From Octopus vulgaris (lineage: Eukaryota), in assembly GCA_951406725.2 (NCBI GenBank), contig OX597839.1, positions 10,106,001-10,170,000 of the forward strand: a stretch of DNA of 64,000 nucleotides, given 5' to 3'. The notes below the pieces were generated by a model. The model saw only the letters and a list, made by a program, of their open reading frames with translations. It was not told the DNA's origin and made no database searches. Positions within the stretch are counted from its first letter, which is position 1; each line of letters begins with the position of its first letter. A program made the position numbers and the translations under genes. This document shows, in pieces, positions 1-64,000 of the stretch.

Positions 1-330
1 GCACTGGCATCGACCACATTCAGATGGTGCTTTTTATGTGCTACTGGCACGGAGCGTACAACTACAATTTCCATTTGATTTGATTTTGATATTGATGTAC
101 TCAACGCAATAGATCTCCTCAAGCACAGCATGTCCAAGGTACTTTTGAGTGAGCTGGTTATGCGACACTGGTGTAGGTTACAACTTTGGACTCACTTTAT
201 TTGCCGGGTCTTCTCAGTCACAGCATTACCTCCAGAGGTCATGGTTTTTGTCATTGCCTCTGTGAGGCCTAACGTTCACCACCTCATCCTATGTCTCGCT
301 GGGTCTCCTTCTACCCTGGATTCCTTTGAC
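1..330 (-). mobile_element. RTE LINE 3' end (ORF tail plus 3' UTR), degenerate
   Basis: 250-325 matches 10512-10600 of the RTE copy; 1-100 matches the family-A repeat. Confidence 0.7.
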
Positions 331-927
331 TCTTTGGGAGTGGCAATGATGTTAAATATTTACCAAAAAATAGAATTGAGAATTTCTGCAAGTCATGTTG
401 CCCCGAAAAGCGCATCTCAGCAGAAAGTAGTTTCAAATATAACATTTCTCTACAAAAGATGAGGTTAGTATACAAAATTGTTTTCTGGAGTTGTATTGAA
501 ATTTAGAGTGAATATATCTGTTTTCCACAGTAAAAAGTGTTAGTTACAAGCCTGCTAGATCCAGGCTATGTCAAGCAGACCTATGGTCAAAAGTATTCTA
601 ATTGTGACCATCTGGCCTTGTCACGCATATGACACCCTTGCCAGTGGCACATAAAAGCACTCATTACACTCTCGGAGTGGTTGCCGTTAGGAAGGGCATC
701 CAGCCTTAGAAGCCATGCCAAATCAGACTGGAATCTGGTGCAGCCTTCCAGCTTGCCAGCCTTGATCAAACCATCCAACCCATGCCAGCATGGACAACAG
801 ACTTCAAATGATGATGATGAAGGACTGTGTTCATTCTTGTATTTAGTTAGCCAAATTCTTCATGTGAATTTGTATGATGAAATCTTATATCTTGGGAGAG
901 TTATGCTAGTAATAATAGATACATGCA

Positions 928-1080
928 CTAGTTCAATATCACTTCTTAATCAACTGGTTAATTATCTAGCCAACTAATCGATCATTTGAGTATTTAACCT
1001 AACACATTAAGCAAACAATCGATTAGTTGCTTAGATAATTAACCAATTAACGAGCAATAAAGAAGTGATATTGAACCAGT
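928..1080. repeat. Imperfect fold-back palindrome
   Basis: gttcaatatcacttctt...ttaattatctagccaactaatcgat pairs with atcgattagttgcttagataattaa...aagaagtgatattgaac. Confidence 0.75.
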
Positions 1081-1362
1081 AAATGTGTTTATTATTATTA
1101 TTATTGGTATAATGATAATAATCTCCAAAGATACAACAAGGACTGTTTAATCTAATATATCCTTTCAGAACACATAAAGTTTCCTGTTTTACTAACAGGT
1201 GTTGCAAGTTATTCTTTGATAGATAAAAGTGAGATACTGTGTGGATTGGTAGCTTTTGAAATAATAGCAGTGGCATGATAATGTTGGTATCAGAAAAAAT
1301 CTGCGTTCTGTTGAAAGTTGTACATGAACTGGTGCTGCCATGGAGGTTTGGTTGGTGTAGAG

Positions 1363-2208
1363 CAGGGTTTCCCAACCTTTTTTCAGCCAGTGTCCCTTTG
1401 GGTGCAAACATATTTGTCAACGCCCCCTTGTCAACTTACATTTCAAATAAGATACTGAATTCACCTTACATAGAATGATAACACTTAGGTATTAGTGCAA
1501 AAGTAATTTTAACCCTTTAGTGTTCGCATTATTCTGCCAAAATTAATGCCTTTTCATCCACATTGTTTTGAATTAATCATTCATTATCTTCTAGTTATGA
1601 GATTTTGATGAGGTAGCTTTTTATTTTTAAAACGATATTGTAGGGTTGGTCTGAGAGACCAGATCAGGCCAGTTTGAACATAGAACAGGTAGAATACTCT
1701 TGGCCGGATATGGCCAGTTTAAATGCTAAAGGGTTAATGTTGTCTTAATTTCTGTTACAAATGCCAATGATAAAAATGCTAAAACAAATCAGCTTTTATT
1801 AGATAGTTTATCTCAATGTTTTCAATGTGATGGTTGACTTTGGTGTTTACTGGCTCAGGCTCAAACTCTAGGTTCCATGCTGCTTAAAAGTAATCGTAGA
1901 TCTCCTTGTTTCGTAATTTGAAGGTGGTTTCTTTGTTTAGTATTCAGCCATATAAGAAGTTGGAAAAGCAATGAAGAAAAGTTTGTTAGCTTCCCACAAC
2001 TTCAGATATCTTTCAGAAATTTCTTTTTGTAACTAGAATTCCTGGTATGATTTTTTGAAGAGGGGCTTTAATTCAAAGTCATTTTTAAAGCGATTAACAT
2101 TTCTTGTATCACCGAGTCAGCTTCATTTGTATAATTGTCAATAAATGGGTTTATAAACCACTCAGGTATTTCCATATTAATGAGGTCCTGATATCTTGTC
2201 GTGAGAAG
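1363..2208 (-). mobile_element. hAT Charlie/Buster (ZBED8/FAM200-like) transposon 3' remnant
   Basis: Minus strand 2208-1822 reads YQDLINMEIPEWFINPF...LWEANKLFFIAFPTSYMAE...GDLRLLLSSMEPRV...HQSQPSH* with stops and frameshifts. TIR cagggtttcccaacc at 1363 follows gtgtagag. Confidence 0.8.
1509..1737 (+). mobile_element. TTAA-flanked (piggyBac-like) MITE family D; other copies at about 2912, 7596, 19086, 25901, 28617, 29091, 46085, 49869 and 51187
   Basis: ttaaccctttag...ctaaagggttaa termini; about 225-bp body repeated about 10 times in the window. Confidence 0.85.
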
Positions 2209-3584
2209 TGGGCTGTTCTACTCCTGATAAATAGTGGACTGACACAGCAAGCAGTGTCAGTCGGCTAAGGTACGCAGTTTGGACCAGTCTTGCAGAGACA
2301 ATGAAGTACGTTGTCATAATGGGACATATCTGGTGATTAGGATTCATAGCTCACGCAGTGAAAAAAGATTTCAAAGAAAAACAAATCGCTGTAAAAAATG
2401 TGTAGATATATGTATATATTCTTGGGTATGCAAAGTTATGTACCACCAAATACACAAGTTTTTATATATTTGTTATTTTGCCGAAGGTGTGTACAAAATG
2501 CACACATCTATGCATGCACATAATACATCAGAATACATATAGCTATAGTTGTATACTACCAAATATTTACAACCATCCATGTATGCATACAAATAGCTTA
2601 CACATAGACTATTGCCTAAGCTTATATATCACCAAATATAGACATGAATATATACTTTTACAGGATATACACATACAACTATACATAAGCTTTTTGCTAT
2701 AGCTTTGTCACCAAATTATTCTTGGATATTAATTGTTATATAACAGATTTGGTTGAAAGGATACTTTTACTTAGGACTTCTTTCATGGGATTCCAGGATT
2801 CTAAATTTCTGGGAAATTTGGTTAAAAATGCCATCAGAAAATTCCTGGAATTGAATACTACTTCCTAGGAATTCCTGTAGAAGAAAAATATTTATAAATT
2901 TCAAGATAGTCTTAATCCTTTATCATTCACCTTATTCTGTCAAAAGTAATGCTTATTGAGTCACATTGTTTTGAATTAATAATTATGCATCATCTTTTAG
3001 CTTTGAGATTTTGAGTTTGATGAGGTAACTGTTTTTAGAATGATAATGTAGGGTTGGTGTAAGATGCCAGGTCTAGTCTGAGCATAAACAGAATATTTAT
3101 CCCAGATATGGCCGGTTTAAATGCCAAAGGGTCAAAGTGCTTGGGTGGTTCAACAAATGGTCTTTTATGTTTTCTAAAGATTATTCAGACATTTTCTCAG
3201 AAACTAATACAATTGAAATAGACAAGCCATCTTGGAAACAAATCAACCAACAGAAAATAACTTCCAATAGAAGAAACAGTATTGAAATTAGTTTCTTTTG
3301 ATGGGTTTTCCATGGATGTTATAGTTAATTACTTTTATTGGAAAGCTAGTGGTTTTACCAAAGAAGGATTCTCATTTAATGAAGATGATTCACTGACTAT
3401 ATGATTTAAAAGGAAAGAAGTAATTAGTGAAATAGAATATTGGAATTGAAGGAAACTTCATATATAAAAGTTAAAAATAATAAAATGTAGAAAATTCTTG
3501 CTTGCCCTTGCTTTATTAATCATACATATTTATAGGGCTGGGGGTTAGTTGTGTATTTTATTGGGTTACTAGAGGTGGTAGGTA

Positions 3585-3704
3585 AAACTGTACTGACTCT
3601 GACTAAATAAAAACTGTAATATGTTGCTAAAATTTCCAATTACTCTTAATTGGAAATTTTAGCAACATATTACAGTTTTTATTTAGTCAGAGTCAGTACA
3701 GTTT
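3585..3704. repeat. Perfect hairpin, 58-bp arms with a 4-nt loop
   Basis: 3585-3642 is the exact reverse complement of 3647-3704; loop ctct. Confidence 0.95.
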
Positions 3705-4677
3705 CTCTGAAGGAGGATTTGATACAAGCAAGTTTGCTTCTAAGAACATGTTAATTTTGGATTCTCTAGATATGGTTCTTGAAAATATTTTGTAGGATAA
3801 GCTTTTCAGTATTTTACAATATAAGCTTCATTTCATTTAATGTAAATTTTATACTCAAATAATGATTTAATCTCAAGAAAGGAAGGGTTATGAATCGAAC
3901 TGCACTGTGAGGTTTCAATCAATATAAGAAATACAATTAGAGGAATCGGTAGTGCCATAAATTAAAAATTTAGAGTTGAAGGTTTTGTGTACCATCTCTT
4001 TATAACAAAACTATAAAAGATTTTTTTTAAAAATACTCCAGCATCAATATGTATTTTCTTTTGCCTTAATTCTATGATACAAACTTCCTGTTTTAAAAGT
4101 GGTCTAAACGAGTCTTCCATCAAAATTTTAATCTTTTACTTGTTTCAATCTTTAGGCTGTGGCCATGCTCAGGTACTGCCTTGAGGTTTTTTGGTTGAGC
4201 TAATTGACTTGAGTAATTATTTTCTTTTTAACCTTGGTACTTACTCTGTCGGTCTCCTTTGTAAAATCTCTAAGTTATGGGGGTGTAAACACACCAACAC
4301 CTGTTAAGTAGTGGTGGTAGGGGGAGGGGGACAACCATGCATACACACAAATATACATACATATACAATAGACTTCTTTCAGTTTCCATCTACCGAATCC
4401 ACCCACAAGCCTTTGCCCGAGGTGCCATGTAGTGACACTGAACCCGAGACCATATGGTTGGGAAGCAAACTTCTTACTACACAGCTATGTCTGCTCCTCC
4501 ATAAAATATATTTTATGTTTGTTTGTTCTAAACACCAGGTTAATGATGACAGTTATTTTCAAAATTAAAACAAAGGCAATAGTTTTCAAAAGTAATATAG
4601 CAGCAAAAAGGTTAAATTATATTTTTAAAAATTTATTGCCTCACAAGTGTCTGCAGCATACAGTTATTAGTATAGAG

Positions 4678-4884
4678 CAGTGCTTTTCAAACTTTTTGCT
4701 GGAGCGGAACCCCAAGGAAACATTCCACTGGCTCGAGGAACCCCTGTGCAATAATTTGTCTTATATCTGCACAGGAGAATTAAAAATTACTGCCGATTTT
4801 AGCTGTTTTGTAACTTCTTGCGGAACCCCTGGACTGTACTGTCGGAACCCTATGGTTCCGCGGAACCCTGGTTGAAAACCACTG
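4678..4884. mobile_element. hAT-Charlie MITE
   Basis: TIR cagtgcttttcaa/ttgaaaaccactg; 8-bp TSD gtatagag/gtataggg. Confidence 0.85.
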
Positions 4885-5706
4885 GTATAGGGATTAATTT
4901 GTGCATTACTTTCTCTCACTCATTCTTCCTCTATATATTTTGATATTTTTTTCTTAGTAAATTTCTCCTCTCTTCTGTCTTTCCACTTTTCCTTTTTTAC
5001 GTCTCTTTGTTTCCTTTTCTCAACTTGCTTTCTGTCTGTCTCCCCCACTTTTAATGCATATCTTGTTTTACTCATTTATTTACATGTAAATACTGTCAAC
5101 TGTCGTATATTTATTGAAATGTTAGAATTTTAGTATTTGTCAGTCTTATTTTGATCAAATTAAAAATTAGGTCAAAATAAGGCCTACAAAACAGTTTATA
5201 ATTTAAAATGAAAATTTTAAAGCAATAATGTTGAAACATTGTAGGCCTCTGGATTACAAGTTCTGTGAGGCACCCTGTAATATTTTTATTATTATTTCAT
5301 CTAATCTCTGATGCCCTCCAACTGGTGGGGACTCCTTGATTGCAGCCTCTAAAGTCCATGCCTTAATTGTTCTTTCTCTCTGTTCTTTTCATTCTTTTCT
5401 TTTTCTTTCTTTATACCACCCACAAAGGCCCTGAGAACGGGCATGAATGCTGCACTTCCTCATCTGGTTAAATCAGTTTAAAAAAATGTTACCCCAGATG
5501 AAGGCAGTGTTTTCATTATATCACAATATCAACATGTGCCTCCTTCTCCACACTACTGGTGCTTCTTGTTTCTTGCACAAAACAAATGTTTAAACATACA
5601 TATATTTCATTGCATATAAATGTATTTTATATAGCGTGTATATTTATGTGTGTGTATTTTGATTTTCAAAAAATTTATTTTTCAGCCCCGAATCAAACAC
5701 TTCAAG

Positions 5707-6039
5707 ATGATGATGCCTGTGTCATTGCCCCCTATGACAGGGCCGCCTCCACAACTCCCCAATATGAACCACCCTCCACCCAACATGCCTCCTCGATTCA
5801 ATATGCCACCTCCCATGGCCATGTCTCAAGGACCTGGCATCATGCTTCCTCAAGGTTCCCAGCAACAACAACAACAGCAGCAGCAGCAGCAACAACAACA
5901 ACAGCAATTACAACAGCGTAGCTACATGCAACAGAAAATGATGGCCAGCCAAGGGATTATGTTTGATGGCAAACGGATGAGGAAAGCTGTCCACAGAAAA
6001 ACTGTGGATTATAATTCAGCTGTTGTGAAGTATCTTGAG
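5707..6039 (+). CDS. WDR33: WDR33 coding exon 1 (Pro/Met/polyQ N-terminus plus RNA-binding FDGKRMRK motif)
   Basis: Acceptor ttttcag ends at 5685, so a non-coding exon lies upstream. ATG at 5707; ends ...VVKYLE|gtattc, phase 0. Confidence 0.93.
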
Positions 6040-8030
6040 GTATTCTTTAATTTCTTTATACTTTGATTATATTGTATTAGGTGCAGGTGTGGCTGTGTGA
6101 TAAGAAGTTTGCTTCCCAACCACATGGTTACAGATTCAGTCCTACAGCATGGCACCTTGGGCAAGTGGGATCTTTTCGGTTTGAACGGCAGTTTTTTCTA
6201 GCAGTGTCATATGAAATTGTCACCCATAATTATGACCATAGTATCGATCTATTGCATTTCAATCTGTTTTAGGGTTAGGGGTGGGGTAAGGGTATCTTTT
6301 TTCTTCACAAATGTAAATAAACCCAATCTGTTTCTTAAACAAGGGACATATTCATACGGCACAGAATGTTTTTTACCTCAATGGACGTCAGTGATTGGTT
6401 GAAATTGCAGAAACTGAAGGAAAAAAAACAACAAATATCTTTTCAAACTATAGAATTTTCTCAATAAAGCTAAGAGAAAAAGATGTTTTATAAACACATT
6501 CTACCAGTATACGAAGTTTAAAATTTTTTAGTTACCTAGAAATTATGTTAAAAACTGCCGTTCAAACCGAAAAGATCTGGCAAGTGTCTTCTACAGCCTT
6601 GGGCCAACCAAAGCCTTGTGAATAGATTTTCCTCTCATCCTCTAATCTTTCTTTACCTATTTAACTGCTGTCAGCTACTTTTTAAATTTAGTCTCTGATC
6701 TTTAGACTATTTCATCGGATTTCTACCACCAATAAAGTAATAATACTGTACGCATATAAATTACTAACAGCGCTGAGCTGGCAGAAACGTTAGCACGCCG
6801 GGCGAAATGTGTAGCTGTATTTTGTCTCGCTACGTTCTGAGTTCAAATTCTGCCGAGGTCGACTTGGCCTTTCGTCCTTTCGGGGTCGATAAATTTAGTA
6901 CCAGTTATGCACTGGGGTCGATGTAATGAACTTAATCCGTTTGTCAGTCCTTGTTTGTCCCCTCTGTGTTTAGCCCCTTGTGGGTAGTAAAGAAATATAA
7001 ATAAATTACTACCTAAACACTCTGTTTTTAAAATCAGGCTTCCCTACTGTTGTTTCGTTATAAAACTCTAGAAGTGAATCTGATAGAAGCCTGTCTCATA
7101 TGTGTCTACCTGTGCGATAACTGTAAACAGGTTTATTATCATAGATACAGGTGGTGTCATTCATTTTCAGCCTTCTCTGAAAAACCTGTTTAGATGTTAA
7201 TATTACCTTGCTTTGAAACAGGTGAAAGTTGGCATCAGGAAGGACATTTGGCTGTAGAAAATCTGTCCCACTGAACTCTGACTCATGCAAGCATTGGGAA
7301 GTTTATGTTAAAATGCTGGTGATTGTGTGTGTGTGTGTGTGTTTGTATTAATAAGGTTTGATGAGAATCACTTGTATAGTATTTATCTTCACTAACTGTT
7401 GATTTTTGTTTGCAGAATCGACTCTATCAAAGGGACCACCGTGACTTCCGAGCCATTCAACCAGACTGCCTTTACCAAGAAGGGGTGAGAATCCAATTTG
7501 CATAAATAGAATTGTTTTTTTTTTTTATATCCACTTAAAACACATGCTGGAACTTCTTAATCTGTGATAAACTGATCTCTTAGAGAGTAAATCTGTTTAA
7601 TCCTCTAGCATTCAAATCAGCCATATTCAAACCAGCCAAATCTGGTATCTCACACCTATCTTACAATACCATTGTAAAAATAAAGCAATCACATCATTGA
7701 AATCTCAAAGCTATGAGACAATGCATGATTGATTCAAAACAAAATATAAGCAATATCCATATACTCTTATACATACCCATGTATACATACATATGCAGAG
7801 TATATATACTTTTACAAGTGTATAAATACATAAATAAACACAATTAAACAATAGGTCCAAGTAAATAGACCATTCGTTGTATACATATATACTGGAACAT
7901 ATACATACGTCTATGCTCATGATACTCATATTGATATTGGTGTATATGTATATGTATGTATGTATATATATATGTATGCATATATGTATGTGTATATGTA
8001 CATCTATATATATATGTGTTTATCTGTATT

Positions 8031-8089
<59 letters not shown>

Positions 8090-11000
8090 AACGAAGACGA
8101 GAGAGATATGCAGTGATATACATATGGAAAATCCTGGAGGGACTAGCACCAAATTTTGGAATTGAGAGCTGTTCCAATCCCCGTACAGGACGTCACTGTG
8201 TGGTGCCAAAGGTCCCGTCTTCCACATCCAGGGTAAGGAGCAGATACTGTAATAGCCTGGGGTTCAGGGGCCCTCAGCTTTTCAACAAACTGCCAAGAAA
8301 ACTAAGAGATCTACATGATGCGGATGTGGACATTTTCAAAAAACATCTAGACAAGCTGCTTTCCAGGATCCCAGATGAACCCACTGCAAGGTACGAAGGT
8401 AACCTAAGGGCAGCAGCTACAAACTCTCTCTTAGATCAGTGGCCAGCCACGGCAAACTGGACTTAGAGAGGGTAGCAACAAGGGCGGTGCCCCAGCATGG
8501 CCTCAGCCGGATGGCTGAAACAAGTAAAAGAGTAAAAGAGTATATACACACACATAGATGTATGTAAATCTGTATATATAGATGTATGTATATATGTATA
8601 TATAGATGTATGAGTATATGTATATATAGATGTATGTATATGTGTATATATAGATGTATGTATGTATATCTGTATATGTAGCTGTGTGTGTGTGTATGTA
8701 GGTATGTAAATCTGTATATATAAATGTATGTATGTATATATGTATATATAGATGTATGTATATATGTATATATAGATGTATGAATATATGTATATATAGA
8801 TGTATGAATATATGTATATATATGTAAATCTGTATATATAGATGTATGATGTATATGTGTATATATAGATGTATGTATGTATATCTGTATATATAGCTGT
8901 GTGTATGTATGTATGAATGTATGTAAATCTGTATATATAGATGTGTGTGTGTGTATGGATGTAAATCTGTATATATAGATGTGTGTATGTATGTATGTAA
9001 ATCTGTATATATAGATGTGTGTATGTTTGTATGTATGTACTTATATATATATATATATATTATATGTATTCATGTATGTATGTATGTGTATCTGTATACA
9101 TTTAGATGTATGTATGTATATATATATATTATGTATGTATTCATCATAGTCCTCCAGCAATGAGTACAGTGAAGAATTCCAGGTAGAAGTTGGCGTCCAC
9201 CTACGCTCAGCCCTTCTATTCATCATAGTCCTCCAGCCAATAACAGAGGAATTCAAGACAGGTTACCCTGGGAGCTCCTCTATGCTGATGACCAAGCCCT
9301 CGTGGCAGAATCACTACCGGAACTAGAGAAGAAATTTCGTGTGTGGAAGCTAGGTTTAGAATCAAAAGGCCTTAGAGTCAATGTAGCAAAGACCAAACTT
9401 CTAGTAAGTAGGAAGGCAAACTCACCACACACCCCTTCAGGCAGGTGGCCCTGCTCGATCTGTAGAAAAGGTGTAGATAGAATCTCCATAAGTTGTACCC
9501 AGTGTAAGCTATGGACATATAAGAGGTGCAGCAATATCAAAGGAAAATTAACCGAGAAGATAGCTTTTGTGTGCAGCAGATGCACAGGAGCAATAGACAC
9601 CATTGATACTCAGAAAACAGATTCCATTACACTCCTGGGGGAGAAATTAGAACTAGTTGATAATTTCTGCTACCTAGGTGACCAAGTTAGTAGCGGGTGT
9701 GGATGCTCAGAGAGTGTTACCACTAGAATAAGAATAGCCTGGGCAAAGTTTAGGAATCTTCTTCCCCTACTGGCGACAAAGGGTCTCTCGCTCAGAGTGA
9801 AAGATAGATTGTACGATGCATGTGTGCGATCTTCCATGTTTCACGGAAGTGAAACATGGGCTGACTGTGGAGGACATGAATAGGCTCGAAAGAAATGAAG
9901 CTAGCACGATCCACTGGATGTGTAATGTCAGTGTTCATGCATGACAGTGTAAGTGCCCTGTGAGAAATGTTGGGCATAAGAAGCATCGGATGCAGCGTGC
10001 AGGAGAGACGTTTGCGTTGGTATGGTCATGTTCTATGGATGGATGAGGAGACATGTATGAAGAAGTGCCACTCCCAAACTGTTTAAGACATGGAACGAAG
10101 TGGTCAAACACGACCTTCGTACGTTGAGCCTCACAGAGGCTATGACAAAAGACCAAGACCTCTGGAGATATGCCGTGAAGTGAGTTCATGGCTTGCAGGA
10201 TGGCCTGCTGCTCTTGAGGAGACCTGTTGTGTCAAGTTCATCAACATCAAAATAAAGATCATATGGATATTGTAGTTGTGATACCCATGCTGGTGGCATG
10301 TAGGGCCTCACAGAGGAAATGACGAAGACTGGGAAGACTCGGCAAATGAAGTGAGATATATAGATATATATACAGATCTACAGAGGAGGGTTTAGTGTCC
10401 AATGAAGGAAAGGCACGCATAAGTGGACTAGTTACACCCCTGGCATAGTCCACAAGGTTATGGTCTCACTTGCCCATGCCAAATCTTCTCAAGCACAGCA
10501 TATTTCCAGAGAGTCATTGCCTCGGTGAGGCCCAATGTTCAAAGGTCATGCTTCACCACCTCGTCTCAGGTCTTCCTGGGTCTATCTCTTCCACAGGTTC
10601 CCTCAAGTACTAGGGTGTGGCACTTTTTCACACAGCTATCCACATCCATTCTTGCCACATGACCATACCAGCGCAGTAGTCTTTCTTGCACACCACATCT
10701 GATGCTTCATAGGTCCAACCTTTCAAGGCGCTAACACTTTGTCGAGTATGCACACTGACATTACACATCCATTGGAGCATGCTGGCTTCATTCCTTGCGA
10801 GCTTACGCATGTCCTCAGCAGTCACAGCCCATGTAGCATGACTCTTTGTACACATGCGTCGTACAGTCTACCTTTTACTCTGAGCGAGTGGCCCTTTGTC
10901 ACCAGCAGAAGTAGGATCTCTCTGAACATAGCCCAAGGTATTCTTATTCTAGTAGCTACACTTCAGTGCACCCTTCGCCACTACTGACTTGGTCACCTAG

Positions 11001-11695
11001 GTAACGGAAGCTATCAACTACTTCTAGTTTTTCTCCCTGGAATGTGAAAGTTGTTTTCTGCACATTTTCAGTGTTATTTATTGCTCCTGAACAACTGCAA
11101 CATACAAAAACTATCCTCCCAGTTAGCCTTCTTTTCATATTGTTGCACCTCTTATGTGTCCATAGCTTACACTGGGTACATTATATAGAGTTTCTACCTA
11201 GACCTTTTCTACACTTCAAGCAGGGCCATCTACCTGAATGGATTTATGGTTTGCTTGCTTCCTACTTATTAGGACTTAGGTTTTAGCTAGGTTGACTCTA
11301 AGGCCCTTCGATTCTAATCCTTGTTTCCATACTTGAAACTTCTCTAGTTCTGATAGTGACTCAGTAATTAGAGCAAGGTCATCAGTATAGAGGAGTTTGC
11401 AGGGGCAACCTGTCTTCAATTCCTCCGTTATGTTCATATATATGTATATATATATATATATATATATACATATATATGTATGTATGAATATTTATATATA
11501 TATATGTATGAATATTATATATATGTATGAATATATATATATATATGTATATATATGTATGAATATATATATATGTATATATATGAATATATATATATAT
11601 GTATATATATGTATGAATATATATATGTATGAATATATGTATATATATATGTATGAATATATATATATATATATGAATATATGTATATATATATG

Positions 11696-11736
<41 letters not shown>

Positions 11737-11955
11737 AATATATATATGTATATATATGTATGAATATATATATGTATATATATGTATATATATATATGTA
11801 TATATATGTATGAATATATATATGTATATATATGTATGAATATATATATGTATATATATGTATGAATATATATATGTATATATATGTATGAATATATATA
11901 TATATATGTATGAATATATATATATATATGTATGAATATATATATATATGTATGA

Positions 11956-12000
<45 letters not shown>

Positions 12001-12011
12001 AATATATATAT

Positions 12012-12042
<31 letters not shown>

Positions 12043-12112
12043 AATATATATGTGTATGTATATATATGTATATATATGTATGAATATATATATATGTATA
12101 TATATATATGTA

Positions 12113-12158
<46 letters not shown>

Positions 12159-12434
12159 AATATATATATGTATGTATATATATGTATGAATATATATACA
12201 TGTATGAATATATATGTATGAATATATATATGTATGTATATATATGTATGAATATATATACATGTATGAATATATGTATGTATGAATATATATATGTATG
12301 TATGAATATATATACATGTATGAATATATATATGTATATATATATGGATGTATTTGTATGTATGTATATGTATGTGTATATATATGTATATGTGTGTGTA
12401 TATATATATATGTATGTGTATGTGTATACATATA

Positions 12435-12465
<31 letters not shown>

Positions 12466-12470
12466 GTATA

Positions 12471-12512
<42 letters not shown>

Positions 12513-12658
12513 AAGTATATATAACCGCAGATCCACCAAAGCCTTATGGGTGGATTTGGTAAATGTCTACTGGAAGAAGCCAGTTGTGAATATATATCTA
12601 TATATATAAAACCGAGAATATCTGTCTCAGTATATATATAGTGGTTTTTCTCTTATAT

Positions 12659-12709
<51 letters not shown>

Positions 12710-12809
12710 GAAATTTGATTTAATACTAAATTTGGAGTTGTACTCCCTATTATTATTATTATTGATATTATTATTATTATTATTATATATGTATGTATGT
12801 GTGTATATG

Positions 12810-12867
<58 letters not shown>

Positions 12868-12925
12868 TGTGTGTATATGTATATATATGTGTGTGTGTGT
12901 ATATGTATATATATGTAAGTATGTT

Positions 12926-12968
<43 letters not shown>

Positions 12969-13653
12969 TTGTGTGTGTATATGTATATATATATTTGTAT
13001 GTGTGTATGTGTATGTATGTGTGTGTATATATGTATATATATATGTATGTATGTATGTGTATATGTATGTGTGTATGTATGTGTATATGTATGTATGTGT
13101 GTATGTATGTGTATATGTATGTATGTGTGTATATATGTATATATATGTATGTATGTGTGTATATATGTACATATATGTATGTATTTGTGTGTATATATGT
13201 ATATATATTTATGTATGTACGTGTATGTAAATATATATGTATTTAAGTGTACGTATATATATGTATGTATATGTATGTATGTATGTTTGTATATGTATAT
13301 ATATATATATGTGTGTGTATATGTATGTATATATGTATGTGTTTATATGTATGTATGTGTGTATGTATATGTATGTGTGTGTATATTTGTATGTATGTAT
13401 GTGTGTGTGTGTATATTTATATGTATGTGTGTGTATATATGTATGTATGTGTGTGTATATATGTATGTATGTGTGTATATATATGTATGTGTGTGTATAT
13501 ATGTATGTGTATATATATATGTGTGTGTATATATATATATATGTATGTATGTGTGTACATATGTATATGTGTGTGTATATATATATATATGTATGTATGT
13601 GTGTACATATGTGTATGTATGTATGTATATATATATATATGTATGTGTATATG

Positions 13654-13684
<31 letters not shown>

Positions 13685-16600
13685 GTATATATATGTATGT
13701 ATGTATATATGTCTATATATATATATGTGTTTGTGTGTGTGTATATATATATATATATTTATATAAAAATTCAAAGGTAAAAGTTATCAGAATAATTTAT
13801 AGCAGTGGTGAGCATATGTAATACAAGTCAGAAAACATCCATATTTTTATAATATAGGAATGTATAAAAATGTATACACAGCCCTAAAAAGGACAGTCAA
13901 ATCCCAACCTACGAAAAAAATTTTTTTACCAATGTCTCATTGCTTGTAAATGAGATGGACACTTGAATGATCAAATAAATGAATTAATTAGCGAATCACT
14001 TGATTAATTAACAATCTGTGGCTCAACAGTAGAGTCAGTTGAACATGTATAATTACGAAACTATAATATGTACGGAAAACAAAGTAAACGCGTTCGCACT
14101 TAGTTCCATCTTTATACATCAAGAATTCAAATTGAATGTCCTCAAGCAGTGTGCCGAGTCAGAATAGTACAGCAGTGAATAAATTCAGTTGCATATTATC
14201 TGGCTAAAGAATTGAAATATTTAACTATATAAATACAACTGTCCTTTTTAGCATGTAAGATGTCCACATGGTGGTCTTCTCTCCATGTATAAATTTTTAT
14301 ACACTCTTATATATATATATATCATCATCATCATCGTTTAATGTCCGCTTTCCATGCTAGCATGGGTTGGACGGTTCAACTGGGGTCTGGCAAGCCCGAA
14401 GGCTGCACCAGGCCAGTCAGATCTGGCAGTGTTTCTACAGCTGGATGCCCTTCCTAACGCCAACCACTCCGAGAGTGTAGTGGGTGATTTTATGTGCCAC
14501 CGACACAGGTGCCAGACGAGGCTGGCAGACGGTCACGCTCGGATGGTGTTTTTTATGTGCCACTGACACAGGTGCCAGACGAGGCTGGCAGACGGCCACG
14601 CTCGGATGGTGTTTTTTTTATGTGCCATATATTTATATATGTATGTATATATGTGTGTATATAGGAAAATTGAATTAGGGAACAAACACTTGGGTTGTTG
14701 TTAAACCATTTATATCTTGAAGTCTTCTCCATATGTTTCGATGAATACATTCCCAAAATGTCTGGCAGGATCAATTAAGATCAGTAATGCATCAATCTCA
14801 TCAGGAAGGATAAAAAACTTGACCCATCAAACAGACATGTTAACAGAAATAGAAAGTCATTTAAAATGTAATGTATTTATATTCATATGCACACCTGTGT
14901 ACACATGCTCATTATGCTACATGTAAACATAAACATATGCATACAAAGAAAAACAAGCTTATATAAACACATATACATCCACATGTATTAATATACATAC
15001 ATATACACATAAATATATATATATATATGTATATATACACACACATATTTTTATATATAAACATATACATAAATATGTACATATGCATACACACATATAT
15101 TCAAATTCATACATACATAGGGTAGAAATATACTCACACACATATGCATATATATCTACACATATCTGAATCCTCCTTTGGTCACGACACTGATCATGGG
15201 ATTGCACCTAGAAAGTTATCCTCCCAGGCACAAGTCCGGGCAAGGTTGCTTTATTGAAGACCAGCAGTCGCCCATGCATACCGGCCTCCCCTCTCCACGC
15301 TACCAGTGTTATCCAAGAGTAAGGCAAGGGCCGATACAGCTTGGCACCTGTAACGTTGCAACTCATTTCTACAGCTGAGTGAACTGGAGCAACGTGAAAT
15401 AAAGTGTCTTGCTCAAGAACATAACACGCAGCCCGGTCTAGGATTCGAGCTCACAACCTCACGATTGTAAGCTCGACGCTCTAACTACTGAGCCATGCGC
15501 CTTCTACACATATACATATTCTCACAACAATGACATAGAAACATACTTATGCTAAAATATACGTATACGATCACATACTTATACACATAAACAAACGATC
15601 GTACATACACAAGAGAATACACATTGCAAAGCATTGATAGACCCAAACACATAATTGTATACATATACACACACTTAAGCACTTATACATATATTTTGTC
15701 TGCCGTTACGTTCTGAGTTCAAATTCCGCTGAGGTTGAATTTGCCTTTCATCTTTTCGGGGTTGATAAATTAAGTACCAGTTATGCACTAGGGTCGATGT
15801 AATCGACCTAATCCATTTGTCTGTCCTTGTTTGTCTCTTCTATGTTTAGCCCCTTGTGGGTAATAAAGAAACACATATACATTATTGTTCATTCACAAAA
15901 TACTTACATACAAACAGGGGACGCTAGGAATTTAAAATGACATTATTGAAACAAACTAGGTATTGTGAGAGGAGAAGATGTATTGAAAGATTGGGAGGGG
16001 GAAAAGAAAGGATAAAACAAAGTAAAAAAAAAAAGAGTGGGGAGAGGAACAGGCGAGTTGTAAATATAAAAACATGCATAAAAAGAAAAGGAAATAGGGG
16101 GATAGAGGGGAAACTATTGGAAGAAAGCTGGAAGAAAAACTAAAATAAAATTTACAGAAATTATTATTAGGTTATGGGAAGAAATTATTTGAGTGTGTAT
16201 TTGCGTGTGTGCATATGAATATAAATGTTACATTTTATAGGAATTTCTATTTCTGTTAACATGTTTTGTTTGATGAGTGTTGTTATTTATGGCCTTCCTG
16301 ATGAGATTGATGCATTGCTGACCATAATTTATCCTGTCGGACATTTTTTTGCGCACACCTGTGGATACATATGTGTATGCCCCCATGCATGTCTACATAT
16401 GCACACAAACATATACATCTACGTATACAATTATTTCTCGTATATCTGTGTATGTGTGTGTGTGTGTAAAATATAATCCTTCATCATGTGTTGACTAGAA
16501 AATAGTCCAATATTGAGGTATATAAGTCTTGTAAGGGAAAAAGTGGGCATTACTAAGCATGATCTTTCTATCCTCCATCTCCATACCTTACTCCCCCCTC

Positions 16601-17716
16601 GTCCACACTAATTCTGTGTTCTCTCTCTCCACAGCTTGTACCACCTCTCAGTATGTTACATAATCCAATGAACTGTGTGGTCACCAAATTTGTCCGTACC
16701 TCAACCAACAAATTCAGATGTCCAATCTTTGTCTTAACGGTATGTAATATTTTATATTTTCACTTGTCTACTGTATATTCTCACCTTCTCTTAATTTAAA
16801 AGCTTTCATTGTTTTTTTTTTAATCATGTTTAATTATCCTTATCTTTTTCTGTGACCAAATTTTTAATATTTTAATATTTAAGAAAGTGCTAAGCTGGCA
16901 CAATCACTACTGTGGATTTGGATTGCTGATCCCTCTTTTGTATCCACATTATGCAAACTTTCCTCCCATGTGTTCTCTGCAACAAAAGAGGCTTGGCAGT
17001 GCCACTATGGAAGGTTATGTAGAGTCACTAACTGCAAATGAACCATCATCCATGTGAACACACTTCTCTGCCATAACATCACAATTTTCCCTGGCACACT
17101 GTCTTGCAAGCCAAAATGTTTCAAGTCTCTGGTCCTCATGCTGTAAGACATTGGCAAAACTTCTTTTCTGCTTCTTTTTCGGAACAGCCTGCTTGTGATA
17201 TTTACGTACATGTGACTGAGTATCTACAGACGCATGTACCCATAACATAGTTCTCGGGAAGACTCAGTGTGACACAATGTGACAAGGTTAGCCCTTTGAA
17301 ATATAAGTACAACTTATTTTTACCAGCTGAGTAGACTGGAGCAATGTGAAATAAAGTGTCTTGCTCAAGAACACAACACACTGCCAGTAACTGAACTCCT
17401 GACCTTGTGATCATGAGCCAAATACGCTAATCACTAACCATGTAACTTCATCTATATATCACAAGCTGTGGATTAAGCTTCTTGATACTCAAAACGGAGA
17501 ATGCAATGTTATGGGAGCTTAACGGAGTCATGTGAACCATTGTCATAAGACAAAAGCAGAAACTCTCTGAAAATATCGAAATTTATTTTATAAATACAAT
17601 TTGGAATCAGTCACAGCATGTTACTGGGTGTTCCTTCAGACAAACTTCAATGAAAATTCTTTCAGTTTCAATCAAATCACTTATCTCATTATGTACATTA
17701 TATATGTATGTGTGTT

Positions 17717-17751
<35 letters not shown>

Positions 17752-20700
17752 ATATGAAGTTAATAAAAGAAAATGGAAAAGAAATATAGTGGATACTTAA
17801 TTAATTTTATTTGTATCATGATGAAAAAGAGTAATACATCATCACACCTCACTCCTCCCTCCTCCATTCTAATTTCCATAGACCATTCAAATTTTAAATT
17901 ATAATATTCAAAAATTCTCATGCTAACTTATCCCAAATTTATTCAATAATCTATAATATTTATTTCATTCTTAAATGGAATATACATATATTCCACTATT
18001 ATACACTTATAACCATTATAATTACCCTTTTGTTTTCAATAATTTACTTCATCAGCCTCTATTTATATTTTTTCCCCATGTAACCCCTAGTTTTTAAAAA
18101 AATACTATTGCTATGACTTTTTATCTTTTGTTTTCTAAAATCTTAACCAACATCGACAACTATTGAAACTTTTAATCTATCTATGTATGCACCTAAAGAA
18201 CTCCACATGTATGTGTATGTATATATATATATATATATATATATGTTTGTGTGTATGTCTCCAGACACACATCTATTTATATACACCCACACATATACAA
18301 ACATATTAATTTCTGTGTAGCTGTGATTTTGTGCATATTTGCTTGTGTAAACCTCTGTTTGGTAAAATAAATGAAAATCTAATTTTGTGTTTTATTCAGT
18401 GGACACCTGAAGGAAGGCGTTTAGTAACTGGTGCTTCCAGTGGGGAGTTCACTCTGTGGAATGGTCTTACTTTCAATTTTGAAACCATCCTTCAGGTAAG
18501 GAAAAGACGTTTTATGCTACTACCCCCCCCCCACACACACACACTCTACTACTACTACAACAATTGTTAGCCATATCAGCTTGCTATATTGCTGGGCCAT
18601 TTGATGTCAAGTTGCATGCGCATACACACGCATAGGTGAGGGTTGGCAGTAGGAAAGGCATCTGTCTGTAGGAAAAATCTGCCTCAAAAAAGCTCCATCT
18701 GACCAATGTACGCATGGAAATCTGGATGTTAAATGATATTATACGAAACAAGCATTTTTGCCACATAGTGGAATTGAACCGGAAACCATGTGGTTGGAAA
18801 GCAAACTTCTTAATCACACAGCTTTACCTGTACCTATATTGTCACAGAAAAAAAATGGGACAGTGATTATGTCAAGAATACTTTTCATCATTAGGTTAAC
18901 TATGTGAAGTCCCCCTCATCAAATACTCTCCATAAGGAGACCTAGTAGCCCCCTTGATGTTGATATGGTCCAGGAAGGAATGGAAATGCTTTGTTCTTTG
19001 ATCTTTCCCTTCAGTTTCACAGAATATAGTTTACTGTTTGTATTTAAACCATACACAGTCCTCTTTTTTTTGAAGATTTTCTGTGTTAACCTTTTAACAT
19101 TCAGATATTACTCTGTCAAATATAATGCTTATTTATTCAAAATGTTTTCACTCAATCCTGCATTGTCTTGTAAGCTTCAAAATTTCAACAATGCAGTTAT
19201 TTTTAGACTGACATTGTAGGGTAAGTGTAAGAGACCAGACTTGCTTTGTTTGAACATAAATCAGATAGAATATTTGGGCTGGACATGGCGAGTTTAAATG
19301 TTAAGGGATTAAAACCAAGCTGAATGGTCACAGCTGGGATGTTTTCCATCATAATAGGGGCTGCTGGATCAGGACTGTATTGGGACTACTATTAGAGCAT
19401 TTTCCTTTCTTAATGCATATGCAGATATCCAAATGTATGAAAATTAACCCACTTTCATCATGTAGAACGTGTATGTATATATGTATATATGATGTCTTAC
19501 ACTGGTGGTTCTCAACTTCATCCACATGACCCTTGGTGGGGATGAGGTCCATATAAGATTGTTAAAATTCATGTTATAAATTGCTTATACTTCTATTATA
19601 CACAAAATATTTTAATCTTTTTCATACAAGTCCTAATAGTATTTAATGAAAATACAGTATGATTTTTTTTTTATATACATTGAATGGCTATGGTAGTCCA
19701 TTAGAATGAACCAGGAATCAAAGGGGTCTGTAGGCAAAAAATGATTGAGAACTACTGTTTTAGACTATATCTGTATGTTTGTATGTATATATCTGTGTAT
19801 GTGTGTAATTGCATAATTATGGAATCTTCCCTTTCTTCTTTGTTACTAGGCACATGATACATCAGTGCGTGCCATGGTGTGGAGTCACAGCGACACTTGG
19901 ATGGTTACTGCAGATCATGCTGGTTATATAAAGTACTGGCAATCTAACATGAATAATGTAAAGATGTTTCAGGGCCATAAGGAACCAGTTCGAGGTATCA
20001 GGTACGCTACACGGAGTCCACAACTGGCCTGGGCAGGCAGTAGTAGGAACGCTCTTACCTTCATTTCTGAAATTATTGGCACCATCTTCTGTGCCTTTTT
20101 TAATGTTGTTGCAGTTTATTTAACCATTACTAGATCTCAGGGTTCTTCTGTTGATGAAAAACTATTAATGTATGGTGAAGACATCCTAGATTCTGGCTAA
20201 AGTTTGTGAGTTACTGTAGCAATTTGGATTTTGTCTGTTTGGTCCAACTGTTCAGATAGCATGTGTGTTTAATAACCTTGAGTTTACTCTTACATGCTCC
20301 TCTGATTTGGTTGACATACTGGGTCCAGTCTGGTCTGGTTACTGTTTGGACATTGCAAATTTATGGGTTGCTGGATCTGAATGATGGTCACTGCTACATG
20401 TTCATGGATCATTGGGCCCGGATATAGTAGCGGTGGCCTCTGCTACATGTCTGGATTACTGGGCCTGAATGTTGCATAGGTGGTCATTGCTTCATGTTTA
20501 TGGATCAGTAGGCCTGAATGTGGTAGTGGTGGTCACTCATATATTTATCGATCATTATACCTGAACATGGTGGTGACAGTGGTCATTACAACAAGTTTAG
20601 AGTGAGGCCGTTATCTCCAGGTGTAGTTGCTGGTGTGATGTAATGACTTGCGACATGTCTTGGGTATTTAAAAACTTGCAGGGCCCATTCCTCTTCAGTT

Positions 20701-23700
20701 GGCTTCTTATGAGGTGAAAGTAGGTGAGAAAAATGAGCGACATCTTTCTCTTTTTCCTACCCTCTTTCATCTCATGAAATCTACTCCAATACCAGACTGG
20801 TAATTTATTTATCAACTCTGAAAGGACAAAAAGCAAAGTTAACATTGATTGAATTTGAAATCAGAGTACAGAAAGCGGGAATAAAAATTGCAAAGCAATA
20901 AACTATACATAAATGTATCACTGGATCTGAATGTAATGGTGATGGTAACGTCAGCTACTGGTTCTTGATATGGCATTGTAGCTGGCCTACAATATTTTCT
21001 TTTATTTTGCCACAGTCATTAGGCTGCAGCCGTGCTCGGGCACCACCTTGAGGAATTTTAGTTGAACTAATCGACCCCAGTATTTATTTTTTTTTTTAAG
21101 CCCGGTGCTAACTCTACCGGTCTCTTTTGCTGAACCATAAGGTACAAGAACATAAACAAACCGACACTGGTTATCAAACAGCGGTGGGGGACAGACACAA
21201 AGATACACACATGCACACATATACAATGGGCTTCTTTCAGTTTCTACTAAATTGGCTTTTGTTGGCCCAAGGTTATAATAGGAGACACTTGCCCAAGGTG
21301 CCATGCAGTGGGACTGAACTCATTGCCATGTGGTTGGGAAGCAAACTTCTTACCACACAGCTATGTCTGCATCTTTATTCTTTCATTCCTTAGTCTATTA
21401 AGACTGATGCAGTGTTTTCTTTCATATTCTGACACTCATCAGCATTTAATATCCACTTTTCCATGCTTGCATGGGCCAGGTGGGATTTGTTTGGGGAAGT
21501 GAGTTTTTTTTAAAGACCTGAATGCCCATCCTCTTAACCAATTTTTGTTTCCAAGCAAGAAAATATTTCTCATGGCCAGGCATCTTTTTCACAGAAGACT
21601 AGAAGCAAACATTGCTTGTATGCTCATTTACAACCACCATGCGATGTCATGACTAGGGTGCACACACACACACACACACATTTACGAAAGCCCACTACTA
21701 TATGGGCTTTCATGGTTTCCTTCTATCCACAAAGCTAAATTTTTGAGGGCTAAATCTATTTAATTTAAATGTTACCAGCCCTGTCACATATATATGTTGG
21801 TTCTGCAAGGAGATTATTATTATTATGATGTCTTAGTTTAACTCTTTCGTTACCAACCTGGCTGAAACTGGCACTGGCTCTGAGTACAAATGTCTTGTTT
21901 TCATAAGTTTTGAATCAAAATCTTCCACTAAACCGTAGTCACAATTTATGTTCCTAACACTACCTAAATGATAACTAAGTTATTTTACTAAATTCTTTGT
22001 TTTATTTAAAGTAATTGAGCGAAACACAGAGTATCTCAAAATAAATACAGTAACAAATGGGTTAATGTCTGTGGAATAGTCAGGCAGTTAAACTATTATA
22101 CGAGGTAGGCCAATGGTTCTCAACGGGGTCCATATAACTCGGGGGAAGGGGGTCCATGTAAAATTTAAAAATTAAATGCAATAAAATTGGTTATATTTCT
22201 ACAATACACAAAATATTTCAATGTCTTAAATACAATTCCTAATAATCAGTTATAAAGATATTTACTCTTTTACTTGTTTCAGTCAATTTGACTGTGGCCA
22301 TGCTGGAGCACCACATTTAGTTGAACAAATCGACCCCAGGACTTATTCTTTGTAAGCCTAGTACTTGCTCCATTGGTCTCTTTTGCCAAACCGCTAGGTT
22401 ACGGGGACGTAAACACCAGCATCGGTTGTCAAGTGATGTGGGGGGGGGGGGCAAACAAACACACACACACACACACACATGTATATATATATATATACAT
22501 ATACACGACGGGCTTCTTTCAGTTTCTGTCTACCAAATCCACTCACAAGGCTTTGGTCGGCCTGAGGCTATAGTAGAAGACACTTGCTCAAGGTGCCACG
22601 CAGAGGGATTGAACCCGGAACTATGTGGTTGGTAAGCAAGCTACTTACCGCACAGCCACTATAGGATTTTTGAAACATTGAATGACTGTGGGGTCCAGTA
22701 GAGTAAAATAGGAATCGAAGGGGTCCATAGGTAAAAAATGTTCGAGAACCACTCAATCTGTCCCCATAATTCATAAAGCAATTTTGTAGTGTAGATTCTG
22801 CCCAAAGATTACATTAAATTTACAAAGTGTTTGTGTATGTTCAGCACCTTACACTTTAATACAATGAGTAGGTAGTTCTATTGATTGAACAACTGGAACA
22901 TACACCAAAACTGATGTATAACCCACCCATCATAGAAAGTAGATTATTTTCTAAAGATAAAATAACTGTTTAACTATTGTGAGTGTTAAAACTGAAATAG
23001 GGATCTATGCTGTTCTTTTGGGTAACTTATTTACTATATTGAAAAAGCACAATTCTCCATTCCTTAGAATTTGAAATTTGGGATGTCTGAATCCTCTCTA
23101 GGTTATTGTCTTATTTTCGAAACTATGTTATTTTTATTCCATTTCAATTAAACTGCACTGGCATTAATTATGTATATGTATTTTTTTTTTTAATTCAATT
23201 TAATCTTCATCTTTATTTACTAATTAAATAAAGTTGTTTTTTTTTTTCTTCTCCTCTTAACCCTAACCCTCTTCCATTTGCTCAACTAATAAACTTAAAA
23301 TCTGGGTTTGGCCCCTATTCCATGCTTTGCCATAATACCACTTCAATAAAGCTGCTTCCTTTCTCTGTTATCAATAAAGTTGATATCGTATATATTTGTG
23401 TGTATGTGTGTGTGTATATATATATATTTGTGTATATATCCCTTTCAAAGATGATGCGTTATAGATGTGCAAAGAATTTGGTTGCCTTTATGATTTAGAT
23501 TTATATATTTCTTGTAAGAAAGTTTTCTAATTTCATTAGATATGCAATGTGTGTGTTTATGTTTATCTCTCTGTATGTGTCTGTCTGTGTGTATTTGTGT
23601 TTTAACACAATACATTAAACTAACCTACTTTTAATGATTTATCAAATTAGGTCATGTTATATTTTGCCTTATTTAATTCTTCAATAGAGATGAAAAGATA

Positions 23701-26700
23701 TTGTGTTGTTTATTCACATCTGGGTCTAAACCAGAGTGATCCTTGTTGTGAGTTTCTGGGAACTAATCAGGTGTCTCTGCTATTCTATTAAGAGTTATTT
23801 CTTTGGCTTTACAATCTTATTTTTTTCATTGTCTAGTTTCCATTTTCTCTGTTAATCACATCGAACTCCATTACTTTACTGAAAAGAATTTTAGCAAGAC
23901 CTCTCTGCTTAGTTATATAAAGCAGCATAGCATTCTCACATAACTTTGCTTGTGTATTGTTGGTCATACAAGATACCATTCCCCCACTTTACACCAAAAA
24001 TTGGTTAAATGTTTCTTCTTAATCACAAGAGAGTACCGTTGAATTTTAATATCAGTTAGATTAATTTAAGTAAACTATATCATATACAGTATTATATACT
24101 GATCAGTTAACTACTAGCCAAGCTAATTTTAACTATACCAAGTGCATCATATTATATTACAGTTTTCTCTGCTCACATAAATAAACTAGTCTTTAAACTA
24201 TTGGATATTATTAGTAGTTGCGATATGAAGTTAGATTACCCCAGGTTTATTGGACTTAACATAAAGTTTATGTAATATAAGTTTGTTTCAACTGTATTTA
24301 CTAAATTTTGTTATTAATTTAAACAAGATTCTCTAGATTTATCTAAGTGTAAGATTATTTTGATCAGTGAAAACTGGTACTCTTTCAGTTAGATGATGAG
24401 TGTTCCAGTTGGTGTGATCAGTGGAACAGCCTGCTTGTGAAATTATTGTGCAAGTGGTTGAACACATGTACCGTTAATGCAGTTCTCAGGCGGATTTAGC
24501 ATGACCCAGAATGTGGCAAGGCCGACCCTTTGAAATACAGGTACTACTCGTTTTTGCCAGCTGAGTGGACTAAAGTGTTTTGCTCAAGGGCACAATGCAA
24601 TATCAGGTATCAAACTCATGACCTTACATTCATGAGCTAAATACCTTGACCACTCAGCCACATGTATAGAGCAGGGAAATAACTCAGAAAAAACAAGGAT
24701 TTAAATGTTAATTTGGTTTTTGAGTAGGAGGAATGTTTGATAGTTGCAAACTCTTACACCTCATCCATTTTCAACTGTTTCTTACTTTCTTGACGTTGTA
24801 AGACTGGTCAGCGAAGGGTGTTTTGTGATTTTGTTGTTTGTATGGGACAAATCACAAAAATACCCAGAAAATACACAAGTTAACTTAAAAGATATTAGTT
24901 ATCTTGTACAAAATTGGTTGACAGATAATAGTTGTCTTATAGAGAATTGACTGAGAGGTGCTAGTTGTTATCTTGTAGATAATAACTGCTTGGTAAATGG
25001 CAATTATAGAATGGAATATTTATATTCTATATGTGTTGTCTTCTCTTGACTACATTCACCCCAAAGATTGGTTGTAATGCTGTAAGACTTAGATAAATGT
25101 CTCTTTATTCAAAGTAGTGAATATTGTTTGTCTTTAAATCTCTGAACTCTTTTAACTACAAGGGAGTTGGTTTCTATGTTGCTCTTATTTAATTTGCATC
25201 TTAGTCAATATCAGTTATATTCAATATCAGTTATATTGCTACCTAATATGTCTGTTGTCACTCATGTCTGTTGTCAGAGTTGAACTTGTTTTCAGCCTTG
25301 TAGACTGTGCTGTCCAAGAACATGACACAAACTGTTGTGATGTGCATAAGCAATAGTCCATTACTTTGCATCTTGTTTTGAGTTATGGTTGGTCAGAATT
25401 TTCTCTGTAAACATGTTCAGCTATGTCTTTCTGCTGGTCTTATATCTTGTATTGTTTCTATTTCAAATACTAATGGTACAGGAGAAGGTTGATTCATAAG
25501 CTACAACATTCACAGAAATAGATCAGTCTTCATTTTTTTTTGTTTTTGTTTTTTTGTTCCCCTCTGAATATTTTAGGGAATTCAATGATTACATTTTTTT
25601 AAAAATAGGTCACATGTCTGATCCTTCTGACATAACTCTTTTTCTTTTATTCTTCCACAAAATTTTATCTATATTTTGCTCTGCAAATTTCTGAATCTCT
25701 GTTAGTGGCATGGCCCTTAGTATTGATTCCCAACTTAAGTTGCCAATTTAACTTTGAGGAAAAAAAAAAAAGAAAAGGAATGAATGTCAACTCTTCAACT
25801 TGCTATTTTTTTTAATATATATAATACTTTTTATAATACATCTTTGATCTTGTCCCAGAATAGAATCTCCAGGAAAACAATCCCATTTAATCCCTTATGT
25901 TTAACCCTTTAACATTTAGGTTACTCTGACAAATAATATTAAGCTTATTTTATCATATTGTTTTGAATTAATCATGCATTATATCATAGCTTGAAGATTT
26001 TGATGATCTAATTGTATATTTTTATAATGACATTGTAGTGTAGGTATGAGAGGTTGGATCTGGCTAGTTTGAACATTAAACAAGTAGGATATTTTGGCTG
26101 GATATGGCCAGTTTAAATGCTAAAGAGTTGAACTGGGTATGTGATATGACAACAGTGGTGATGATGTTGAGGAATAAGTTTTATATTTCATTGTCCTGAA
26201 CTTTAAGTTTTTACTGAACTGAAACAGGTGGATACTCTTGACACATTTCTTAGACATTTTAAGAAACCTTCATCTTATTTGAACTAAGAGTTGCTAATCG
26301 ATGTTTGCATATCCTGCTGCTTGTTTTTTTTCCTTTTTTTTTTCTTTGGCTTTTCATCTTTACCCTGCCCTTGTCCCAGTGGGCATCTTATTAATGATAA
26401 AGAGGAATATATATATCCACGTGAAACTGAAATTGCTCTTTCAATAAACACATTCGTTCATCCTGTCAGAATGATTACCTGTCTTACTCTGTATGTTTGT
26501 GCATGTTCGCATACACCTATAAATATTATATATATATAATATCGACTTTTGAAAAAGTCTATAAATGCAAAAAATACGAATTCAATGAAAATGTTAAAAA
26601 AAAAAAAAAATTTGATTTAATAAATATAAAAAACAACAACCAAATCAATGTTAATGAAAAGGGATATTATTGGCCTGTTTACACTTTCTGTTTCTATGGC

Positions 26701-27162
26701 AACAACTTAGTATCACTGGCAACAGTATCAGTAGCCGAACAATTTGTATATATATTCATATACATACATATATATATATATATCAATAAAATAAAATTTT
26801 TGCCCCTCTCCCACATGATTATTATGATTGATTATTATTATTATTTGTAAGATTAAATAAAAATAAGAAAAATAAATAAATACCTTTTTTCTTACGTAAT
26901 AAAGATAAGATTTCTTAATAAAAATAATTTGGTAAAAGTAAGCCATTTGTATCTGTTGTCTTTATTTTCACGACAACTCTCATACGTGTATGACTAACTT
27001 GTCCATCTGTTTCCTCTTTAGAAAGGGTTTGTCTGGCAGGTTTCAGGGGAGTTGTTTCTGGTGAGGGAGGTAATAACACACATACCATTACCTTCTTTTT
27101 ATAAACGATCTCAAAAAGGATGTTTAACTGCTTTCTCCATCTGCAAGTGTAGATATCTCTGC

Positions 27163-27193
<31 letters not shown>

Positions 27194-30100
27194 ATAATTC
27201 TTCATATATTTGGGTATATCTCTTCCTGTATAATATACATCTGTTGGTGTATATTATTTCGATATGCATGTATCTATATCTGTGTGTATATATATATAAT
27301 ATGGTTTTTGGGGTCAGTTCCTCTGTCCAGCACCTTGACTATGTATCTTTCATAATCTCATACTGACCAAAGCTTTGTGAATGAATTTTTGTAAAAGAAA
27401 ACTGAACGAAGTTTGTGTGAATGTATTTATGTATATATCTATTTTCTATGTATATGGATGATGACTGCTGTGTAAAGAAGTGCCGATCTCTAATTGTAGG
27501 GAAACTTGTTGGTCAGATTCTACAGTATCGGTTGCAGTCAGTAGTATAGTGTAGCAATAACAGCAATTGTTGGTGTCATGGTAAGGCGAGCTGGCAGAAA
27601 CATTAGCACGCTGGGTGAAATGCTTAGCGGTATTTCCTCTGTTGTTACGTTCTGAGTTCAAATTCCTCCGAGGTCGACTTTGCCTTTCATCCTTTCAGGG
27701 TCGATAAATTAAGTACCAGTTATGCACTGGGTTCGATGTAATCGACTTAATACCTATGTCTGTCCTTGTTTGTCCCCTCTATGTTTAGCCCCTTGTGGGT
27801 AATAAAGAAATAGGTAATACAAGTTAGTGTGGGTGTGTAAAGAGTTGATGGGGGAGAAAGATCACTGAACAATTGCTGAACTTCAAGGTAAGGTTGCTTA
27901 GTAGGCAATGTATTTTGAGAAGTTCTTTGTTCAGATGGGGCTACTTTATTTGAAGGTGTGAATTGGTGATTGTGTGAAGGAAAAGTGAGAAATGATGAGT
28001 AGGTGAAAGGTAGATGAAATGAGGTAGTTAGAAAAGCCAATTCATGCTATTCAGTTCAGATCTGTTCTTTTATCTTTTACTTGTTTCAACCATTAGACTG
28101 TGGCCATGCTGGGGCACCACCTTAAAGAACTTCTTTTCGTCGAACGAATTGACCTCAGTACTTATTTTAAAACCTGGTACTTATTCTATTGATTCTTTTG
28201 TTGAACTGCTAAGTTATGGTGATGTAAACAAACCATCACCTGTTATCAAGCAGCAGTGAGGGGGACACACACACATAGATATACATTTGATGGGCTTCTT
28301 TCTTATTTCTGTCTATCAAATTCACTCACAAGGCTTTGGTCAGCCCGTGGCTGTAGTAGAAGTCACATGCCCAAGGTGCCATGCAGTGGGACTGAACCTG
28401 GAACCATGTGGTTGTGAAGCAAGCTTCTTACCCCACAGCCATGCCTCTTGTTGATTTCTGGTTTATATTACTGAATGAGAATCATCCTTAATTATTAAGT
28501 TACTAATATTTTGGTCAGTGGCTAAAGTGGACATTCCAACTTAATGGTATGGTTACAACCTTTATGAAGATGTTTCTTGATCAACGGAGTACATGTATGT
28601 GCAAGTAAGGTGTTCCTTAACCCGTTAGCTTTCAGATTATTCTATCAAATGTAATGCTTATTTATTCCAATTTTTTTGAATTAGTCATGCATTATCCCAT
28701 AGGTTTTGATGATGGAATAACTTATTTTTAGATCGACATTGTAGGATAGGTGTGTGGGGCCAGACCCAGCCAGTTTGAACATAAAACAGAATATTTTGGC
28801 TGGATATGGTCAGTTGAAACACTAAAAGGTTAATCTGAGTGTGGGGTTTCTGGATTGTGCTGCCAAAATAGTGACCCTTCATTTATGGCATTTTACCTAA
28901 TACATGACATATGCACCTAGACATATTTATGTCCCTGGTAGGGCTGTTTGTTAGCACCAACATGTTGGTCTCAAGAGTTGTTGTTTTTTTTGGTTAAAAT
29001 TCAGTGTAAAGAGGGTCTAGAGTGGCTTAGACATTTATCTAGCCCCTCCTTGTGGATGGCTTTTTGGTGGTAGTCTTAAGCTGTGACAGTTTAACCTTTG
29101 AATATTCAGATTACTGTCAAAAGCAGTGCTTGTTTATTCACATTGTTTTGCATTAATCATACAGTATCTTTTAGCTACAAGATTTTGATGATGTGATTGC
29201 TTAGTTTTAGAATGACATTGTAGGGTAAGGTATGAGAGGTCAAATGAGGCCAGTTTGAACAAAAAACAGGTAGAATATGTAGATAGGTGTGTGGGGCCAG
29301 ACCTGGCCAGTTTGAACTTAAAACAGAATATTTTGGCTGGATATGGTCAGTTGAAACACTAAAAGGTTAATCTGAGTGTGGGGTTTCTGGATTGTGCTGG
29401 GTTTAAATGCTAAAGGGTTACAGAAGCAGATGTTCTTGTGGGCATTCTGCCATTTTATGTAAAGGAATCTGTTTGGGATGAGTGAAAGATGTATGTAAGT
29501 GACTTAGTCAGTCACCTTGCTACACTTATCACAAACGCATGCAAACTAATTTTGGATGTAGATGCCTGTTGTAAAGAAGGATTAGGAGTCAAAGGTGTTG
29601 AATGTTAGACTTCCAAAACATTCATGTGTGTTATTGCAAGCAGGGTGAGACACTGGTTCCTACTGGTAGTTCAGAGGTTGACTTTGCAGATGTAATGGTT
29701 GAAATATGCTCCCTCCTCTTTCTCTTCTCCTTTGAGACAGCTGGTGCTTTGACACCACTGCATCTTGTTGGCCAGAAGTACCTCGGGTTAATGAATCTAA
29801 TGAGCCAATAGTCTTATTTATAACTTCAGCGAACAAAACTTTGCTGATCCATGATGATCTCTGCTAACCAACAACAAATTGAGACACACACTCACACACA
29901 TATTATTAGCGATAGAAGCAGTATTAGTACTGAATAGCAATTTGCACATCCTACATAATGTGGTATATGTACAGATTAATTTATATCTTAATGTAATAGA
30001 TTTTCTGTAATAATTTGCATATGTTACTTATAGCGAGGTCATTACCAGTACCGCCTGACTGGGCACGTAAAAGCACCCACTACACTCTCGGAGTGGTTGG

Positions 30101-30893
30101 CGTTAGGAAGGGCATCCAGCTGTAGAAACTCTGCCAGATCAAGACTGGAGCCTGGTACAGCCATCTGGTTCGCCAGCCCACAGTCAAACTGTCCAACCCA
30201 TGCTAGCATGGAAAGCGGACGTTAAACGACGATGATGATAATACTCAGGACACTCCTAGAGTATTATAATACAATGAAATAAACAACCGACACAATGTAG
30301 CTTGAAGTTAGTCCTCTTAAGTTTCGATCTTTTCATTTCTTCAGGAATAGCCCTAAGTTGGATAAGAAATGTTATTCCTAAAGAAATTACAAAAGGGAAA
30401 CTTAAGTCGAATAAGCGTTATGTGATGACACCTATTATTTATTTTTATTGCATATGTGTCTCTTTTATTCTTTTACTTGTTTCAGTCATTTGACTGTGGC
30501 CATGCTGGAGCACTGCCTTTAGTCGAGCAAATTGACCCCAGGACTTATTCTTTGTAAGCCTAGTACTTATTCTATTGGGCTCTTTTGCCGAACTGCTAAG
30601 TTATGGGAAGTAAACACACCAGCATCGGTTGTCAAGCGTTGTTGGAGGGACAAACACAGATACACAAGTATATACACACATACATATATACATATACATA
30701 TATATGACAGGCTTCTTTTAGTTTCTGTCTACCAAATCCACTCACAAGGCTTTGGTCGGCCCAAGGCTATAGTAGAAGACACTTGCCCGAGGTACCACGC
30801 AGTGGGACCGAACCTGGAACCATGTGGTTGGTAAGCAAGCAACTTACCACACAGCCACTCCTATGCTTATATATATATATGTGTGTATAAAAA

Positions 30894-30931
<38 letters not shown>

Positions 30932-33900
30932 AAAAAATTGTTTTAATATTCACTTTTCCATGCTTGCATGGGTTGGACAGAATTTGTTGAGACAGATTTT
31001 CTAGAATTGGATGCCCTTCCTGTTTCCAAGAAAGGTAATTTCCCTCTGCTCAGACATGTTTTCATGGGAGATTGGAAATGAACACCACTTGCATGTTCAG
31101 TCACTTACAACTATCATGTGATAAACAATCACTACAAGGTGATAGTAATACATGCACATACATCCACAGGAGGCTTCTTTCAGTTTCTGTTTGACCAAAT
31201 CAACTCACAAGACGTGGGCTATTGTAGAAGACACTTGCCCAAAGTGCCATGCAGTGGGACTGAACCTGAGATCATGGAGTTGGAAAGTAAACTTCTTATC
31301 ACAGCCGTGTCTGTATCCATATATATCATCATCATTAGGGTGGCGAGCTGGCAGAATCATTAGCACGCTGGGCAAAATGCTTAGTGGTATTTTGTCTGCC
31401 GTTACGTTCTAAGTTCAAATTCTGCCGAGGTCAACGTTGCCCTTCATCCTTTCGGGGTCATCATCATCATCGTTTAACGTCCGTTTTCCGTGCTTGCAAG
31501 GGTTAGACAGTTTGACCGGGGTCTAGGAAGTCAGGAGGCTGCACCAGGCTCCAGTCTGATCTGGCAGAATTTCTACAGCTGGATGCCCTTCCTAACACCA
31601 ACCACTCCGTGAGTGTAGTGGGTGCTTTTTACGTGCCGATTAAATAAATACCAGTTATGTACTGGGGTTGATGTAATCGACTTAATCCCTTTGTCTGTCC
31701 TTGTTTGTCCCCTCTATGTTTAGCCCCATGTGGGCAATAAAGAAATACATATATATCATCATTGTTTAACATCCATCTTCCATGCATGCTTGGGTAGGAT
31801 GAATGACAGGAGCAGGCCAGGTGGAAAAAGTACTGTGTCTATTTTGGCAGGGATTTTATGGCTGGATTCCTTTCTTAACACCAACCGCTCCACAGAGTGG
31901 ACTCAGTGCTTTCTATGTGGCACTAGCACAGGCGAAGTTAGTTTTGTGAAGAGTTTTACAGCAGGATACCCTTCCAAATGCCAACCACATTACAGTGTGG
32001 ATTGGATGCTTTTAATATGGCACTGGCAGGGTAACCAAGTGACTCACAAGACAAGGAGTTATGAGAGGGGCAGGGCATTTGTGGAGGGGAACTTGTGTGA
32101 GAGGATGAAAGGTTAGAGTGTGACAAGGAGACAGAGACACAGAAGCAGGTATCTTGCCACAACAGAGGGGGAATAAGAGGTGATCCAGTATCAAATGATG
32201 AAAGGTTAGAGTGTAACAGAGAAGTAGAGAGGCAGAAATAGGTGTCTTGTTATAGAGGAGGTACATGGTTACCCAGCGAGAGAGAGAGGCTAGAAACAAG
32301 TGTGCTGATGTAAAGGAAATACTTGGTTATCTAGCCTGAGGTGAAACGAGGAGAGAGAGAGAGTGTGACCAAAGGGAGAGAGAGAATAGGAAACAGCAAA
32401 AGTGTAAGAGAGAGTAAAAGAAAAATGGTGTAGTGCTAGGGTTTACTCACAAGTAACAAAAATATGAGTGTAGAACCTGGTTAGAAAAACAGGTTGGGGG
32501 TGTGGGGAGCAGGGCAGTGAGGGCAAGGAAGGAGATTGGAAAACAATCATAATTTATGAAGAGGAATTGTGAGGAAGAGAAAGATGCAGATAGAAGAGGA
32601 GTTGTAGTTCAATTTCTTAGGGCAGGGTGGGTGAGAAGTGTGTTGTTACATGTGGATGGGACCCAACTCTTCTAGCACTCAGTTTCATGGATGGGTCTTC
32701 CCTAGGACCTCATATCACCAAACGTCTTGCTCCACTGTCATTTCCTCTATGAGCCCCCAACATCCTAAGATCAGTCTGCACCACTTTGCTAGATCAGAAT
32801 AGAGCTTGGTGCAGCCTCCTGGCTTACCAGTCCCCACTCAAACCATTCAACCCATGCCAGCATGGAAAACGGACATTAAATGATGATGATGAAGAAATAA
32901 CCAATTATCCATCCATTTTCTCCACTCACTATTCCTGGGAGAGTTGTTGGGGTAGCATCCCCGGGTGCTTCTTCCATAAGTCCCTATCAAAAGCAGTTGT
33001 CATTACACATTCTTGCTGGATTCTCAAGCATGACCAGCTGAGATTAGTTATTATCCAGCCATTTCATTCTTGGTCTCTCCAGATTGAGCCACTATTTCTC
33101 TGCATTGAGCAATCACAGCTCCGTTGCTATGGACTTGTGATAAGAATGTTGCGGGGAAGGATCACAAGACTTATTCTTCAAACCAATCCAACTTGCAGGA
33201 GACCTGGGAGTATACCTCAATTGCATCATCATCATCATCATCATCATTTAGTGTCCGCTTTCCATGCTAGCATGATTTGGACGGTTCAACTGGGGTCTGG
33301 GAAGCCAGAAGGCTGCACCAGGCCCAGTCTGATCTGGCAATGTTTCTACGGCTGGATGCCCTTCCTAATGCCAACCACTTCGTGAGTGTAGTGGGTGCTT
33401 TTTACGTGCTAGACGGGGTTGGCAAATGGCCACGGTTGGATGTGCTTTTTATGTGCCACCGGCACAGGGGCGAGGCGAGGCTGGCAACGGCCATAATCGG
33501 ATGGTGCTTTTTACGTGCCACCGGCACTGGTATCACAGCTACAATTTCCATTGATGTTGATCAATTTTGATTTTGATTCTGATTCTGCAGTGGTTGGAAC
33601 ATTTAAAGAAAAATTAAACTTTTGACTGACCTGAAAAATACATTTTTGGAAAAATGGCACTTGGACTAGATATATTAAAGAGGTTATTCAATATGCATAG
33701 CCTCTTTAATATATCTATATTTAGTAGTGCACCTGCACCCTGTATATAGGTGCATGTGTATGTGTAATCTATTATATAAAATCTGTTCTGTCTGTATGTG
33801 TGTCTTCTAGGATCTCGGGCATCCTCCATCTGATTGCGCTCAGATTTGATATGTGGATACCGACGGTATCAGGGCGTGTATAAGTCTTGAAAAAAATTGC

Positions 33901-34145
33901 AAAAATCGATTTCAGGTGAGAATGAGATCGATAAAGCCGTGGGAACGTGGATTTGCACACGCAAGTACATCAGTTGTTGCGATTGATACTATGCGTACAC
34001 GAGAAAAATGCAGGGTGTCTCCGATTTAGGTTAACTCAGTGTTTCTCAAAGGGGAGGCCTATGGGACGGTTGGACAAGTTGTTTTGAGAAAATTTGGTTT
34101 AAATGTTTGACAACTCAGCACCGTCCATTGGATGGGGGTGTTTTG

Positions 34146-34191
<46 letters not shown>

Positions 34192-34745
34192 TACATGTGT
34201 ATGTATGTATGTGTGTGTATATATATATATACATATATATAAACACACACACATACATATCAATAATATGATTTAAGAACTAACATTGAATTCAGGTTAA
34301 CAAACTTTATATATTCACGCTTTTACACTTTATTACATATAAATGATACCATGGCTTTCAAATGTCAAAAAAAAAAAACACCAGGTAAAAATCATATATA
34401 AAAAATATAAAATACACAGGACCTGCTCAGAACACATATTCTGAGCATGTTCTGTGTATTTTGTATTGTTTTTATATATGATTTTTACCTGGTGTTAGTA
34501 TTTTTTTTTTTGATATTTGAAAGTCATGGTATCATTTATATGTAATGAAGTGTAGAAGCGTGGATATATAAAATTCATTAACCTGAATTCAATATTTGTT
34601 CTTATATTATCTGTATGTTTCTGGCTCAATATCATTTGAGCACTTCTCTCCTGCAGTCCTATATATATATATATATATATATCAGTCCTATATATATATA
34701 TCCATCTTTTTCAATCAAAAGAAATGTAATTTATAATTTACTTCT

Positions 34746-34796
<51 letters not shown>

Positions 34797-37700
34797 TATA
34801 TATATATATCATCATCATCGTTTAACTTCCGCTTTCCATGCTAGCATGGGTTGGACATATATATATATGCATATGTATTATCTTATCTTTCCAAGAAGAT
34901 GTAGGTCTGTGCAGATATCTCATATACATACATTTTTTACTCTCAAACCATTATCGTACATTTTGTTTCTGATAAGACAGATAGGCTTAACCAAGTTCTT
35001 TCATTTTCTTTGTACAAATTCTGATGGCGGTTGGGTATGTTGTTTATCCAACAAGGGTCTATAAAATATTTTATAGTCATGTTCTTCACTCCAAATTTCT
35101 TTCTATGTTTTATATCAATAATGTCGTGGTATATGAAATGTGTCAATAAAATGTCTTATGATGTTTTAGTTGTGTCACTCTTCTGAATTCAGATACCACT
35201 CGGGTTATCTTTGTAGTTAAACTGTTTGTTGAGTTGATACATGTACCAGTTATGTACAGGGGGTTGATATCATACTCTCTCCCAGGAATTTTGTGGTCTT
35301 GTTTCTTTGTTAGAAATTGTCATTATTGAATTTAAACTTTCGTCCTACCTGGGTGGATAAAAATAATATAGCATTTACGTACTGGTCATCAGTTTAATTG
35401 ACTAACGTCTCACTTCAGAAACTGCGGTCCTTGTGCCTAAATTAAAAATTATTATAATTTGCAGAAGGTGGCAACCTGGCAGAATTGGTGGCATGCCAGA
35501 CAACATGCTTGGCGGTATTTCATCTATCCTTATGTTTTGAGTTTAATTTCCACCAAAGTTGACTTTGCCTTTCATCCTTTCAGGGTTGATAAATTAAGCA
35601 CCAGTCAAACACTTTGTTCCTTCTTGAGCCATGCCTGGCTCATAAGGGCCAAATTCCCTGTTTCCTTGGCGTATAGGTTCCCCACCTGGACGGGACGCCG
35701 GTCCGTCACAGGTGAGCTGCAAGATGCAGGTGGAAAGAGAGGGAGAAAATTGTGGTGAAAGAGTTAGCAGAAATTCGCCATTACCTTCTGCCAGAGCCGT
35801 GTGGAGCTTAGGTGTTTCGTTCATAAGCACACACATCACCTGGTATGACATTCGAACCCACGATCCCTCAACTGCGACTCCATTGCTCTAACCACTAGGC
35901 CATGTGCCTCCACAGTCAAACACTGGAGTCAGTGTAATGAATTTGTCCCCCACCACATATGTTTCAAAGCAAGCAGAACCTCAGAAGTAGTAAATATCCA
36001 AGTGTGGTGTATACCACAAGCTACTCATCAGGCCAAGGGTATCTTGATTAAATGAAGCTTACTCTATTGCAAGGAGGTACATGTTAAAACATGAAAGATT
36101 TGATCAGAATGTGGATCACATTCTGATCGAATCTTCTATGTGTTAACATGTACTTCCTTATTTTTTTAAGCCTTGTACCTATTCTATCAGTCTCTTTGCC
36201 AAACTGCTAAGTTATGGGAATGTAAACACACCAATTCGATCAGACTGTGGATCACATTCTGATTGAATTTCCTGTGTGTTAACATGTAGCTCCTTGCAAT
36301 ACAGTAAGCTTCATTTAATCAAGATACCCTTGGCCTGATGAGTAGCTTTTGGTATACACCTCACTGGGATATTTAGCACTACCAAGGTTCTGCTGGCTTT
36401 GAAACATATGTAGCCCAGATCTTACCTACTCCATTCCGTAACACTTGTATTCTTATTTGCATACCTTGGCAACCCTGGTTGCCTACCGTGAAATACTAAA
36501 AATAAAAAAAATTCCAGCTTATTGTACTTCAATATGAAAAAATCCATAACCTTCTACTTCAATAAGCCACTATTGTTCTTGAAAGTTGTTTTTTATATTT
36601 ACTATGGATTGCTTGAAGCTAACTTTCTTCCTACACCTCGATCCTTGGATCTTACATATATATATATATATGACAGGCTTCTTGGCGTTTCCATCTACCA
36701 AATTCACTCACAAGGCCTCAAGGTTGGCCCAAGGCTATAGTAGAAGACATTTTCCCAAGGTGCCATACAGTGAGACTGAACCTGGAACCATGTGGTTGGG
36801 AAGTAAACATCTTACTACACAGCTGCACTTGTGACCAATTGCATGCACATTCACACACATATTTGCTGCGTAGTTGAGGATCTGATGTGTCTGTCCAAGT
36901 CAATTTTTAAAATATCTGATGCTGTTAATAGGTCATCTACACTCATTTCTCTTTTTCTTAGTGATTACCATTTTTTTTGTTTTGTTTACATTCATATAAA
37001 CTGTAATTGTGTTTATGTGTCTGTATAGACACCTTCCCTGTGTGTATGTATATATGGGCATAAGAAAACACAAATAGTAAATATATTCATTTATAGGGAC
37101 TCACACACTGATACAAAATGTACCCCTCCTTTTTTTATTATGATAGGGTGTGTTTTGAGGGAGATTTGACTGCTATTTCTAGCCAATCAAGAAGTAACTG
37201 ATTCAGAAAAGTAATCAGCATCATCATCATCGTATAACGTCCGCTTTCCATGCTAGCATGGGTTGGACGATTTTGACTGAGGACTGGCGAGCCAGATGGC
37301 TGCATCAGGCTCCAATCTTGATCTGGCAGAGTTTCTACAGCTGGATACCCTTCCTAACGCCAACCACTCCGAAGTGACTGATTCAGAAAAGTAGTCCTGC
37401 TTGCCAAACAATCTTAGAGATATTTAAGGCAGTCAGCCCTATGTAAAAGCTTGCTAAGGTATACTGTGTTAAATTGTTTCACATTGACATTAGGAGTAGT
37501 GTTGTCTTCATACAAAGAATAGACTAGTATTTTTGATGTTTTGTTGTGCTTTGTTACGTTGAGAGGGGTCTTAATTTTCATCCCTTTGTTTACCGGAATA
37601 ACTGGTCAAAATCCTGTCTTTGTGGTGATTTGTCTTTGTGGGGTTACCACTCGGGTATTCTCTTGGCTATTTCATTGTTGGCCAGAGCTAGACCATCATT

Positions 37701-40700
37701 ATCTTTTATCTTTTACTTGTTTCAGTCACATTGAATTTTTAGTCAAATGATTTGACCTCGGTACTTTTACTTTTTAAGCCTTGTACTTATTCTATCAATC
37801 TCCTTTGCTGAACCACTAAATTACAGGGGCATAAACACACTAGCACCAGTTAGCAAGTGGTGGTGACACACATACACACGATAGGCTTCTTTCAGTTTCT
37901 CTTTACCAATTCCACTCACAAGGCTTTGGTCAGCCTGAGGCTATAGTAAAAGACACTTGCCCAAGATGCCATGCTGTGGGACCGGATCTAGAACCATGTG
38001 GTTGGGAAGCAAGTTTCTTACTACACATCCATAAGTTACGGGGATGTAAACAAACCAGCATCGGTTGTCAAGCGATGTTGGGGGACAAACACAGGCACAC
38101 AAATGTATACACACACACACATATATATGATGGACATCTTTCAGTTTCCATCTACCAAATCCACTCACAAGGCTTTGGTTGGCCCATGGCTATAGTAGAA
38201 GACACTTGCCCAAGGTGCCACACAGTGGGACTGAACCTGGAACCATGTGGTTGGTTAGCAAGTTAATTAGCACACAGCTGCTCCTACGCCTACAATACAC
38301 AAAATATTTTAATCTCTTTTAATACAATTCTTAATACTTTTTTAGCCATCGTCCATATTTGTTATACCTTCAGAACTACAAGTAATGCAAATCATTTGCT
38401 TTGAATTAAATTTTGCTGAACATATGCAAAAACTTACACACATACATGCACTGGGGTCTTGATTTGGAAGTCCTTGGGTTCTTTAAGAGTGTGGAACCAC
38501 CTTTTAGCCACTATTGTTCCTTACTCTAACCCAGAGTAGTAGCACCTGCCAGGGTCCTAGCAATATGTTAATTAGCTTGTTATGGAAGAAACCCCAAGCA
38601 CAAACCCTCACTGCTTTATGAATATCTTGGGAAAGGAAAGTCTGAGGGAGTCAACCCTGGCAGCAGATTAAGGAGTGGAGTGTTGGCAGTCCGGTACCCT
38701 CTTTGATACCCTTCTGGCAACTCCAGAGTAGTAGTAGAAGTTCTACAGCCTTGTAAAACAATTCATTTAGGAAGAGGCCACACCAATGTAAAACCTAAAG
38801 CTTGCTGGTCATTGCAACTGTCTTAGCTCACAGATCCACTCTGGTTAAATCTTCAAGGCTAAAGGGTGGAATCGGATTGCATGGACTGACCTAAGTGCTG
38901 TAAGAGAAACCTTGCAGTGTCAGGGATTGGAATACATATCTACTTGGGGATGTGTCACTCTTCTTTATGTTCTGGTACAAAGAAACTGCCCTCATCATAT
39001 ATAGCTTACATTTTATCAATGGCATTTTCCAGTGATACACTTTAGATGGTGTAGATTTGGGCTATCTTTTATCTTCTTTCAGTCATTTGACTGTGGCCAT
39101 GCTGGGGCACTGCCCTGAAGAATTTTTTTAGTTAACATATCGATGACAGTACTTATTCTATCTTCCTCTTGCTGTACCGCTAAGTTATGGGGACGTAAAC
39201 ACACCAACACCCATTGTCAAGCGATGGTGCTAGAGACAAACACACATATATATATGATCGGCTTCTTTCAGTTTCGACTACCAAATCAACTCACAAAACC
39301 CGTGGCTATAGTAGGAGACATTTGTCCAAGGTGCCGCGCAGCGGGACTGAACCCAGAACATGTGGTTGGGAAGCAAGCTTCTTACCACACAGTCACGCCT
39401 TCGCCTATATATTCGAATTTGTAAAAACAAATACCAGAGGAGGGGAGAAGAGTTTCGGATAATTCACGCACTTGCTCAAAACTGGATATTTTATCATAAA
39501 ATCTAATATAAATACGATTCAGATTCTGTATGATGTGGAGGGGAAAAAATTGACGATAGGTTCAGATAATTCACACAATGACTTTATCTCCACTTTCGTT
39601 TCCCCATTTTATAAAATATATATAATGAAATTAATGTATACAGTGATCAGGTGCACCTCAGGTGATGGTGTGTGTGAATTATCGCGCCTCCCCACCCAAC
39701 TTTTCTTTTCCCATCAAATTCCAATATAATCATAATCAACATCTGAAACTTGGGTGTTGAAAATTCTATTTAAAAATGTCCATTTTTCAGAAAGTTATGA
39801 GAAGCAAAATCTTGGAGTAGTGTGGGATATTGCATACGTATATCTGTAGTTACGCTCGCTTACAATACAGCGTTAATCAGAAGTACTGAAATAAACTTAG
39901 ATATTAGAAAGCCTTAGCTGGGATAAAGAACTATATAAGAATGTAAACCTATTTCTTCCATGCTTTTGATGTACGGAAAAAAAGGAGTGCGGAGACTCCT
40001 GATATTCCCGTTCCTCAGAGAAGACATTTCTGCTCTAATCAGAAGAGTAGAAATTTAAAAGAAAGGAATAGTCGATTATATTGAACCCCGTACTTTTATT
40101 TTATCGATCTTAAAAGGACGAAAGGCAAATATGACCTCGGCGGCATTTGAATTTAGAAAGAGCTGCCCAGCGCTCTCACCGCCCTTTATATAGGGTGTAA
40201 CTTCGGTATAAGTACCGGATACATTTCAAGAAAGTGTTTTTTTATTTTTTATATATGATGGGGTTAGGGTTAGGGGTGGGAGAAAAGGGTTTCTGTTATC
40301 TTCAGAAATGTAAACAAAGCCACTTCCGGTACTTATACCGAAGGATCGCCTTATATAGATAGATATAATGGATGGGAAATATACGAGTGGAGTAAGCTAA
40401 TACAAATTAAAGAGGAATAACTAAACAGAAGAAAAGGACTTTTTCCTTGTTTTCTCCACACGCACATGGGTAGCCATAATTTGACGTCATTTGTATTCTT
40501 CACTTCCTGTCCTGTAAGGTTATCTCCCTTGCCTTCTCTATACTTCCTCTCTTCACTTCTTTCTCGGTGTCTTCCTCTCTTTATCCCCCCTCTCCCTCTT
40601 TACTATACTATCCACCTCTATTTTCCTCTCCCTCCGTTCCGTTCTGCCTCTGTACACGCGCTCTCCCTATATTCTCTCACTCTCTATTAAAAATTTGTCT

Positions 40701-41643
40701 TCGCTCCCTCCTTGCTCTGTCTGTCTGTCCCTCTCTCATTCTGCTTTTGTCGTTGTTTTATATCTGTTATGTTCACACTAAAAAATAAAAAGTTTATGGA
40801 GGAATATATGCGATGATTACACTAGAATTCGGCCGACTGTATAATTTTGTTATATTTGCTGAAGGAAAACAAACCCAAATAGTTTGAAACGTGTTTAGGT
40901 TCTTCTTCTTCTTCTTCTTCTTCTTCTTCTTCTTCTTCTTCTTCTTCTTCTTTCCTTTCCCTTTCTTTCTTTTCCTTTCTTTTCTTTTCCTTTCTTTCTT
41001 TTCTTTCCTTCCTTTCCTTTCTTTGTTTCTTTCTTTCTCCTCCTCCTCTGGGTTCAGTCCCACTGTGCGGCACCTTGGGCAAGTGCCTTCTACTATGATT
41101 TTAGGCTGACCAAAGTCTTGTGACGGGATTTGGTAGATGGAAACTGAAAGAAGCATGAAATACATTTATAATGCTGCGTGTGTGTGTGTGTCTTCTACTG
41201 TCATACCATAGCAGTTCAGCAAAAGCAGACCAATAGAATAAGTACCAGGCTTCAGAAAAACATAAGTTCTGGAGTCGATTCGTTTGACTAAAAATTCTTC
41301 ATCAGACTGCATGGCTAATGACTAATCGCTGAAACAAGTAAAAGATAAAAGGCAAAAATACATTTCAGATGGTGCAGATTACAACTCTGTCAGAATTTAA
41401 TGGGTGGGGTTGGGGACTTCTGAGGCTATGGTGATGAGCTTTGGAAAATTCACGCGTGTCAGCTTTGTTTCTTCATAGCTTTCAGTAAAATGGTGTTTTT
41501 TTTTTAGGATTGGCTGGGTGGTAAGTAGCTTGCTTACGAACCGCATGGTTCCGGCTTCAGTCCCACTGCGTGGCACCTTGGGCCGACCAAAACCTTGTGA
41601 GTGGATTTGGTAGATGGAAACTGAAAGAAGCCCGTCGTATATA

Positions 41644-41674
<31 letters not shown>

Positions 41675-43194
41675 TTGTGCGTGTGTGTGTCCCAACATCA
41701 CTTGACATCGATGCTGGTGTGTTTACGTCCCCTTAACTTAGCAGTTCAGCATAAGAGACTGATAGAATAAGTACTAAGCTTACAAAGAATAAGTCCTGGG
41801 GTCGATTTGCTCGACTAAAGGCGGTGCTCCAGCATGGCCGCACTCAAAATGACTGAAAAGAATAAAAGAGAAAAGAATAATTGTAACCTAGATATCAAAA
41901 ACAAAATTTCATCGGAAAATATACAAGAAAGTTCTGAGGAAACAGTTAGGTGAAGTTGTCAGCTAAACACTGGTTATGCTCTCGTATATACTTACATACA
42001 AACACATGTACAGAGAGAGAAAGAGGGAGAGGGGGTGATTCAGTCTATCCAAGATTATTAATACTAACTACTTGAATAAATAAAAAAAAAAAGAAAAAGA
42101 AAACTAGTTGGAATTGAATTCATAACTGTAAAGCTGGTGGCATGTAAAAAGCACCCACTACACTCTCGGAGTGGTTGGCATTAGGAAGGGCATCCAGCTG
42201 TAGAAACTCTGCCAGATCAAGATTGGAGCCTGGTGCAGCCATCTGGTTCGTTAGTCCTCAGTCAAATCGTACAACCCATGTTAGCATGGAAAGCGAGAGC
42301 TAAACGATGATGAGGTGAGCTGGCAGAATCGTTAGCACACCGGGCGAAATGCTTATCGGTATTTCGTCTGCCGCTACGTTCTGAGTTCAAATTCTGCCGA
42401 GGTCGACTTTGCCTTTCATCCTTTCGGGGTCGATTAAATAAGTACCAGTTACGTACTGGGGTCGATATAATCGACTTAATCTGTTTGTCTGTCATTGTTT
42501 GTCCTCTCTGTGTTTAGCCCCTTGTGGGTAGTAAAGAAAAAGATGATGATGATGGTGATGAAAGGTACCAAACTTGACGGTTTTACTGCCATGATCATCT
42601 CTGTAACATCTTTGCTTATAATGAGATGTTAGAAATATTTTTCAAGACCTGCTCATCACAACAGAATTAAAATCCTAATGTAAAAAGCATTGCTGTTGGG
42701 TGCTGGTGCCATGTAAAAAGTATTCAGTACAATCTGTAAAGTGGTCAGTGCAGCCCCTGGCCTTGCCAATTTCTGTCAAGTGGTCCAAACCATGCCAGCG
42801 TAGAAAATGGACTTCAAATATTGATGACTAGCACTATGACCCCGCAACGCCGGGTCATAGTGCTAGTGCATGCATATACAGCTGCATGCGTGCACACATA
42901 CACGTGAGTACTGTCCAAATCTCCGACCAATCACATACAGCTAGCTGGCATTCAATTGGTGTATCAAGTTTCGGGCATTTTGATTGGGTTTTGGATAGAA
43001 AATTCACAAAAAGTCACTTCTATTGATTTTTTAATGGCTTTGGGGGGGTTACTGGGGAAATGTAAAGATGTGCACGACCACCCTTGGACGGTTTTGAATG
43101 ACCATAGAAAGTGTGAGCCCTCTAACTGAAAAATTGTGGATTTGTATAAAGGACACACACGCAGACAATTTGCCGTTTATATATATAGAGATGA

Positions 43195-43239
<45 letters not shown>

Positions 43240-43255
43240 CTCTCTCTCTCTCTCA

Positions 43256-43319
<64 letters not shown>

Positions 43320-43760
43320 GCCTCTCTCATGAGCTGTGATGATTTTGCCTCTCCTAACGGCATTACCAAGGTAAGTGGAGCAGACAAGTTATTGGAGCTA
43401 CACAATTCAACAGATTGTTATTATTCAAACTGCTAGAAATAACAACCAAATTTCTCAGAGAATCATTACATGGAAGTATACATTGGATAATCTAATCAGG
43501 TGGTGGGGGATGATATGATGGTTATGACTGGAATACCTTTCTGTATATGTTTGCTTTTTTTAGGGCCAACCTAGGGCTAAATAACAACACCTGTGTTCAA
43601 TACATGGTCCCTGTTCACTGTAACCTGATTATATCACCACCTCATAGAATGATGACCAGTATTCAGTTATTTCTTTACCTTTTATTTCAAATATTGCAAG
43701 ATCTTTTCTTCTGCCTTTTGACCAGCATTCTCTCCCCTACACATATGTTGGTATCTTGCC

Positions 43761-43804
<44 letters not shown>

Positions 43805-46800
43805 GTTCTTTATTACTCTTACTTTCTGTTCATGCTTGTCTAACCCTGTTGCACATCCCATTTTCTTGGATCATCTCTTATTCTCGCTGTCATTCTATGC
43901 CCCATAGGAACAAATGAGACAACGGACATGGTAAGTCATTAGTATATGGTGTTTATTTAACAGTAATATGAATTGTGTAGTCGCAGGAGTGGCTGTGAGG
44001 TAAGTAGCTTGCTTACCAACCACATGGTCTTGGGTTCAGTCCTACTGCATGGCCTCTTGGGCAAGTGTCTTCTACTATAGCCTTGTGAGTGGATTTGGTA
44101 GATGAAAACTGAAAGAAGCCTGTTGTATATATGTATATATATATATATATGAATGTATGTATGTTTGTATGTCTGTATTTGTTCTCCCAACATCGCTTGA
44201 CAACCGATGGTAGTGTATTTACGCCCCCATAACTTTGTGGATCGGCATAAGAGATCGATAGAATAAGTACTAGGCTAACAAAGAATAAGTCCTGGGGTTG
44301 ATTTGTTCGACTAAAGGCGGTGCTCCAGCATGGCCACAGTCAAGTGAGTGAAACAAATAAAAGAGTGAAAGATATATATATATAAGGTCACCCCATAAAT
44401 AATGTGGTTTTTTTCAATTAAACTAAAAGTAGCAGGGGGACCGGATAAACTACCTGCATCAATTTGCTATAAAAGCAGGTAGTAATTTTACCTTGTCCTT
44501 ATTTTTAGTGCAAGTTTTGAAGAGTACAGTTCAATTTTAACAGTTATTTTTCTCAAAGCTATAATCAAAGTGACAAAGGAGCATATTCAAAATATTTTGC
44601 TTTATGAGTTCAATAAAGGCAACAATGCAACAGAAAGTGCGAGGAATATTAATGCAGTATATGGGGAATGGAGAATAAGCATAAACCAGTGTCAACAGTG
44701 GTTCCAGAAATTCTGAGCTAGAAACTACAGCGCAGAAGACAAGCCTCATTCTGGAAGATCTGTAGAGCTCAATGAGGGTGTCCTGCAAACCCTGGTAGAA
44801 GAAAAATCCCATCGTAACTGTTGAGGAACTAGCAGAGAAACGTGGATTTGGTCATTCAACCATTCATCAACACCTGCAAGCCATTGGAAATGTCAGCAAA
44901 CTGGGTCAGTGGGTTCCTTGCAAACTTTCCGAGTCTAATTGCGCGCAGGGAGTGAATGTGTGCTCTTTGCTGCCACATCTCACGAATTAACCTTTTTTTG
45001 GACCAAATGGTGACTGGTGGCAAGAAATGGGTTCTCTATAAAAATGTTAAGTGCTGAAGACAGTAGGTAGGGAAAGGAGAAACACTGGCACGCCAGGCTA
45101 AAGAAGGTCTTCACTCATGTAAGGTGTTATCTGTTTGGTGAGATACGAAAGGTTTAGTTCACTTTGAACTTTGAACTTTTAAACCCAAACCCAAATGATA
45201 ACAAAGGAGATCTACTGCAAGCAGCTTGAGCGGCTTAAGTCAGTGCTAGAAGAAAAATGACCATCTTTGGTTTCCATCAGGATAATGCTTGATCACATAC
45301 AGCGAAGATGACCTTCCAAAGGCTGGAGCAGTTTGAATGCAAAACGATGCTCCACCAACCGTATTCGCTGGACATTGCTTCATCTGATTATCATTAATTC
45401 CACAGTCTTCAAAATAATTTGGATAGAAAAAGTATGAATTCTGTAGACAAGGTCAGAAGAGTACTGGAGGTGTATTTTTTGCCATGGATAAATGAATTTT
45501 GGAAGAGGGGCCTTGCAAGTCTCCCAGATAGATGGAAGAGTATTGCAGAAAATGAAGGAGTGTATATTTCAGATTAAAAAAGAACTTTATCTTAATTTTG
45601 AAAAATAAAAGAAGTATAAATAAACTGCATTATCTATGGGATGACTCTATATATATATATATAGATAGATATAAAAACACACACACACAATTTGAAATCT
45701 ACACTCCTGACAATATTCATTATCCAGAGAAGTGAACCCAGATTTACCTGTTCAGAGTAATTTCAGTGGGATTGCTAATACTAAGTGATCATTGATGCTT
45801 ATTACTACTTGATGTGATTAGCCATAACCTGGAACATACCTGAGAGCTATCCGGATACCTGCCTAGATAATTTATTCCCATACACTCATCTTGTATATAT
45901 ATATTTGGATATACAAACAAGAGGAACAATCTTCAGTTTATTTAGAGTTTATTCAAAACTGAAGCATTACTCTGTTGTTCTTCTAAATTTCTCAAAGCAT
46001 TCGTAATGGGACACTTGTGATGATGAAGTGAAGCCTGAACTGGAACAATGAATGCTAATAATACAGATGGTACTGGACAGCAAAAGTTATTTAAACTAGC
46101 CATGTCTGGCCTAAATAGTCTACCCGTTTTATGTTCAAACTGGTTAGATGTTGCCTCTCATGCAAACCCTATAATATCATTGTAAAAATTTACAATTAAC
46201 TTGCCAAAATCTCATAGTTATAAGAAAATGCATGATTAATTCACGACAACATCATCATCATCATCGTTTAACATCCGTTCTCCTTGCTAGCATTGGTTGG
46301 ACGGTTCGACCGGGGATCTGGGAAGCCAGAAGGCTGCACCAGGCTCAAGTCTGATCTGGCAGTGTTTCTACAGCTGGATGCCCTTCCTAATGCCAGCCAC
46401 TCCGTGAGTGTAGTGGGTGCTTTTTGCATACCAGGGAAGGCTGGCAATGGCCACGATCGGATTGGTGCTTTTTACGTGTCACCGGCACAGAAGCCAGTCA
46501 AAACGGCGCTGGCATCGGCCACGTTCGGATGGCGCTTTTTACGTGTCACCGGCACGGAAGCCAGTCTAGGCGGCACTGGCAACATGAATAAATAATCATT
46601 ACATTTGAATCTGAATTCTAAAGAGTTAATGGATTGAAGAAGAAACAGATGTTATTACCAGGAACATTGCCCCAACCATAGCAAAATTGGAAACTCATTT
46701 TCCCATGATGTGACACATGTACCATTGCAGGAGAAATCAATAACTCACCCACCTTATGGCATATTCTGCTTTTAGTTTTTGTTTCAAATCTTATGGTTCT

Positions 46801-49800
46801 CAGTCTGAAAATGCTAGGGACATTTGGTTGCTTCATTGACACAGGTCAGTCTGTTGGATAACATCCTCCTTTTGTTTGTTCATGCTTCATTGAGCAGATC
46901 AGTTTACATCTCCTTTAATTCATCATCAACCCCAATAATGTTACTGGTATTTTATTTTATTGATCTAGAAAGGTGGGATTTGAACTCAAAATAAATACTG
47001 CAAAACAACAACACAGATAATAAGGGTTTCAAGTATTGGCACAAGGCTGAAATTTGTGGGAGGAGGACTAGTCGATAACATTGACCCCAGTGCTCAACTG
47101 ATACTTATTTCCTCGACCCTGAAAGGATGAAAGGCAAACTTGATCTTAGTGGAATTTGAACTCAGTATGTAAAATCGGACCAAAAGCCACTAAGCATTTT
47201 GCCTGGTATGCTAATGATTCTGCCAGCTTACTGCCTTATTATAATAATACATTCTACTATAGGCACAAGGCCTGAGATAGGAGGGGACTAGTTGATTACA
47301 TCGAATAAGCACGTAATTGGTACTTATTTCTTCAACCCTAAAAGGATGAAAGGCAAAGTTGAACTTGGAGCATAGTGACAGACAAAACGCCATGCTAATG
47401 ATTCTGCCAGCTTGCCACCTTATGAGAATAATAATAATAATAATCCTAAAGGCATAAGGCCTGAAATTTTGTGGGAGGGGACTGGTTGATTATATTGTTC
47501 CCAGAATTTTACTGATACTTAATTTATCGACTCCGAAAGGATGAAAGGTAAAGTTGATCTTGGTGGAATTTGAACTCAGAACGTTGTGACAGACAAAATA
47601 GTGCTAAGCATTTCATCTGGCATAATAATGATAATCCTAAAGTCATAAGGCCTAGAATTTTGTGGGACGTACTAGTCAGTTACATTGATCCCAGAATTTC
47701 ACTGGTACTTAATTTATCATTTCTGAAAGGATGAAAGGCAAGGTCGACCGTGGCCGAATTTGAACTCAGAACGTAATGACAGATGAAATACCATTAAGCA
47801 TTTTGTGTGGCATGTTAACGATCCTGCCAGCTTGCCACCTTATGATAATAATAATAATAATAATAATAATAATAGTAATAATAATCCTTTCTACTAAATG
47901 CACAAGGCCTGAAATTTTTGGAGAAGGGACAGGACTAGTCGATTACATTGATCCCAGAATTTCACTGGTACTTAGTTTATTGACCCTGAAAGGATGAAAG
48001 GCAAAGTCGACCTTGGCAGAATTTGAACTCAGAATGTAGCATTTTGCCTGATGTGCTATTCATTCTGCCAGCTCTTGGCTTTAATAATAATAGTAATAAT
48101 AATAATAATAATCTTTTCTACTCTAGGCACAAGGCCTGAAATTTTTCGAGAGGGGACTAGTCAATTAGATCGACCTCAATATTCAACTGGTACTTAATTT
48201 ATTGACCCTGAAAGGATGAAAGGCAAATCTGAACTCAGAATGTAAAGATGGATGAAATCTTACCTGATATTCCATTGATTCTGCCATGTTATCGTCTTAA
48301 TAATAATAATGAGTTTCGAATTTTTCCATGAGGGCAGCAGGTTTGGGGGAGGGGATGAATCGATTACATTGACTCTAGTATTCAGCTGGTACCTATTTTA
48401 TCGACTCTGAAAAGATGAAAGGTAAAGTCGACCTTGGTGGAATTTGAACTCAGAATGTAGCGATGGGTGGAATACTGCTAAACATTTCATCCAGTGCGCT
48501 AATGATTCTGCCAGCTCACCACCTTAATAATAATGATAATAATAATAATAATAATCCTTTCTGCTATAGGCGCAAGGCCTCTAGGTTCAGGGAGGAGGTT
48601 AGTTGATTACATCAGCCTCAGTGCTCAACTGGTGCTTACTTTATTGACCCCGAAAGGATGAAAGGCAAAGTTGACTTCAGCAGAATTTGAACTTGGAACA
48701 TTTAAATGGACAAAAAGCTGTTAGGCATTTTCCCCAGCATGGTAATGATTCTCCCTGCTTGCTGCCTTAAATAATAATAACTGCATCTAATTTAGGTACG
48801 AGGTTGGCAATTTTGAGGGGGGAAGGTTAGTCGATACTAATGACCTCAGTACTTGACTGGTATTTTATTTTATTGACCCTGAAAGGATGAAAGGCAAAGT
48901 TGAACCCAGAAGGATTTGAACTCAGAACAAACGGAATTGAATCGAAATACTGGGCTTTATAATTTATCCAATCCACTGCAGTATTTATGTCCATTTTTTT
49001 GGGAAATTTACCTAAAATTTATAAGATTTCAATATTGAAAACAAATCAAGACGGTGAGCTGGCAGAATTGTTAGCACACCAGGTATAAATGCTTAACCAC
49101 AATTTGTCTTTACGTTTTGAGTTCAGATTGCCTTTCATACCTTTGGGGGTCAATAAGATAAGGACCAGTTGAGCACTAGGATTACTGTAATCAACTTAAC
49201 TCTTCCCTCAAAATTACTGGCCTTGTGCCAAAATTTGAAACCAATATTAAGAACAAATCAAATTCATCAGCTGTGTTGGTAGGATTTGTTTTGACTGTTA
49301 ATCTCAGTCAGTTTAAGAGTTTTGACTTGCTTGAAATAACAGCTAAATGTCTGAAATCATATCAATAATACAAACATATTTAAGAATATCATCTCATATA
49401 AATTATATTCGAAATAATATAGGATAGTCATGGCTGGACTACTTGGTCGATCCTGACACTGGGAGTAAACAGTAACATGTACAAAATCTATATTTTGCTG
49501 AACATCCCTGACCTCACTGACCTATGATTATATCATTAAGTATGAGAGGTCATCAGTTCTGTTGATGTTGAACATCAGGGGAGGTAAGTCATTCAGTGCT
49601 GGTTGATATACCAGTTGCAACAAGCAATGGGGAAATAATATCTCACTACAACATCCATTGGCTCCTGTACAGGCCTTTATTCTACTTGTTTGACAATAGG
49701 TGCACTTTAACTTGGGAAGACGAGGAGGAGTTTAGCAGTAGGTTTGTTGCTGTTGAGTCCCAGGTGAGTTCCAAAATAAGCAGGTACATAATCAAAACTG

Positions 49801-52800
49801 TTTGATCCACCTATGACTTTCCCATTTTGTTTTTCGCCAGACACAGTGTATGCAAGGTCTACTTCTTTTGAACCCTTTAGCATTCAGATTACTCTGTTAA
49901 ATTTAATTATGCATTATCTTGTGGTTTTGAGATTTGAAGGATATGTTTCTTTTATCTTTTACTTATTTCAGTCATTTTGACTGTGGCCATGCTGGGGCAA
50001 CATCTTTGAAGGGGTTTTTTTTTTAGTCAAAAACATCACCCTCCACCAATTTATTTTATTGGTCTCTTTTGCTGGACTGCTAAGTTACAGGGATGTAAAC
50101 ACACCAACAACTGTTGTCAACACACACACACACATACATGGCTTTGGTTGGCTTGTCACTTGCTCGAGGTGTCATGCTGTGGGACTGAACCTGGAAGCAT
50201 GTGTTTGGGAAGCAAGTGAGAGGCTGGGTCTGGCTAATTTGATCACAAAACAGGTCGAATATTTTGACCAGATATGGGTGGCTTAAATGCGAGAAGTTTA
50301 CATGATCAGGGAACTCATGCAAAATTCAAACCCATTATCTATATTTCTAGCTTTTCTACCCTTTCATCAGCTTGAATCCTCACCTACAAATAATGAATTT
50401 TAAGTCATCTTTATTGGCTTGGTGTGAAATCACCATAAGTTTTGTCAAATTTCACTAATTTTTTTTATTTTCCTTTCCAGTTTTTGCCCAACAGATGTGA
50501 AGTTCACCACATGTTCTGATGATGGCACTGTTCGGATCTGGGACTTCCAGAGATGTCACGAAGAAAAAATTCTGAGAGGTAAGTTTCTCTGTTGCAGGAA
50601 TTTATATATGCTACATCTACAGTCCACTGTCCTGTCTACTGAACAGGAGAGCAGCACTGTAAAGGGAGCTTCTATATGGTTATCTCTATATATATAAATG
50701 GCAAAATGTCTGTGTGCGTGTCCTTTATACAAATCCATAATTTTTCAGTTAGAGGGCTCGCACTTTCTATGGTCATTCAAAACCATCCAAGGATGGTCGT
50801 GCACATCTTTACATTTCCCCAATCACCCCGCAAAGCCATTAAAAAATCAATAGAAGTGACTTTTTTGTGAATTTTCTATCCAAAACCCAATCAAAGTGCC
50901 TGAAACTTGATACGCCAATTGAATGCCAGCTAGCTGTATGTGATTGGTCGGAGATTTGGACAGTACTTGCGTGTATGTGCGCACGCATGCAGCTGTATAT
51001 GCATGCACTAGCACTATGAAATTGCAGCCCAAATCCCTCAAATTACATCCTACTGACTTGCAAAAGGAATGTCGATACACAATTCTTAAGAAAAAGATGG
51101 AATGGTCATAGCTGGAAGGTCTTTGATCATAGGTCTGAATGGTGAGGGTTAAGAAGAGTTGACAGACTCATTGTATTTTCAGGCCTTTAACCTTTCAGCA
51201 TTTGGATTACTCTATCAAATGCAGTGATTATTTATTCACATTGTTTTGAATTAATCTTGCATTATCTTGTAGCCTCCAGATTTAAATGATGTGATTGTAT
51301 ATTTTTAGAATGACATTGCAGAGTGGGTATGGATCTAGCTGGTCTGAACATAAAACGGGTGGAATATTTGGGTTGGCTATAGCCATTTTAAATACTAAAT
51401 GGTTAAACGTGACAGAAAGAATATTCTTGTTATATCTGAGTTTAGTGTGAAAACTATATTGTGTTAGTGGGTGTAAGGGGAAGATAGGTTGGGAAAGAAT
51501 TTCCTTCTAAGGGATTTATACAGTTCTGGGAAGAAGGATTGGAGAGACGTGTTTAGGAAGGAGTATGTTGCATAAGAAACTATTTGGCAGGGTTAGTCTG
51601 AAGGATGAGAGGGAGAGAGGTGATAGGGTAGGTATATATCAGAAAGATTTATTTATATGTCTATAAAGGTAAATGATCTTATTATATTTATTATCAAATT
51701 ATATTTATTAACTTTGCTGGTGCCATGTAAAAAGCACCCAGTCCATTTGGTAAAGTGGTTGGCATTAGAAAAGATATCCAGCTGTAAAAATGATGCTAAA
51801 ACAGACAGTAAAGCCTGGTCTAGTCCTTTGATTTACCATCTCCTATCAAGTCATCTCACTCATGTCAGCATGGAAAACACGAATTAAATGATGATGTTAA
51901 TGAACAATAACTCATTTCAGACATTTTGTTATACGGTATTTTTCATCACTGGTTTTCTTTTCTTTTTTCTTCTTCTTTTAAGGTCATGGAGCTGATGTCA
52001 AATGTGTTGACTGGCATCCACAGAAGGCACTCATTGCTTCAGGCAGTAAAGACAACCAACAACCCATTAAACTGTGGGACCCTAAGACATCGCAGTCTTT
52101 AGCTACAATGTAAGACCTGTGTTTCTATTCATGTGTGTGTGTATGTTTTCTCTTCTGTTTTTAATTATTTGAACTCTTTCTCTAAGGAAGAAGCTAATTT
52201 CTAACAAACATACAAAGCTCCATCATTGGAATGTAGATAATAAAACAAATTTGCATTTTAATCTTGAGAAAAGTCTTGCATATGTTTACTGTTCCACTTA
52301 CAGTTTGTATTTGTAACATGCAAGTTAGTTGGTTGATTTGTTTTTCTGAAAACCTTAGCTTATCCAGATTGTCAGACTGTCACAAAACCAAGTGCACTGA
52401 TTATTATTGGTATAAATGCAAATTTGTAATCTGGATGTAGAAGCTGGAGGCTTCAAAGCATTTGTCCATAATTATCCTTTTTCTCTTTGATTTGTACCAC
52501 TTTGCCAGTACCACTTGACTGGCCCTCTTGCTGGTGGCACGTAAAAGCACTCACTACACTCTCGGAATTGTTGGCGTTAGGAAGGGCATCCATCTGTAGA
52601 AACTCTGCCAGATCAAGATTGGAGCCTGGTGCAGCCTTCTGGTTCGCCAGTCCTCAGTCAAATCGTCCAACCCATGCTAGCATGGAAAGCGGACGTTAAA
52701 CGATGATGATAGTGGTTGCGATCGTGGCGTGGCAGCGGCAGCACTTTGTCAGCTCTATGTGAATCATTTATTCTATAATGTTGATTTCTTGTTCATTTAT

Positions 52801-55748
52801 GAGTAATCCCTACAATACTCCTTAACTCTGTGCTTTCCTTTATCTTTTGCTGCAGCCATGCTCACAAGAGTACCGTGATGGAATTGAAATGGAACAGAAA
52901 TGGTAACTGGCTATTGACAGCATCGAGGGACCATTTGTTGAAGTTGTTTGATATTCGTAACATGAAAGAAGAAATGCAGACATTTAGGGGCCACAAAAAG
53001 GAAGCAACTGGTAAGGGTCATCATTATATTTTCTAACAAGTTTGTCTGTGCAGGTGGTACGTAAAAAGCACCCACTACACTCGTGGAGTGGTTGGCGTTA
53101 GGAAGGGCATCCAGCTGTAGAAACACTGCCAGATCAGACTGGAGCCTGGTGCAGCCCTGGCTTCCCAGACTCCGGTCGAACCGTCCAACCCGTGCTAGCG
53201 CGGAAAACGGACGTTAAACGATGATGATGATGATGAAGTTGTGGTGCACCTGAGCACTGTATACAATAATTTCATTATATTATATTATTGTCAGTATAGG
53301 GTGAGAGTGTGGGATATATGGATTTGTAGATTTTTGGTAGAGGGTTTGAATGTAGTGTAAAAATTAGTGTTTAGGATTTGAGTATAAGATTAAGATGAGT
53401 GTAGGATTGGCATACAGGTTATAGATTAATGCTTGAAAACAGGTGAGCATTGGTAACAGGAAGGGCATCCGGTCATGTTTATGTAAGGTTAGCGTGTAGA
53501 TGTGTTTATATGTGTATGACAGAATGTAAATGTTAGTTTATTTTGTTGTTGTTGTTGTTGTTGATGTGATAATTTTGGTTCTATTTATAATGTTTGGGTA
53601 GATTCCCTCAGTAGCTGCGACTCGGTGGTGGTTGTATAAGTTTGGGTTATATGGGTTGTGAATGTAAACAATTTTAGGTTGCAAGTACTTTTGAGAAAGG
53701 TTTCTAGGGTGCTGACTAAACTGATAGCATTGAGTTACGTCCCCTGATAGGTTGTCTGATCAAATCTTGTTGAGCACTTTGCTGGTCTTTTGAGTCAGAT
53801 GAAATAAATTTCAGTTGGATGGTAGAGCAGCTGATGATAAAGCACATTGTTGTATTTTGTTGCATTACTTATCTCTGGTCCACAGACGAAGGTAACATCC
53901 GGTGTGATGTCAGAGGCGGCTCGCGCCTTCCTCCTGCATCTCGTCTTTAAGTGTCTCTTATTTGTTCCTCAAATTTGCTAACTGTGTTGAAGATCGTGTG
54001 GCGCCAGACATCACGGTCCACAGCCAGGCCTGACCAGCATTGGTGGTCAATATGACATGCTGTTAGAGACTTCTTGAGGCAATCTTTGTAGCGCTTCCTC
54101 GGAGCTCCTCTCACTCGGTGGCCGGTGGAGAGTTCGCCAAACAGGGCAATCTTTGGAAGGCGATGGTTCTCCACTCTAAAGACATGCCCTGCCCATTGGT
54201 GGTGGTACTTCAGTAGCGTGGCTTCAATGCTGGGGATCTCGTCTATGGACAATGCTCACAGACCTGCTTTTCCCATATCGGACTCGTCAGTCATGAGCGT
54301 GCATGCACACGACATGGACAGCCTTCCTGATCTTCGTTTGCAAAGCCGAGCCATGATACTTTTCCCTGGAAATTGTTTGCCTTGTGCCAAAATTTGAAAC
54401 CATTGTAATCAACTAACTACCTCTCCCCTAACATTTGTGGCTAAATCTCAATATCAGATTTTTATTATTTGTTCATAATTTCTCAGCTCTATTTTTTTTT
54501 TTTTTTTTCAGCTGCTGCTTGGCACCCAATTCACGAGGGACTGTTCTGCAGTGGAGGATCAGATGGAACCATTATGTTCTGGCAAGTAGGGTAGGTATCT
54601 GGGTTGATATTGTTTGTGCCATGAAATAGGTTATGTGTCTCATGTAGCATAGTAGTTCACAGCCGTTGTTTTCCTTTGGACCCCTTTGATTCCTGTTTTA
54701 TTCTAATGGGCTCCCATAGCCATTTGAAGTTTTTAAAAAAAACCATTTTCTCCTCCTCCTTCTCCTCCTTTCAATGTCTGTTTCCCTTGCTGGCATTGTT
54801 TAACCCTTTCGTTACTGTATTTATTTTGAGATGCTCTGTGCTTCTTCTAATTATTTTAAATATAACCAAGAATTTAGTAAAATAACTTAATTATCATTGA
54901 GCTAGTGTTAGGAACATAAATTGTGACTAAGATTTGGTGGAAGATTTGAATTTAAAACTTATGAAAACAAGACATTTATACTAAAGAGCCAGAGCCGGTT
55001 TCAGCCGGGTTGGTAATGAAAGGGTTAAACAGTTTGACCAACCACATGGTTCCGGGTTCAGTCCCACTGCATGGCATCTTGGGCAAGTGCCTTCTACTAT
55101 AGCCTCGGGCTGACCAGTCTTGTGAGTGGATTTGGTAGACGGAAACTGAAAGAAGCCCATCGTATATATGTAAGCATTTCATCGGCATGCTAACGTTTCT
55201 GCAAGCTCACTGCCTTCCTTTAATTAAAATCTTGTTCACGTTTGATGGGTGTCAGTGGCGAAAAGCTTGCTGGAAATAGTGAATGAATGAGGGACAGGTG
55301 ATGTAAACAAACATGATACAAAAATGTGAACATACAAACAAACTAAAATAAATATACATTTTACAAACAAAAAGAAAATGGCCTTGAATATATAGTTAAA
55401 ACAACGAAAATGTCCTATAGGACAGGAAACTAAAAGACGCATGGTGGAAAAAGAAATCATGTTGAAAGTGTGTGTGTGTGTATCATTATAAGACTGTCAT
55501 GTTTATATTTAATGTTTCTCTTTCTCAGAATTGACAAAGAAGTAGGTGGAATGGAAGAAGCCCATGAAGGAATGGTATGGAGTCTGGCATGGCATCCTAT
55601 GGGACACATTCTAGCATCTGGTTCCAATGACCACACCACGTAAGTCTCTCAGCATTTATTATATACACACTGCCATTATACACATACAACACTCACAAAG
55701 TTCATGTGGCATGTTTTAACATATTACCACATAAGTTTCACAAAATGC

Positions 55749-55780
<32 letters not shown>

Positions 55781-58700
55781 ATAATGTGACCGCGTGTATA
55801 CCATTGGCGATTTTTTTTCCTCCGTCTTCCATTCCTTAGATCTTTCCTTTTCCTATGTTTCTGACGAAGAGCTCCTCTCAAAACGTTAAATCCTCCTTCT
55901 TTCTTTCCTTTCCTGAGCACCCAATAACACTATACTTGTTCTACGTCCTCGTGTTGTTGTGTTTTCTCTTTGTGTTTTCATGTTTGGATTAAATATATAT
56001 CTATATCATCAATCATCATCAATATTTACCATCTGATTTCCATGCTGATATGGGTTGGACAGCTTGACAGGAACTGGCAAGGCCAGGACCTGTGCCAGTT
56101 TCCATAGTTCGTTTCAGCTTGTTTCTATGGCTAGATGCCAACCACTTTACAGAGTGTACTGATTGTTTTTAACATGGCACCAGTGCATTTTATGTGGCAC
56201 TATCACCAGTGCTTGTTATGTGACATAATCACCAGTGCATTTTAAGTGGCACTGGCACATGCTTTTTATGTAGCACCAGCACCTGTGTTTTCAATTTGGA
56301 GCCAGCACCAGAGCTTTTTACCTGGTACCGTCACCAGTGCTTTTCACATGGCACCATCACCAATGCTGGCCTTGTGGGAAATATTGCCTTGCTTGGAAAA
56401 GCAGATGACAGTTGGTGCCTTGACAGATTCCATCTGACCCATACAAGCATAGAAAACTGGATGTTAAATGAAGATGATGATGCTAACGAGAAGAAAATTC
56501 ATTGAAATATTTTCACATAGGCATGGACATGGTTGTGTGGTGAGAAGCTTTCTTCCTAATCACATGGTTTAGCATTCTGTCCCACTGCTTGGCACCTTAG
56601 GCAAATGCCTTCTACTATAGCCTTGGGCCAACCAAAGCCTTGTGAGTAGATTTGGTAGTTGGAAACTGAAAGAAGCCCATCTATGTGTGAGTGTCTTTGT
56701 GTCTGTGTTTGTCCCCTGCCTACCACTTGACAACCAGTGCTGGTGTATTTACGTCCCTGTAACTTAGCGGTTTGGCAAAAAACACAAAAGGAGTAAGTAA
56801 CAACTTATGAAAAAATTAGTACTGGGAGTTAACACATTCGACTAAAATGACCAGGCAGTGCCCCAGCTTGGCCGCTGAGATATGATTGAAATAAGTAAAA
56901 GCAATTATGCAAGAGAGATAACTCCCAAAATTTCAGTTGACCAAAAATTAAGCCAGATTATGCAGGAGAGGAAATGTGTCTGAATTTTGGTCTTGTTTGT
57001 TCACAGTAGGAAAGAAAAGTCAGGAAAATAATATATGATTGCAGTTGGTTGCTTGGACACACTAAAAGTGTCACAATATGCTGCATCTCTTAATTAAGTC
57101 CCAGTTAAACAATATTGTTAGTATTATTAAGATATATTTACTTTAACCCTTTTGTTACCAACCCAGCTGAAACCGGCTCTGGCTCTGAGTACAAATGTCT
57201 TGTTTTCATAAGTTTTGAATTAAAATCTTCCACCAGACCTTAGTCACAATTTATGTTCCTAACACTAGCTTAATGATAACTAAGTTATTTTACTGAATTC
57301 TTTGTTAAATTTAAAGTAATTGAAAGAAACACAGAGCATCCCAAAATAAATACAGTAACGAAAGGGTGAAATATAAAAATGAAAAATTTGTTTTATTTCT
57401 TTTTGTTTTAATTTAATTATAAGTGCAAAATATACCTGTAGTTGTTTGCCATAATAATTGGGATACTTCAAATAGTTATGCAGTCTACCTTAGCAAATCC
57501 TGTTCAACCCATGTAAGTATGGAAAACTGGATGTTAAAATGACAATGATGATAGATATATATGTGTGTGTGTGTGTTTGTATGCATTTATTAAAAATTTC
57601 TATTCTTCTGTTTTAAAAAGGAAATTCTGGACACGTAACCGGCCCGGTGATAAAATGAGAGATCGGTACAATTTGAACACACTACCTCTAGGAATGGATC
57701 AAGAGGCTGCTGATTGTGGTAAGGATCTTAGTTTTTGTGGATGATTCTTAAGAATGCTTATTTGCACATTAAGCTAACAGTGGTAATTGAGCATTTGAAG
57801 AAAAAAATTTATATTAATTTGTGTAGATGAATGATGGTTTCAAATTTCGTACAAGGCAAGCAGTTTTAGGGTGGGGATAAATGGATTACATTGACATTAG
57901 AACATAACTGGTACTTATCTTCATGGACCCTGGAAGGATGAAAGGCAAAGTTGACCTCAGCAGCATTTGAACTCTGAACATAAAGAGCTGGAAGAAATGT
58001 GGTTTCAATTCTCAGACTTGGTGGTGCATTTTGTTCTTGGGCATTGCGATCACTTTGACACCTGATGAGTGGTATACCATGTACCTGTTCAGACAATGCC
58101 AATTTGATAGAGGCAGTGAGCTAGTGTACAGCACATCTATTTAATTGCTATAAACAAATCATTTGTGCAGGTTGTTTGGCGAAAGGTCTTTGGACAGGAG
58201 AGTCTGTCATTAGCATGCCAAACAGAACGTGTAGTGTCATTTTGTATGTCTTTATTATTTCTTTATTGCTCACAAGGGGCTAAACATAGAGGGGACAGAC
58301 AAGGACAGACAAAGGGATTAAGTCGATTACACCGACCCCTGTGCGTAACTGGTACTTAATTTCTCGACCCCGAAAGGATGAAAGGCAAAGTCGACCTCGG
58401 CAGAATTTGAACTCAGAACGTAACGGCAGACGAAATACTTATTTCTTTACTACCCACAAGGGGCTAAACACAGAGAGGACAAAAAAGGACAGACAAACGG
58501 ATTAAGTCGATTATATCGACCCCAGTGCATAACTGGTACTTATTTAATTGACCCCGAAAGGATGAAAGGCAAAGTCGACCTCGGCAGAATTTGAACTCAG
58601 AACGTAACGGCAGACGAAATACTGCTAAGCATTTCGCCCCGCATGCTAACGTTTCTGTCAGCTCGCCACCTTTTGTATGTCTTTATGGGCTGAGTTCAAA

Positions 58701-61700
58701 TTCCATCTGAGGTCAACTATGCTTTTCATCCTATCAGGACTGGGTTTGATGTAATTGACTTGTAATTGACAAATTTCAGGCCTTGTACTTATAGCAGAAA
58801 GTATTATTATTGATATTGGGAGAATCCTTAGCATGTCAGATGAAATGCTTTGTGACATTTCTTCTGGCTTTCAAATTCCACTGAAATTGGCTTTGCTTTT
58901 CATCTCTCTGAGCACTGGGGGTTGAAGAAACCAACTGACTCCCTGTCCCCAAATTTCAGGCCTTGTGCCTATAATAAATAGGAAGAATTGTTGGTATACC
59001 AGATTAAATGCTTAGTGGCATGTCATCAGTCTGTAGGTTCTGAGTTCAAATCCTTTCAAATTTGTCTTTCATCATATTGGGGTCGATGAAATGAGTAGCA
59101 ATTGAATACTGGGGTTTGATGTAATTGACTAGCCCTTCCCCCCAACCACAATTTCAGACCTTGTGCTTATAATAGAGAGGACTGTTATTATTATTGTTGT
59201 TGTTTTTGTTGTTGTATTAACCTTTCTCTTATTCTATTCTCGCATGGCTCCAGATTACGAACAGATAACCACACATCTACCTGGAATGGGTCTTGAACAA
59301 TTTCCAGAGAAAGAACAGAAAATGAAAGGTAACTTATCATCTCCATCATTTTTGTCATTTAATTCGCTCACTCTATAAGCTGTTTTAGAACGAATATGTC
59401 ATCTATTGTATTGTGGTTCCTATAGAAACCTGCTTGCTCTCTTGGCTGTGGGTTGTTGAGGTGTTTTGATAGTCTAATGACTATGACCTTTGTAAACAGC
59501 TTATATAGGTGAAACAAGAGGCATTTGGGCGATGGTTTTTTAAATCTAGTTTCTAGTTGTAAGGTGTGCGGAAGTCCAGTTGTGAGGTAAGAAGTTTGCT
59601 TCTGAAGCTCATGGTTCCACATTCAGTTCCACTGTGCGGCACCTTGGGCCAGTGTCTTTTACTATTTCCTCTGGTTTTATATTCTGATTTTCTGAGGTTT
59701 AAAATAAGTACCATTTGAGCACTGGGGGTCAGTCTAACTAAAACTTCTTGAAGGCAGTGCCCTAGCATGGCTGCAGTCTAATGACTGAAACAAGTAAAAG
59801 ATAAAGATAACAGTTGCCCCCTGTGTCACTCAAGTGAAAATTGCACCTTTTTCACTGTGTTAGTCACTTAGTCATTAATCGTTTTGCAACCCACAAGAGT
59901 GAACATTTCAGCCGAGGGTTTTGCTATTTATTATTTAAAAGGTATATTCACGCTTTGTTAAGATACTAACCTGTCATTGTTGCCTTGCTAACTCCGCTTA
60001 CTCCAGATGACCAAGGCGATTCAAGTATTGAAGCTCATGCAGAAGTATTGGGCACTGCTCTTCATTGTCTTATTAACTTAATTGCTGTTTAACCCCAGGT
60101 CAGCTCTGGTGGTTCAGATATATGACCAAAGGTTAGGCAGCTGTGACAACAATATTTCATTGGAGTTCTGTTATATTTCCTAATTTTCCTGTTGTTCTTA
60201 TACTTTTTCTCTACGTTTTTGTTTATTTCCAGAGATATCCAGTTTAAGTTGTGGTAGCGGCAGTGACAATGATCTTCCTGCAATTCCTGGACTGGATTGG
60301 GTTGCAGATGAACAGTACTTAAAGCAACAGAATGAACAGAGGATACCCCGCAAGCGGGTACCATATGCTCGGCCTGTGCCGAAGAACTTTGAGCAGGCCT
60401 GGCTCGGGCAGAAACCGACTGGAGCGGCAGGTACTGATGGAAGCCAACAAAAACCTCCTGCACAGAAAGACGACGGTACAACGCCAGCTGCCAACCTTCC
60501 GCCTCAGTCTAGAGATGGTGTGACTCCAGCTAATCAACCACAGACTACCCCACTTGCTGCTGGTAATCAGACAGTCCCTGCTCCTCCTCCACAGCCAGGA
60601 AAGATGCTTGGCAATCAGCTCAGTCTGCCCCCAAATATGCCCCCACCTCCCCAAATGCAAGGAGGCCCAATGAACATGAATGCACCTCCACCTCCTCTTC
60701 CAATGGGTGGTCAGGTGATGCACCCTATGGCCCAAGGACCTCAGACTATACAACCACCAGGCATGATAGGACCTCCGAATATGACTGGTATGCCTCAGGG
60801 ATCACGTCCTCCGGTACATAATCCAATGAGTAAGTATTAAATTTCAAATACTTAAAACGATTTATATTGTATAGTTCTACTATATAGGCACAGGAGTGGC
60901 TGTGTGGTAAGTAGCTTGTTTACCAACCACATGGTTCCGGGTTCAGTCCCACTGCGTGGCACCTTGGGCAAGTGTCTTCTACTATAACCTCGGGCCGACC
61001 AAAGCCTTGTGAGTGGATTTGGTAGACGGAAACTGAAAGAAGCCCGTCGTATATATGTATATATATATGTGTATGTGTGTGTGTGTGTGTTTGTGTGTCT
61101 GTGTTTGTCTCCCTAGCATTGCTTGACAACTGAAGCTGGTGTGTTTATGTCCTCATCACTTAGCGGTTCGGCAAAGAGAGGCCGATAGAATAAGTACTGG
61201 GCTTACAAAGAATAAGTCCAGGGGTCGAGTTGCTCGATTAAAGGCGGTGCTCCTGCATGGCCACAGTCAAATGCCTGAAACAAGTAAAAGAGTAAGAGTA
61301 TATAGTTTTATCATGCAATTCTGTGATGCAGTTCCACTACATAGCTCTACTACACAAATTCTACCATATGGTTATATATCATTTCTCTCTCACAGTCCTT
61401 TCACACTGTTCTACCATTTAGTTGTATCATTCAGATATACAGGGTGTGCCAAAAATATCGACATCACTTGAAATGTGAATATTTGAGTAACTACATGTCC
61501 TAGGCAAAGGAAATTGAATAGGCTTTACATGGAACAATAAAAGATTTATTTATCAAAATAGATGTAGGAGTAGCTGTGTGGTTCCGGGTTCAGTCCCACT
61601 GCGTGGCACCTTGGGCAAGTGTCTTCTACTATATTCTCAGGCTGACCAAAACCTTGTGAGTGGACAAAAAATGGTTTTTATTTGTTCTTTCTGATATTTT

Positions 61701-63384
61701 AGAAATTGTTTTCATCACCATTGTCATCAACATCACCATAATTATTATCACTCGGTGGCATGTAAGAAGCACCATCCGAACGTGGCCGATGCCAGCGCCA
61801 CCTGACTGGCGTCCGTGTCGGTGACACGTAAAAAACACCAACCGATTGTGACCGTTTGCCAGCCTGCCCTGGCCCCTGTGCTGGTGGCACGTAAAAAGCA
61901 CCCACTACACTCACAGAGTGGTTGGCGTTAGGAAGGGCATCCAGCTGTAGAAACACTGCCAGATCAGACTGGAGCCTGGTGCAGCCTCCTGGCTTCCCAG
62001 ACCCCGGTCGAACTGTCCAACCCATGCTAGCATGAGAAACGGACGTTAAACGATGATGATGATGATGAAAGAAAACTATTTTCATTGTAAACATTATTGT
62101 TGTTGTTGTCAACATCGTCATAATCCTCATCACCAACAGAAACATTATCATCATAAACATCACTGTCATCATCATCAACAATAACAAAAGCATTATCATC
62201 ATCACCATTTCACCACCTTCATCATCATTGTCACATCATCACAAACATCATCACCACTACCACCACCACCACCACCACCACCACCATCATTACAAGATTG
62301 TGCATTGTATTAATATGTAATTTTTTTCGTTTTTTTTTTCATAGATATACGAGGTCCAACCATGCAGCAACCTCCACCTCCACACGGACAAGCTGGCCCC
62401 ATGGTAGCCCCAAATCAGATGCCTATGATACGACAGGGACCACCAGGAATGCAGTGTCGACCAGGACCAGGTGGTCCAGACCCTAATGGCCCTCCTCCTC
62501 CTCTCGGCAACCAACAGGGACCTCCACCTCCAGGACAGTACATGCAGGGTGGGGATGGCCCCGAGAACAACCAGTCCCGACCCCCAGGCAGTGAAGGTGA
62601 AATGGGCAATCTCAGTCACCGCGACAAGGATTACCGACAGGGGGGTTCCAATATAAATGATGGCAACTTCATGCCACATGACATGAGGGGTGGTGATGGG
62701 GGAGGAGGTGGAGGAGGGGGCATGCCCCCACGTGAAGGCATGGGTGGAGGTCGACGAGGTGACATGAATATGGGACATGGTGGTGGTGGTGGTGGTCAAC
62801 GCTTCAACAATGACCGACCCCCAAACCAGTGGCCACAGGATGGCCCAGACATGTCGCAACGTGACAACCAGCCGTATGACAGATCCATGGACGAATATCA
62901 TGACATTGACGAGAGGATGGAGCGTAGCCGTGGTTACCACCATCACCAACAACAGCAGGGCCGGAATCAAGGGGGTTTTGGCCCACCTCAAATGAACAAT
63001 CCCAACCATCCTGATGCAATGCACCGGGATGATTTTGAACACCACCGGAGGATGGGTAATGACTCTGGTGGTCCTGACCAGGGTATGGACATGGGTAACA
63101 GCCGCAAGCGTCACTGGGATGATGACCAGATGAACGTCCCACCCCCTGCTATGATGGACATGCGAGACAAGTACAATCGACAAGACATGGGGCCTGATTT
63201 CTCGTCTGTCCGCAACAACAGCAACAATTACAACCAAGACTATAACTCCGGACCACGCGGCAGCGGCGGTGGTGGTGGTGGTGGTGGTGGCGGAGGGTTC
63301 AGGGGAGGACGCAACAATCGCAACAACAATCGAAATGGTGGTAGGGGCCCATACCGAGGGGGGCGCAACAATCGGTGTAGATAA
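5707..63384 (+). CDS. WDR33: Pre-mRNA 3'-end processing protein WDR33 (CPSF subunit), whole spliced gene, 14 coding exons, 1044 aa
   Basis: Exons join in phase (333+69+105+96+152+98+127+155+79+111+98+75+597+1040 = 3135 nt). Diagnostic motifs: [52 protein letters not shown], seven WD40 repeats, [43 protein letters not shown], then a Pro/Gly-rich tail. Confidence 0.97.
5860..5907 (+). repeat. CAG/CAA repeat encoding 16 glutamines
   Basis: 16 consecutive CAA/CAG codons in coding exon 1. Confidence 0.95.
6168..6578. mobile_element. Merlin-like MITE inserted in a family-B SINE
   Basis: About 29-bp TIR ggatcttttcggtttgaacggcagttttt; 8-bp TSD ggcaagtg at 6160-6167 and 6579-6586. Confidence 0.85.
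6770..6997 (+). mobile_element. tRNA-derived SINE family C; other copies at about 15690, 27583, 31338, 35466, 42313, 49051 and 58260-58670
   Basis: gagctggcagaa...gagttcaaattc (B-box-like)...gcctttcatcctttcggggtcgataaa consensus core, recurring many times. Confidence 0.85.
7416..7484 (+). CDS. WDR33: WDR33 coding exon 2
   Basis: ttgcag|[23 protein letters not shown]|gtgaga; resembles human NRIWQRDQRDMRAIQPD. Confidence 0.95.
8087..8540 (+). mobile_element. CR1-group (Crack/L2-like) LINE 3' end, 5'-truncated
   Basis: [25 protein letters not shown]...[16 protein letters not shown]...[16 protein letters not shown]...NSL is an ORF2 C-terminus; short 3' UTR ending (gtaaaaga)2. Confidence 0.85.
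8541..9140. repeat. Compound TA/TG microsatellite
   Basis: Degenerate tatatagatgtatg units. Confidence 0.9.
9140..10300 (+). mobile_element. RTE-clade LINE fragment (RT C-terminal half, Cys-rich insert, 3' UTR start)
   Basis: LLYADD at about 9275-9292; CSIC...CTQC...C...CSRC; FCYLGD; RIRIAWAKF; frameshifted. Confidence 0.9.
10470..11435 (-). mobile_element. Second RTE LINE fragment, inverted relative to the first
   Basis: Reverse strand encodes [26 protein letters not shown] and [19 protein letters not shown]. Confidence 0.9.
11435..13765. repeat. About 2.3-kb compound (TA)n/(TATG)n/(TG)n microsatellite field
   Basis: Directly visible; interrupted at about 12520-12785 by a SINE fragment and unique sequence. 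Confidence 0.95.
14322..14627 (-). mobile_element. Family A repeat (RTE 3'-UTR-derived, (GAT)n tail); other copies at about 625, 30035, 31459, 33225, 37215, 42133, 46250, 52500, 53049 and 61751
   Basis: Core aaaagcacccactacactctcggagtggttggcgttaggaagggcatccagctgtagaaac...ggacgttaaacgatgatgat. Confidence 0.85.
15170..15503 (-). mobile_element. tRNA-derived SINE family F; related copies at about 17180-17450 and 24390-24660
   Basis: Minus strand ggcgcatggctcagtagttagagcg (A box)...gctcgaatcc (B box)...ttcttgagcaagacacttta. Confidence 0.8.
16635..16739 (+). CDS. WDR33: WDR33 coding exon 3
   Basis: ccacag|[35 protein letters not shown]|gtatgt. Confidence 0.96.
18400..18495 (+). CDS. WDR33: WDR33 coding exon 4
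   Basis: attcag|[32 protein letters not shown]|gtaagg. Confidence 0.97.
19502..19757. mobile_element. hAT-like MITE; second copy at 22111-22754 interrupted by a SINE
   Basis: TIR gtggttctcaa/ttgagaactactg; shared internal ggtccatata motif. Confidence 0.7.
19850..20001 (+). CDS. WDR33: WDR33 coding exon 5
   Basis: tactag|[52 protein letters not shown]|gtacgc; phase 2, weak donor. Confidence 0.96.
20002..20200 (+). other. Putative intron read-through extension of exon 5 (truncated isoform of about 317 aa with a hydrophobic C-terminus)
   Basis: The frame stays open for about 66 codons past the donor and includes [27 protein letters not shown]. Confidence 0.4.
20310..20598. repeat. Degenerate minisatellite of about 48 bp (5-6 units)
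   Basis: Recurring atggatca.tgggcctgaat...gtggtca.tgctacatg. Confidence 0.7.
21838..22065 (+). mobile_element. TTAA-flanked MITE family E; copies at 54800-55028 (reverse) and 57143-57370
   Basis: Consensus TIRs ttaaccctttcgttac...gtaacgaaagggttaa; about 228 bp. Confidence 0.85.
23147..23415 (+). terminator. Intronic poly(A)-signal cluster 1
   Basis: AATAAA at 23227, 23288, 23345 and 23373; ATTAAA at 23147 and 23223; tandem TGTA at 23171-23180; U- and GU-rich tracts downstream. Confidence 0.6.
26380..26539 (+). other. Putative alternative terminal exon of WDR33 (isoform of about 304 aa)
   Basis: A long pyrimidine tract (about 26320-26377) then cccag|T. In phase with the exon-5 AG it reads [26 protein letters not shown]...IIYI*, followed by many AATAAA. 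Confidence 0.5.
26443..26925 (+). terminator. Intronic poly(A)-signal cluster 2
   Basis: AATAAA at 26443, 26619, 26785, 26790, 26856, 26871, 26875, 26898 and 26917. Confidence 0.55.
29660..36946 (-). CDS. Tentative nested antisense gene (about 198 aa; exons 36946-36859, 35058-34949, 33739-33631, 30377-30292, 29863-29660), weakly TOP6BL-like
   Basis: Non-repeat islands bounded by minus-strand AG/GT join in compatible phases (1,0,1,0) with no stop. The similarity is judged by eye only. Confidence 0.3.
32990..33210 (+). mobile_element. Old RTE LINE ORF C-terminal fragment
   Basis: [22 protein letters not shown]...[13 protein letters not shown] resembles the RTE QLRWFGHV.RM...G.RP motif. Confidence 0.6.
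33768..34035 (+). mobile_element. Helitron-like non-autonomous element, 5' part
   Basis: A|TCTATTATATAAA...tctgtctgtatgtgtgtc start resembles the 42828/50683 family; CpG-rich body; 3' end not seen. Confidence 0.5.
34275..34603. repeat. Imperfect fold-back palindrome, arms of about 160 bp
   Basis: Centre gctcagaa-cacata-ttctgagc; arms are complementary out to aagaac/gttctt. Confidence 0.9.
35614..35912 (-). mobile_element. tRNA-derived SINE inserted in a family-C SINE
   Basis: A box tggcctagtggttag and B box ggttcgaat on the minus strand; 12-bp TSD cagtcaaacact at 35602-35613 and 35913-35924. Confidence 0.85.
35955..36411. repeat. Fold-back palindrome with duplicated centre and SINE filler
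   Basis: acatatgtttcaaagc...gctttgaaacatatgt arms of about 155 bp. Confidence 0.9.
40194..40350. mobile_element. Merlin-like MITE
   Basis: GG...CC ends; TIR core cttcggtataagtaccgga; 8-bp TSD ttatatag at 40186-40193 and 40351-40358. Confidence 0.8.
40899..41048. repeat. (TTC)n plus polypyrimidine tract
   Basis: Directly visible. Confidence 0.95.
42828..43191 (-). mobile_element. Complete non-autonomous Helitron
   Basis: Minus strand A|TCTCTATATATATAAA...hairpin...CTAG|T; inserted in an AT dinucleotide with no TSD. Confidence 0.85.
43197..43317. repeat. (CT)n(CA)n microsatellite
   Basis: Directly visible. Confidence 0.95.
44383..45649 (+). mobile_element. Decayed full-length mariner (DD34D) element, about 1.27 kb
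   Basis: TIRs taaggtcaccccataaataatg / cattatctatgggatgactcta within TA runs. Transposase remnants: [60 protein letters not shown]; many stops. Confidence 0.92.
46930..48960 (-). repeat. Head-to-tail array of about 10 family-C SINE units separated by (AAT)n
   Basis: gaaaggatgaaaggcaaag core at about 47121, 47341, 47535, 47725, 47988, 48210, 48409, 48652 and 48881, plus a truncated unit at about 46967. Confidence 0.9.
50481..50578 (+). CDS. WDR33: WDR33 coding exon 6
   Basis: ttccag|(S)[33 protein letters not shown]|gtaagt. Confidence 0.96.
50683..51019 (+). mobile_element. Non-autonomous Helitron, inverted copy of 42828-43191, truncated at the 3' hairpin
   Basis: A|TCTCTATATATATAAA start; near-identical reverse complement; stops at ctagcactatga. 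Confidence 0.88.
51983..52109 (+). CDS. WDR33: WDR33 coding exon 7
   Basis: tttaag|(G)[43 protein letters not shown]|gtaaga. Confidence 0.96.
52856..53010 (+). CDS. WDR33: WDR33 coding exon 8
   Basis: ctgcag|(I)[52 protein letters not shown]|gtaagg. Confidence 0.96.
53878..54357. mobile_element. RTE LINE 3' end with a 5' inversion
   Basis: 53878-54238 minus strand: [22 protein letters not shown]...GAPRKRYKD...TFVCG. 54239-54357 plus strand: [20 protein letters not shown] and 3' UTR. Confidence 0.85.
54512..54590 (+). CDS. WDR33: WDR33 coding exon 9
   Basis: poly-T cag|(A)[27 protein letters not shown]|gtaggt. Confidence 0.96.
55529..55639 (+). CDS. WDR33: WDR33 coding exon 10
   Basis: tctcag|(G)[38 protein letters not shown]|gtaagt. 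Confidence 0.96.
56170..56375. repeat. Minisatellite of about 20 bp (gcaccagtgcttttatgtg) inside a family-A-like element
   Basis: About 8-9 degenerate units. Confidence 0.7.
57621..57718 (+). CDS. WDR33: WDR33 coding exon 11
   Basis: aaaaag|(T)[33 protein letters not shown]|gtaagg. Confidence 0.95.
59254..59328 (+). CDS. WDR33: WDR33 coding exon 12
   Basis: ctccag|(D)[25 protein letters not shown]|gtaact; contains the conserved [IL]PGMG motif, phase 1 on both sides. Confidence 0.85.
59370..59535 (-). mobile_element. RTE reverse-transcriptase fragment
   Basis: [14 protein letters not shown]...QPREQAGF...[13 protein letters not shown]. Confidence 0.8.
60233..60829 (+). CDS. WDR33: WDR33 coding exon 13
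   Basis: ttccag|(E)[56 protein letters not shown]...PPVHNPM-A|gtaagt. Confidence 0.93.
60887..61298 (+). mobile_element. tRNA-derived CORE-like SINE family B, full length; about 20 copies in the window (e.g. 4131, 21000, 22262, 28066, 30460, 37700, 39063, 41507, 43980, 56518)
   Basis: tggctgtgtggtaag (A box), gggttcagtccc (B box), accttgggcaagtg CORE-like motif, internal TA/TG microsatellite, tail ggcggtgctccagcatggcc...gaaacaagtaaaagag. Confidence 0.88.
62345..63384 (+). CDS. WDR33: WDR33 coding exon 14 (low-complexity Pro/Gly/Met/Asp region with RGG tail, stop codon)
   Basis: poly-T catag|(N)[12 protein letters not shown]...RGGRNNRCR*; in frame with ORF 62362..63384; TAA at 63382-63384. 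Confidence 0.9.
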
Positions 63385-64000
63385 TACCAAATCCACTCTT
63401 TGTGCAGGATCATACATGCTGACACATACACACACACATTAATGTCTGCGTGTGTGTGTGTGTATATATATATAGATACACATATATATATATAGATACA
63501 CATACACACATACATACATACACATATATACACACACACATATATACATACAGACATGCACACACACGTATGTGTGTATGTAACATACATAACATCATCC
63601 TCCCTTTATGTCGTTGGCCCACCCTGGCTCCCACCACTTTCTTCTCCTCTTTACCAGACCCACATATCCTCCTGCCGTTCTCCTTACCAAAGCAATATAC
63701 CCCATTTCTGGTCCTCCACTTTCCTCTTCGGTCGAGCGTTCAGTATTCCCTGTTATTGTAGTACCACTGTTGTGCGTCTACCAAGGGTAGATAGATTATT
63801 GTTTCATATACACACTGACACAGATGTGTACACACACACACACATACACACACACATGCATACACATGCTAATCCAGTTGTTATTCGTCTCCAGTCTTTT
63901 TTTTTTTTGTTGATGGATATGATGGAAACATGTATGCATGGGTATACAAATATATACACATATATACATTTGTGTATATTCATCAACATATGCATATTTG

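Follow-up and report, generated by a model that had tools for sequence, protein, structure and literature searches.

The closest described counterpart of the locus considered here is the human WDR33 gene, in which the tail of the short isoform WDR33v2 (V2) is encoded by intron 6 (1,668 nt) and that of V3 by the large intron 7 (36,284 nt) (PMC11445923). V2 has also been reported in Drosophila and Nematostella, and the role published for the human form is regulation of STING at the ER (PMC11019558). In HeLa cells knockdown of CFIm25 reduces V2 and leaves V1 unchanged, while knockdown of FIP1 or CstF64 leaves V2 itself unchanged (PMC11445923). Furthermore, WDR33 is among the genes attenuated by PCF11 in human and zebrafish, although the intron is not named in the available part of that source (bioRxiv 10.1101/491514).

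Here we analyse the octopus WDR33 gene in a 64-kb window, i.e. the whole stretch of DNA studied, and conclude, with a probability of roughly 70%, that exon 5 together with about 6.9 kb of the following intron forms the last exon of a WDR33v2-type mRNA, which would end at the second of two AATAAA clusters and encode a predicted membrane-anchored protein of two WD repeats.

The locus and the exon-5 donor

The initial annotation correctly recognized the gene as WDR33, which has 13 coding exons and a protein of about 1,019 aa when read from ATG 5707, and the intron after exon 5 as its largest at 30.5 kb (30,479 bp, the runner-up among the 12 coding introns being 9,150 bp). The features at this junction are:

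19850..20001, + strand: WDR33 coding exon 5, 152 nt (the length of human exon 6 as well), single copy, corresponding to human exon 6 and to the end of WD repeat 2
19999..20007, + strand: phase-2 donor CAG/GTACGC, without +4A
20002..50480, + strand: intron 5, at a junction matching the 208+118-aa mammalian isoform cluster
50481..50578, + strand: coding exon 6, joined by splicing to give full-length WDR33

Judged from sequence, octopus intron 5 corresponds by homology to human intron 6, and the mammalian isoforms branch off at the identical codon, where the 326-aa forms (208+118) switch to their 118-aa tail (cf. PMC11019558). The initial annotation had derived both human V2 and V3 from the homologous intron, which is right for V2 but not for V3, the latter arising from intron 7 (PMC11445923). 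Its description of the donor as weak likewise stands only in part, since +4A and +6T are indeed missing but 7/9 consensus positions are matched, and among the other 11 donors 3 are weaker and 1 is tied in predicted U1 pairing (-7.1 kcal/mol for exon 5); the notion that this is the weakest donor of WDR33 was dropped for the same reason. No RNA structure beyond that of shuffled sequences was found in the donor region (z 0.26). WDR33 has 4 phase-2 introns and intron 5 is the sole one without an immediate stop, no in-frame stop following the exon-5 donor because the +4A is missing.

The read-through frame

Beyond the donor the frame of exon 5 runs on into intron sequence that is single copy throughout 20002-20800, and a V2-like product of about 317 aa is predicted, consisting of two WD repeats and then an in-frame intron-encoded tail:

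20000..20200, + strand: read-through frame with a 66-codon intron-encoded C-terminal tail, ending in a TAA at 20198-20200
20000..20062, + strand: strongly conserved first 21 tail codons, 20/21 residues identical to the database sequence P0001
20072..20128, + strand: predicted transmembrane helix, Kyte-Doolittle 19-residue mean (KD19) 2.23, from hydropathy only

The initial annotation had missed this frame and its predicted helix, which would make the product a V2-like protein.

None of the other 11 WDR33 introns reads through beyond 39 codons. The intron-5 tail is also the sole one of the 12 with a KD19 of at least 1.8, and its performance is equalled by 1.9% of 46,700 start points within introns. 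The octopus KD19 compares with 2.01 in P0001, 2.07 in a second database sequence, P0214, and 1.86 in most mammalian tails. T-rich introns frequently give hydrophobic translations, and a neutral simulation of protein-level selection on the helix was not significant (P about 0.07-0.10). The helix is followed by 23 mostly polar or acidic residues, and the layout would be that of a tail anchor. P0001 and P0214 are both single open frames made up of spliced exons 1-5 and a related tail, and they are likely decapodiform (squid/cuttlefish) transcripts, since both group with a Sepia pharaonis protein. Conservation of the first 21 tail codons may reflect either the peptide or an RNA element; the final 21 residues show no conservation (1/21).

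AATAAA clusters in the intron

Further into the intron the following features are found:

23227..23378, + strand: AATAAA cluster 1, 4 hexamers in a T-rich context with a GU-rich stretch downstream
26785..26922, + strand: AATAAA cluster 2, 7 hexamers
25760-25771, + strand: genomic A12 run, a possible internal oligo-dT priming site
26596..26610, + strand: genomic A15 run, a possible internal oligo-dT priming site
20201..26920, + strand: inferred 3' UTR of about 6.7 kb, tiled by contigs of the sequencing runs X1, X5, X6 and X10
20992-21379 and 22240-22664: high-copy repeats inside the inferred 3' UTR

That there are two dense sense-strand clusters (4 + 7 hexamers) had been noted in the initial annotation, and they are in fact the densest two in the window with both strands counted. 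An AATAAA density above that of composition-matched shuffles is likewise found, since 23100-26925 holds 14 hexamers against means of 4.3 (dinucleotide) and 4.8 (trinucleotide), a number reached in 0/1000 and 1/1000 shuffles respectively, and each cluster has P<=0.001 against local 300-nt shuffles, all in windows picked after the clusters had been seen. A sample of 39 ten-kilobase stretches of the genome (780 strand-kb) contained a single case of at least 7 hexamers in 152 nt, a microsatellite, and 11 cases of at least 4, or 1.4 per 100 strand-kb. Part of cluster 2 consists of A-rich sequence of low complexity. The claim of a repeat-poor, U-rich stretch holds for 23.1-26.9 kb, where repeat hits cover 14% against 49% of the remaining intron in a rough comparison with 390 kb of genomic sequence and the T fraction is 0.39 against 0.32, but not for the first 3.1 kb of the 20002..26925 interval, which is 42% repeats. 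Repeat content and AATAAA density shift near 27 kb. Sense AATAAA is absent from the initial 500 nt of the intron, and Rfam gave 0 matches across 19800-27300.

Probable RNA contigs entering the intron

The assembly graph forks at the exon-5 donor in all four probable RNA runs (X1, X5, X6 and X10, from 4 studies with 2 organism labels), and in each the intron branch begins at 19972, so carrying 30 exon letters, one under the bridging rule. None of the runs is recorded as RNA, a status inferred from their 57-100 million letters against a 2.8-Gb genome and from the donor fork, and neither strand, level nor ends can be read from the contig data. Contigs tile about 6.9 kb of intron 5, passing cluster 1 in 4/4 runs and reaching up to cluster 2; all 32 pieces listed, besides which there are a further 74,596, fall within 19848-26847. 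Their depth is 8-21 in the intron with no drop after cluster 1, and in X5 it is 46.9 for the exon-5 contig against 12.1 for the intron branch, depth being no measure of level in either case.

The furthest contig of a probable RNA run stops at 26847, and the end points differ among X1, X6 and X10 (by position, 26847, about 26776 and about 26532). The final contig of X6 stops directly upstream of the A15 run, whereas X1 and X10 continue past it, and a search of the contigs for a poly(A) loose end or a sharp end revealed none. No cover is seen at 26854-27139 in X1, X6 and X10, while the genome-sized run X15 has a depth of 38 there, but since the end points differ and filters drop records, the missing cover is only a weak hint of a transcript end. 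Bins beyond 27.3 kb and those of intron 4 are unusable as silent controls because repeats dominate them. The early-ending transcript proposed by the initial annotation is supported by junction homology, the tail and the contig fork.

The same intron in other animals

At the homologous donor +4A is found in 1/21 animal sequence groups, as opposed to 29/39 control donors, the groups not being phylogenetically independent. The first 500 nt of the homologous introns contain 45 sense and 18 antisense AATAAA, against 19 and 22 in control introns, and some groups that lack a tail likewise have an AATAAA-rich intron. Among 18 groups with complete tails, the tail is at least 38 codons in 12 and hydrophobic in 9, the comparison figures from octopus WDR33 introns being 15% and 5% for at least 40 codons; long-tail counts from database proteins were left unused as a test, since length limits and clustering favour long tails. 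In the remaining 6/18 groups the tail is merely 1-14 codons, yet the donor lacks +4A in 5 of these 6 and sense AATAAA occurs within the first 500 nt in 4, as illustrated by L050 with a stop at codon 2 and AATAAA in 6 sense and 0 antisense copies. In L002, L014 and L032 the upstream introns are spliced and the homologous intron is not, L002 terminating in A10.

The locus L045, by contrast, combines a consensus donor with an immediate stop, lacks AATAAA over 3.4 kb, and shows that the isoform feature can be lost, like the loss reported in C. elegans. Tails of distant animals appear unrelated by eye, and large intron size is not conserved either, the homologous intron being 30.5 kb in octopus, 1,668 nt in human, 343-5,378 nt in 8 loci measured whole and about 80 nt in L053. 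Of the two possibilities that the initial annotation had left side by side, deep conservation or convergence, the latter was dropped since intron position, phase and donor type are common across animals, and on this comparison of sequences the early-ending isoform at this intron is conserved, not convergent.

Proposed mechanism and rival readings

The donor without +4A keeps the frame open for 66 codons, and at contig level the graph forks there, with one branch into the intron in 4/4 runs. By analogy with human intron 6, slow splicing and an acceptor 30 kb off would let cleavage and polyadenylation win at times, the main end presumably being cluster 2 (about 26.8-26.95 kb), which the RNA contigs weakly favour over cluster 1, and the latter a minor or conditional one. 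Lacking five WD repeats, the product of about 317 aa is predicted not to join CPSF and to be tail-anchored in the ER. Each intronic end would cost one full-length WDR33 mRNA, and by this layout the gene would be attenuated; furthermore, the 6.7-kb repeat-bearing UTR may render the short mRNA unstable or nuclear.

It is highly improbable, in our view, that there is no real intronic end and that slowly spliced pre-mRNA or oligo-dT priming on A-runs accounts for the contigs and A/T-rich noise for the clusters. Such an artefact would agree with the lack of a poly(A) end among contigs, with the A12 at 25760 and the A15 at 26596 just before which X6 halts, and with the genome-wide sample frequency of clusters of at least 4 hexamers. 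X1 and X10 however run through A15, the pieces listed stay within the first 6.9 kb of the intron, the sequence changes in repeat content and AATAAA density near 27 kb, the first 21 tail codons are shared with likely decapodiforms, and in many animals the homologous intron is read through and AATAAA-rich. A different question is what has been selected. A feedback brake, in which weak donor and intronic AATAAA sense 3'-processing activity and cut back full-length WDR33 in the manner of CSTF3 and PCF11, the hydrophobic tail being a by-product or a later addition, is compatible with the V2-type reading and differs from it in this respect. Its appeal lies in the conservation, within a 3'-processing gene, of a non-consensus donor together with poly(A) signals inside the intron, also in groups with short tails, in the apparent unrelatedness of distant tails, in the attenuation of WDR33 by PCF11 in human and zebrafish according to the available part of bioRxiv 10.1101/491514, and in the combination of large intron and weak donor, which is the CSTF3 layout as far as the accessible text of PMC3708835 goes. 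We nonetheless find it somewhat doubtful as the selected function, since V1 holds steady in HeLa cells while V2 falls upon CFIm25 knockdown and FIP1 or CstF64 knockdown has no effect (PMC11445923), since long and often hydrophobic tails are found in so many groups, and since human intron 6 is small. Feedback by WDR33 on its own intronic ends is plausible; no report of site use depending on WDR33's own level was found in the literature searched.

Alternatively, the short protein could work as in human cells, where it would bind STING at the ER and modulate innate immunity or autophagy. The layout equals that of human V2, which is reported to be located at the ER and to occur together with STING and NF-kB (PMC11019558), and this fits the notion, as does the loss of the feature in L045 as in C. 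elegans, but the octopus tail has no visible likeness to the mammalian one and no STING gene was found in the genome with two Pfam models, and we consider it unlikely. PF15009 gave 0 matches in a search that is weak for split, divergent genes, and the sole PF23417 match over the cut-off, a frame resembling a retroelement plus simple repeat, was rejected as STING; the positive control Mab-21 was detected, but in one open frame, and absence of STING is therefore not established. Nothing relevant on STING in cephalopods or octopus was found in the literature searched. A more speculative and rather doubtful extension is that the non-consensus donor and intronic AATAAA constitute the ancient selected unit, an animal-wide sensor through which WDR33, the reader of AAUAAA, would restrain itself, with the membrane tail rebuilt or lost by lineage. 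Octopods would then have a CSTF3-like 30-kb intron with a two-step stop, and would have retained the short membrane form, with its cephalopod-conserved 21-residue linker, though no STING gene was found in this genome. If true, this would give V2 a STING-independent role.

With the V2-type last exon that we favour, the division between splicing and 3'-end formation already known for WDR33 reaches into cephalopods, and the odd donor and the end signals inside the intron persist across animals, including groups in which the membrane tail does not. Two possible explanations of the isoform, as a STING-related membrane protein and as a brake on a core polyadenylation factor, hereby become separable, with tail-less lineages and a cephalopod in which STING was not found as natural test cases. 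The single locus is a confirmation rather than a discovery. V2-type isoforms are already known in human, fly and sea anemone and annotated in limpet; no earlier report was found for WDR33 in octopus in the literature searched.

Comparison with known systems

Octopus WDR33 shares with human WDR33v2 (rat NET14) the intron position and phase, the donor without +4A, a read-through tail that follows WD repeat 2 and carries a predicted membrane helix, and several downstream AATAAA. It differs in that the intron is the gene's largest whereas human intron 6 is small, in that its tail is 66 aa as opposed to 118 and does not resemble the mammalian one, and in that its AATAAA clusters lie 3.2 and 6.8 kb into the intron, giving a kilobase-long predicted UTR. 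Among molluscs, Patella vulgata isoform X2 (XP_050414809.1; P0063) is annotated as a 300-aa protein with the same junction and a 54-aa tail of KD19 1.7, which cannot be aligned by eye to that of octopus; X2 is an automatic RefSeq annotation, and no paper discussing it was found.

The likeness to PCF11 PAS1 autoregulation lies in clustered intronic AATAAA in a 3'-processing gene, but WDR33 attenuation in vertebrates is, in the available part of the source, cross-regulation by PCF11 and not self-regulation (bioRxiv 10.1101/491514). As described in the accessible text on CSTF3 (CstF-77) intron 3, that system likewise concerns a 3'-processing factor with an intron of about half the gene, a weak donor and a composite terminal exon site; its feedback has been demonstrated by perturbation, whereas octopus WDR33 is known from sequence and contigs, and its short forms are without apparent protein product, whereas the octopus WDR33 intron encodes a tail (PMC3708835).

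The WDR33 gene and the open frame of intron 5

The exon at 19850-20001 is present as a single copy and matches solved WDR33 chains (E 4e-25), and 12 introns of the gene were positioned by protein alignments. Counted from the ATG at 5707 the protein comprises about 1,019 aa, and an upstream exon may supply its first few residues. Exon 1 is identical at 86 of 99 residues to a protein that groups with Sepia pharaonis PFS2, although it is more distant from that group than the members are from one another; its polyglutamine run (CAA/CAG repeat, 5863-5915) is longer than in the Sepia-cluster proteins. An AT/GT microsatellite array of 2.3 kb occupies 11436-13765 in intron 2. Five sense AATAAA hexamers found 0.66-1.1 kb past the stop codon, at 64043-64458 in extended window coordinates (contig G000:C26; locus L079), likely mark the normal WDR33 3' end, and a further group of six lies at 68992-69778, beyond the window end. 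The features central to the analysis are:

20002-50480, forward strand: intron 5, 30,479 bp, from protein alignments
20072-20128, forward strand: hydrophobic stretch in the read-through tail, 19 residues, mean Kyte-Doolittle hydropathy (KD) 2.23

Intron 5 is in phase 2, and the usual donors GTAA, GTAG and GTGA would therefore place a stop directly after the exon, as is indeed seen at all three other phase-2 introns of WDR33. The GTAC donor of intron 5 creates no immediate stop, and the frame stays open for 66 codons until a TAA at 20198-20200; the absence of this open tail from its observations is the main omission of the initial annotation. Read-through of the remaining 11 introns gives at most 39 codons and KD values of at most 1.42, and only 1.9% of 46,700 intronic start points equal or exceed the intron 5 tail. 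Used as a query, the tail retrieved one protein among 34 candidates, the likely squid or cuttlefish frame P0001, which consists of spliced exons 1-5 followed by the same tail, and P0214 of the Sepia cluster is a second such case. Identity between the P0001 and window tails is 20/21, 9/24 and 1/21 residues in three successive parts. Under neutral simulation of codons 22-45, 7% of runs retain an open frame that is just as hydrophobic and 10% show substitutions that are just as mild; protein-level selection on the predicted helix is therefore suggested rather than demonstrated, and the first 21 codons, which are invariant, may represent an RNA element. A 49-bp tandem repeat (3.2 copies, 20385-20537) lies in single-copy sequence at the beginning of the inferred UTR. 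Four other Sepia-cluster frames (P0209, P0211, P0217 and P0218), carried by contigs as long as 6.5 kb, come from the penultimate exon and have a short read-through in common at their end; they are most likely unspliced exon frames, or possibly a second retained intron.

AATAAA clusters and the donor

The two dense AATAAA clusters claimed by the initial annotation (cluster 1, four hexamers at 23227-23378; cluster 2, seven at 26785-26922) are unsurpassed in the window on either strand. The excess likewise holds against shuffles, since 23100-26925 contains 14 hexamers on the sense strand where shuffles average 4.3 and 4.8, and 14 is attained in 0 and 1 of 1000 shuffles; antisense hexamers number six. 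Hexamer density is 0.72 per kb in the other 23.6 kb of intron 5 and 0.87 per kb in other introns, and a genome background of 39 stretches (780 strand-kb) yielded one cluster of at least seven hexamers and 11 of at least four. That 23100-26925 is repeat-poor and U-rich was also borne out (repeat cover 14% vs 49% in the rest of the intron; T-rich), and repeat matches in 22700-24350 are all short. The hexamers of cluster 1 are well spaced, and a GU-rich stretch lies downstream; cluster 2 is the A-richer. The donor, described as weak, deserves the term only in the specific sense of lacking A at position +4 (+4A), since it agrees with the consensus at 7 of 9 positions, and U1 pairing is weaker for 3 of the 11 other donors.

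Contigs of probable RNA runs over intron 5

Part of 19850-27100 is present in 20 of 24 listed runs, 14 of them taken as RNA by guess, with RNA on record for none. Four of the 14 (X1, X5, X6 and X10; four studies, two organism labels) were placed on 18300-33299. Each of them has a contig that begins at 19972, 30 letters ahead of the donor, and continues into intron 5. Another X5 contig ends at 20001, and its first 394 letters, which lie off the adjacent intron, are read as spliced upstream exons; the pattern is that of an assembly graph with a fork where spliced molecules part from unspliced ones. The 32 listed pieces all fall within 19848-26847, reaching past cluster 1, the other 74,596 being mostly repeats judging by the depth profile. 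On 26140-27139, contigs end at 26847 (X1), near 26776 (X10) and near 26532 (X6), where the genome-sized run X15 continues, and no poly(A) end was seen in the X1, X6 and X10 contigs there. Internal priming at an A15 run could explain the X6 end and does not explain those of X1 and X10; the contigs are most simply explained by a transcript whose end lies near cluster 2, but the hint is weak.

The homologous intron in other animals

Of the 77 loci found in a metagenome scan, 39 have GT at the homologous site, forming 20 groups at 88% exon identity (21 with the window); the remaining 38 are spliced or intronless, have the intron elsewhere, are cut or are unmatched. Only 1 of 21 groups has +4A, compared with 29 of 39 control donors (Fisher P 2e-7), the controls being hand-picked from other WDR33 introns (28 from scan loci, 11 from the window) and the groups not being independent, as related tails are common to three. 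L075 and L076, with a consensus GTGAGT donor at the site, fall outside the counting pattern and as one extra group would make it 2 of 22. AATAAA counts in the first 500 nt are 45 sense and 18 antisense over 8.2 kb, compared with 19 and 22 over 12.6 kb of controls (P 0.013); the window differs from the other groups in having none there and a far larger intron. In 18 groups the tail is complete: it spans at least 38 codons in 12 of them, reaches KD 1.8 or more in 9 and is 1-14 codons long in 6; five of these six still lack +4A and four keep sense AATAAA. In L002, L014 and L032 the upstream introns are spliced and the homologous one is not, and L002 terminates in A10.

Twelve related loci (L004, L005, L007-L012, L015, L016, L019 and L020) have a similar tail of 70-133 aa, hydrophobic in the 10 complete cases, with the first AATAAA at +287 to +310. 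Eight loci forming one group (L021-L023, L038-L040, L042 and L044) have a 10-codon tail and AATAAA at exactly +165 in 8/8, a candidate tail-less early stop. L045 has a consensus donor followed at once by a stop, and neither strand carries AATAAA in 3.4 kb; it seems to represent a lineage that lost the early end.

Function and relation to known systems

The intron 5 feature is real, and with a probability of roughly 70% we regard it as a cephalopod early-ending transcript of the WDR33v2 (V2) type, whose UTR is long and whose product is predicted to carry a tail anchor. Such a transcript reduces full-length WDR33 by construction. True feedback on WDR33 would be plausible, if less likely than not, and is favoured by the lineages that keep donor and signals without the tail. 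A literature search of partly accessible sources found no paper on a cephalopod V2-type form or on WDR33 self-regulation, and the species table of PMC11019558 includes no mollusc.

According to PMC11019558, human V2 retains intron 6, the equivalent of intron 5 here, and carries a membrane segment in its 118-aa tail; it resides in the ER, regulates STING and shows no CPSF binding, with homologues in Drosophila and Nematostella and none in C. elegans. A STING role for the octopus short isoform is uncertain, since a whole-genome profile search with Pfam STING_LBD and STING_TM, weak for split genes, found no convincing STING gene (the Mab-21 family gave a single match); STING loss in the lineage, if true, would bear on the role of the isoform. 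Human intron 6, at 1,668 nt, is spliced inefficiently, and V2 falls on CFIm25 knockdown with full-length V1 unchanged, whereas FIP1 and CstF64 knockdown do not lower it (PMC11445923). As for feedback, bioRxiv 10.1101/491514 shows human and zebrafish WDR33 as PCF11-attenuated, and PMC3708835 describes the CSTF3 feedback layout. Database records confirm the junction of the mammalian 326-aa isoforms (208+118 aa), and an annotated Patella vulgata isoform, X2, is of the same read-through type.

What the first reader, a model, noticed from the sequence alone, without database searches (positions are those of the whole stretch)
20002..20200. Exon-5 read-through would give a truncated WDR33 with a transmembrane-like tail
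Seen: in AT-rich intron sequence the frame stays open for about 66 codons past the donor ([66 protein letters not shown]). The product would be about 317 aa with the RNA-binding N-terminus, only about two WD repeats and a 27-residue hydrophobic stretch. Recalled: human non-canonical WDR33 isoforms diverge at this junction, carry hydrophobic C-termini and were reported as ER proteins acting on STING. Inference: an analogous membrane-anchored isoform; the tails show no sequence similarity by eye.
Basis: partly seen in the sequence, partly recalled or inferred. Interest (0 to 1): 0.75.

Follow-up and report, generated by a model that had tools for sequence, protein, structure and literature searches.

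The report
Octopus WDR33 short membrane-type isoform
In this octopus-like cephalopod, RNA from the gene for the mRNA-end-processing protein WDR33 runs on past a weak splice site into an intron whose reading frame is conserved in squid-type relatives, which would give a short, likely membrane-anchored form matching one already described in humans, flies and sea anemones.

Summary
Observation confirmed: the frame stays open for 66 codons past the donor at 20001/20002, giving a 317-aa product with a predicted hydrophobic helix. The junction is the orthologue of human WDR33 intron 6, so this is the cephalopod counterpart of WDR33v2/NET14, already reported in human, Drosophila and Nematostella (PMC11019558). 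This scan also found it before on cartilaginous-fish DNA. New here: (1) spliced RNA contigs continue through the donor in 4 of 4 own-species runs laid; (2) other coleoids keep the tail (20-21 of the first 22 residues identical, 65-67 aa in all but one record); (3) across animals the donor is non-consensus, avoids an immediate stop, and indels keep the frame (28/41 vs 77/300 after the stop), though amino-acid constraint is weak (pN/pS 0.8). Not shown: a nearby poly(A) end (RNA cover continues 6 kb into the 30.5-kb intron), the protein itself, membrane insertion, or any STING link. Two STING profiles found nothing in this genome (inconclusive). Best reading: slow splicing at a weak donor yields a V2-like tail-anchored isoform and probably also limits full-length WDR33. 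New member of a known kind; modest interest.

The parts
5707..6039 (+). WDR33 coding exon 1 (Pro/Gln-rich leader and the GKRMRK segment; its role in poly(A)-signal binding is recalled)
   Evidence: tblastn with P0002/P0001; GT donor
7416..7484 (+). coding exon 2
16635..16739 (+). coding exon 3
18400..18495 (+). coding exon 4 (first WD repeat)
   Evidence: GT..AG joint to exon 5 in 4 of 4 RNA runs
19850..20001 (+). coding exon 5 (second WD repeat), orthologue of human exon 6
19999..20007 (+). non-consensus phase-2 donor CAG|GTACGC; GTAA, GTGA or GTAG here would give an immediate stop
   Evidence: sequence; donor survey
20002..20200 (+). intron-encoded in-frame extension, 66 codons including the junction Arg, TAA at 20198-20200
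20002..20065 (+). near-invariant first 22 codons (20-21 of 22 residues identical in four other coleoid records); protein-level or RNA-level constraint not separated
20072..20128 (+). predicted transmembrane helix core (tail residues 25-43, product residues 276-294), followed by 23 mostly polar residues
20002..50480 (+). intron 5, 30,479 nt, about 53% of the coding span; RNA contigs cover it at least to 26000
20880..22185 (+). first AATAAA/ATTAAA hexamers (20880, 20897, 22040, 22171, 22180); no drop in RNA cover seen there, use not shown
50481..50578 (+). coding exon 6 of full-length WDR33 (third WD repeat); the gene continues to a stop near 63384

Best explanation
This is the cephalopod counterpart of the human WDR33v2 junction: RNA with exons 4-5 spliced runs on through a non-consensus donor into intron 5, and such transcripts would encode a 317-aa, two-WD-repeat protein with one predicted membrane helix near its end, likely inserted into the ER or nuclear envelope as a tail-anchored protein. 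Shown: junction orthology, RNA through the donor, open frame conserved in coleoids, frame-keeping indels and excess hydrophobicity in several other animal lineages. Inferred: the weak donor slows removal of the 30.5-kb intron; some transcripts are cleaved and polyadenylated further inside the intron (site not found); selection keeps the frame open and the tail hydrophobic rather than a particular sequence; the same event diverts transcripts from full-length WDR33, in the manner of the CstF-77 intron-3 feedback. A STING partner is not needed for this reading and is not supported here.
For: RNA: exon 4-5 GT..AG joint in 4 of 4 own-species runs from 4 studies, a contig through the donor in all 4, one contig (X10 record 8) holding both the splice and the read-through, and unique parts of intron 4 uncovered; the same pattern in a sister-species run X14. 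Spliced read-through proteins P0001 (307 aa) and P0232 (309 aa) from squid-type relatives. Coleoid tails 65-67 aa in 5 of 6 records (P0224 runs on to 110), 20-21 of 22 first residues identical, length differences of whole codons. Donors: at this junction 0 of 20 distinct (cluster, +3/+4) types are AA or GA and 1 is AG, against 7 of 14 AA at the exon-4 donor of the same loci; 7 of 87 read-through proteins stop at once. In-frame run of 45 or more codons in 9 of 15 lineage clusters, against 1 and 3 of 15 in the other frames. Indels that are multiples of 3: 28 of 41 in the first 135 nt vs 77 of 300 after the stop, p=2e-7; codon position 2 least variable. Hydropathy of 1.8 or more in 41 of 63 distinct tails vs 34 of 301 length-matched intronic ORFs; beats nucleotide shuffles (p<0.05) in 5 of 9 clusters, window p=0.027. 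Human intron 6 splices slowly and V2 needs its tail for ER location.
Against: No 3' end: X1 and X14 contigs cover the intron without a consistent drop from 20002 to 26000, which also fits nascent or detained pre-mRNA; no control long intron was laid, library type is not on record, and contig depth cannot rank parts of a gene. Amino-acid constraint is weak: tail pN/pS 0.80 vs exon 0.03, and tail pS (0.19) is half of exon pS (0.39), pointing to RNA-level constraint. 6 of 15 clusters have tails of 0-19 codons; 4 of 9 long-tail clusters are no more hydrophobic than shuffles. Some coleoid helices are marginal on a biological scale (sums -0.2 to +3.1). 19 of the 25 pairs come from one cluster and pairs were conditioned on long ORFs. 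An earlier tagging study lists WDR33 variant 2 as nucleoplasmic, not membrane-targeted (PMC2839517). Intron-derived tails are often hydrophobic by nucleotide bias and degraded through BAG6.
Confidence: 0.6

Rival explanations
1. Regulatory, unproductive event only: the weak donor and very large intron form a CstF-77/PCF11-type brake on WDR33; the conserved 5' intron stretch is an RNA element, and the hydrophobic tail serves to send the truncated protein to BAG6/proteasome rather than to anchor a working isoform.
For: Intron 5 is about 53% of the gene with a non-consensus donor, the architecture described for CstF-77 intron 3 (abstract); synonymous positions of tails are constrained and pN/pS is 0.8; most octopus-squid tail differences need one base change; tails cannot be aligned between lineages; BAG6 triage of hydrophobic intron-derived tails (abstract); some lineages have the non-consensus donor without a long ORF.
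Against: A brake alone does not need frame-keeping indels or a 65-67 aa length kept across coleoids, unless the degron itself is selected; no conserved RNA structure was found; human V2 has reported membrane-dependent activity.
Confidence: 0.25
2. V2 acts here as in human cells, as a STING regulator at the ER.
For: Same junction and architecture as human V2; the paper proposes co-evolution with STING and NF-kB; Rel/NF-kB domains are present at two loci in this genome.
Against: No STING_LBD (E up to 10) or STING_TM match in the genome; the single Mab-21 match looks like the developmental MAB21L type (label recalled). These searches go exon by exon and had no control genome known to hold STING, so absence is not shown. 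No tail similarity to vertebrates.
Confidence: 0.08
3. Chance ORF and nascent RNA: the cover is ordinary pre-mRNA of a long intron and the tail is neutral.
For: Single-site probability of such an ORF is 2-6%; RNA cover runs on through at least 6 kb.
Against: 20-21 of 22 residues and the frame are kept between octopus-type and squid-type records, while tails of other lineages cannot be aligned at all; cross-lineage excess of in-frame ORFs, non-stop donors and 3n indels.
Confidence: 0.07

Closest known systems
Human WDR33v2 / rat NET14 (Liu and Manley 2024, PMC11019558; Liu, Seimiya and Manley 2024, PMC11445923)
   Same: Same intron position and phase, first two WD repeats only, intron-encoded hydrophobic C-terminus, RNA retaining the 5' part of the intron.
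   Different: Tail 66 aa vs 118 aa and not alignable to vertebrate tails; intron 30.5 kb vs 1.7 kb; first AATAAA about 680 nt after the stop and no poly(A) end seen, whereas human PAS0 lies in the CDS; STING not detected in this genome.
Drosophila and Nematostella V2 homologues (PMC11019558, section 15)
   Same: Invertebrate two-WD isoforms with predicted C-terminal TMD.
   Different: The section names no mollusc; Figure S7 was not seen. Here conservation within a clade and frame-level tests are added.
CstF-77 (CSTF3) intron-3 and PCF11 intronic polyadenylation feedback (PMC3708835 abstract; PCF11 from search listing only)
   Same: A 3'-end factor gene with one very large intron (about half the gene) and a weak donor.
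   Different: CstF-77 short RNAs have no apparent protein product; feedback is untested for WDR33 here.
BAG6 triage of non-coding-derived hydrophobic tails (Kesner et al., bioRxiv 10.1101/2022.07.20.500724, abstract)
   Same: T-rich intron sequence giving a hydrophobic C-terminus that is either degraded or membrane-targeted.
   Different: Those tails are generally unconserved; this one keeps frame, length and sequence within coleoids.

Membership tests
WDR33 V2-type isoform | Diverges from full-length WDR33 at the intron-6-equivalent donor, after two WD repeats | tested here: met
   Junction aligns to human residue 209; V2 tail starts after aa 208; next exon begins the third repeat
WDR33 V2-type isoform | In-frame intron-encoded C-terminus with its own stop | tested here: met
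   66 codons, TAA 20198-20200; conserved in coleoids
WDR33 V2-type isoform | Transcripts retain the 5' part of the intron with upstream exons spliced | tested here: met
   4 of 4 own-species runs; X10 record 8 holds both features in one contig; X14; P0001, P0232
WDR33 V2-type isoform | Made by intronic or exonic polyadenylation | tested here: inconclusive
WDR33 V2-type isoform | Predicted transmembrane segment in the tail | tested here: met
   KD19 2.23, biological-scale sum -0.24 (scale values recalled), helix with pLDDT 90-95; no TMHMM-type predictor was available
WDR33 V2-type isoform | Protein exists, sits in the ER and does not bind CPSF | not testable with these tools
   No proteomics, ribosome profiling or imaging
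WDR33 V2-type isoform | Binds and regulates STING | tested here: inconclusive
   Binding not tested; no STING match in the genome, sensitivity unproven
CstF-77-type feedback intron | Very large intron with weak, conserved donor | tested here: met
   53% of the gene here; non-consensus donor across lineages. Large size is not general: 0.5-2.4 kb in 9 other loci
CstF-77-type feedback intron | Use of the intronic site responds to 3'-processing activity | not testable with these tools
   Needs knock-down or U1 inhibition

The most novel reading that the evidence does not exclude
Coleoid cephalopods have kept a near-invariant V2-type WDR33 tail since the octopus-squid split while having lost cGAS-STING, so the ancestral job of V2 is independent of STING: a pan-bilaterian switch at one conserved weak donor that turns WDR33 output into a membrane-anchored two-WD protein and so sets the dose of the poly(A)-signal reader.
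Probability: 0.2. Interest if true: 0.65.

Novelty: new member of a known kind. Interest (0 to 1): 0.36.

Why it matters
Endogenous V2 protein and its evolutionary depth are open points in the human work (limitations section). A tail kept in frame and almost unchanged across coleoids, plus frame-keeping indels in other invertebrates, is comparative evidence that the read-through is under selection well beyond vertebrates. If STING is really absent from coleoids, the published claim that V2 evolved with STING would be directly testable and probably incomplete. Otherwise it is one more taxon for a known isoform.

Tried and rejected
1) Hairpin hiding the donor: folds of 19970-20090 and 19850-20200 were no better than shuffles (z 0.43 and -0.27), and the best donor-to-intron duplex beat shuffles (p<0.05) in 0 of 27 loci; rejected. 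2) Rfam: 0 matches in the window. 3) Tail alone: 0 hits among 1.84 billion representatives, 0 Pfam families, no alignment to non-coleoid tails (best z 3.6 among 145 distinct tails). 4) Alternative donor GTGAGT at 20206 just after the stop: no joint there in the 4 runs; not supported. 5) Idea that the distal squid-type tail matches another frame of the window: scores negligible. 6) look-up of sequencing runs listed no holder on record as RNA ('no RNA holder listed'); the RNA nature of X1, X5, X9, X10 rests on their spliced joints. 7) Tail variants in sister species could not be read: the table hid 124 rows, so there is no dN/dS for octopods, and no squid DNA was obtainable. 8) No database-annotated cephalopod short isoform appeared (limited candidate sets, weak evidence). 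9) Paper searches for cephalopod STING/cGAS gave nothing relevant. 10) No complex prediction was run: no candidate partner was at hand.

Full report
Setting. The window holds one complete WDR33 gene on the + strand, coding span 5707 to about 63384, single copy for the exon-5 region in a 2.8-Gb genome. The closest full-length protein found (P0002, 92% identical over exon 5) clusters with a Sepia pharaonis record; that the host is an octopod is my inference from this and from the genome size.

Observation. The donor is ATCAG|GTACGC at 20001/20002, phase 2; normal splicing to 50481 restores ...RGIS-FCPTD. Read-through gives 66 codons to TAA 20198-20200 and a 317-aa product. The hydrophobic core (tail 25-43) has KD19 2.23 and is modelled as a confident helix in an otherwise weak single-sequence model. 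From the window alone, such an ORF has probability 2-6%, with this hydropathy 0.1-1.7%, and it is the longest of 12 donor read-throughs.

Orthology. The exon aligns to human WDR33 159-209; human V2 keeps aa 1-208 and adds 118 intron-6 residues. A vertebrate-type locus, L077, has the intron at the same base, with donor GTTTAT and a 123-codon run. So the junction is orthologous; the tails are not alignable.

RNA. Four own-species contig sets from four studies all show the exon 4-5 GT..AG joint and a contig running from 19972 (or 19848) through the donor; X10 record 8 holds splice and read-through in one piece; unique parts of intron 4 have no cover. Contig depths after and before the donor are 22/97, 11.6/34.4 and 8.05/30.6 and 8.7/24.4 in sister-species run X14; the tool warns that contig depth cannot rank parts of a gene, so these are only indicative. 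Against a nearby poly(A) end: X1 and X14 cover the intron at roughly 3-22x to 26000 with no consistent drop at the hexamers 20880-22180. I laid 6 of 30.5 kb and no control long intron, so nascent or detained RNA is not excluded.

Conservation in coleoids. P0121 (octopus-type), P0001, P0122, P0225 and P0232 (squid-type; P0001 and P0232 include the spliced N-terminus) carry homologous tails of 65-67 aa; P0224 reads W at the stop and runs to 110. Of four records compared, 20-21 of the first 22 residues match the window; residues 23-46 match at 21 of 24 in P0121 and 8-9 of 24 in the squid-type records, mostly by hydrophobic exchanges needing one base change. The last 20 residues differ wholly between octopus-type and squid-type. 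No DNA was available, so protein and RNA constraint cannot be separated for this clade.

Other animals. Of 121 confirmed metagenome matches 80 were kept; with L001 that makes 81 loci, of which 78 showed the motif and 67 an intron at this junction, in 18 clusters, 15 long enough to score. In-frame runs of 45 or more codons: 9 of 15, other frames 1 and 3 of 15; 6 clusters have short tails of 0-19 codons. Donor +3/+4 types: none AA or GA and one AG among 20, against 7 AA among 14 at the exon-4 donor. Among 87 read-through proteins 7 stop at once (length limits of the searches bias against these). In 25 close pairs (5 of 30 dropped: 3 short ORFs, 2 poorly aligned; 19 from one cluster), indels were multiples of three in 28 of 41 cases in the first 135 nt vs 77 of 300 after the stop; with all 30 pairs, 29 of 61 vs 91 of 346. 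But pN/pS is 0.80 (exon 0.03) and tail pS is half of exon pS: frame and character are kept, exact residues are not, and the RNA itself seems constrained. Hydropathy exceeds length-matched intronic ORFs (41 of 63 vs 34 of 301; tails not independent) and nucleotide shuffles in 5 of 9 clusters.

Mechanism. Shown: weak-type donor, RNA through it, conserved open frame. Inferred: slow removal of the intron, as measured for human intron 6, lets some transcripts end inside it; these would be translated into a two-WD protein unable to form the seven-blade propeller, with a helix 23 residues from the C-terminus, the layout of a tail-anchored protein (own knowledge). The same event lowers full-length output, as for CstF-77 intron 3. 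The main rival is that the tail is a degron and the event purely regulatory. A donor-hiding hairpin was tested and rejected.

STING. PF15009 and PF23417 gave no match in the genome; PF03281 gave one match that looks like MAB21L (label recalled); the multi-exon control PF00554 was found at two loci, but it is a more conserved domain and no genome known to hold STING was searched, so this is a lead only. Five paper searches found nothing on cephalopod STING.

Literature seen. PMC11019558: abstract, sections 7, 15, 16 and passages; supplements and Figure S7 not read, and they may list more taxa. PMC11445923: parts 1-3 of 5. PMC2839517: one table passage, which lists WDR33 variant 2 as nucleoplasmic. 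PMC3708835 and 10.1101/2022.07.20.500724: abstracts. Searches listed no paper on a mollusc V2 (titles and abstract starts only). Earlier scan notes report the same isoform in cartilaginous fishes; I used them as leads only.

Verdict. A real, conserved feature; a new member of the known WDR33v2 kind; protein, poly(A) end and function unproven. Interest 0.36.

Noticed in passing
P0224 vs P0225, P0246 vs P0251, P0213 vs P0191, P0166 vs P0167: In four lineages a variant reads W where relatives have the tail's stop codon (TAG/TGA to TGG, an A-to-G change). Could be A-to-I editing of the stop or simple polymorphism; four hand-picked pairs, no DNA.
   Followed up: partly
P0001, P0023, P0042, P0043, P0054, P0122, P0161, P0165, P0167, P0171, P0182: Otherwise unalignable tails from several clusters end in V-T or I-T before the stop; the window's tail does not. 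P0047 has only RWDAVT. Unexplained; the antisense-to-donor idea failed on other loci, and only 5 of 63 distinct tails end so.
   Followed up: partly
G000, whole genome: No STING domain match and only one Mab-21 match: possible loss of cGAS-STING in this cephalopod.
   Followed up: partly
window 20206-20211: A consensus GTGAGT donor-like hexamer lies 6 nt after the tail's stop; no use seen in RNA contigs.
   Followed up: yes
window 20385-20537: 49-bp tandem array, 3.2 copies, just downstream of the stop.
   Followed up: no
window 22002-24001 and 26002-28001: AATAAA/ATTAAA clusters on the + strand (11 and 10 per 2 kb; the second against 3 on the minus strand), candidate intronic poly(A) regions; the second lies just beyond the stretch laid.
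   Followed up: no
window 11436-13765 and 8558-9140: A 2.3-kb degenerate (AT)n array with strong GC skew and a 0.6-kb (ATGT)n array in intron 2.
   Followed up: no
window 22690-23121, run X1: 17 differences in a 435-nt contig from the same species label: a divergent haplotype or a repeat copy.
   Followed up: no

What the first reader, a model, noticed from the sequence alone, without database searches (positions are those of the whole stretch)
26320..26925. In-phase alternative last exon with a strong acceptor and nine AATAAA
Seen: a pyrimidine tract of about 55 nt ends cccag|T at 26379/26380. The exon-5 AG plus T restores the same Ser codon as the normal exon 6 and continues 52 more codons to TAA at 26539. 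Nine AATAAA lie between 26443 and 26922. Inference: a skipped terminal exon yielding an isoform of about 304 aa that lacks most of the propeller, competing with the acceptor 24 kb further on.
Basis: partly seen in the sequence, partly recalled or inferred. Interest (0 to 1): 0.72.

Follow-up and report, generated by a model that had tools for sequence, protein, structure and literature searches.

The report
Intronic poly(A) site in cephalopod WDR33
The signals are real and most likely mark the early end of a shortened message from a core RNA-processing gene, but that message probably runs unspliced into the intron and encodes a membrane-tailed short protein already known in humans, rather than using a new spliced last exon.

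Summary
The sequence facts hold: a good acceptor at 26379/26380, 52 open codons, nine AATAAA (2.4-3.0 expected) and a 304-aa product if spliced. The gene is a cephalopod WDR33/PFS2, and the intron sits where vertebrate WDR33v2 leaves the canonical protein. The spliced-exon reading found no support: no 20001->26380 joint among the 15 of 249 joints shown, contigs cross the acceptor unspliced in 4 of 4 runs, and the exon peptide has no homolog. Reading through the exon-5 donor instead gives a 317-aa protein with a hydrophobic tail, conserved in two cuttlefish-like proteins (29 of the first 40 residues). 80 of 82 homologs that diverge at this junction show the read-through signature and none begins with Ser. 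35 of 37 homologous introns carry AATAAA in their first 500 nt; this one does not. The cluster is therefore probably the displaced poly(A) site of a V2-type read-through RNA with a 3' UTR of about 6.7 kb. Minor use of the acceptor is not excluded: only assembled contigs were available.

The parts
19850..20001 (+). Fifth coding exon of WDR33/PFS2 (second WD repeat and start of the third); phase-2 end
   Evidence: homologs named WDR33/PFS2
20002..20007 (+). Non-consensus donor GTACGC (2 of 4 matches to AAGT at +3..+6; the other nine donors score 1,2,3,3,4,3,3,3,4)
   Evidence: only 1 of 37 homologous donors is GTRAG
20002..50480 (+). 30,479-nt intron, 53% of the coding span; the same position at which vertebrate V2-type proteins diverge
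20000..20200 (+). Read-through frame: 66 codons and a stop; gives a 317-aa V2-type isoform
   Evidence: conserved in P0001 and P0226; longest read-through of the gene's 10 donors
20072..20128 (+). Hydrophobic 19-residue segment (Kyte-Doolittle mean 2.23), candidate membrane anchor
   Evidence: 2.01 and 2.07 at the same place in P0001 and P0226; 8 of 91 other intron ORFs reach 2.23
20880..20902 (+). Proximal AATAAA pair, poor downstream element; an X1 contig runs past it
23227..23378 (+). Four AATAAA, a possible intermediate poly(A) site
   Evidence: use not shown
26294..26379 (+). Branch-like CTAAT, long pyrimidine tract and CAG: an acceptor-like element
   Evidence: crossed unspliced by contigs in 4 of 4 runs
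26380..26539 (+). Proposed alternative last exon frame (53-aa tail if spliced)
   Evidence: no homolog, no Pfam match
26443..26922 (+). Cluster of nine AATAAA; TGTA at 26490, 26745 and 26846
26596..26610 (+). Genomic A15 tract, the longest in the intron; a possible site of internal oligo-dT priming
26917..26970 (+). Best-formed poly(A) site: AATAAA 26917, CA at 26944, GU/U-rich stretch after it (predicted cleavage near 26945)
   Evidence: predicted, not mapped
50481..50578 (+). Canonical next exon (exon 6)

Best explanation
The AATAAA cluster is the intronic poly(A) site of a WDR33v2-type RNA. When the weak exon-5 donor is not spliced before polymerase passes about 26.9 kb, the RNA is cleaved near 26945 and the first 6.9 kb of the intron stay as a composite last exon. 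Translation reads through the donor and adds a 66-residue hydrophobic tail (stop at 20200; 317 aa, about two WD repeats), followed by a repeat-rich 3' UTR of about 6.7 kb. Each such event also removes one full-length WDR33 message. The acceptor-like tract upstream of the cluster is mostly not spliced; it may help define the 3' end. Shown: sequence anatomy, conservation of the read-through tail, unspliced contigs across the acceptor. Inferred: cleavage at the cluster, a single RNA from exon 5 to 26.9 kb, membrane insertion, any role of the tract.
For: Read-through tail kept in two Logan proteins with complete multi-exon N-termini, P0001 (307 aa) and P0226 (309 aa, clustered with Sepia pharaonis PFS2): 21 and 20 of the first 22 residues and 29 of the first 40 identical. 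Of 215 anchored WDR33 homologs, 82 diverge at this junction; 80 of 82 show Arg followed by F/L/S/Y/C/W, which AG|GT must give; 2 end at Arg; none starts with Ser. Among the 75 with multi-exon N-termini the count is 73 of 75, 44 of them vertebrate. In 37 distinct genomic homologs the in-frame read-through has a median of 72 codons against 16 and 17 in the other frames. 35 of 37 have AATAAA in the first 500 intron nt (71 against 16 reverse complements; 13 of 17 rough kin groups lean the same way, 1 the other), while this intron has none there. Dense clusters recur in that intron (8 per 480 nt in L001, 7 in L025 and L026). In one search, contigs bridge 26379/26380 with more than 31 letters on each side in 4 of 4 runs from 4 studies; an X9 contig bridges the donor (19938-20133); an X1 contig runs 19972-21197 from the point where the 584-nt exon contig ends (20001). 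Human V2 arises from retention of the intron with an in-frame stop and intronic poly(A) sites, and homologs are reported in Drosophila and Nematostella (PMC11019558).
Against: No raw reads, poly(A) tails or long reads were available, and no piece spans exon 5 to the cluster. The runs are RNA only by guess, no DNA run was laid, and splicing is inferred only for X1. Unspliced intron cover could be pre-mRNA caught at the A15 tract. In X9 the essential canonical junction leaves no break either, so an unbroken contig does not exclude a junction. Only 15 of 249 joints were shown. The V2-type RNA could end at 20880/20897 or 23227-23378 instead; the cuttlefish-like contigs are only 1565-1587 nt long. 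The acceptor looks real (branch-like motif, 87-nt AG-free zone) and this model does not fully explain it. Hydrophobicity alone is weak: 34 of 91 other intron ORFs reach 1.6. The homolog sets are not independent and were drawn with read-through queries, which may favour read-through forms.
Confidence: 0.6

Rival explanations
1. One reading: the exon-5 donor splices to 26380 and a skipped last exon is the main RNA ending at the cluster, giving a 304-aa protein.
For: Acceptor ranks 5th of 854 YAG, with a branch-like motif and a long AG-free zone; it is in frame and lies directly before the cluster. In organism C the stretch 26274-26470 has at most 1 substitution and the AG is not listed as changed. 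Human V3 is made this way, but in the next intron (PMC11019558). Contig assembly drops rare joints.
Against: No such joint among the 15 shown; contigs unbroken across the acceptor in 4 of 4 runs. No homolog of the peptide (0 hits, although clustering can hide such isoforms, as it hid P0226 under P0002). 0 of 82 diverging homologs start with Ser. The first AATAAA lies inside the frame. Tail hydropathy of 1.40 equals the intron-ORF median of 1.38. Use as a minor form stays open (about 0.35, my estimate).
Confidence: 0.13
2. No real 3' end: an A/T-rich intron patch with chance hexamers, covered by pre-mRNA primed at genomic A-tracts; the V2-type RNA ends further upstream.
For: 75% A+T, an A15 tract and three more A-rich stretches in 26584-26884; chosen post hoc; whole-contig divergence in organism C is not significantly low (6 of 609, P=0.13).
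Against: Nine hexamers against 2.4-3.0 in composition-matched shuffles; densest window in 64 kb with no TTTATT in 26320-26925. Contigs of X1 and X2 extend to 26925 and 26933, beyond the last A-rich stretch (ends 26884), and no further A-rich stretch occurs up to 27800. 0 of 233 differences at 26645-26877 in organism C against 1.7% in the listed intron pieces (Fisher P=0.044).
Confidence: 0.17
3. The acceptor is used, but with a donor inside the retained intron downstream of the read-through stop, removing part of the long 3' UTR and possibly sending that RNA to nonsense-mediated decay.
For: It would explain a well-formed acceptor whose peptide is not conserved.
Against: No joint into 26380 from any place among those shown; contigs cover the sequence just upstream of the acceptor in 4 of 4 runs.
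Confidence: 0.1

Closest known systems
Human WDR33v2 (NET14), Liu and Manley 2024, PMC11019558
   Same: Same gene, same junction, read-through of the donor into an intron-encoded hydrophobic tail, about two WD repeats, intronic poly(A) signals; similar length (317 aa here, 326 aa in mammalian P0177).
   Different: The human signals lie in intron 6, exon 7 and intron 7, close to the stop. Here the intron is 30.5 kb and the dense cluster is 6.2-6.7 kb past the stop, behind an acceptor-like tract. The tail is 66 aa and looks unrelated in sequence to the vertebrate 118-aa tail. ER location and STING binding are untested here.
Human WDR33v3 (same paper)
   Different: V3 keeps the next exon and splices in the following intron (three WD repeats); the paper found no invertebrate V3. 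The acceptor here is in the V2 intron and its use is not shown.
CSTF3/CstF-77 intron-3 poly(A) feedback site, Luo et al. 2013, PMC3708835
   Same: 3'-processing factor gene; a very large intron (33.2 kb, 43% of the gene there; 30.5 kb, 53% of the coding span here); weak donor; conserved sequence at the donor; intronic poly(A) site.
   Different: Feedback was shown there and not here; the short CSTF3 RNAs have no apparent protein product, whereas here a conserved coding tail exists.
PCF11 intron-1 PAS1, Kamieniarz-Gdula et al. 2019, PMC6458999
   Same: Tandem AATAAA in an early intron of a 3'-processing gene; that paper also shows WDR33 among transcripts attenuated by PCF11 in human cells and zebrafish (figure legend).
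   Different: Different gene, 3-kb intron, autoregulation proven by deletion.

Membership tests
WDR33v2-type isoform | Diverges from canonical WDR33 at the intron after the second WD repeat | tested here: met
   Same junction column in the window and in 44 vertebrate-type short forms
WDR33v2-type isoform | Coding sequence reads through the donor to an in-frame intronic stop | tested here: met
   66 open codons; conserved in P0001 and P0226; X9 contig bridges the donor (RNA is a guess)
WDR33v2-type isoform | [quoted passage not shown] | tested here: met
   Propeller matches end near the junction in P0001, P0226 and mammalian P0177 alike; tested on the homologs and carried to the window by 48 of 50 identity in exon 5
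WDR33v2-type isoform | Intron-encoded transmembrane segment | tested here: inconclusive
   KD19 of 2.23, 2.01 and 2.07 at the same place in three cephalopod tails, but 8 of 91 control ORFs reach 2.23; no topology predictor was run
WDR33v2-type isoform | RNA ends at an intronic poly(A) site | tested here: inconclusive
   Hexamer excess and context; contigs cannot show an end
WDR33v2-type isoform | ER location and STING binding | not testable with these tools
   Shown only for the human protein (PMC11019558)
Skipped alternative last exon (V3-like mechanism) | Strong acceptor followed by poly(A) signals with no downstream donor needed | tested here: met
Skipped alternative last exon (V3-like mechanism) | Splice junction from the upstream exon into the acceptor | tested here: inconclusive
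   Not among the 15 of 249 joints shown; contigs unbroken in 4 of 4 runs; contigs drop rare forms
Feedback intronic poly(A) attenuator (CSTF3/PCF11 type) | Large intron, weak donor, intronic AATAAA | tested here: met
   donor strength by consensus match only, no MaxEnt score; the first donor of the gene scores lower still
Feedback intronic poly(A) attenuator (CSTF3/PCF11 type) | Site usage falls when the factor is depleted; deleting the site raises full-length RNA | not testable with these tools
   needs perturbation data

The most novel reading that the evidence does not exclude
This WDR33 intron is an animal-wide switch, with a weak donor, an open tail frame and intronic AATAAA kept across distant animals. 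In this cephalopod the poly(A) site has moved 6.9 kb down a 30-kb intron and gained an acceptor, so one AATAAA-dense 3' end serves two products: the unspliced membrane-tailed V2 form and a spliced, soluble 304-aa form. Because WDR33 itself reads AAUAAA, the cluster would act as a feedback sensor that trades full-length WDR33 for short forms.
Probability: 0.15. Interest if true: 0.7.

Novelty: new member of a known kind. Interest (0 to 1): 0.4.

Why it matters
It extends WDR33v2-type intronic polyadenylation, described in vertebrates, fly and sea anemone, to cephalopods, with a tail whose start is almost unchanged between this species and cuttlefish-like relatives. The comparison of 37 homologous introns suggests that the weak donor, open frame and intronic AATAAA are under selection across animals even though the tail sequences differ. 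That makes two questions testable: whether V2's membrane role (STING in humans) is ancestral, and whether the intron mainly attenuates the AAUAAA-reading subunit, as known for CSTF3 and PCF11. For annotation, the short isoform should be modelled as read-through first.

Tried and rejected
No genome is held for this window, so no cephalopod genomic comparison of the acceptor was possible; none of the 80 metagenome loci matches the window's read-through tail. No RNA holder is listed on record; 14 holders are 'RNA?' by guess. I laid 4 of the 24 listed runs and no DNA run. The listed contigs end at 26925 (X1), 26933 (X2), 26812 (X7) and 26877 (X9), and X2's bin depth at 26859-27175 is fully explained by its one contig, while X1 and X9 have unexplained depth there; without a DNA control I do not count this as a mapped end. 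Contig depths (X1: 42 on exon 5, 10 just inside the intron, 14-17.5 further on; X9: 51 at 26095-26470) cannot rank isoforms and are not used. Missing cover of exons 4-5 in X2, X7 and X9 may come from the tool's filter. Repeats swamped the joint table. A sharper conservation figure (at most 1 of 430 in organism C, Poisson P=0.005) rests on boundaries chosen after looking, and is set aside. No RNA structure at the donor (z=0.54). Exact look-ups of nine window frames found none in the protein collection (1, 8), so this species' own isoforms could not be inspected. Pfam gave nothing for either tail. Three look-ups of earlier findings returned nothing. One search had off-by-one exon ends, corrected; the acceptor near 57620 was not resolved, so the full-length protein was not rebuilt. 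Rows dropped before counts: 4 of 219 proteins without the anchor motif; of 80 loci, 6 without anchor, intronless ones, duplicates and those with under 450 nt of intron, leaving 37.

Full report
Gene and host. The + strand carries a WDR33/PFS2 gene: coding exons at 5707-6039, 7416-7484, 16635-16739, 18400-18495, 19850-20001, 50481-50578 and on, with homologs named 'pre-mRNA 3' end processing protein WDR33'. The closest hits are 92-96% identical over exon 5, and one clusters with Sepia pharaonis PFS2, so the host is a cephalopod. That it is an octopus is my impression from memory and is not established. An acceptor at 5686 precedes the ATG, so a non-coding exon probably lies upstream (inference); 'exon 5' is the fifth coding exon.

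Observation. All the stated facts hold. The acceptor has 88% pyrimidines over 50 nt, an 87-nt AG-free zone and a branch-like CTAAT at 26294; it ranks 5th of 854 YAG in the intron. Splicing would give 304 aa. The nine AATAAA are the densest group in the window and exceed shuffles (2.4-3.0 expected). Less impressive are the matching Ser (one base), the 52 open codons (55 of 854 YAG do as well) and the first hexamer lying inside the frame. The best-formed site is the last: AATAAA at 26917, CA at 26944 and a GU/U-rich stretch after it, with TGTA at 26846.

Reading through the exon-5 donor (CAG|GTACGC) gives 66 open codons to a stop at 20200, the longest read-through of the gene's ten donors, and a 317-aa protein with a hydrophobic segment (KD19 2.23). 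Two Logan proteins with complete multi-exon N-termini on contigs of about 1.6 kb, P0001 and P0226, carry the same tail: 21 and 20 of the first 22 residues and 29 of the first 40 are identical to the window, with the hydrophobic peak at the same place. The proposed exon peptide found nothing in a word-seeded search (1 candidate, none at E<=1) or in phmmer over 1.84 billion representatives (0 hits). That negative is limited, because short isoforms can hide inside a cluster, as P0226 did.

Wider comparison. Of 219 proteins from two searches, 215 could be anchored, and 82 leave the canonical sequence at this junction. 80 of 82 have Arg followed by F, L, S, Y, C or W, which an unspliced AG|GT must give; two end at Arg; none starts with Ser. 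Seven are probably single-exon calls on genomic DNA; without them the count is 73 of 75, of which 44 are vertebrate-type. They include annotated isoforms of Patella vulgata, zebrafish and mammals. In 37 distinct genomic loci the in-frame read-through has a median of 72 codons against 16 and 17 for the other frames (28, 4 and 11 of 37 reach 40 codons). Only 1 of 37 donors is GTRAG, and 35 of 37 introns have AATAAA in the first 500 nt, 71 against 16 for the reverse complement. Many loci are close kin; in 17 rough groups 13 lean to AATAAA and 1 against. The queries were read-through sequences, which may bias the sets. The window's intron has no AATAAA in its first 500 nt; the first pair is at +879 and the dense cluster at +6.4 to +6.9 kb, which suggests that the usual site is displaced here (inference).

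Transcript evidence. Twenty listed runs hold the stretch or part of it, none on record as RNA. I laid four 'RNA?' runs from four studies and three organism labels on 18300-27800. In X1 a 584-nt contig ends exactly at 20001. Its 430 upstream letters and the depth of the exon-4 bin (12.6 seen, 12.8 expected from exon 4 alone) fit spliced exons 1-5, so X1 is probably RNA (inference). A second X1 contig starts 30 letters inside exon 5 and runs to 21197, and an X9 contig bridges the donor. At the acceptor, single contigs run 26096-26517 (X1), 26193-26517 (X2), 26096-26517 (X7) and 26095-26470 (X9), unbroken in 4 of 4. No 20001->26380 joint is among the 15 shown, but 234 were hidden and repeats dominated the table. 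Against my reading: contigs drop rare forms; X9 shows no break for the canonical junction either; no piece spans exon 5 to the cluster; no DNA run was laid; and the A15 tract at 26596 could prime pre-mRNA. The listed contigs stop at 26812-26933, two of them beyond the last A-rich stretch, which fits an end near 26945 but does not show it. Organism C has 0 of 233 differences at 26645-26877 against 35 of 2008 in the listed intron pieces (Fisher P=0.044), but the two terminal contigs taken whole are not significant (P=0.13).

Mechanism. Most likely (0.6), competition between a weak donor on a 30.5-kb intron and a poly(A) cluster 6.9 kb in yields an unspliced composite last exon, a 317-aa two-WD protein with a membrane-type tail and a long 3' UTR. 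Cleavage at the cluster, a continuous RNA and membrane insertion are inferred. That acceptor-binding factors can aid 3'-end formation without splicing is recalled, not tested. Rivals: no real end here (0.17), the spliced exon as main product (0.13), or an intron within the 3' UTR (0.10). Minor use of the acceptor is compatible with the best explanation.

Known systems. Liu and Manley 2024 (PMC11019558; I saw the first part of the text, passages, the Discussion and the text of supplementary Figure S7, not the figure) describe human V2, made by intron-6 retention and intronic or exonic polyadenylation, with two WD repeats and a transmembrane tail, at the ER and regulating STING, with homologs in Drosophila and Nematostella; V3 is spliced in intron 7 and had no invertebrate homolog. 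A review repeats this (PMC11331416, passages). CSTF3 intron 3 has the same large-intron, weak-donor layout with feedback (PMC3708835, abstract and first results section). PCF11 has tandem AATAAA with autoregulation, and WDR33 appears among PCF11-attenuated transcripts (PMC6458999, passages). Searches for WDR33 with octopus, for WDR33v2, and for cephalopod alternative polyadenylation listed nothing on a cephalopod WDR33 short form (search listings only); subscription papers and bioRxiv supplements were not covered.

Verdict. Observation confirmed, interpretation partly supported. This is a new member of a known kind, V2-type intronic polyadenylation of WDR33, with an unusual distal site and an unexplained acceptor. 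Interest 0.4.

Noticed in passing
window 20002-20067: The first 22 read-through codons are nearly unchanged against two cuttlefish-like proteins (21 and 20 of 22), more than the hydrophobic part that follows; this may be RNA-level constraint at the donor, as reported for CSTF3. No folded structure found (z=0.54).
   Followed up: partly
window 20385-20537: Degenerate 49-nt tandem repeat (3.2 copies) just after the read-through stop.
   Followed up: no
L005, L011, L016, L018, L030-L032, L035, L036, L041, L042, L044, L047, L053, L057, L075: A group of related loci keeps an AATAAA about 270-335 nt into the homologous intron, often before the read-through stop, like the in-frame signal described for human V2.
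   Followed up: partly
L019, L043, L046, L048, L074: The read-through frame is short (1-10 codons) yet AATAAA remains near the donor, which hints that attenuation can persist without a membrane tail.
   Followed up: no
window 6040-6045: The first coding donor (GTATTC) is also far from consensus and has two AATAAA within 500 nt.
   Followed up: no
window 9173-9883, 53947-54255, 59368-59622: Frames that look like fragments of LINE-type reverse transcriptases (label recalled, not searched).
   Followed up: no
window 11400-13800: About 2.4 kb of TA/CATA-type microsatellite in intron 2, GC 0.21 in 12001-14000.
   Followed up: no
window 63385-64000: No AATAAA or ATTAAA after the stop of the last long frame within the window, so the full-length 3' end lies beyond it.
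   Followed up: no
P0221, P0223, P0229, P0230: Cuttlefish-like Logan proteins called from the penultimate exon alone, on contigs of up to 6.5 kb, suggest frequent intron retention near the 3' end of the gene.
   Followed up: no
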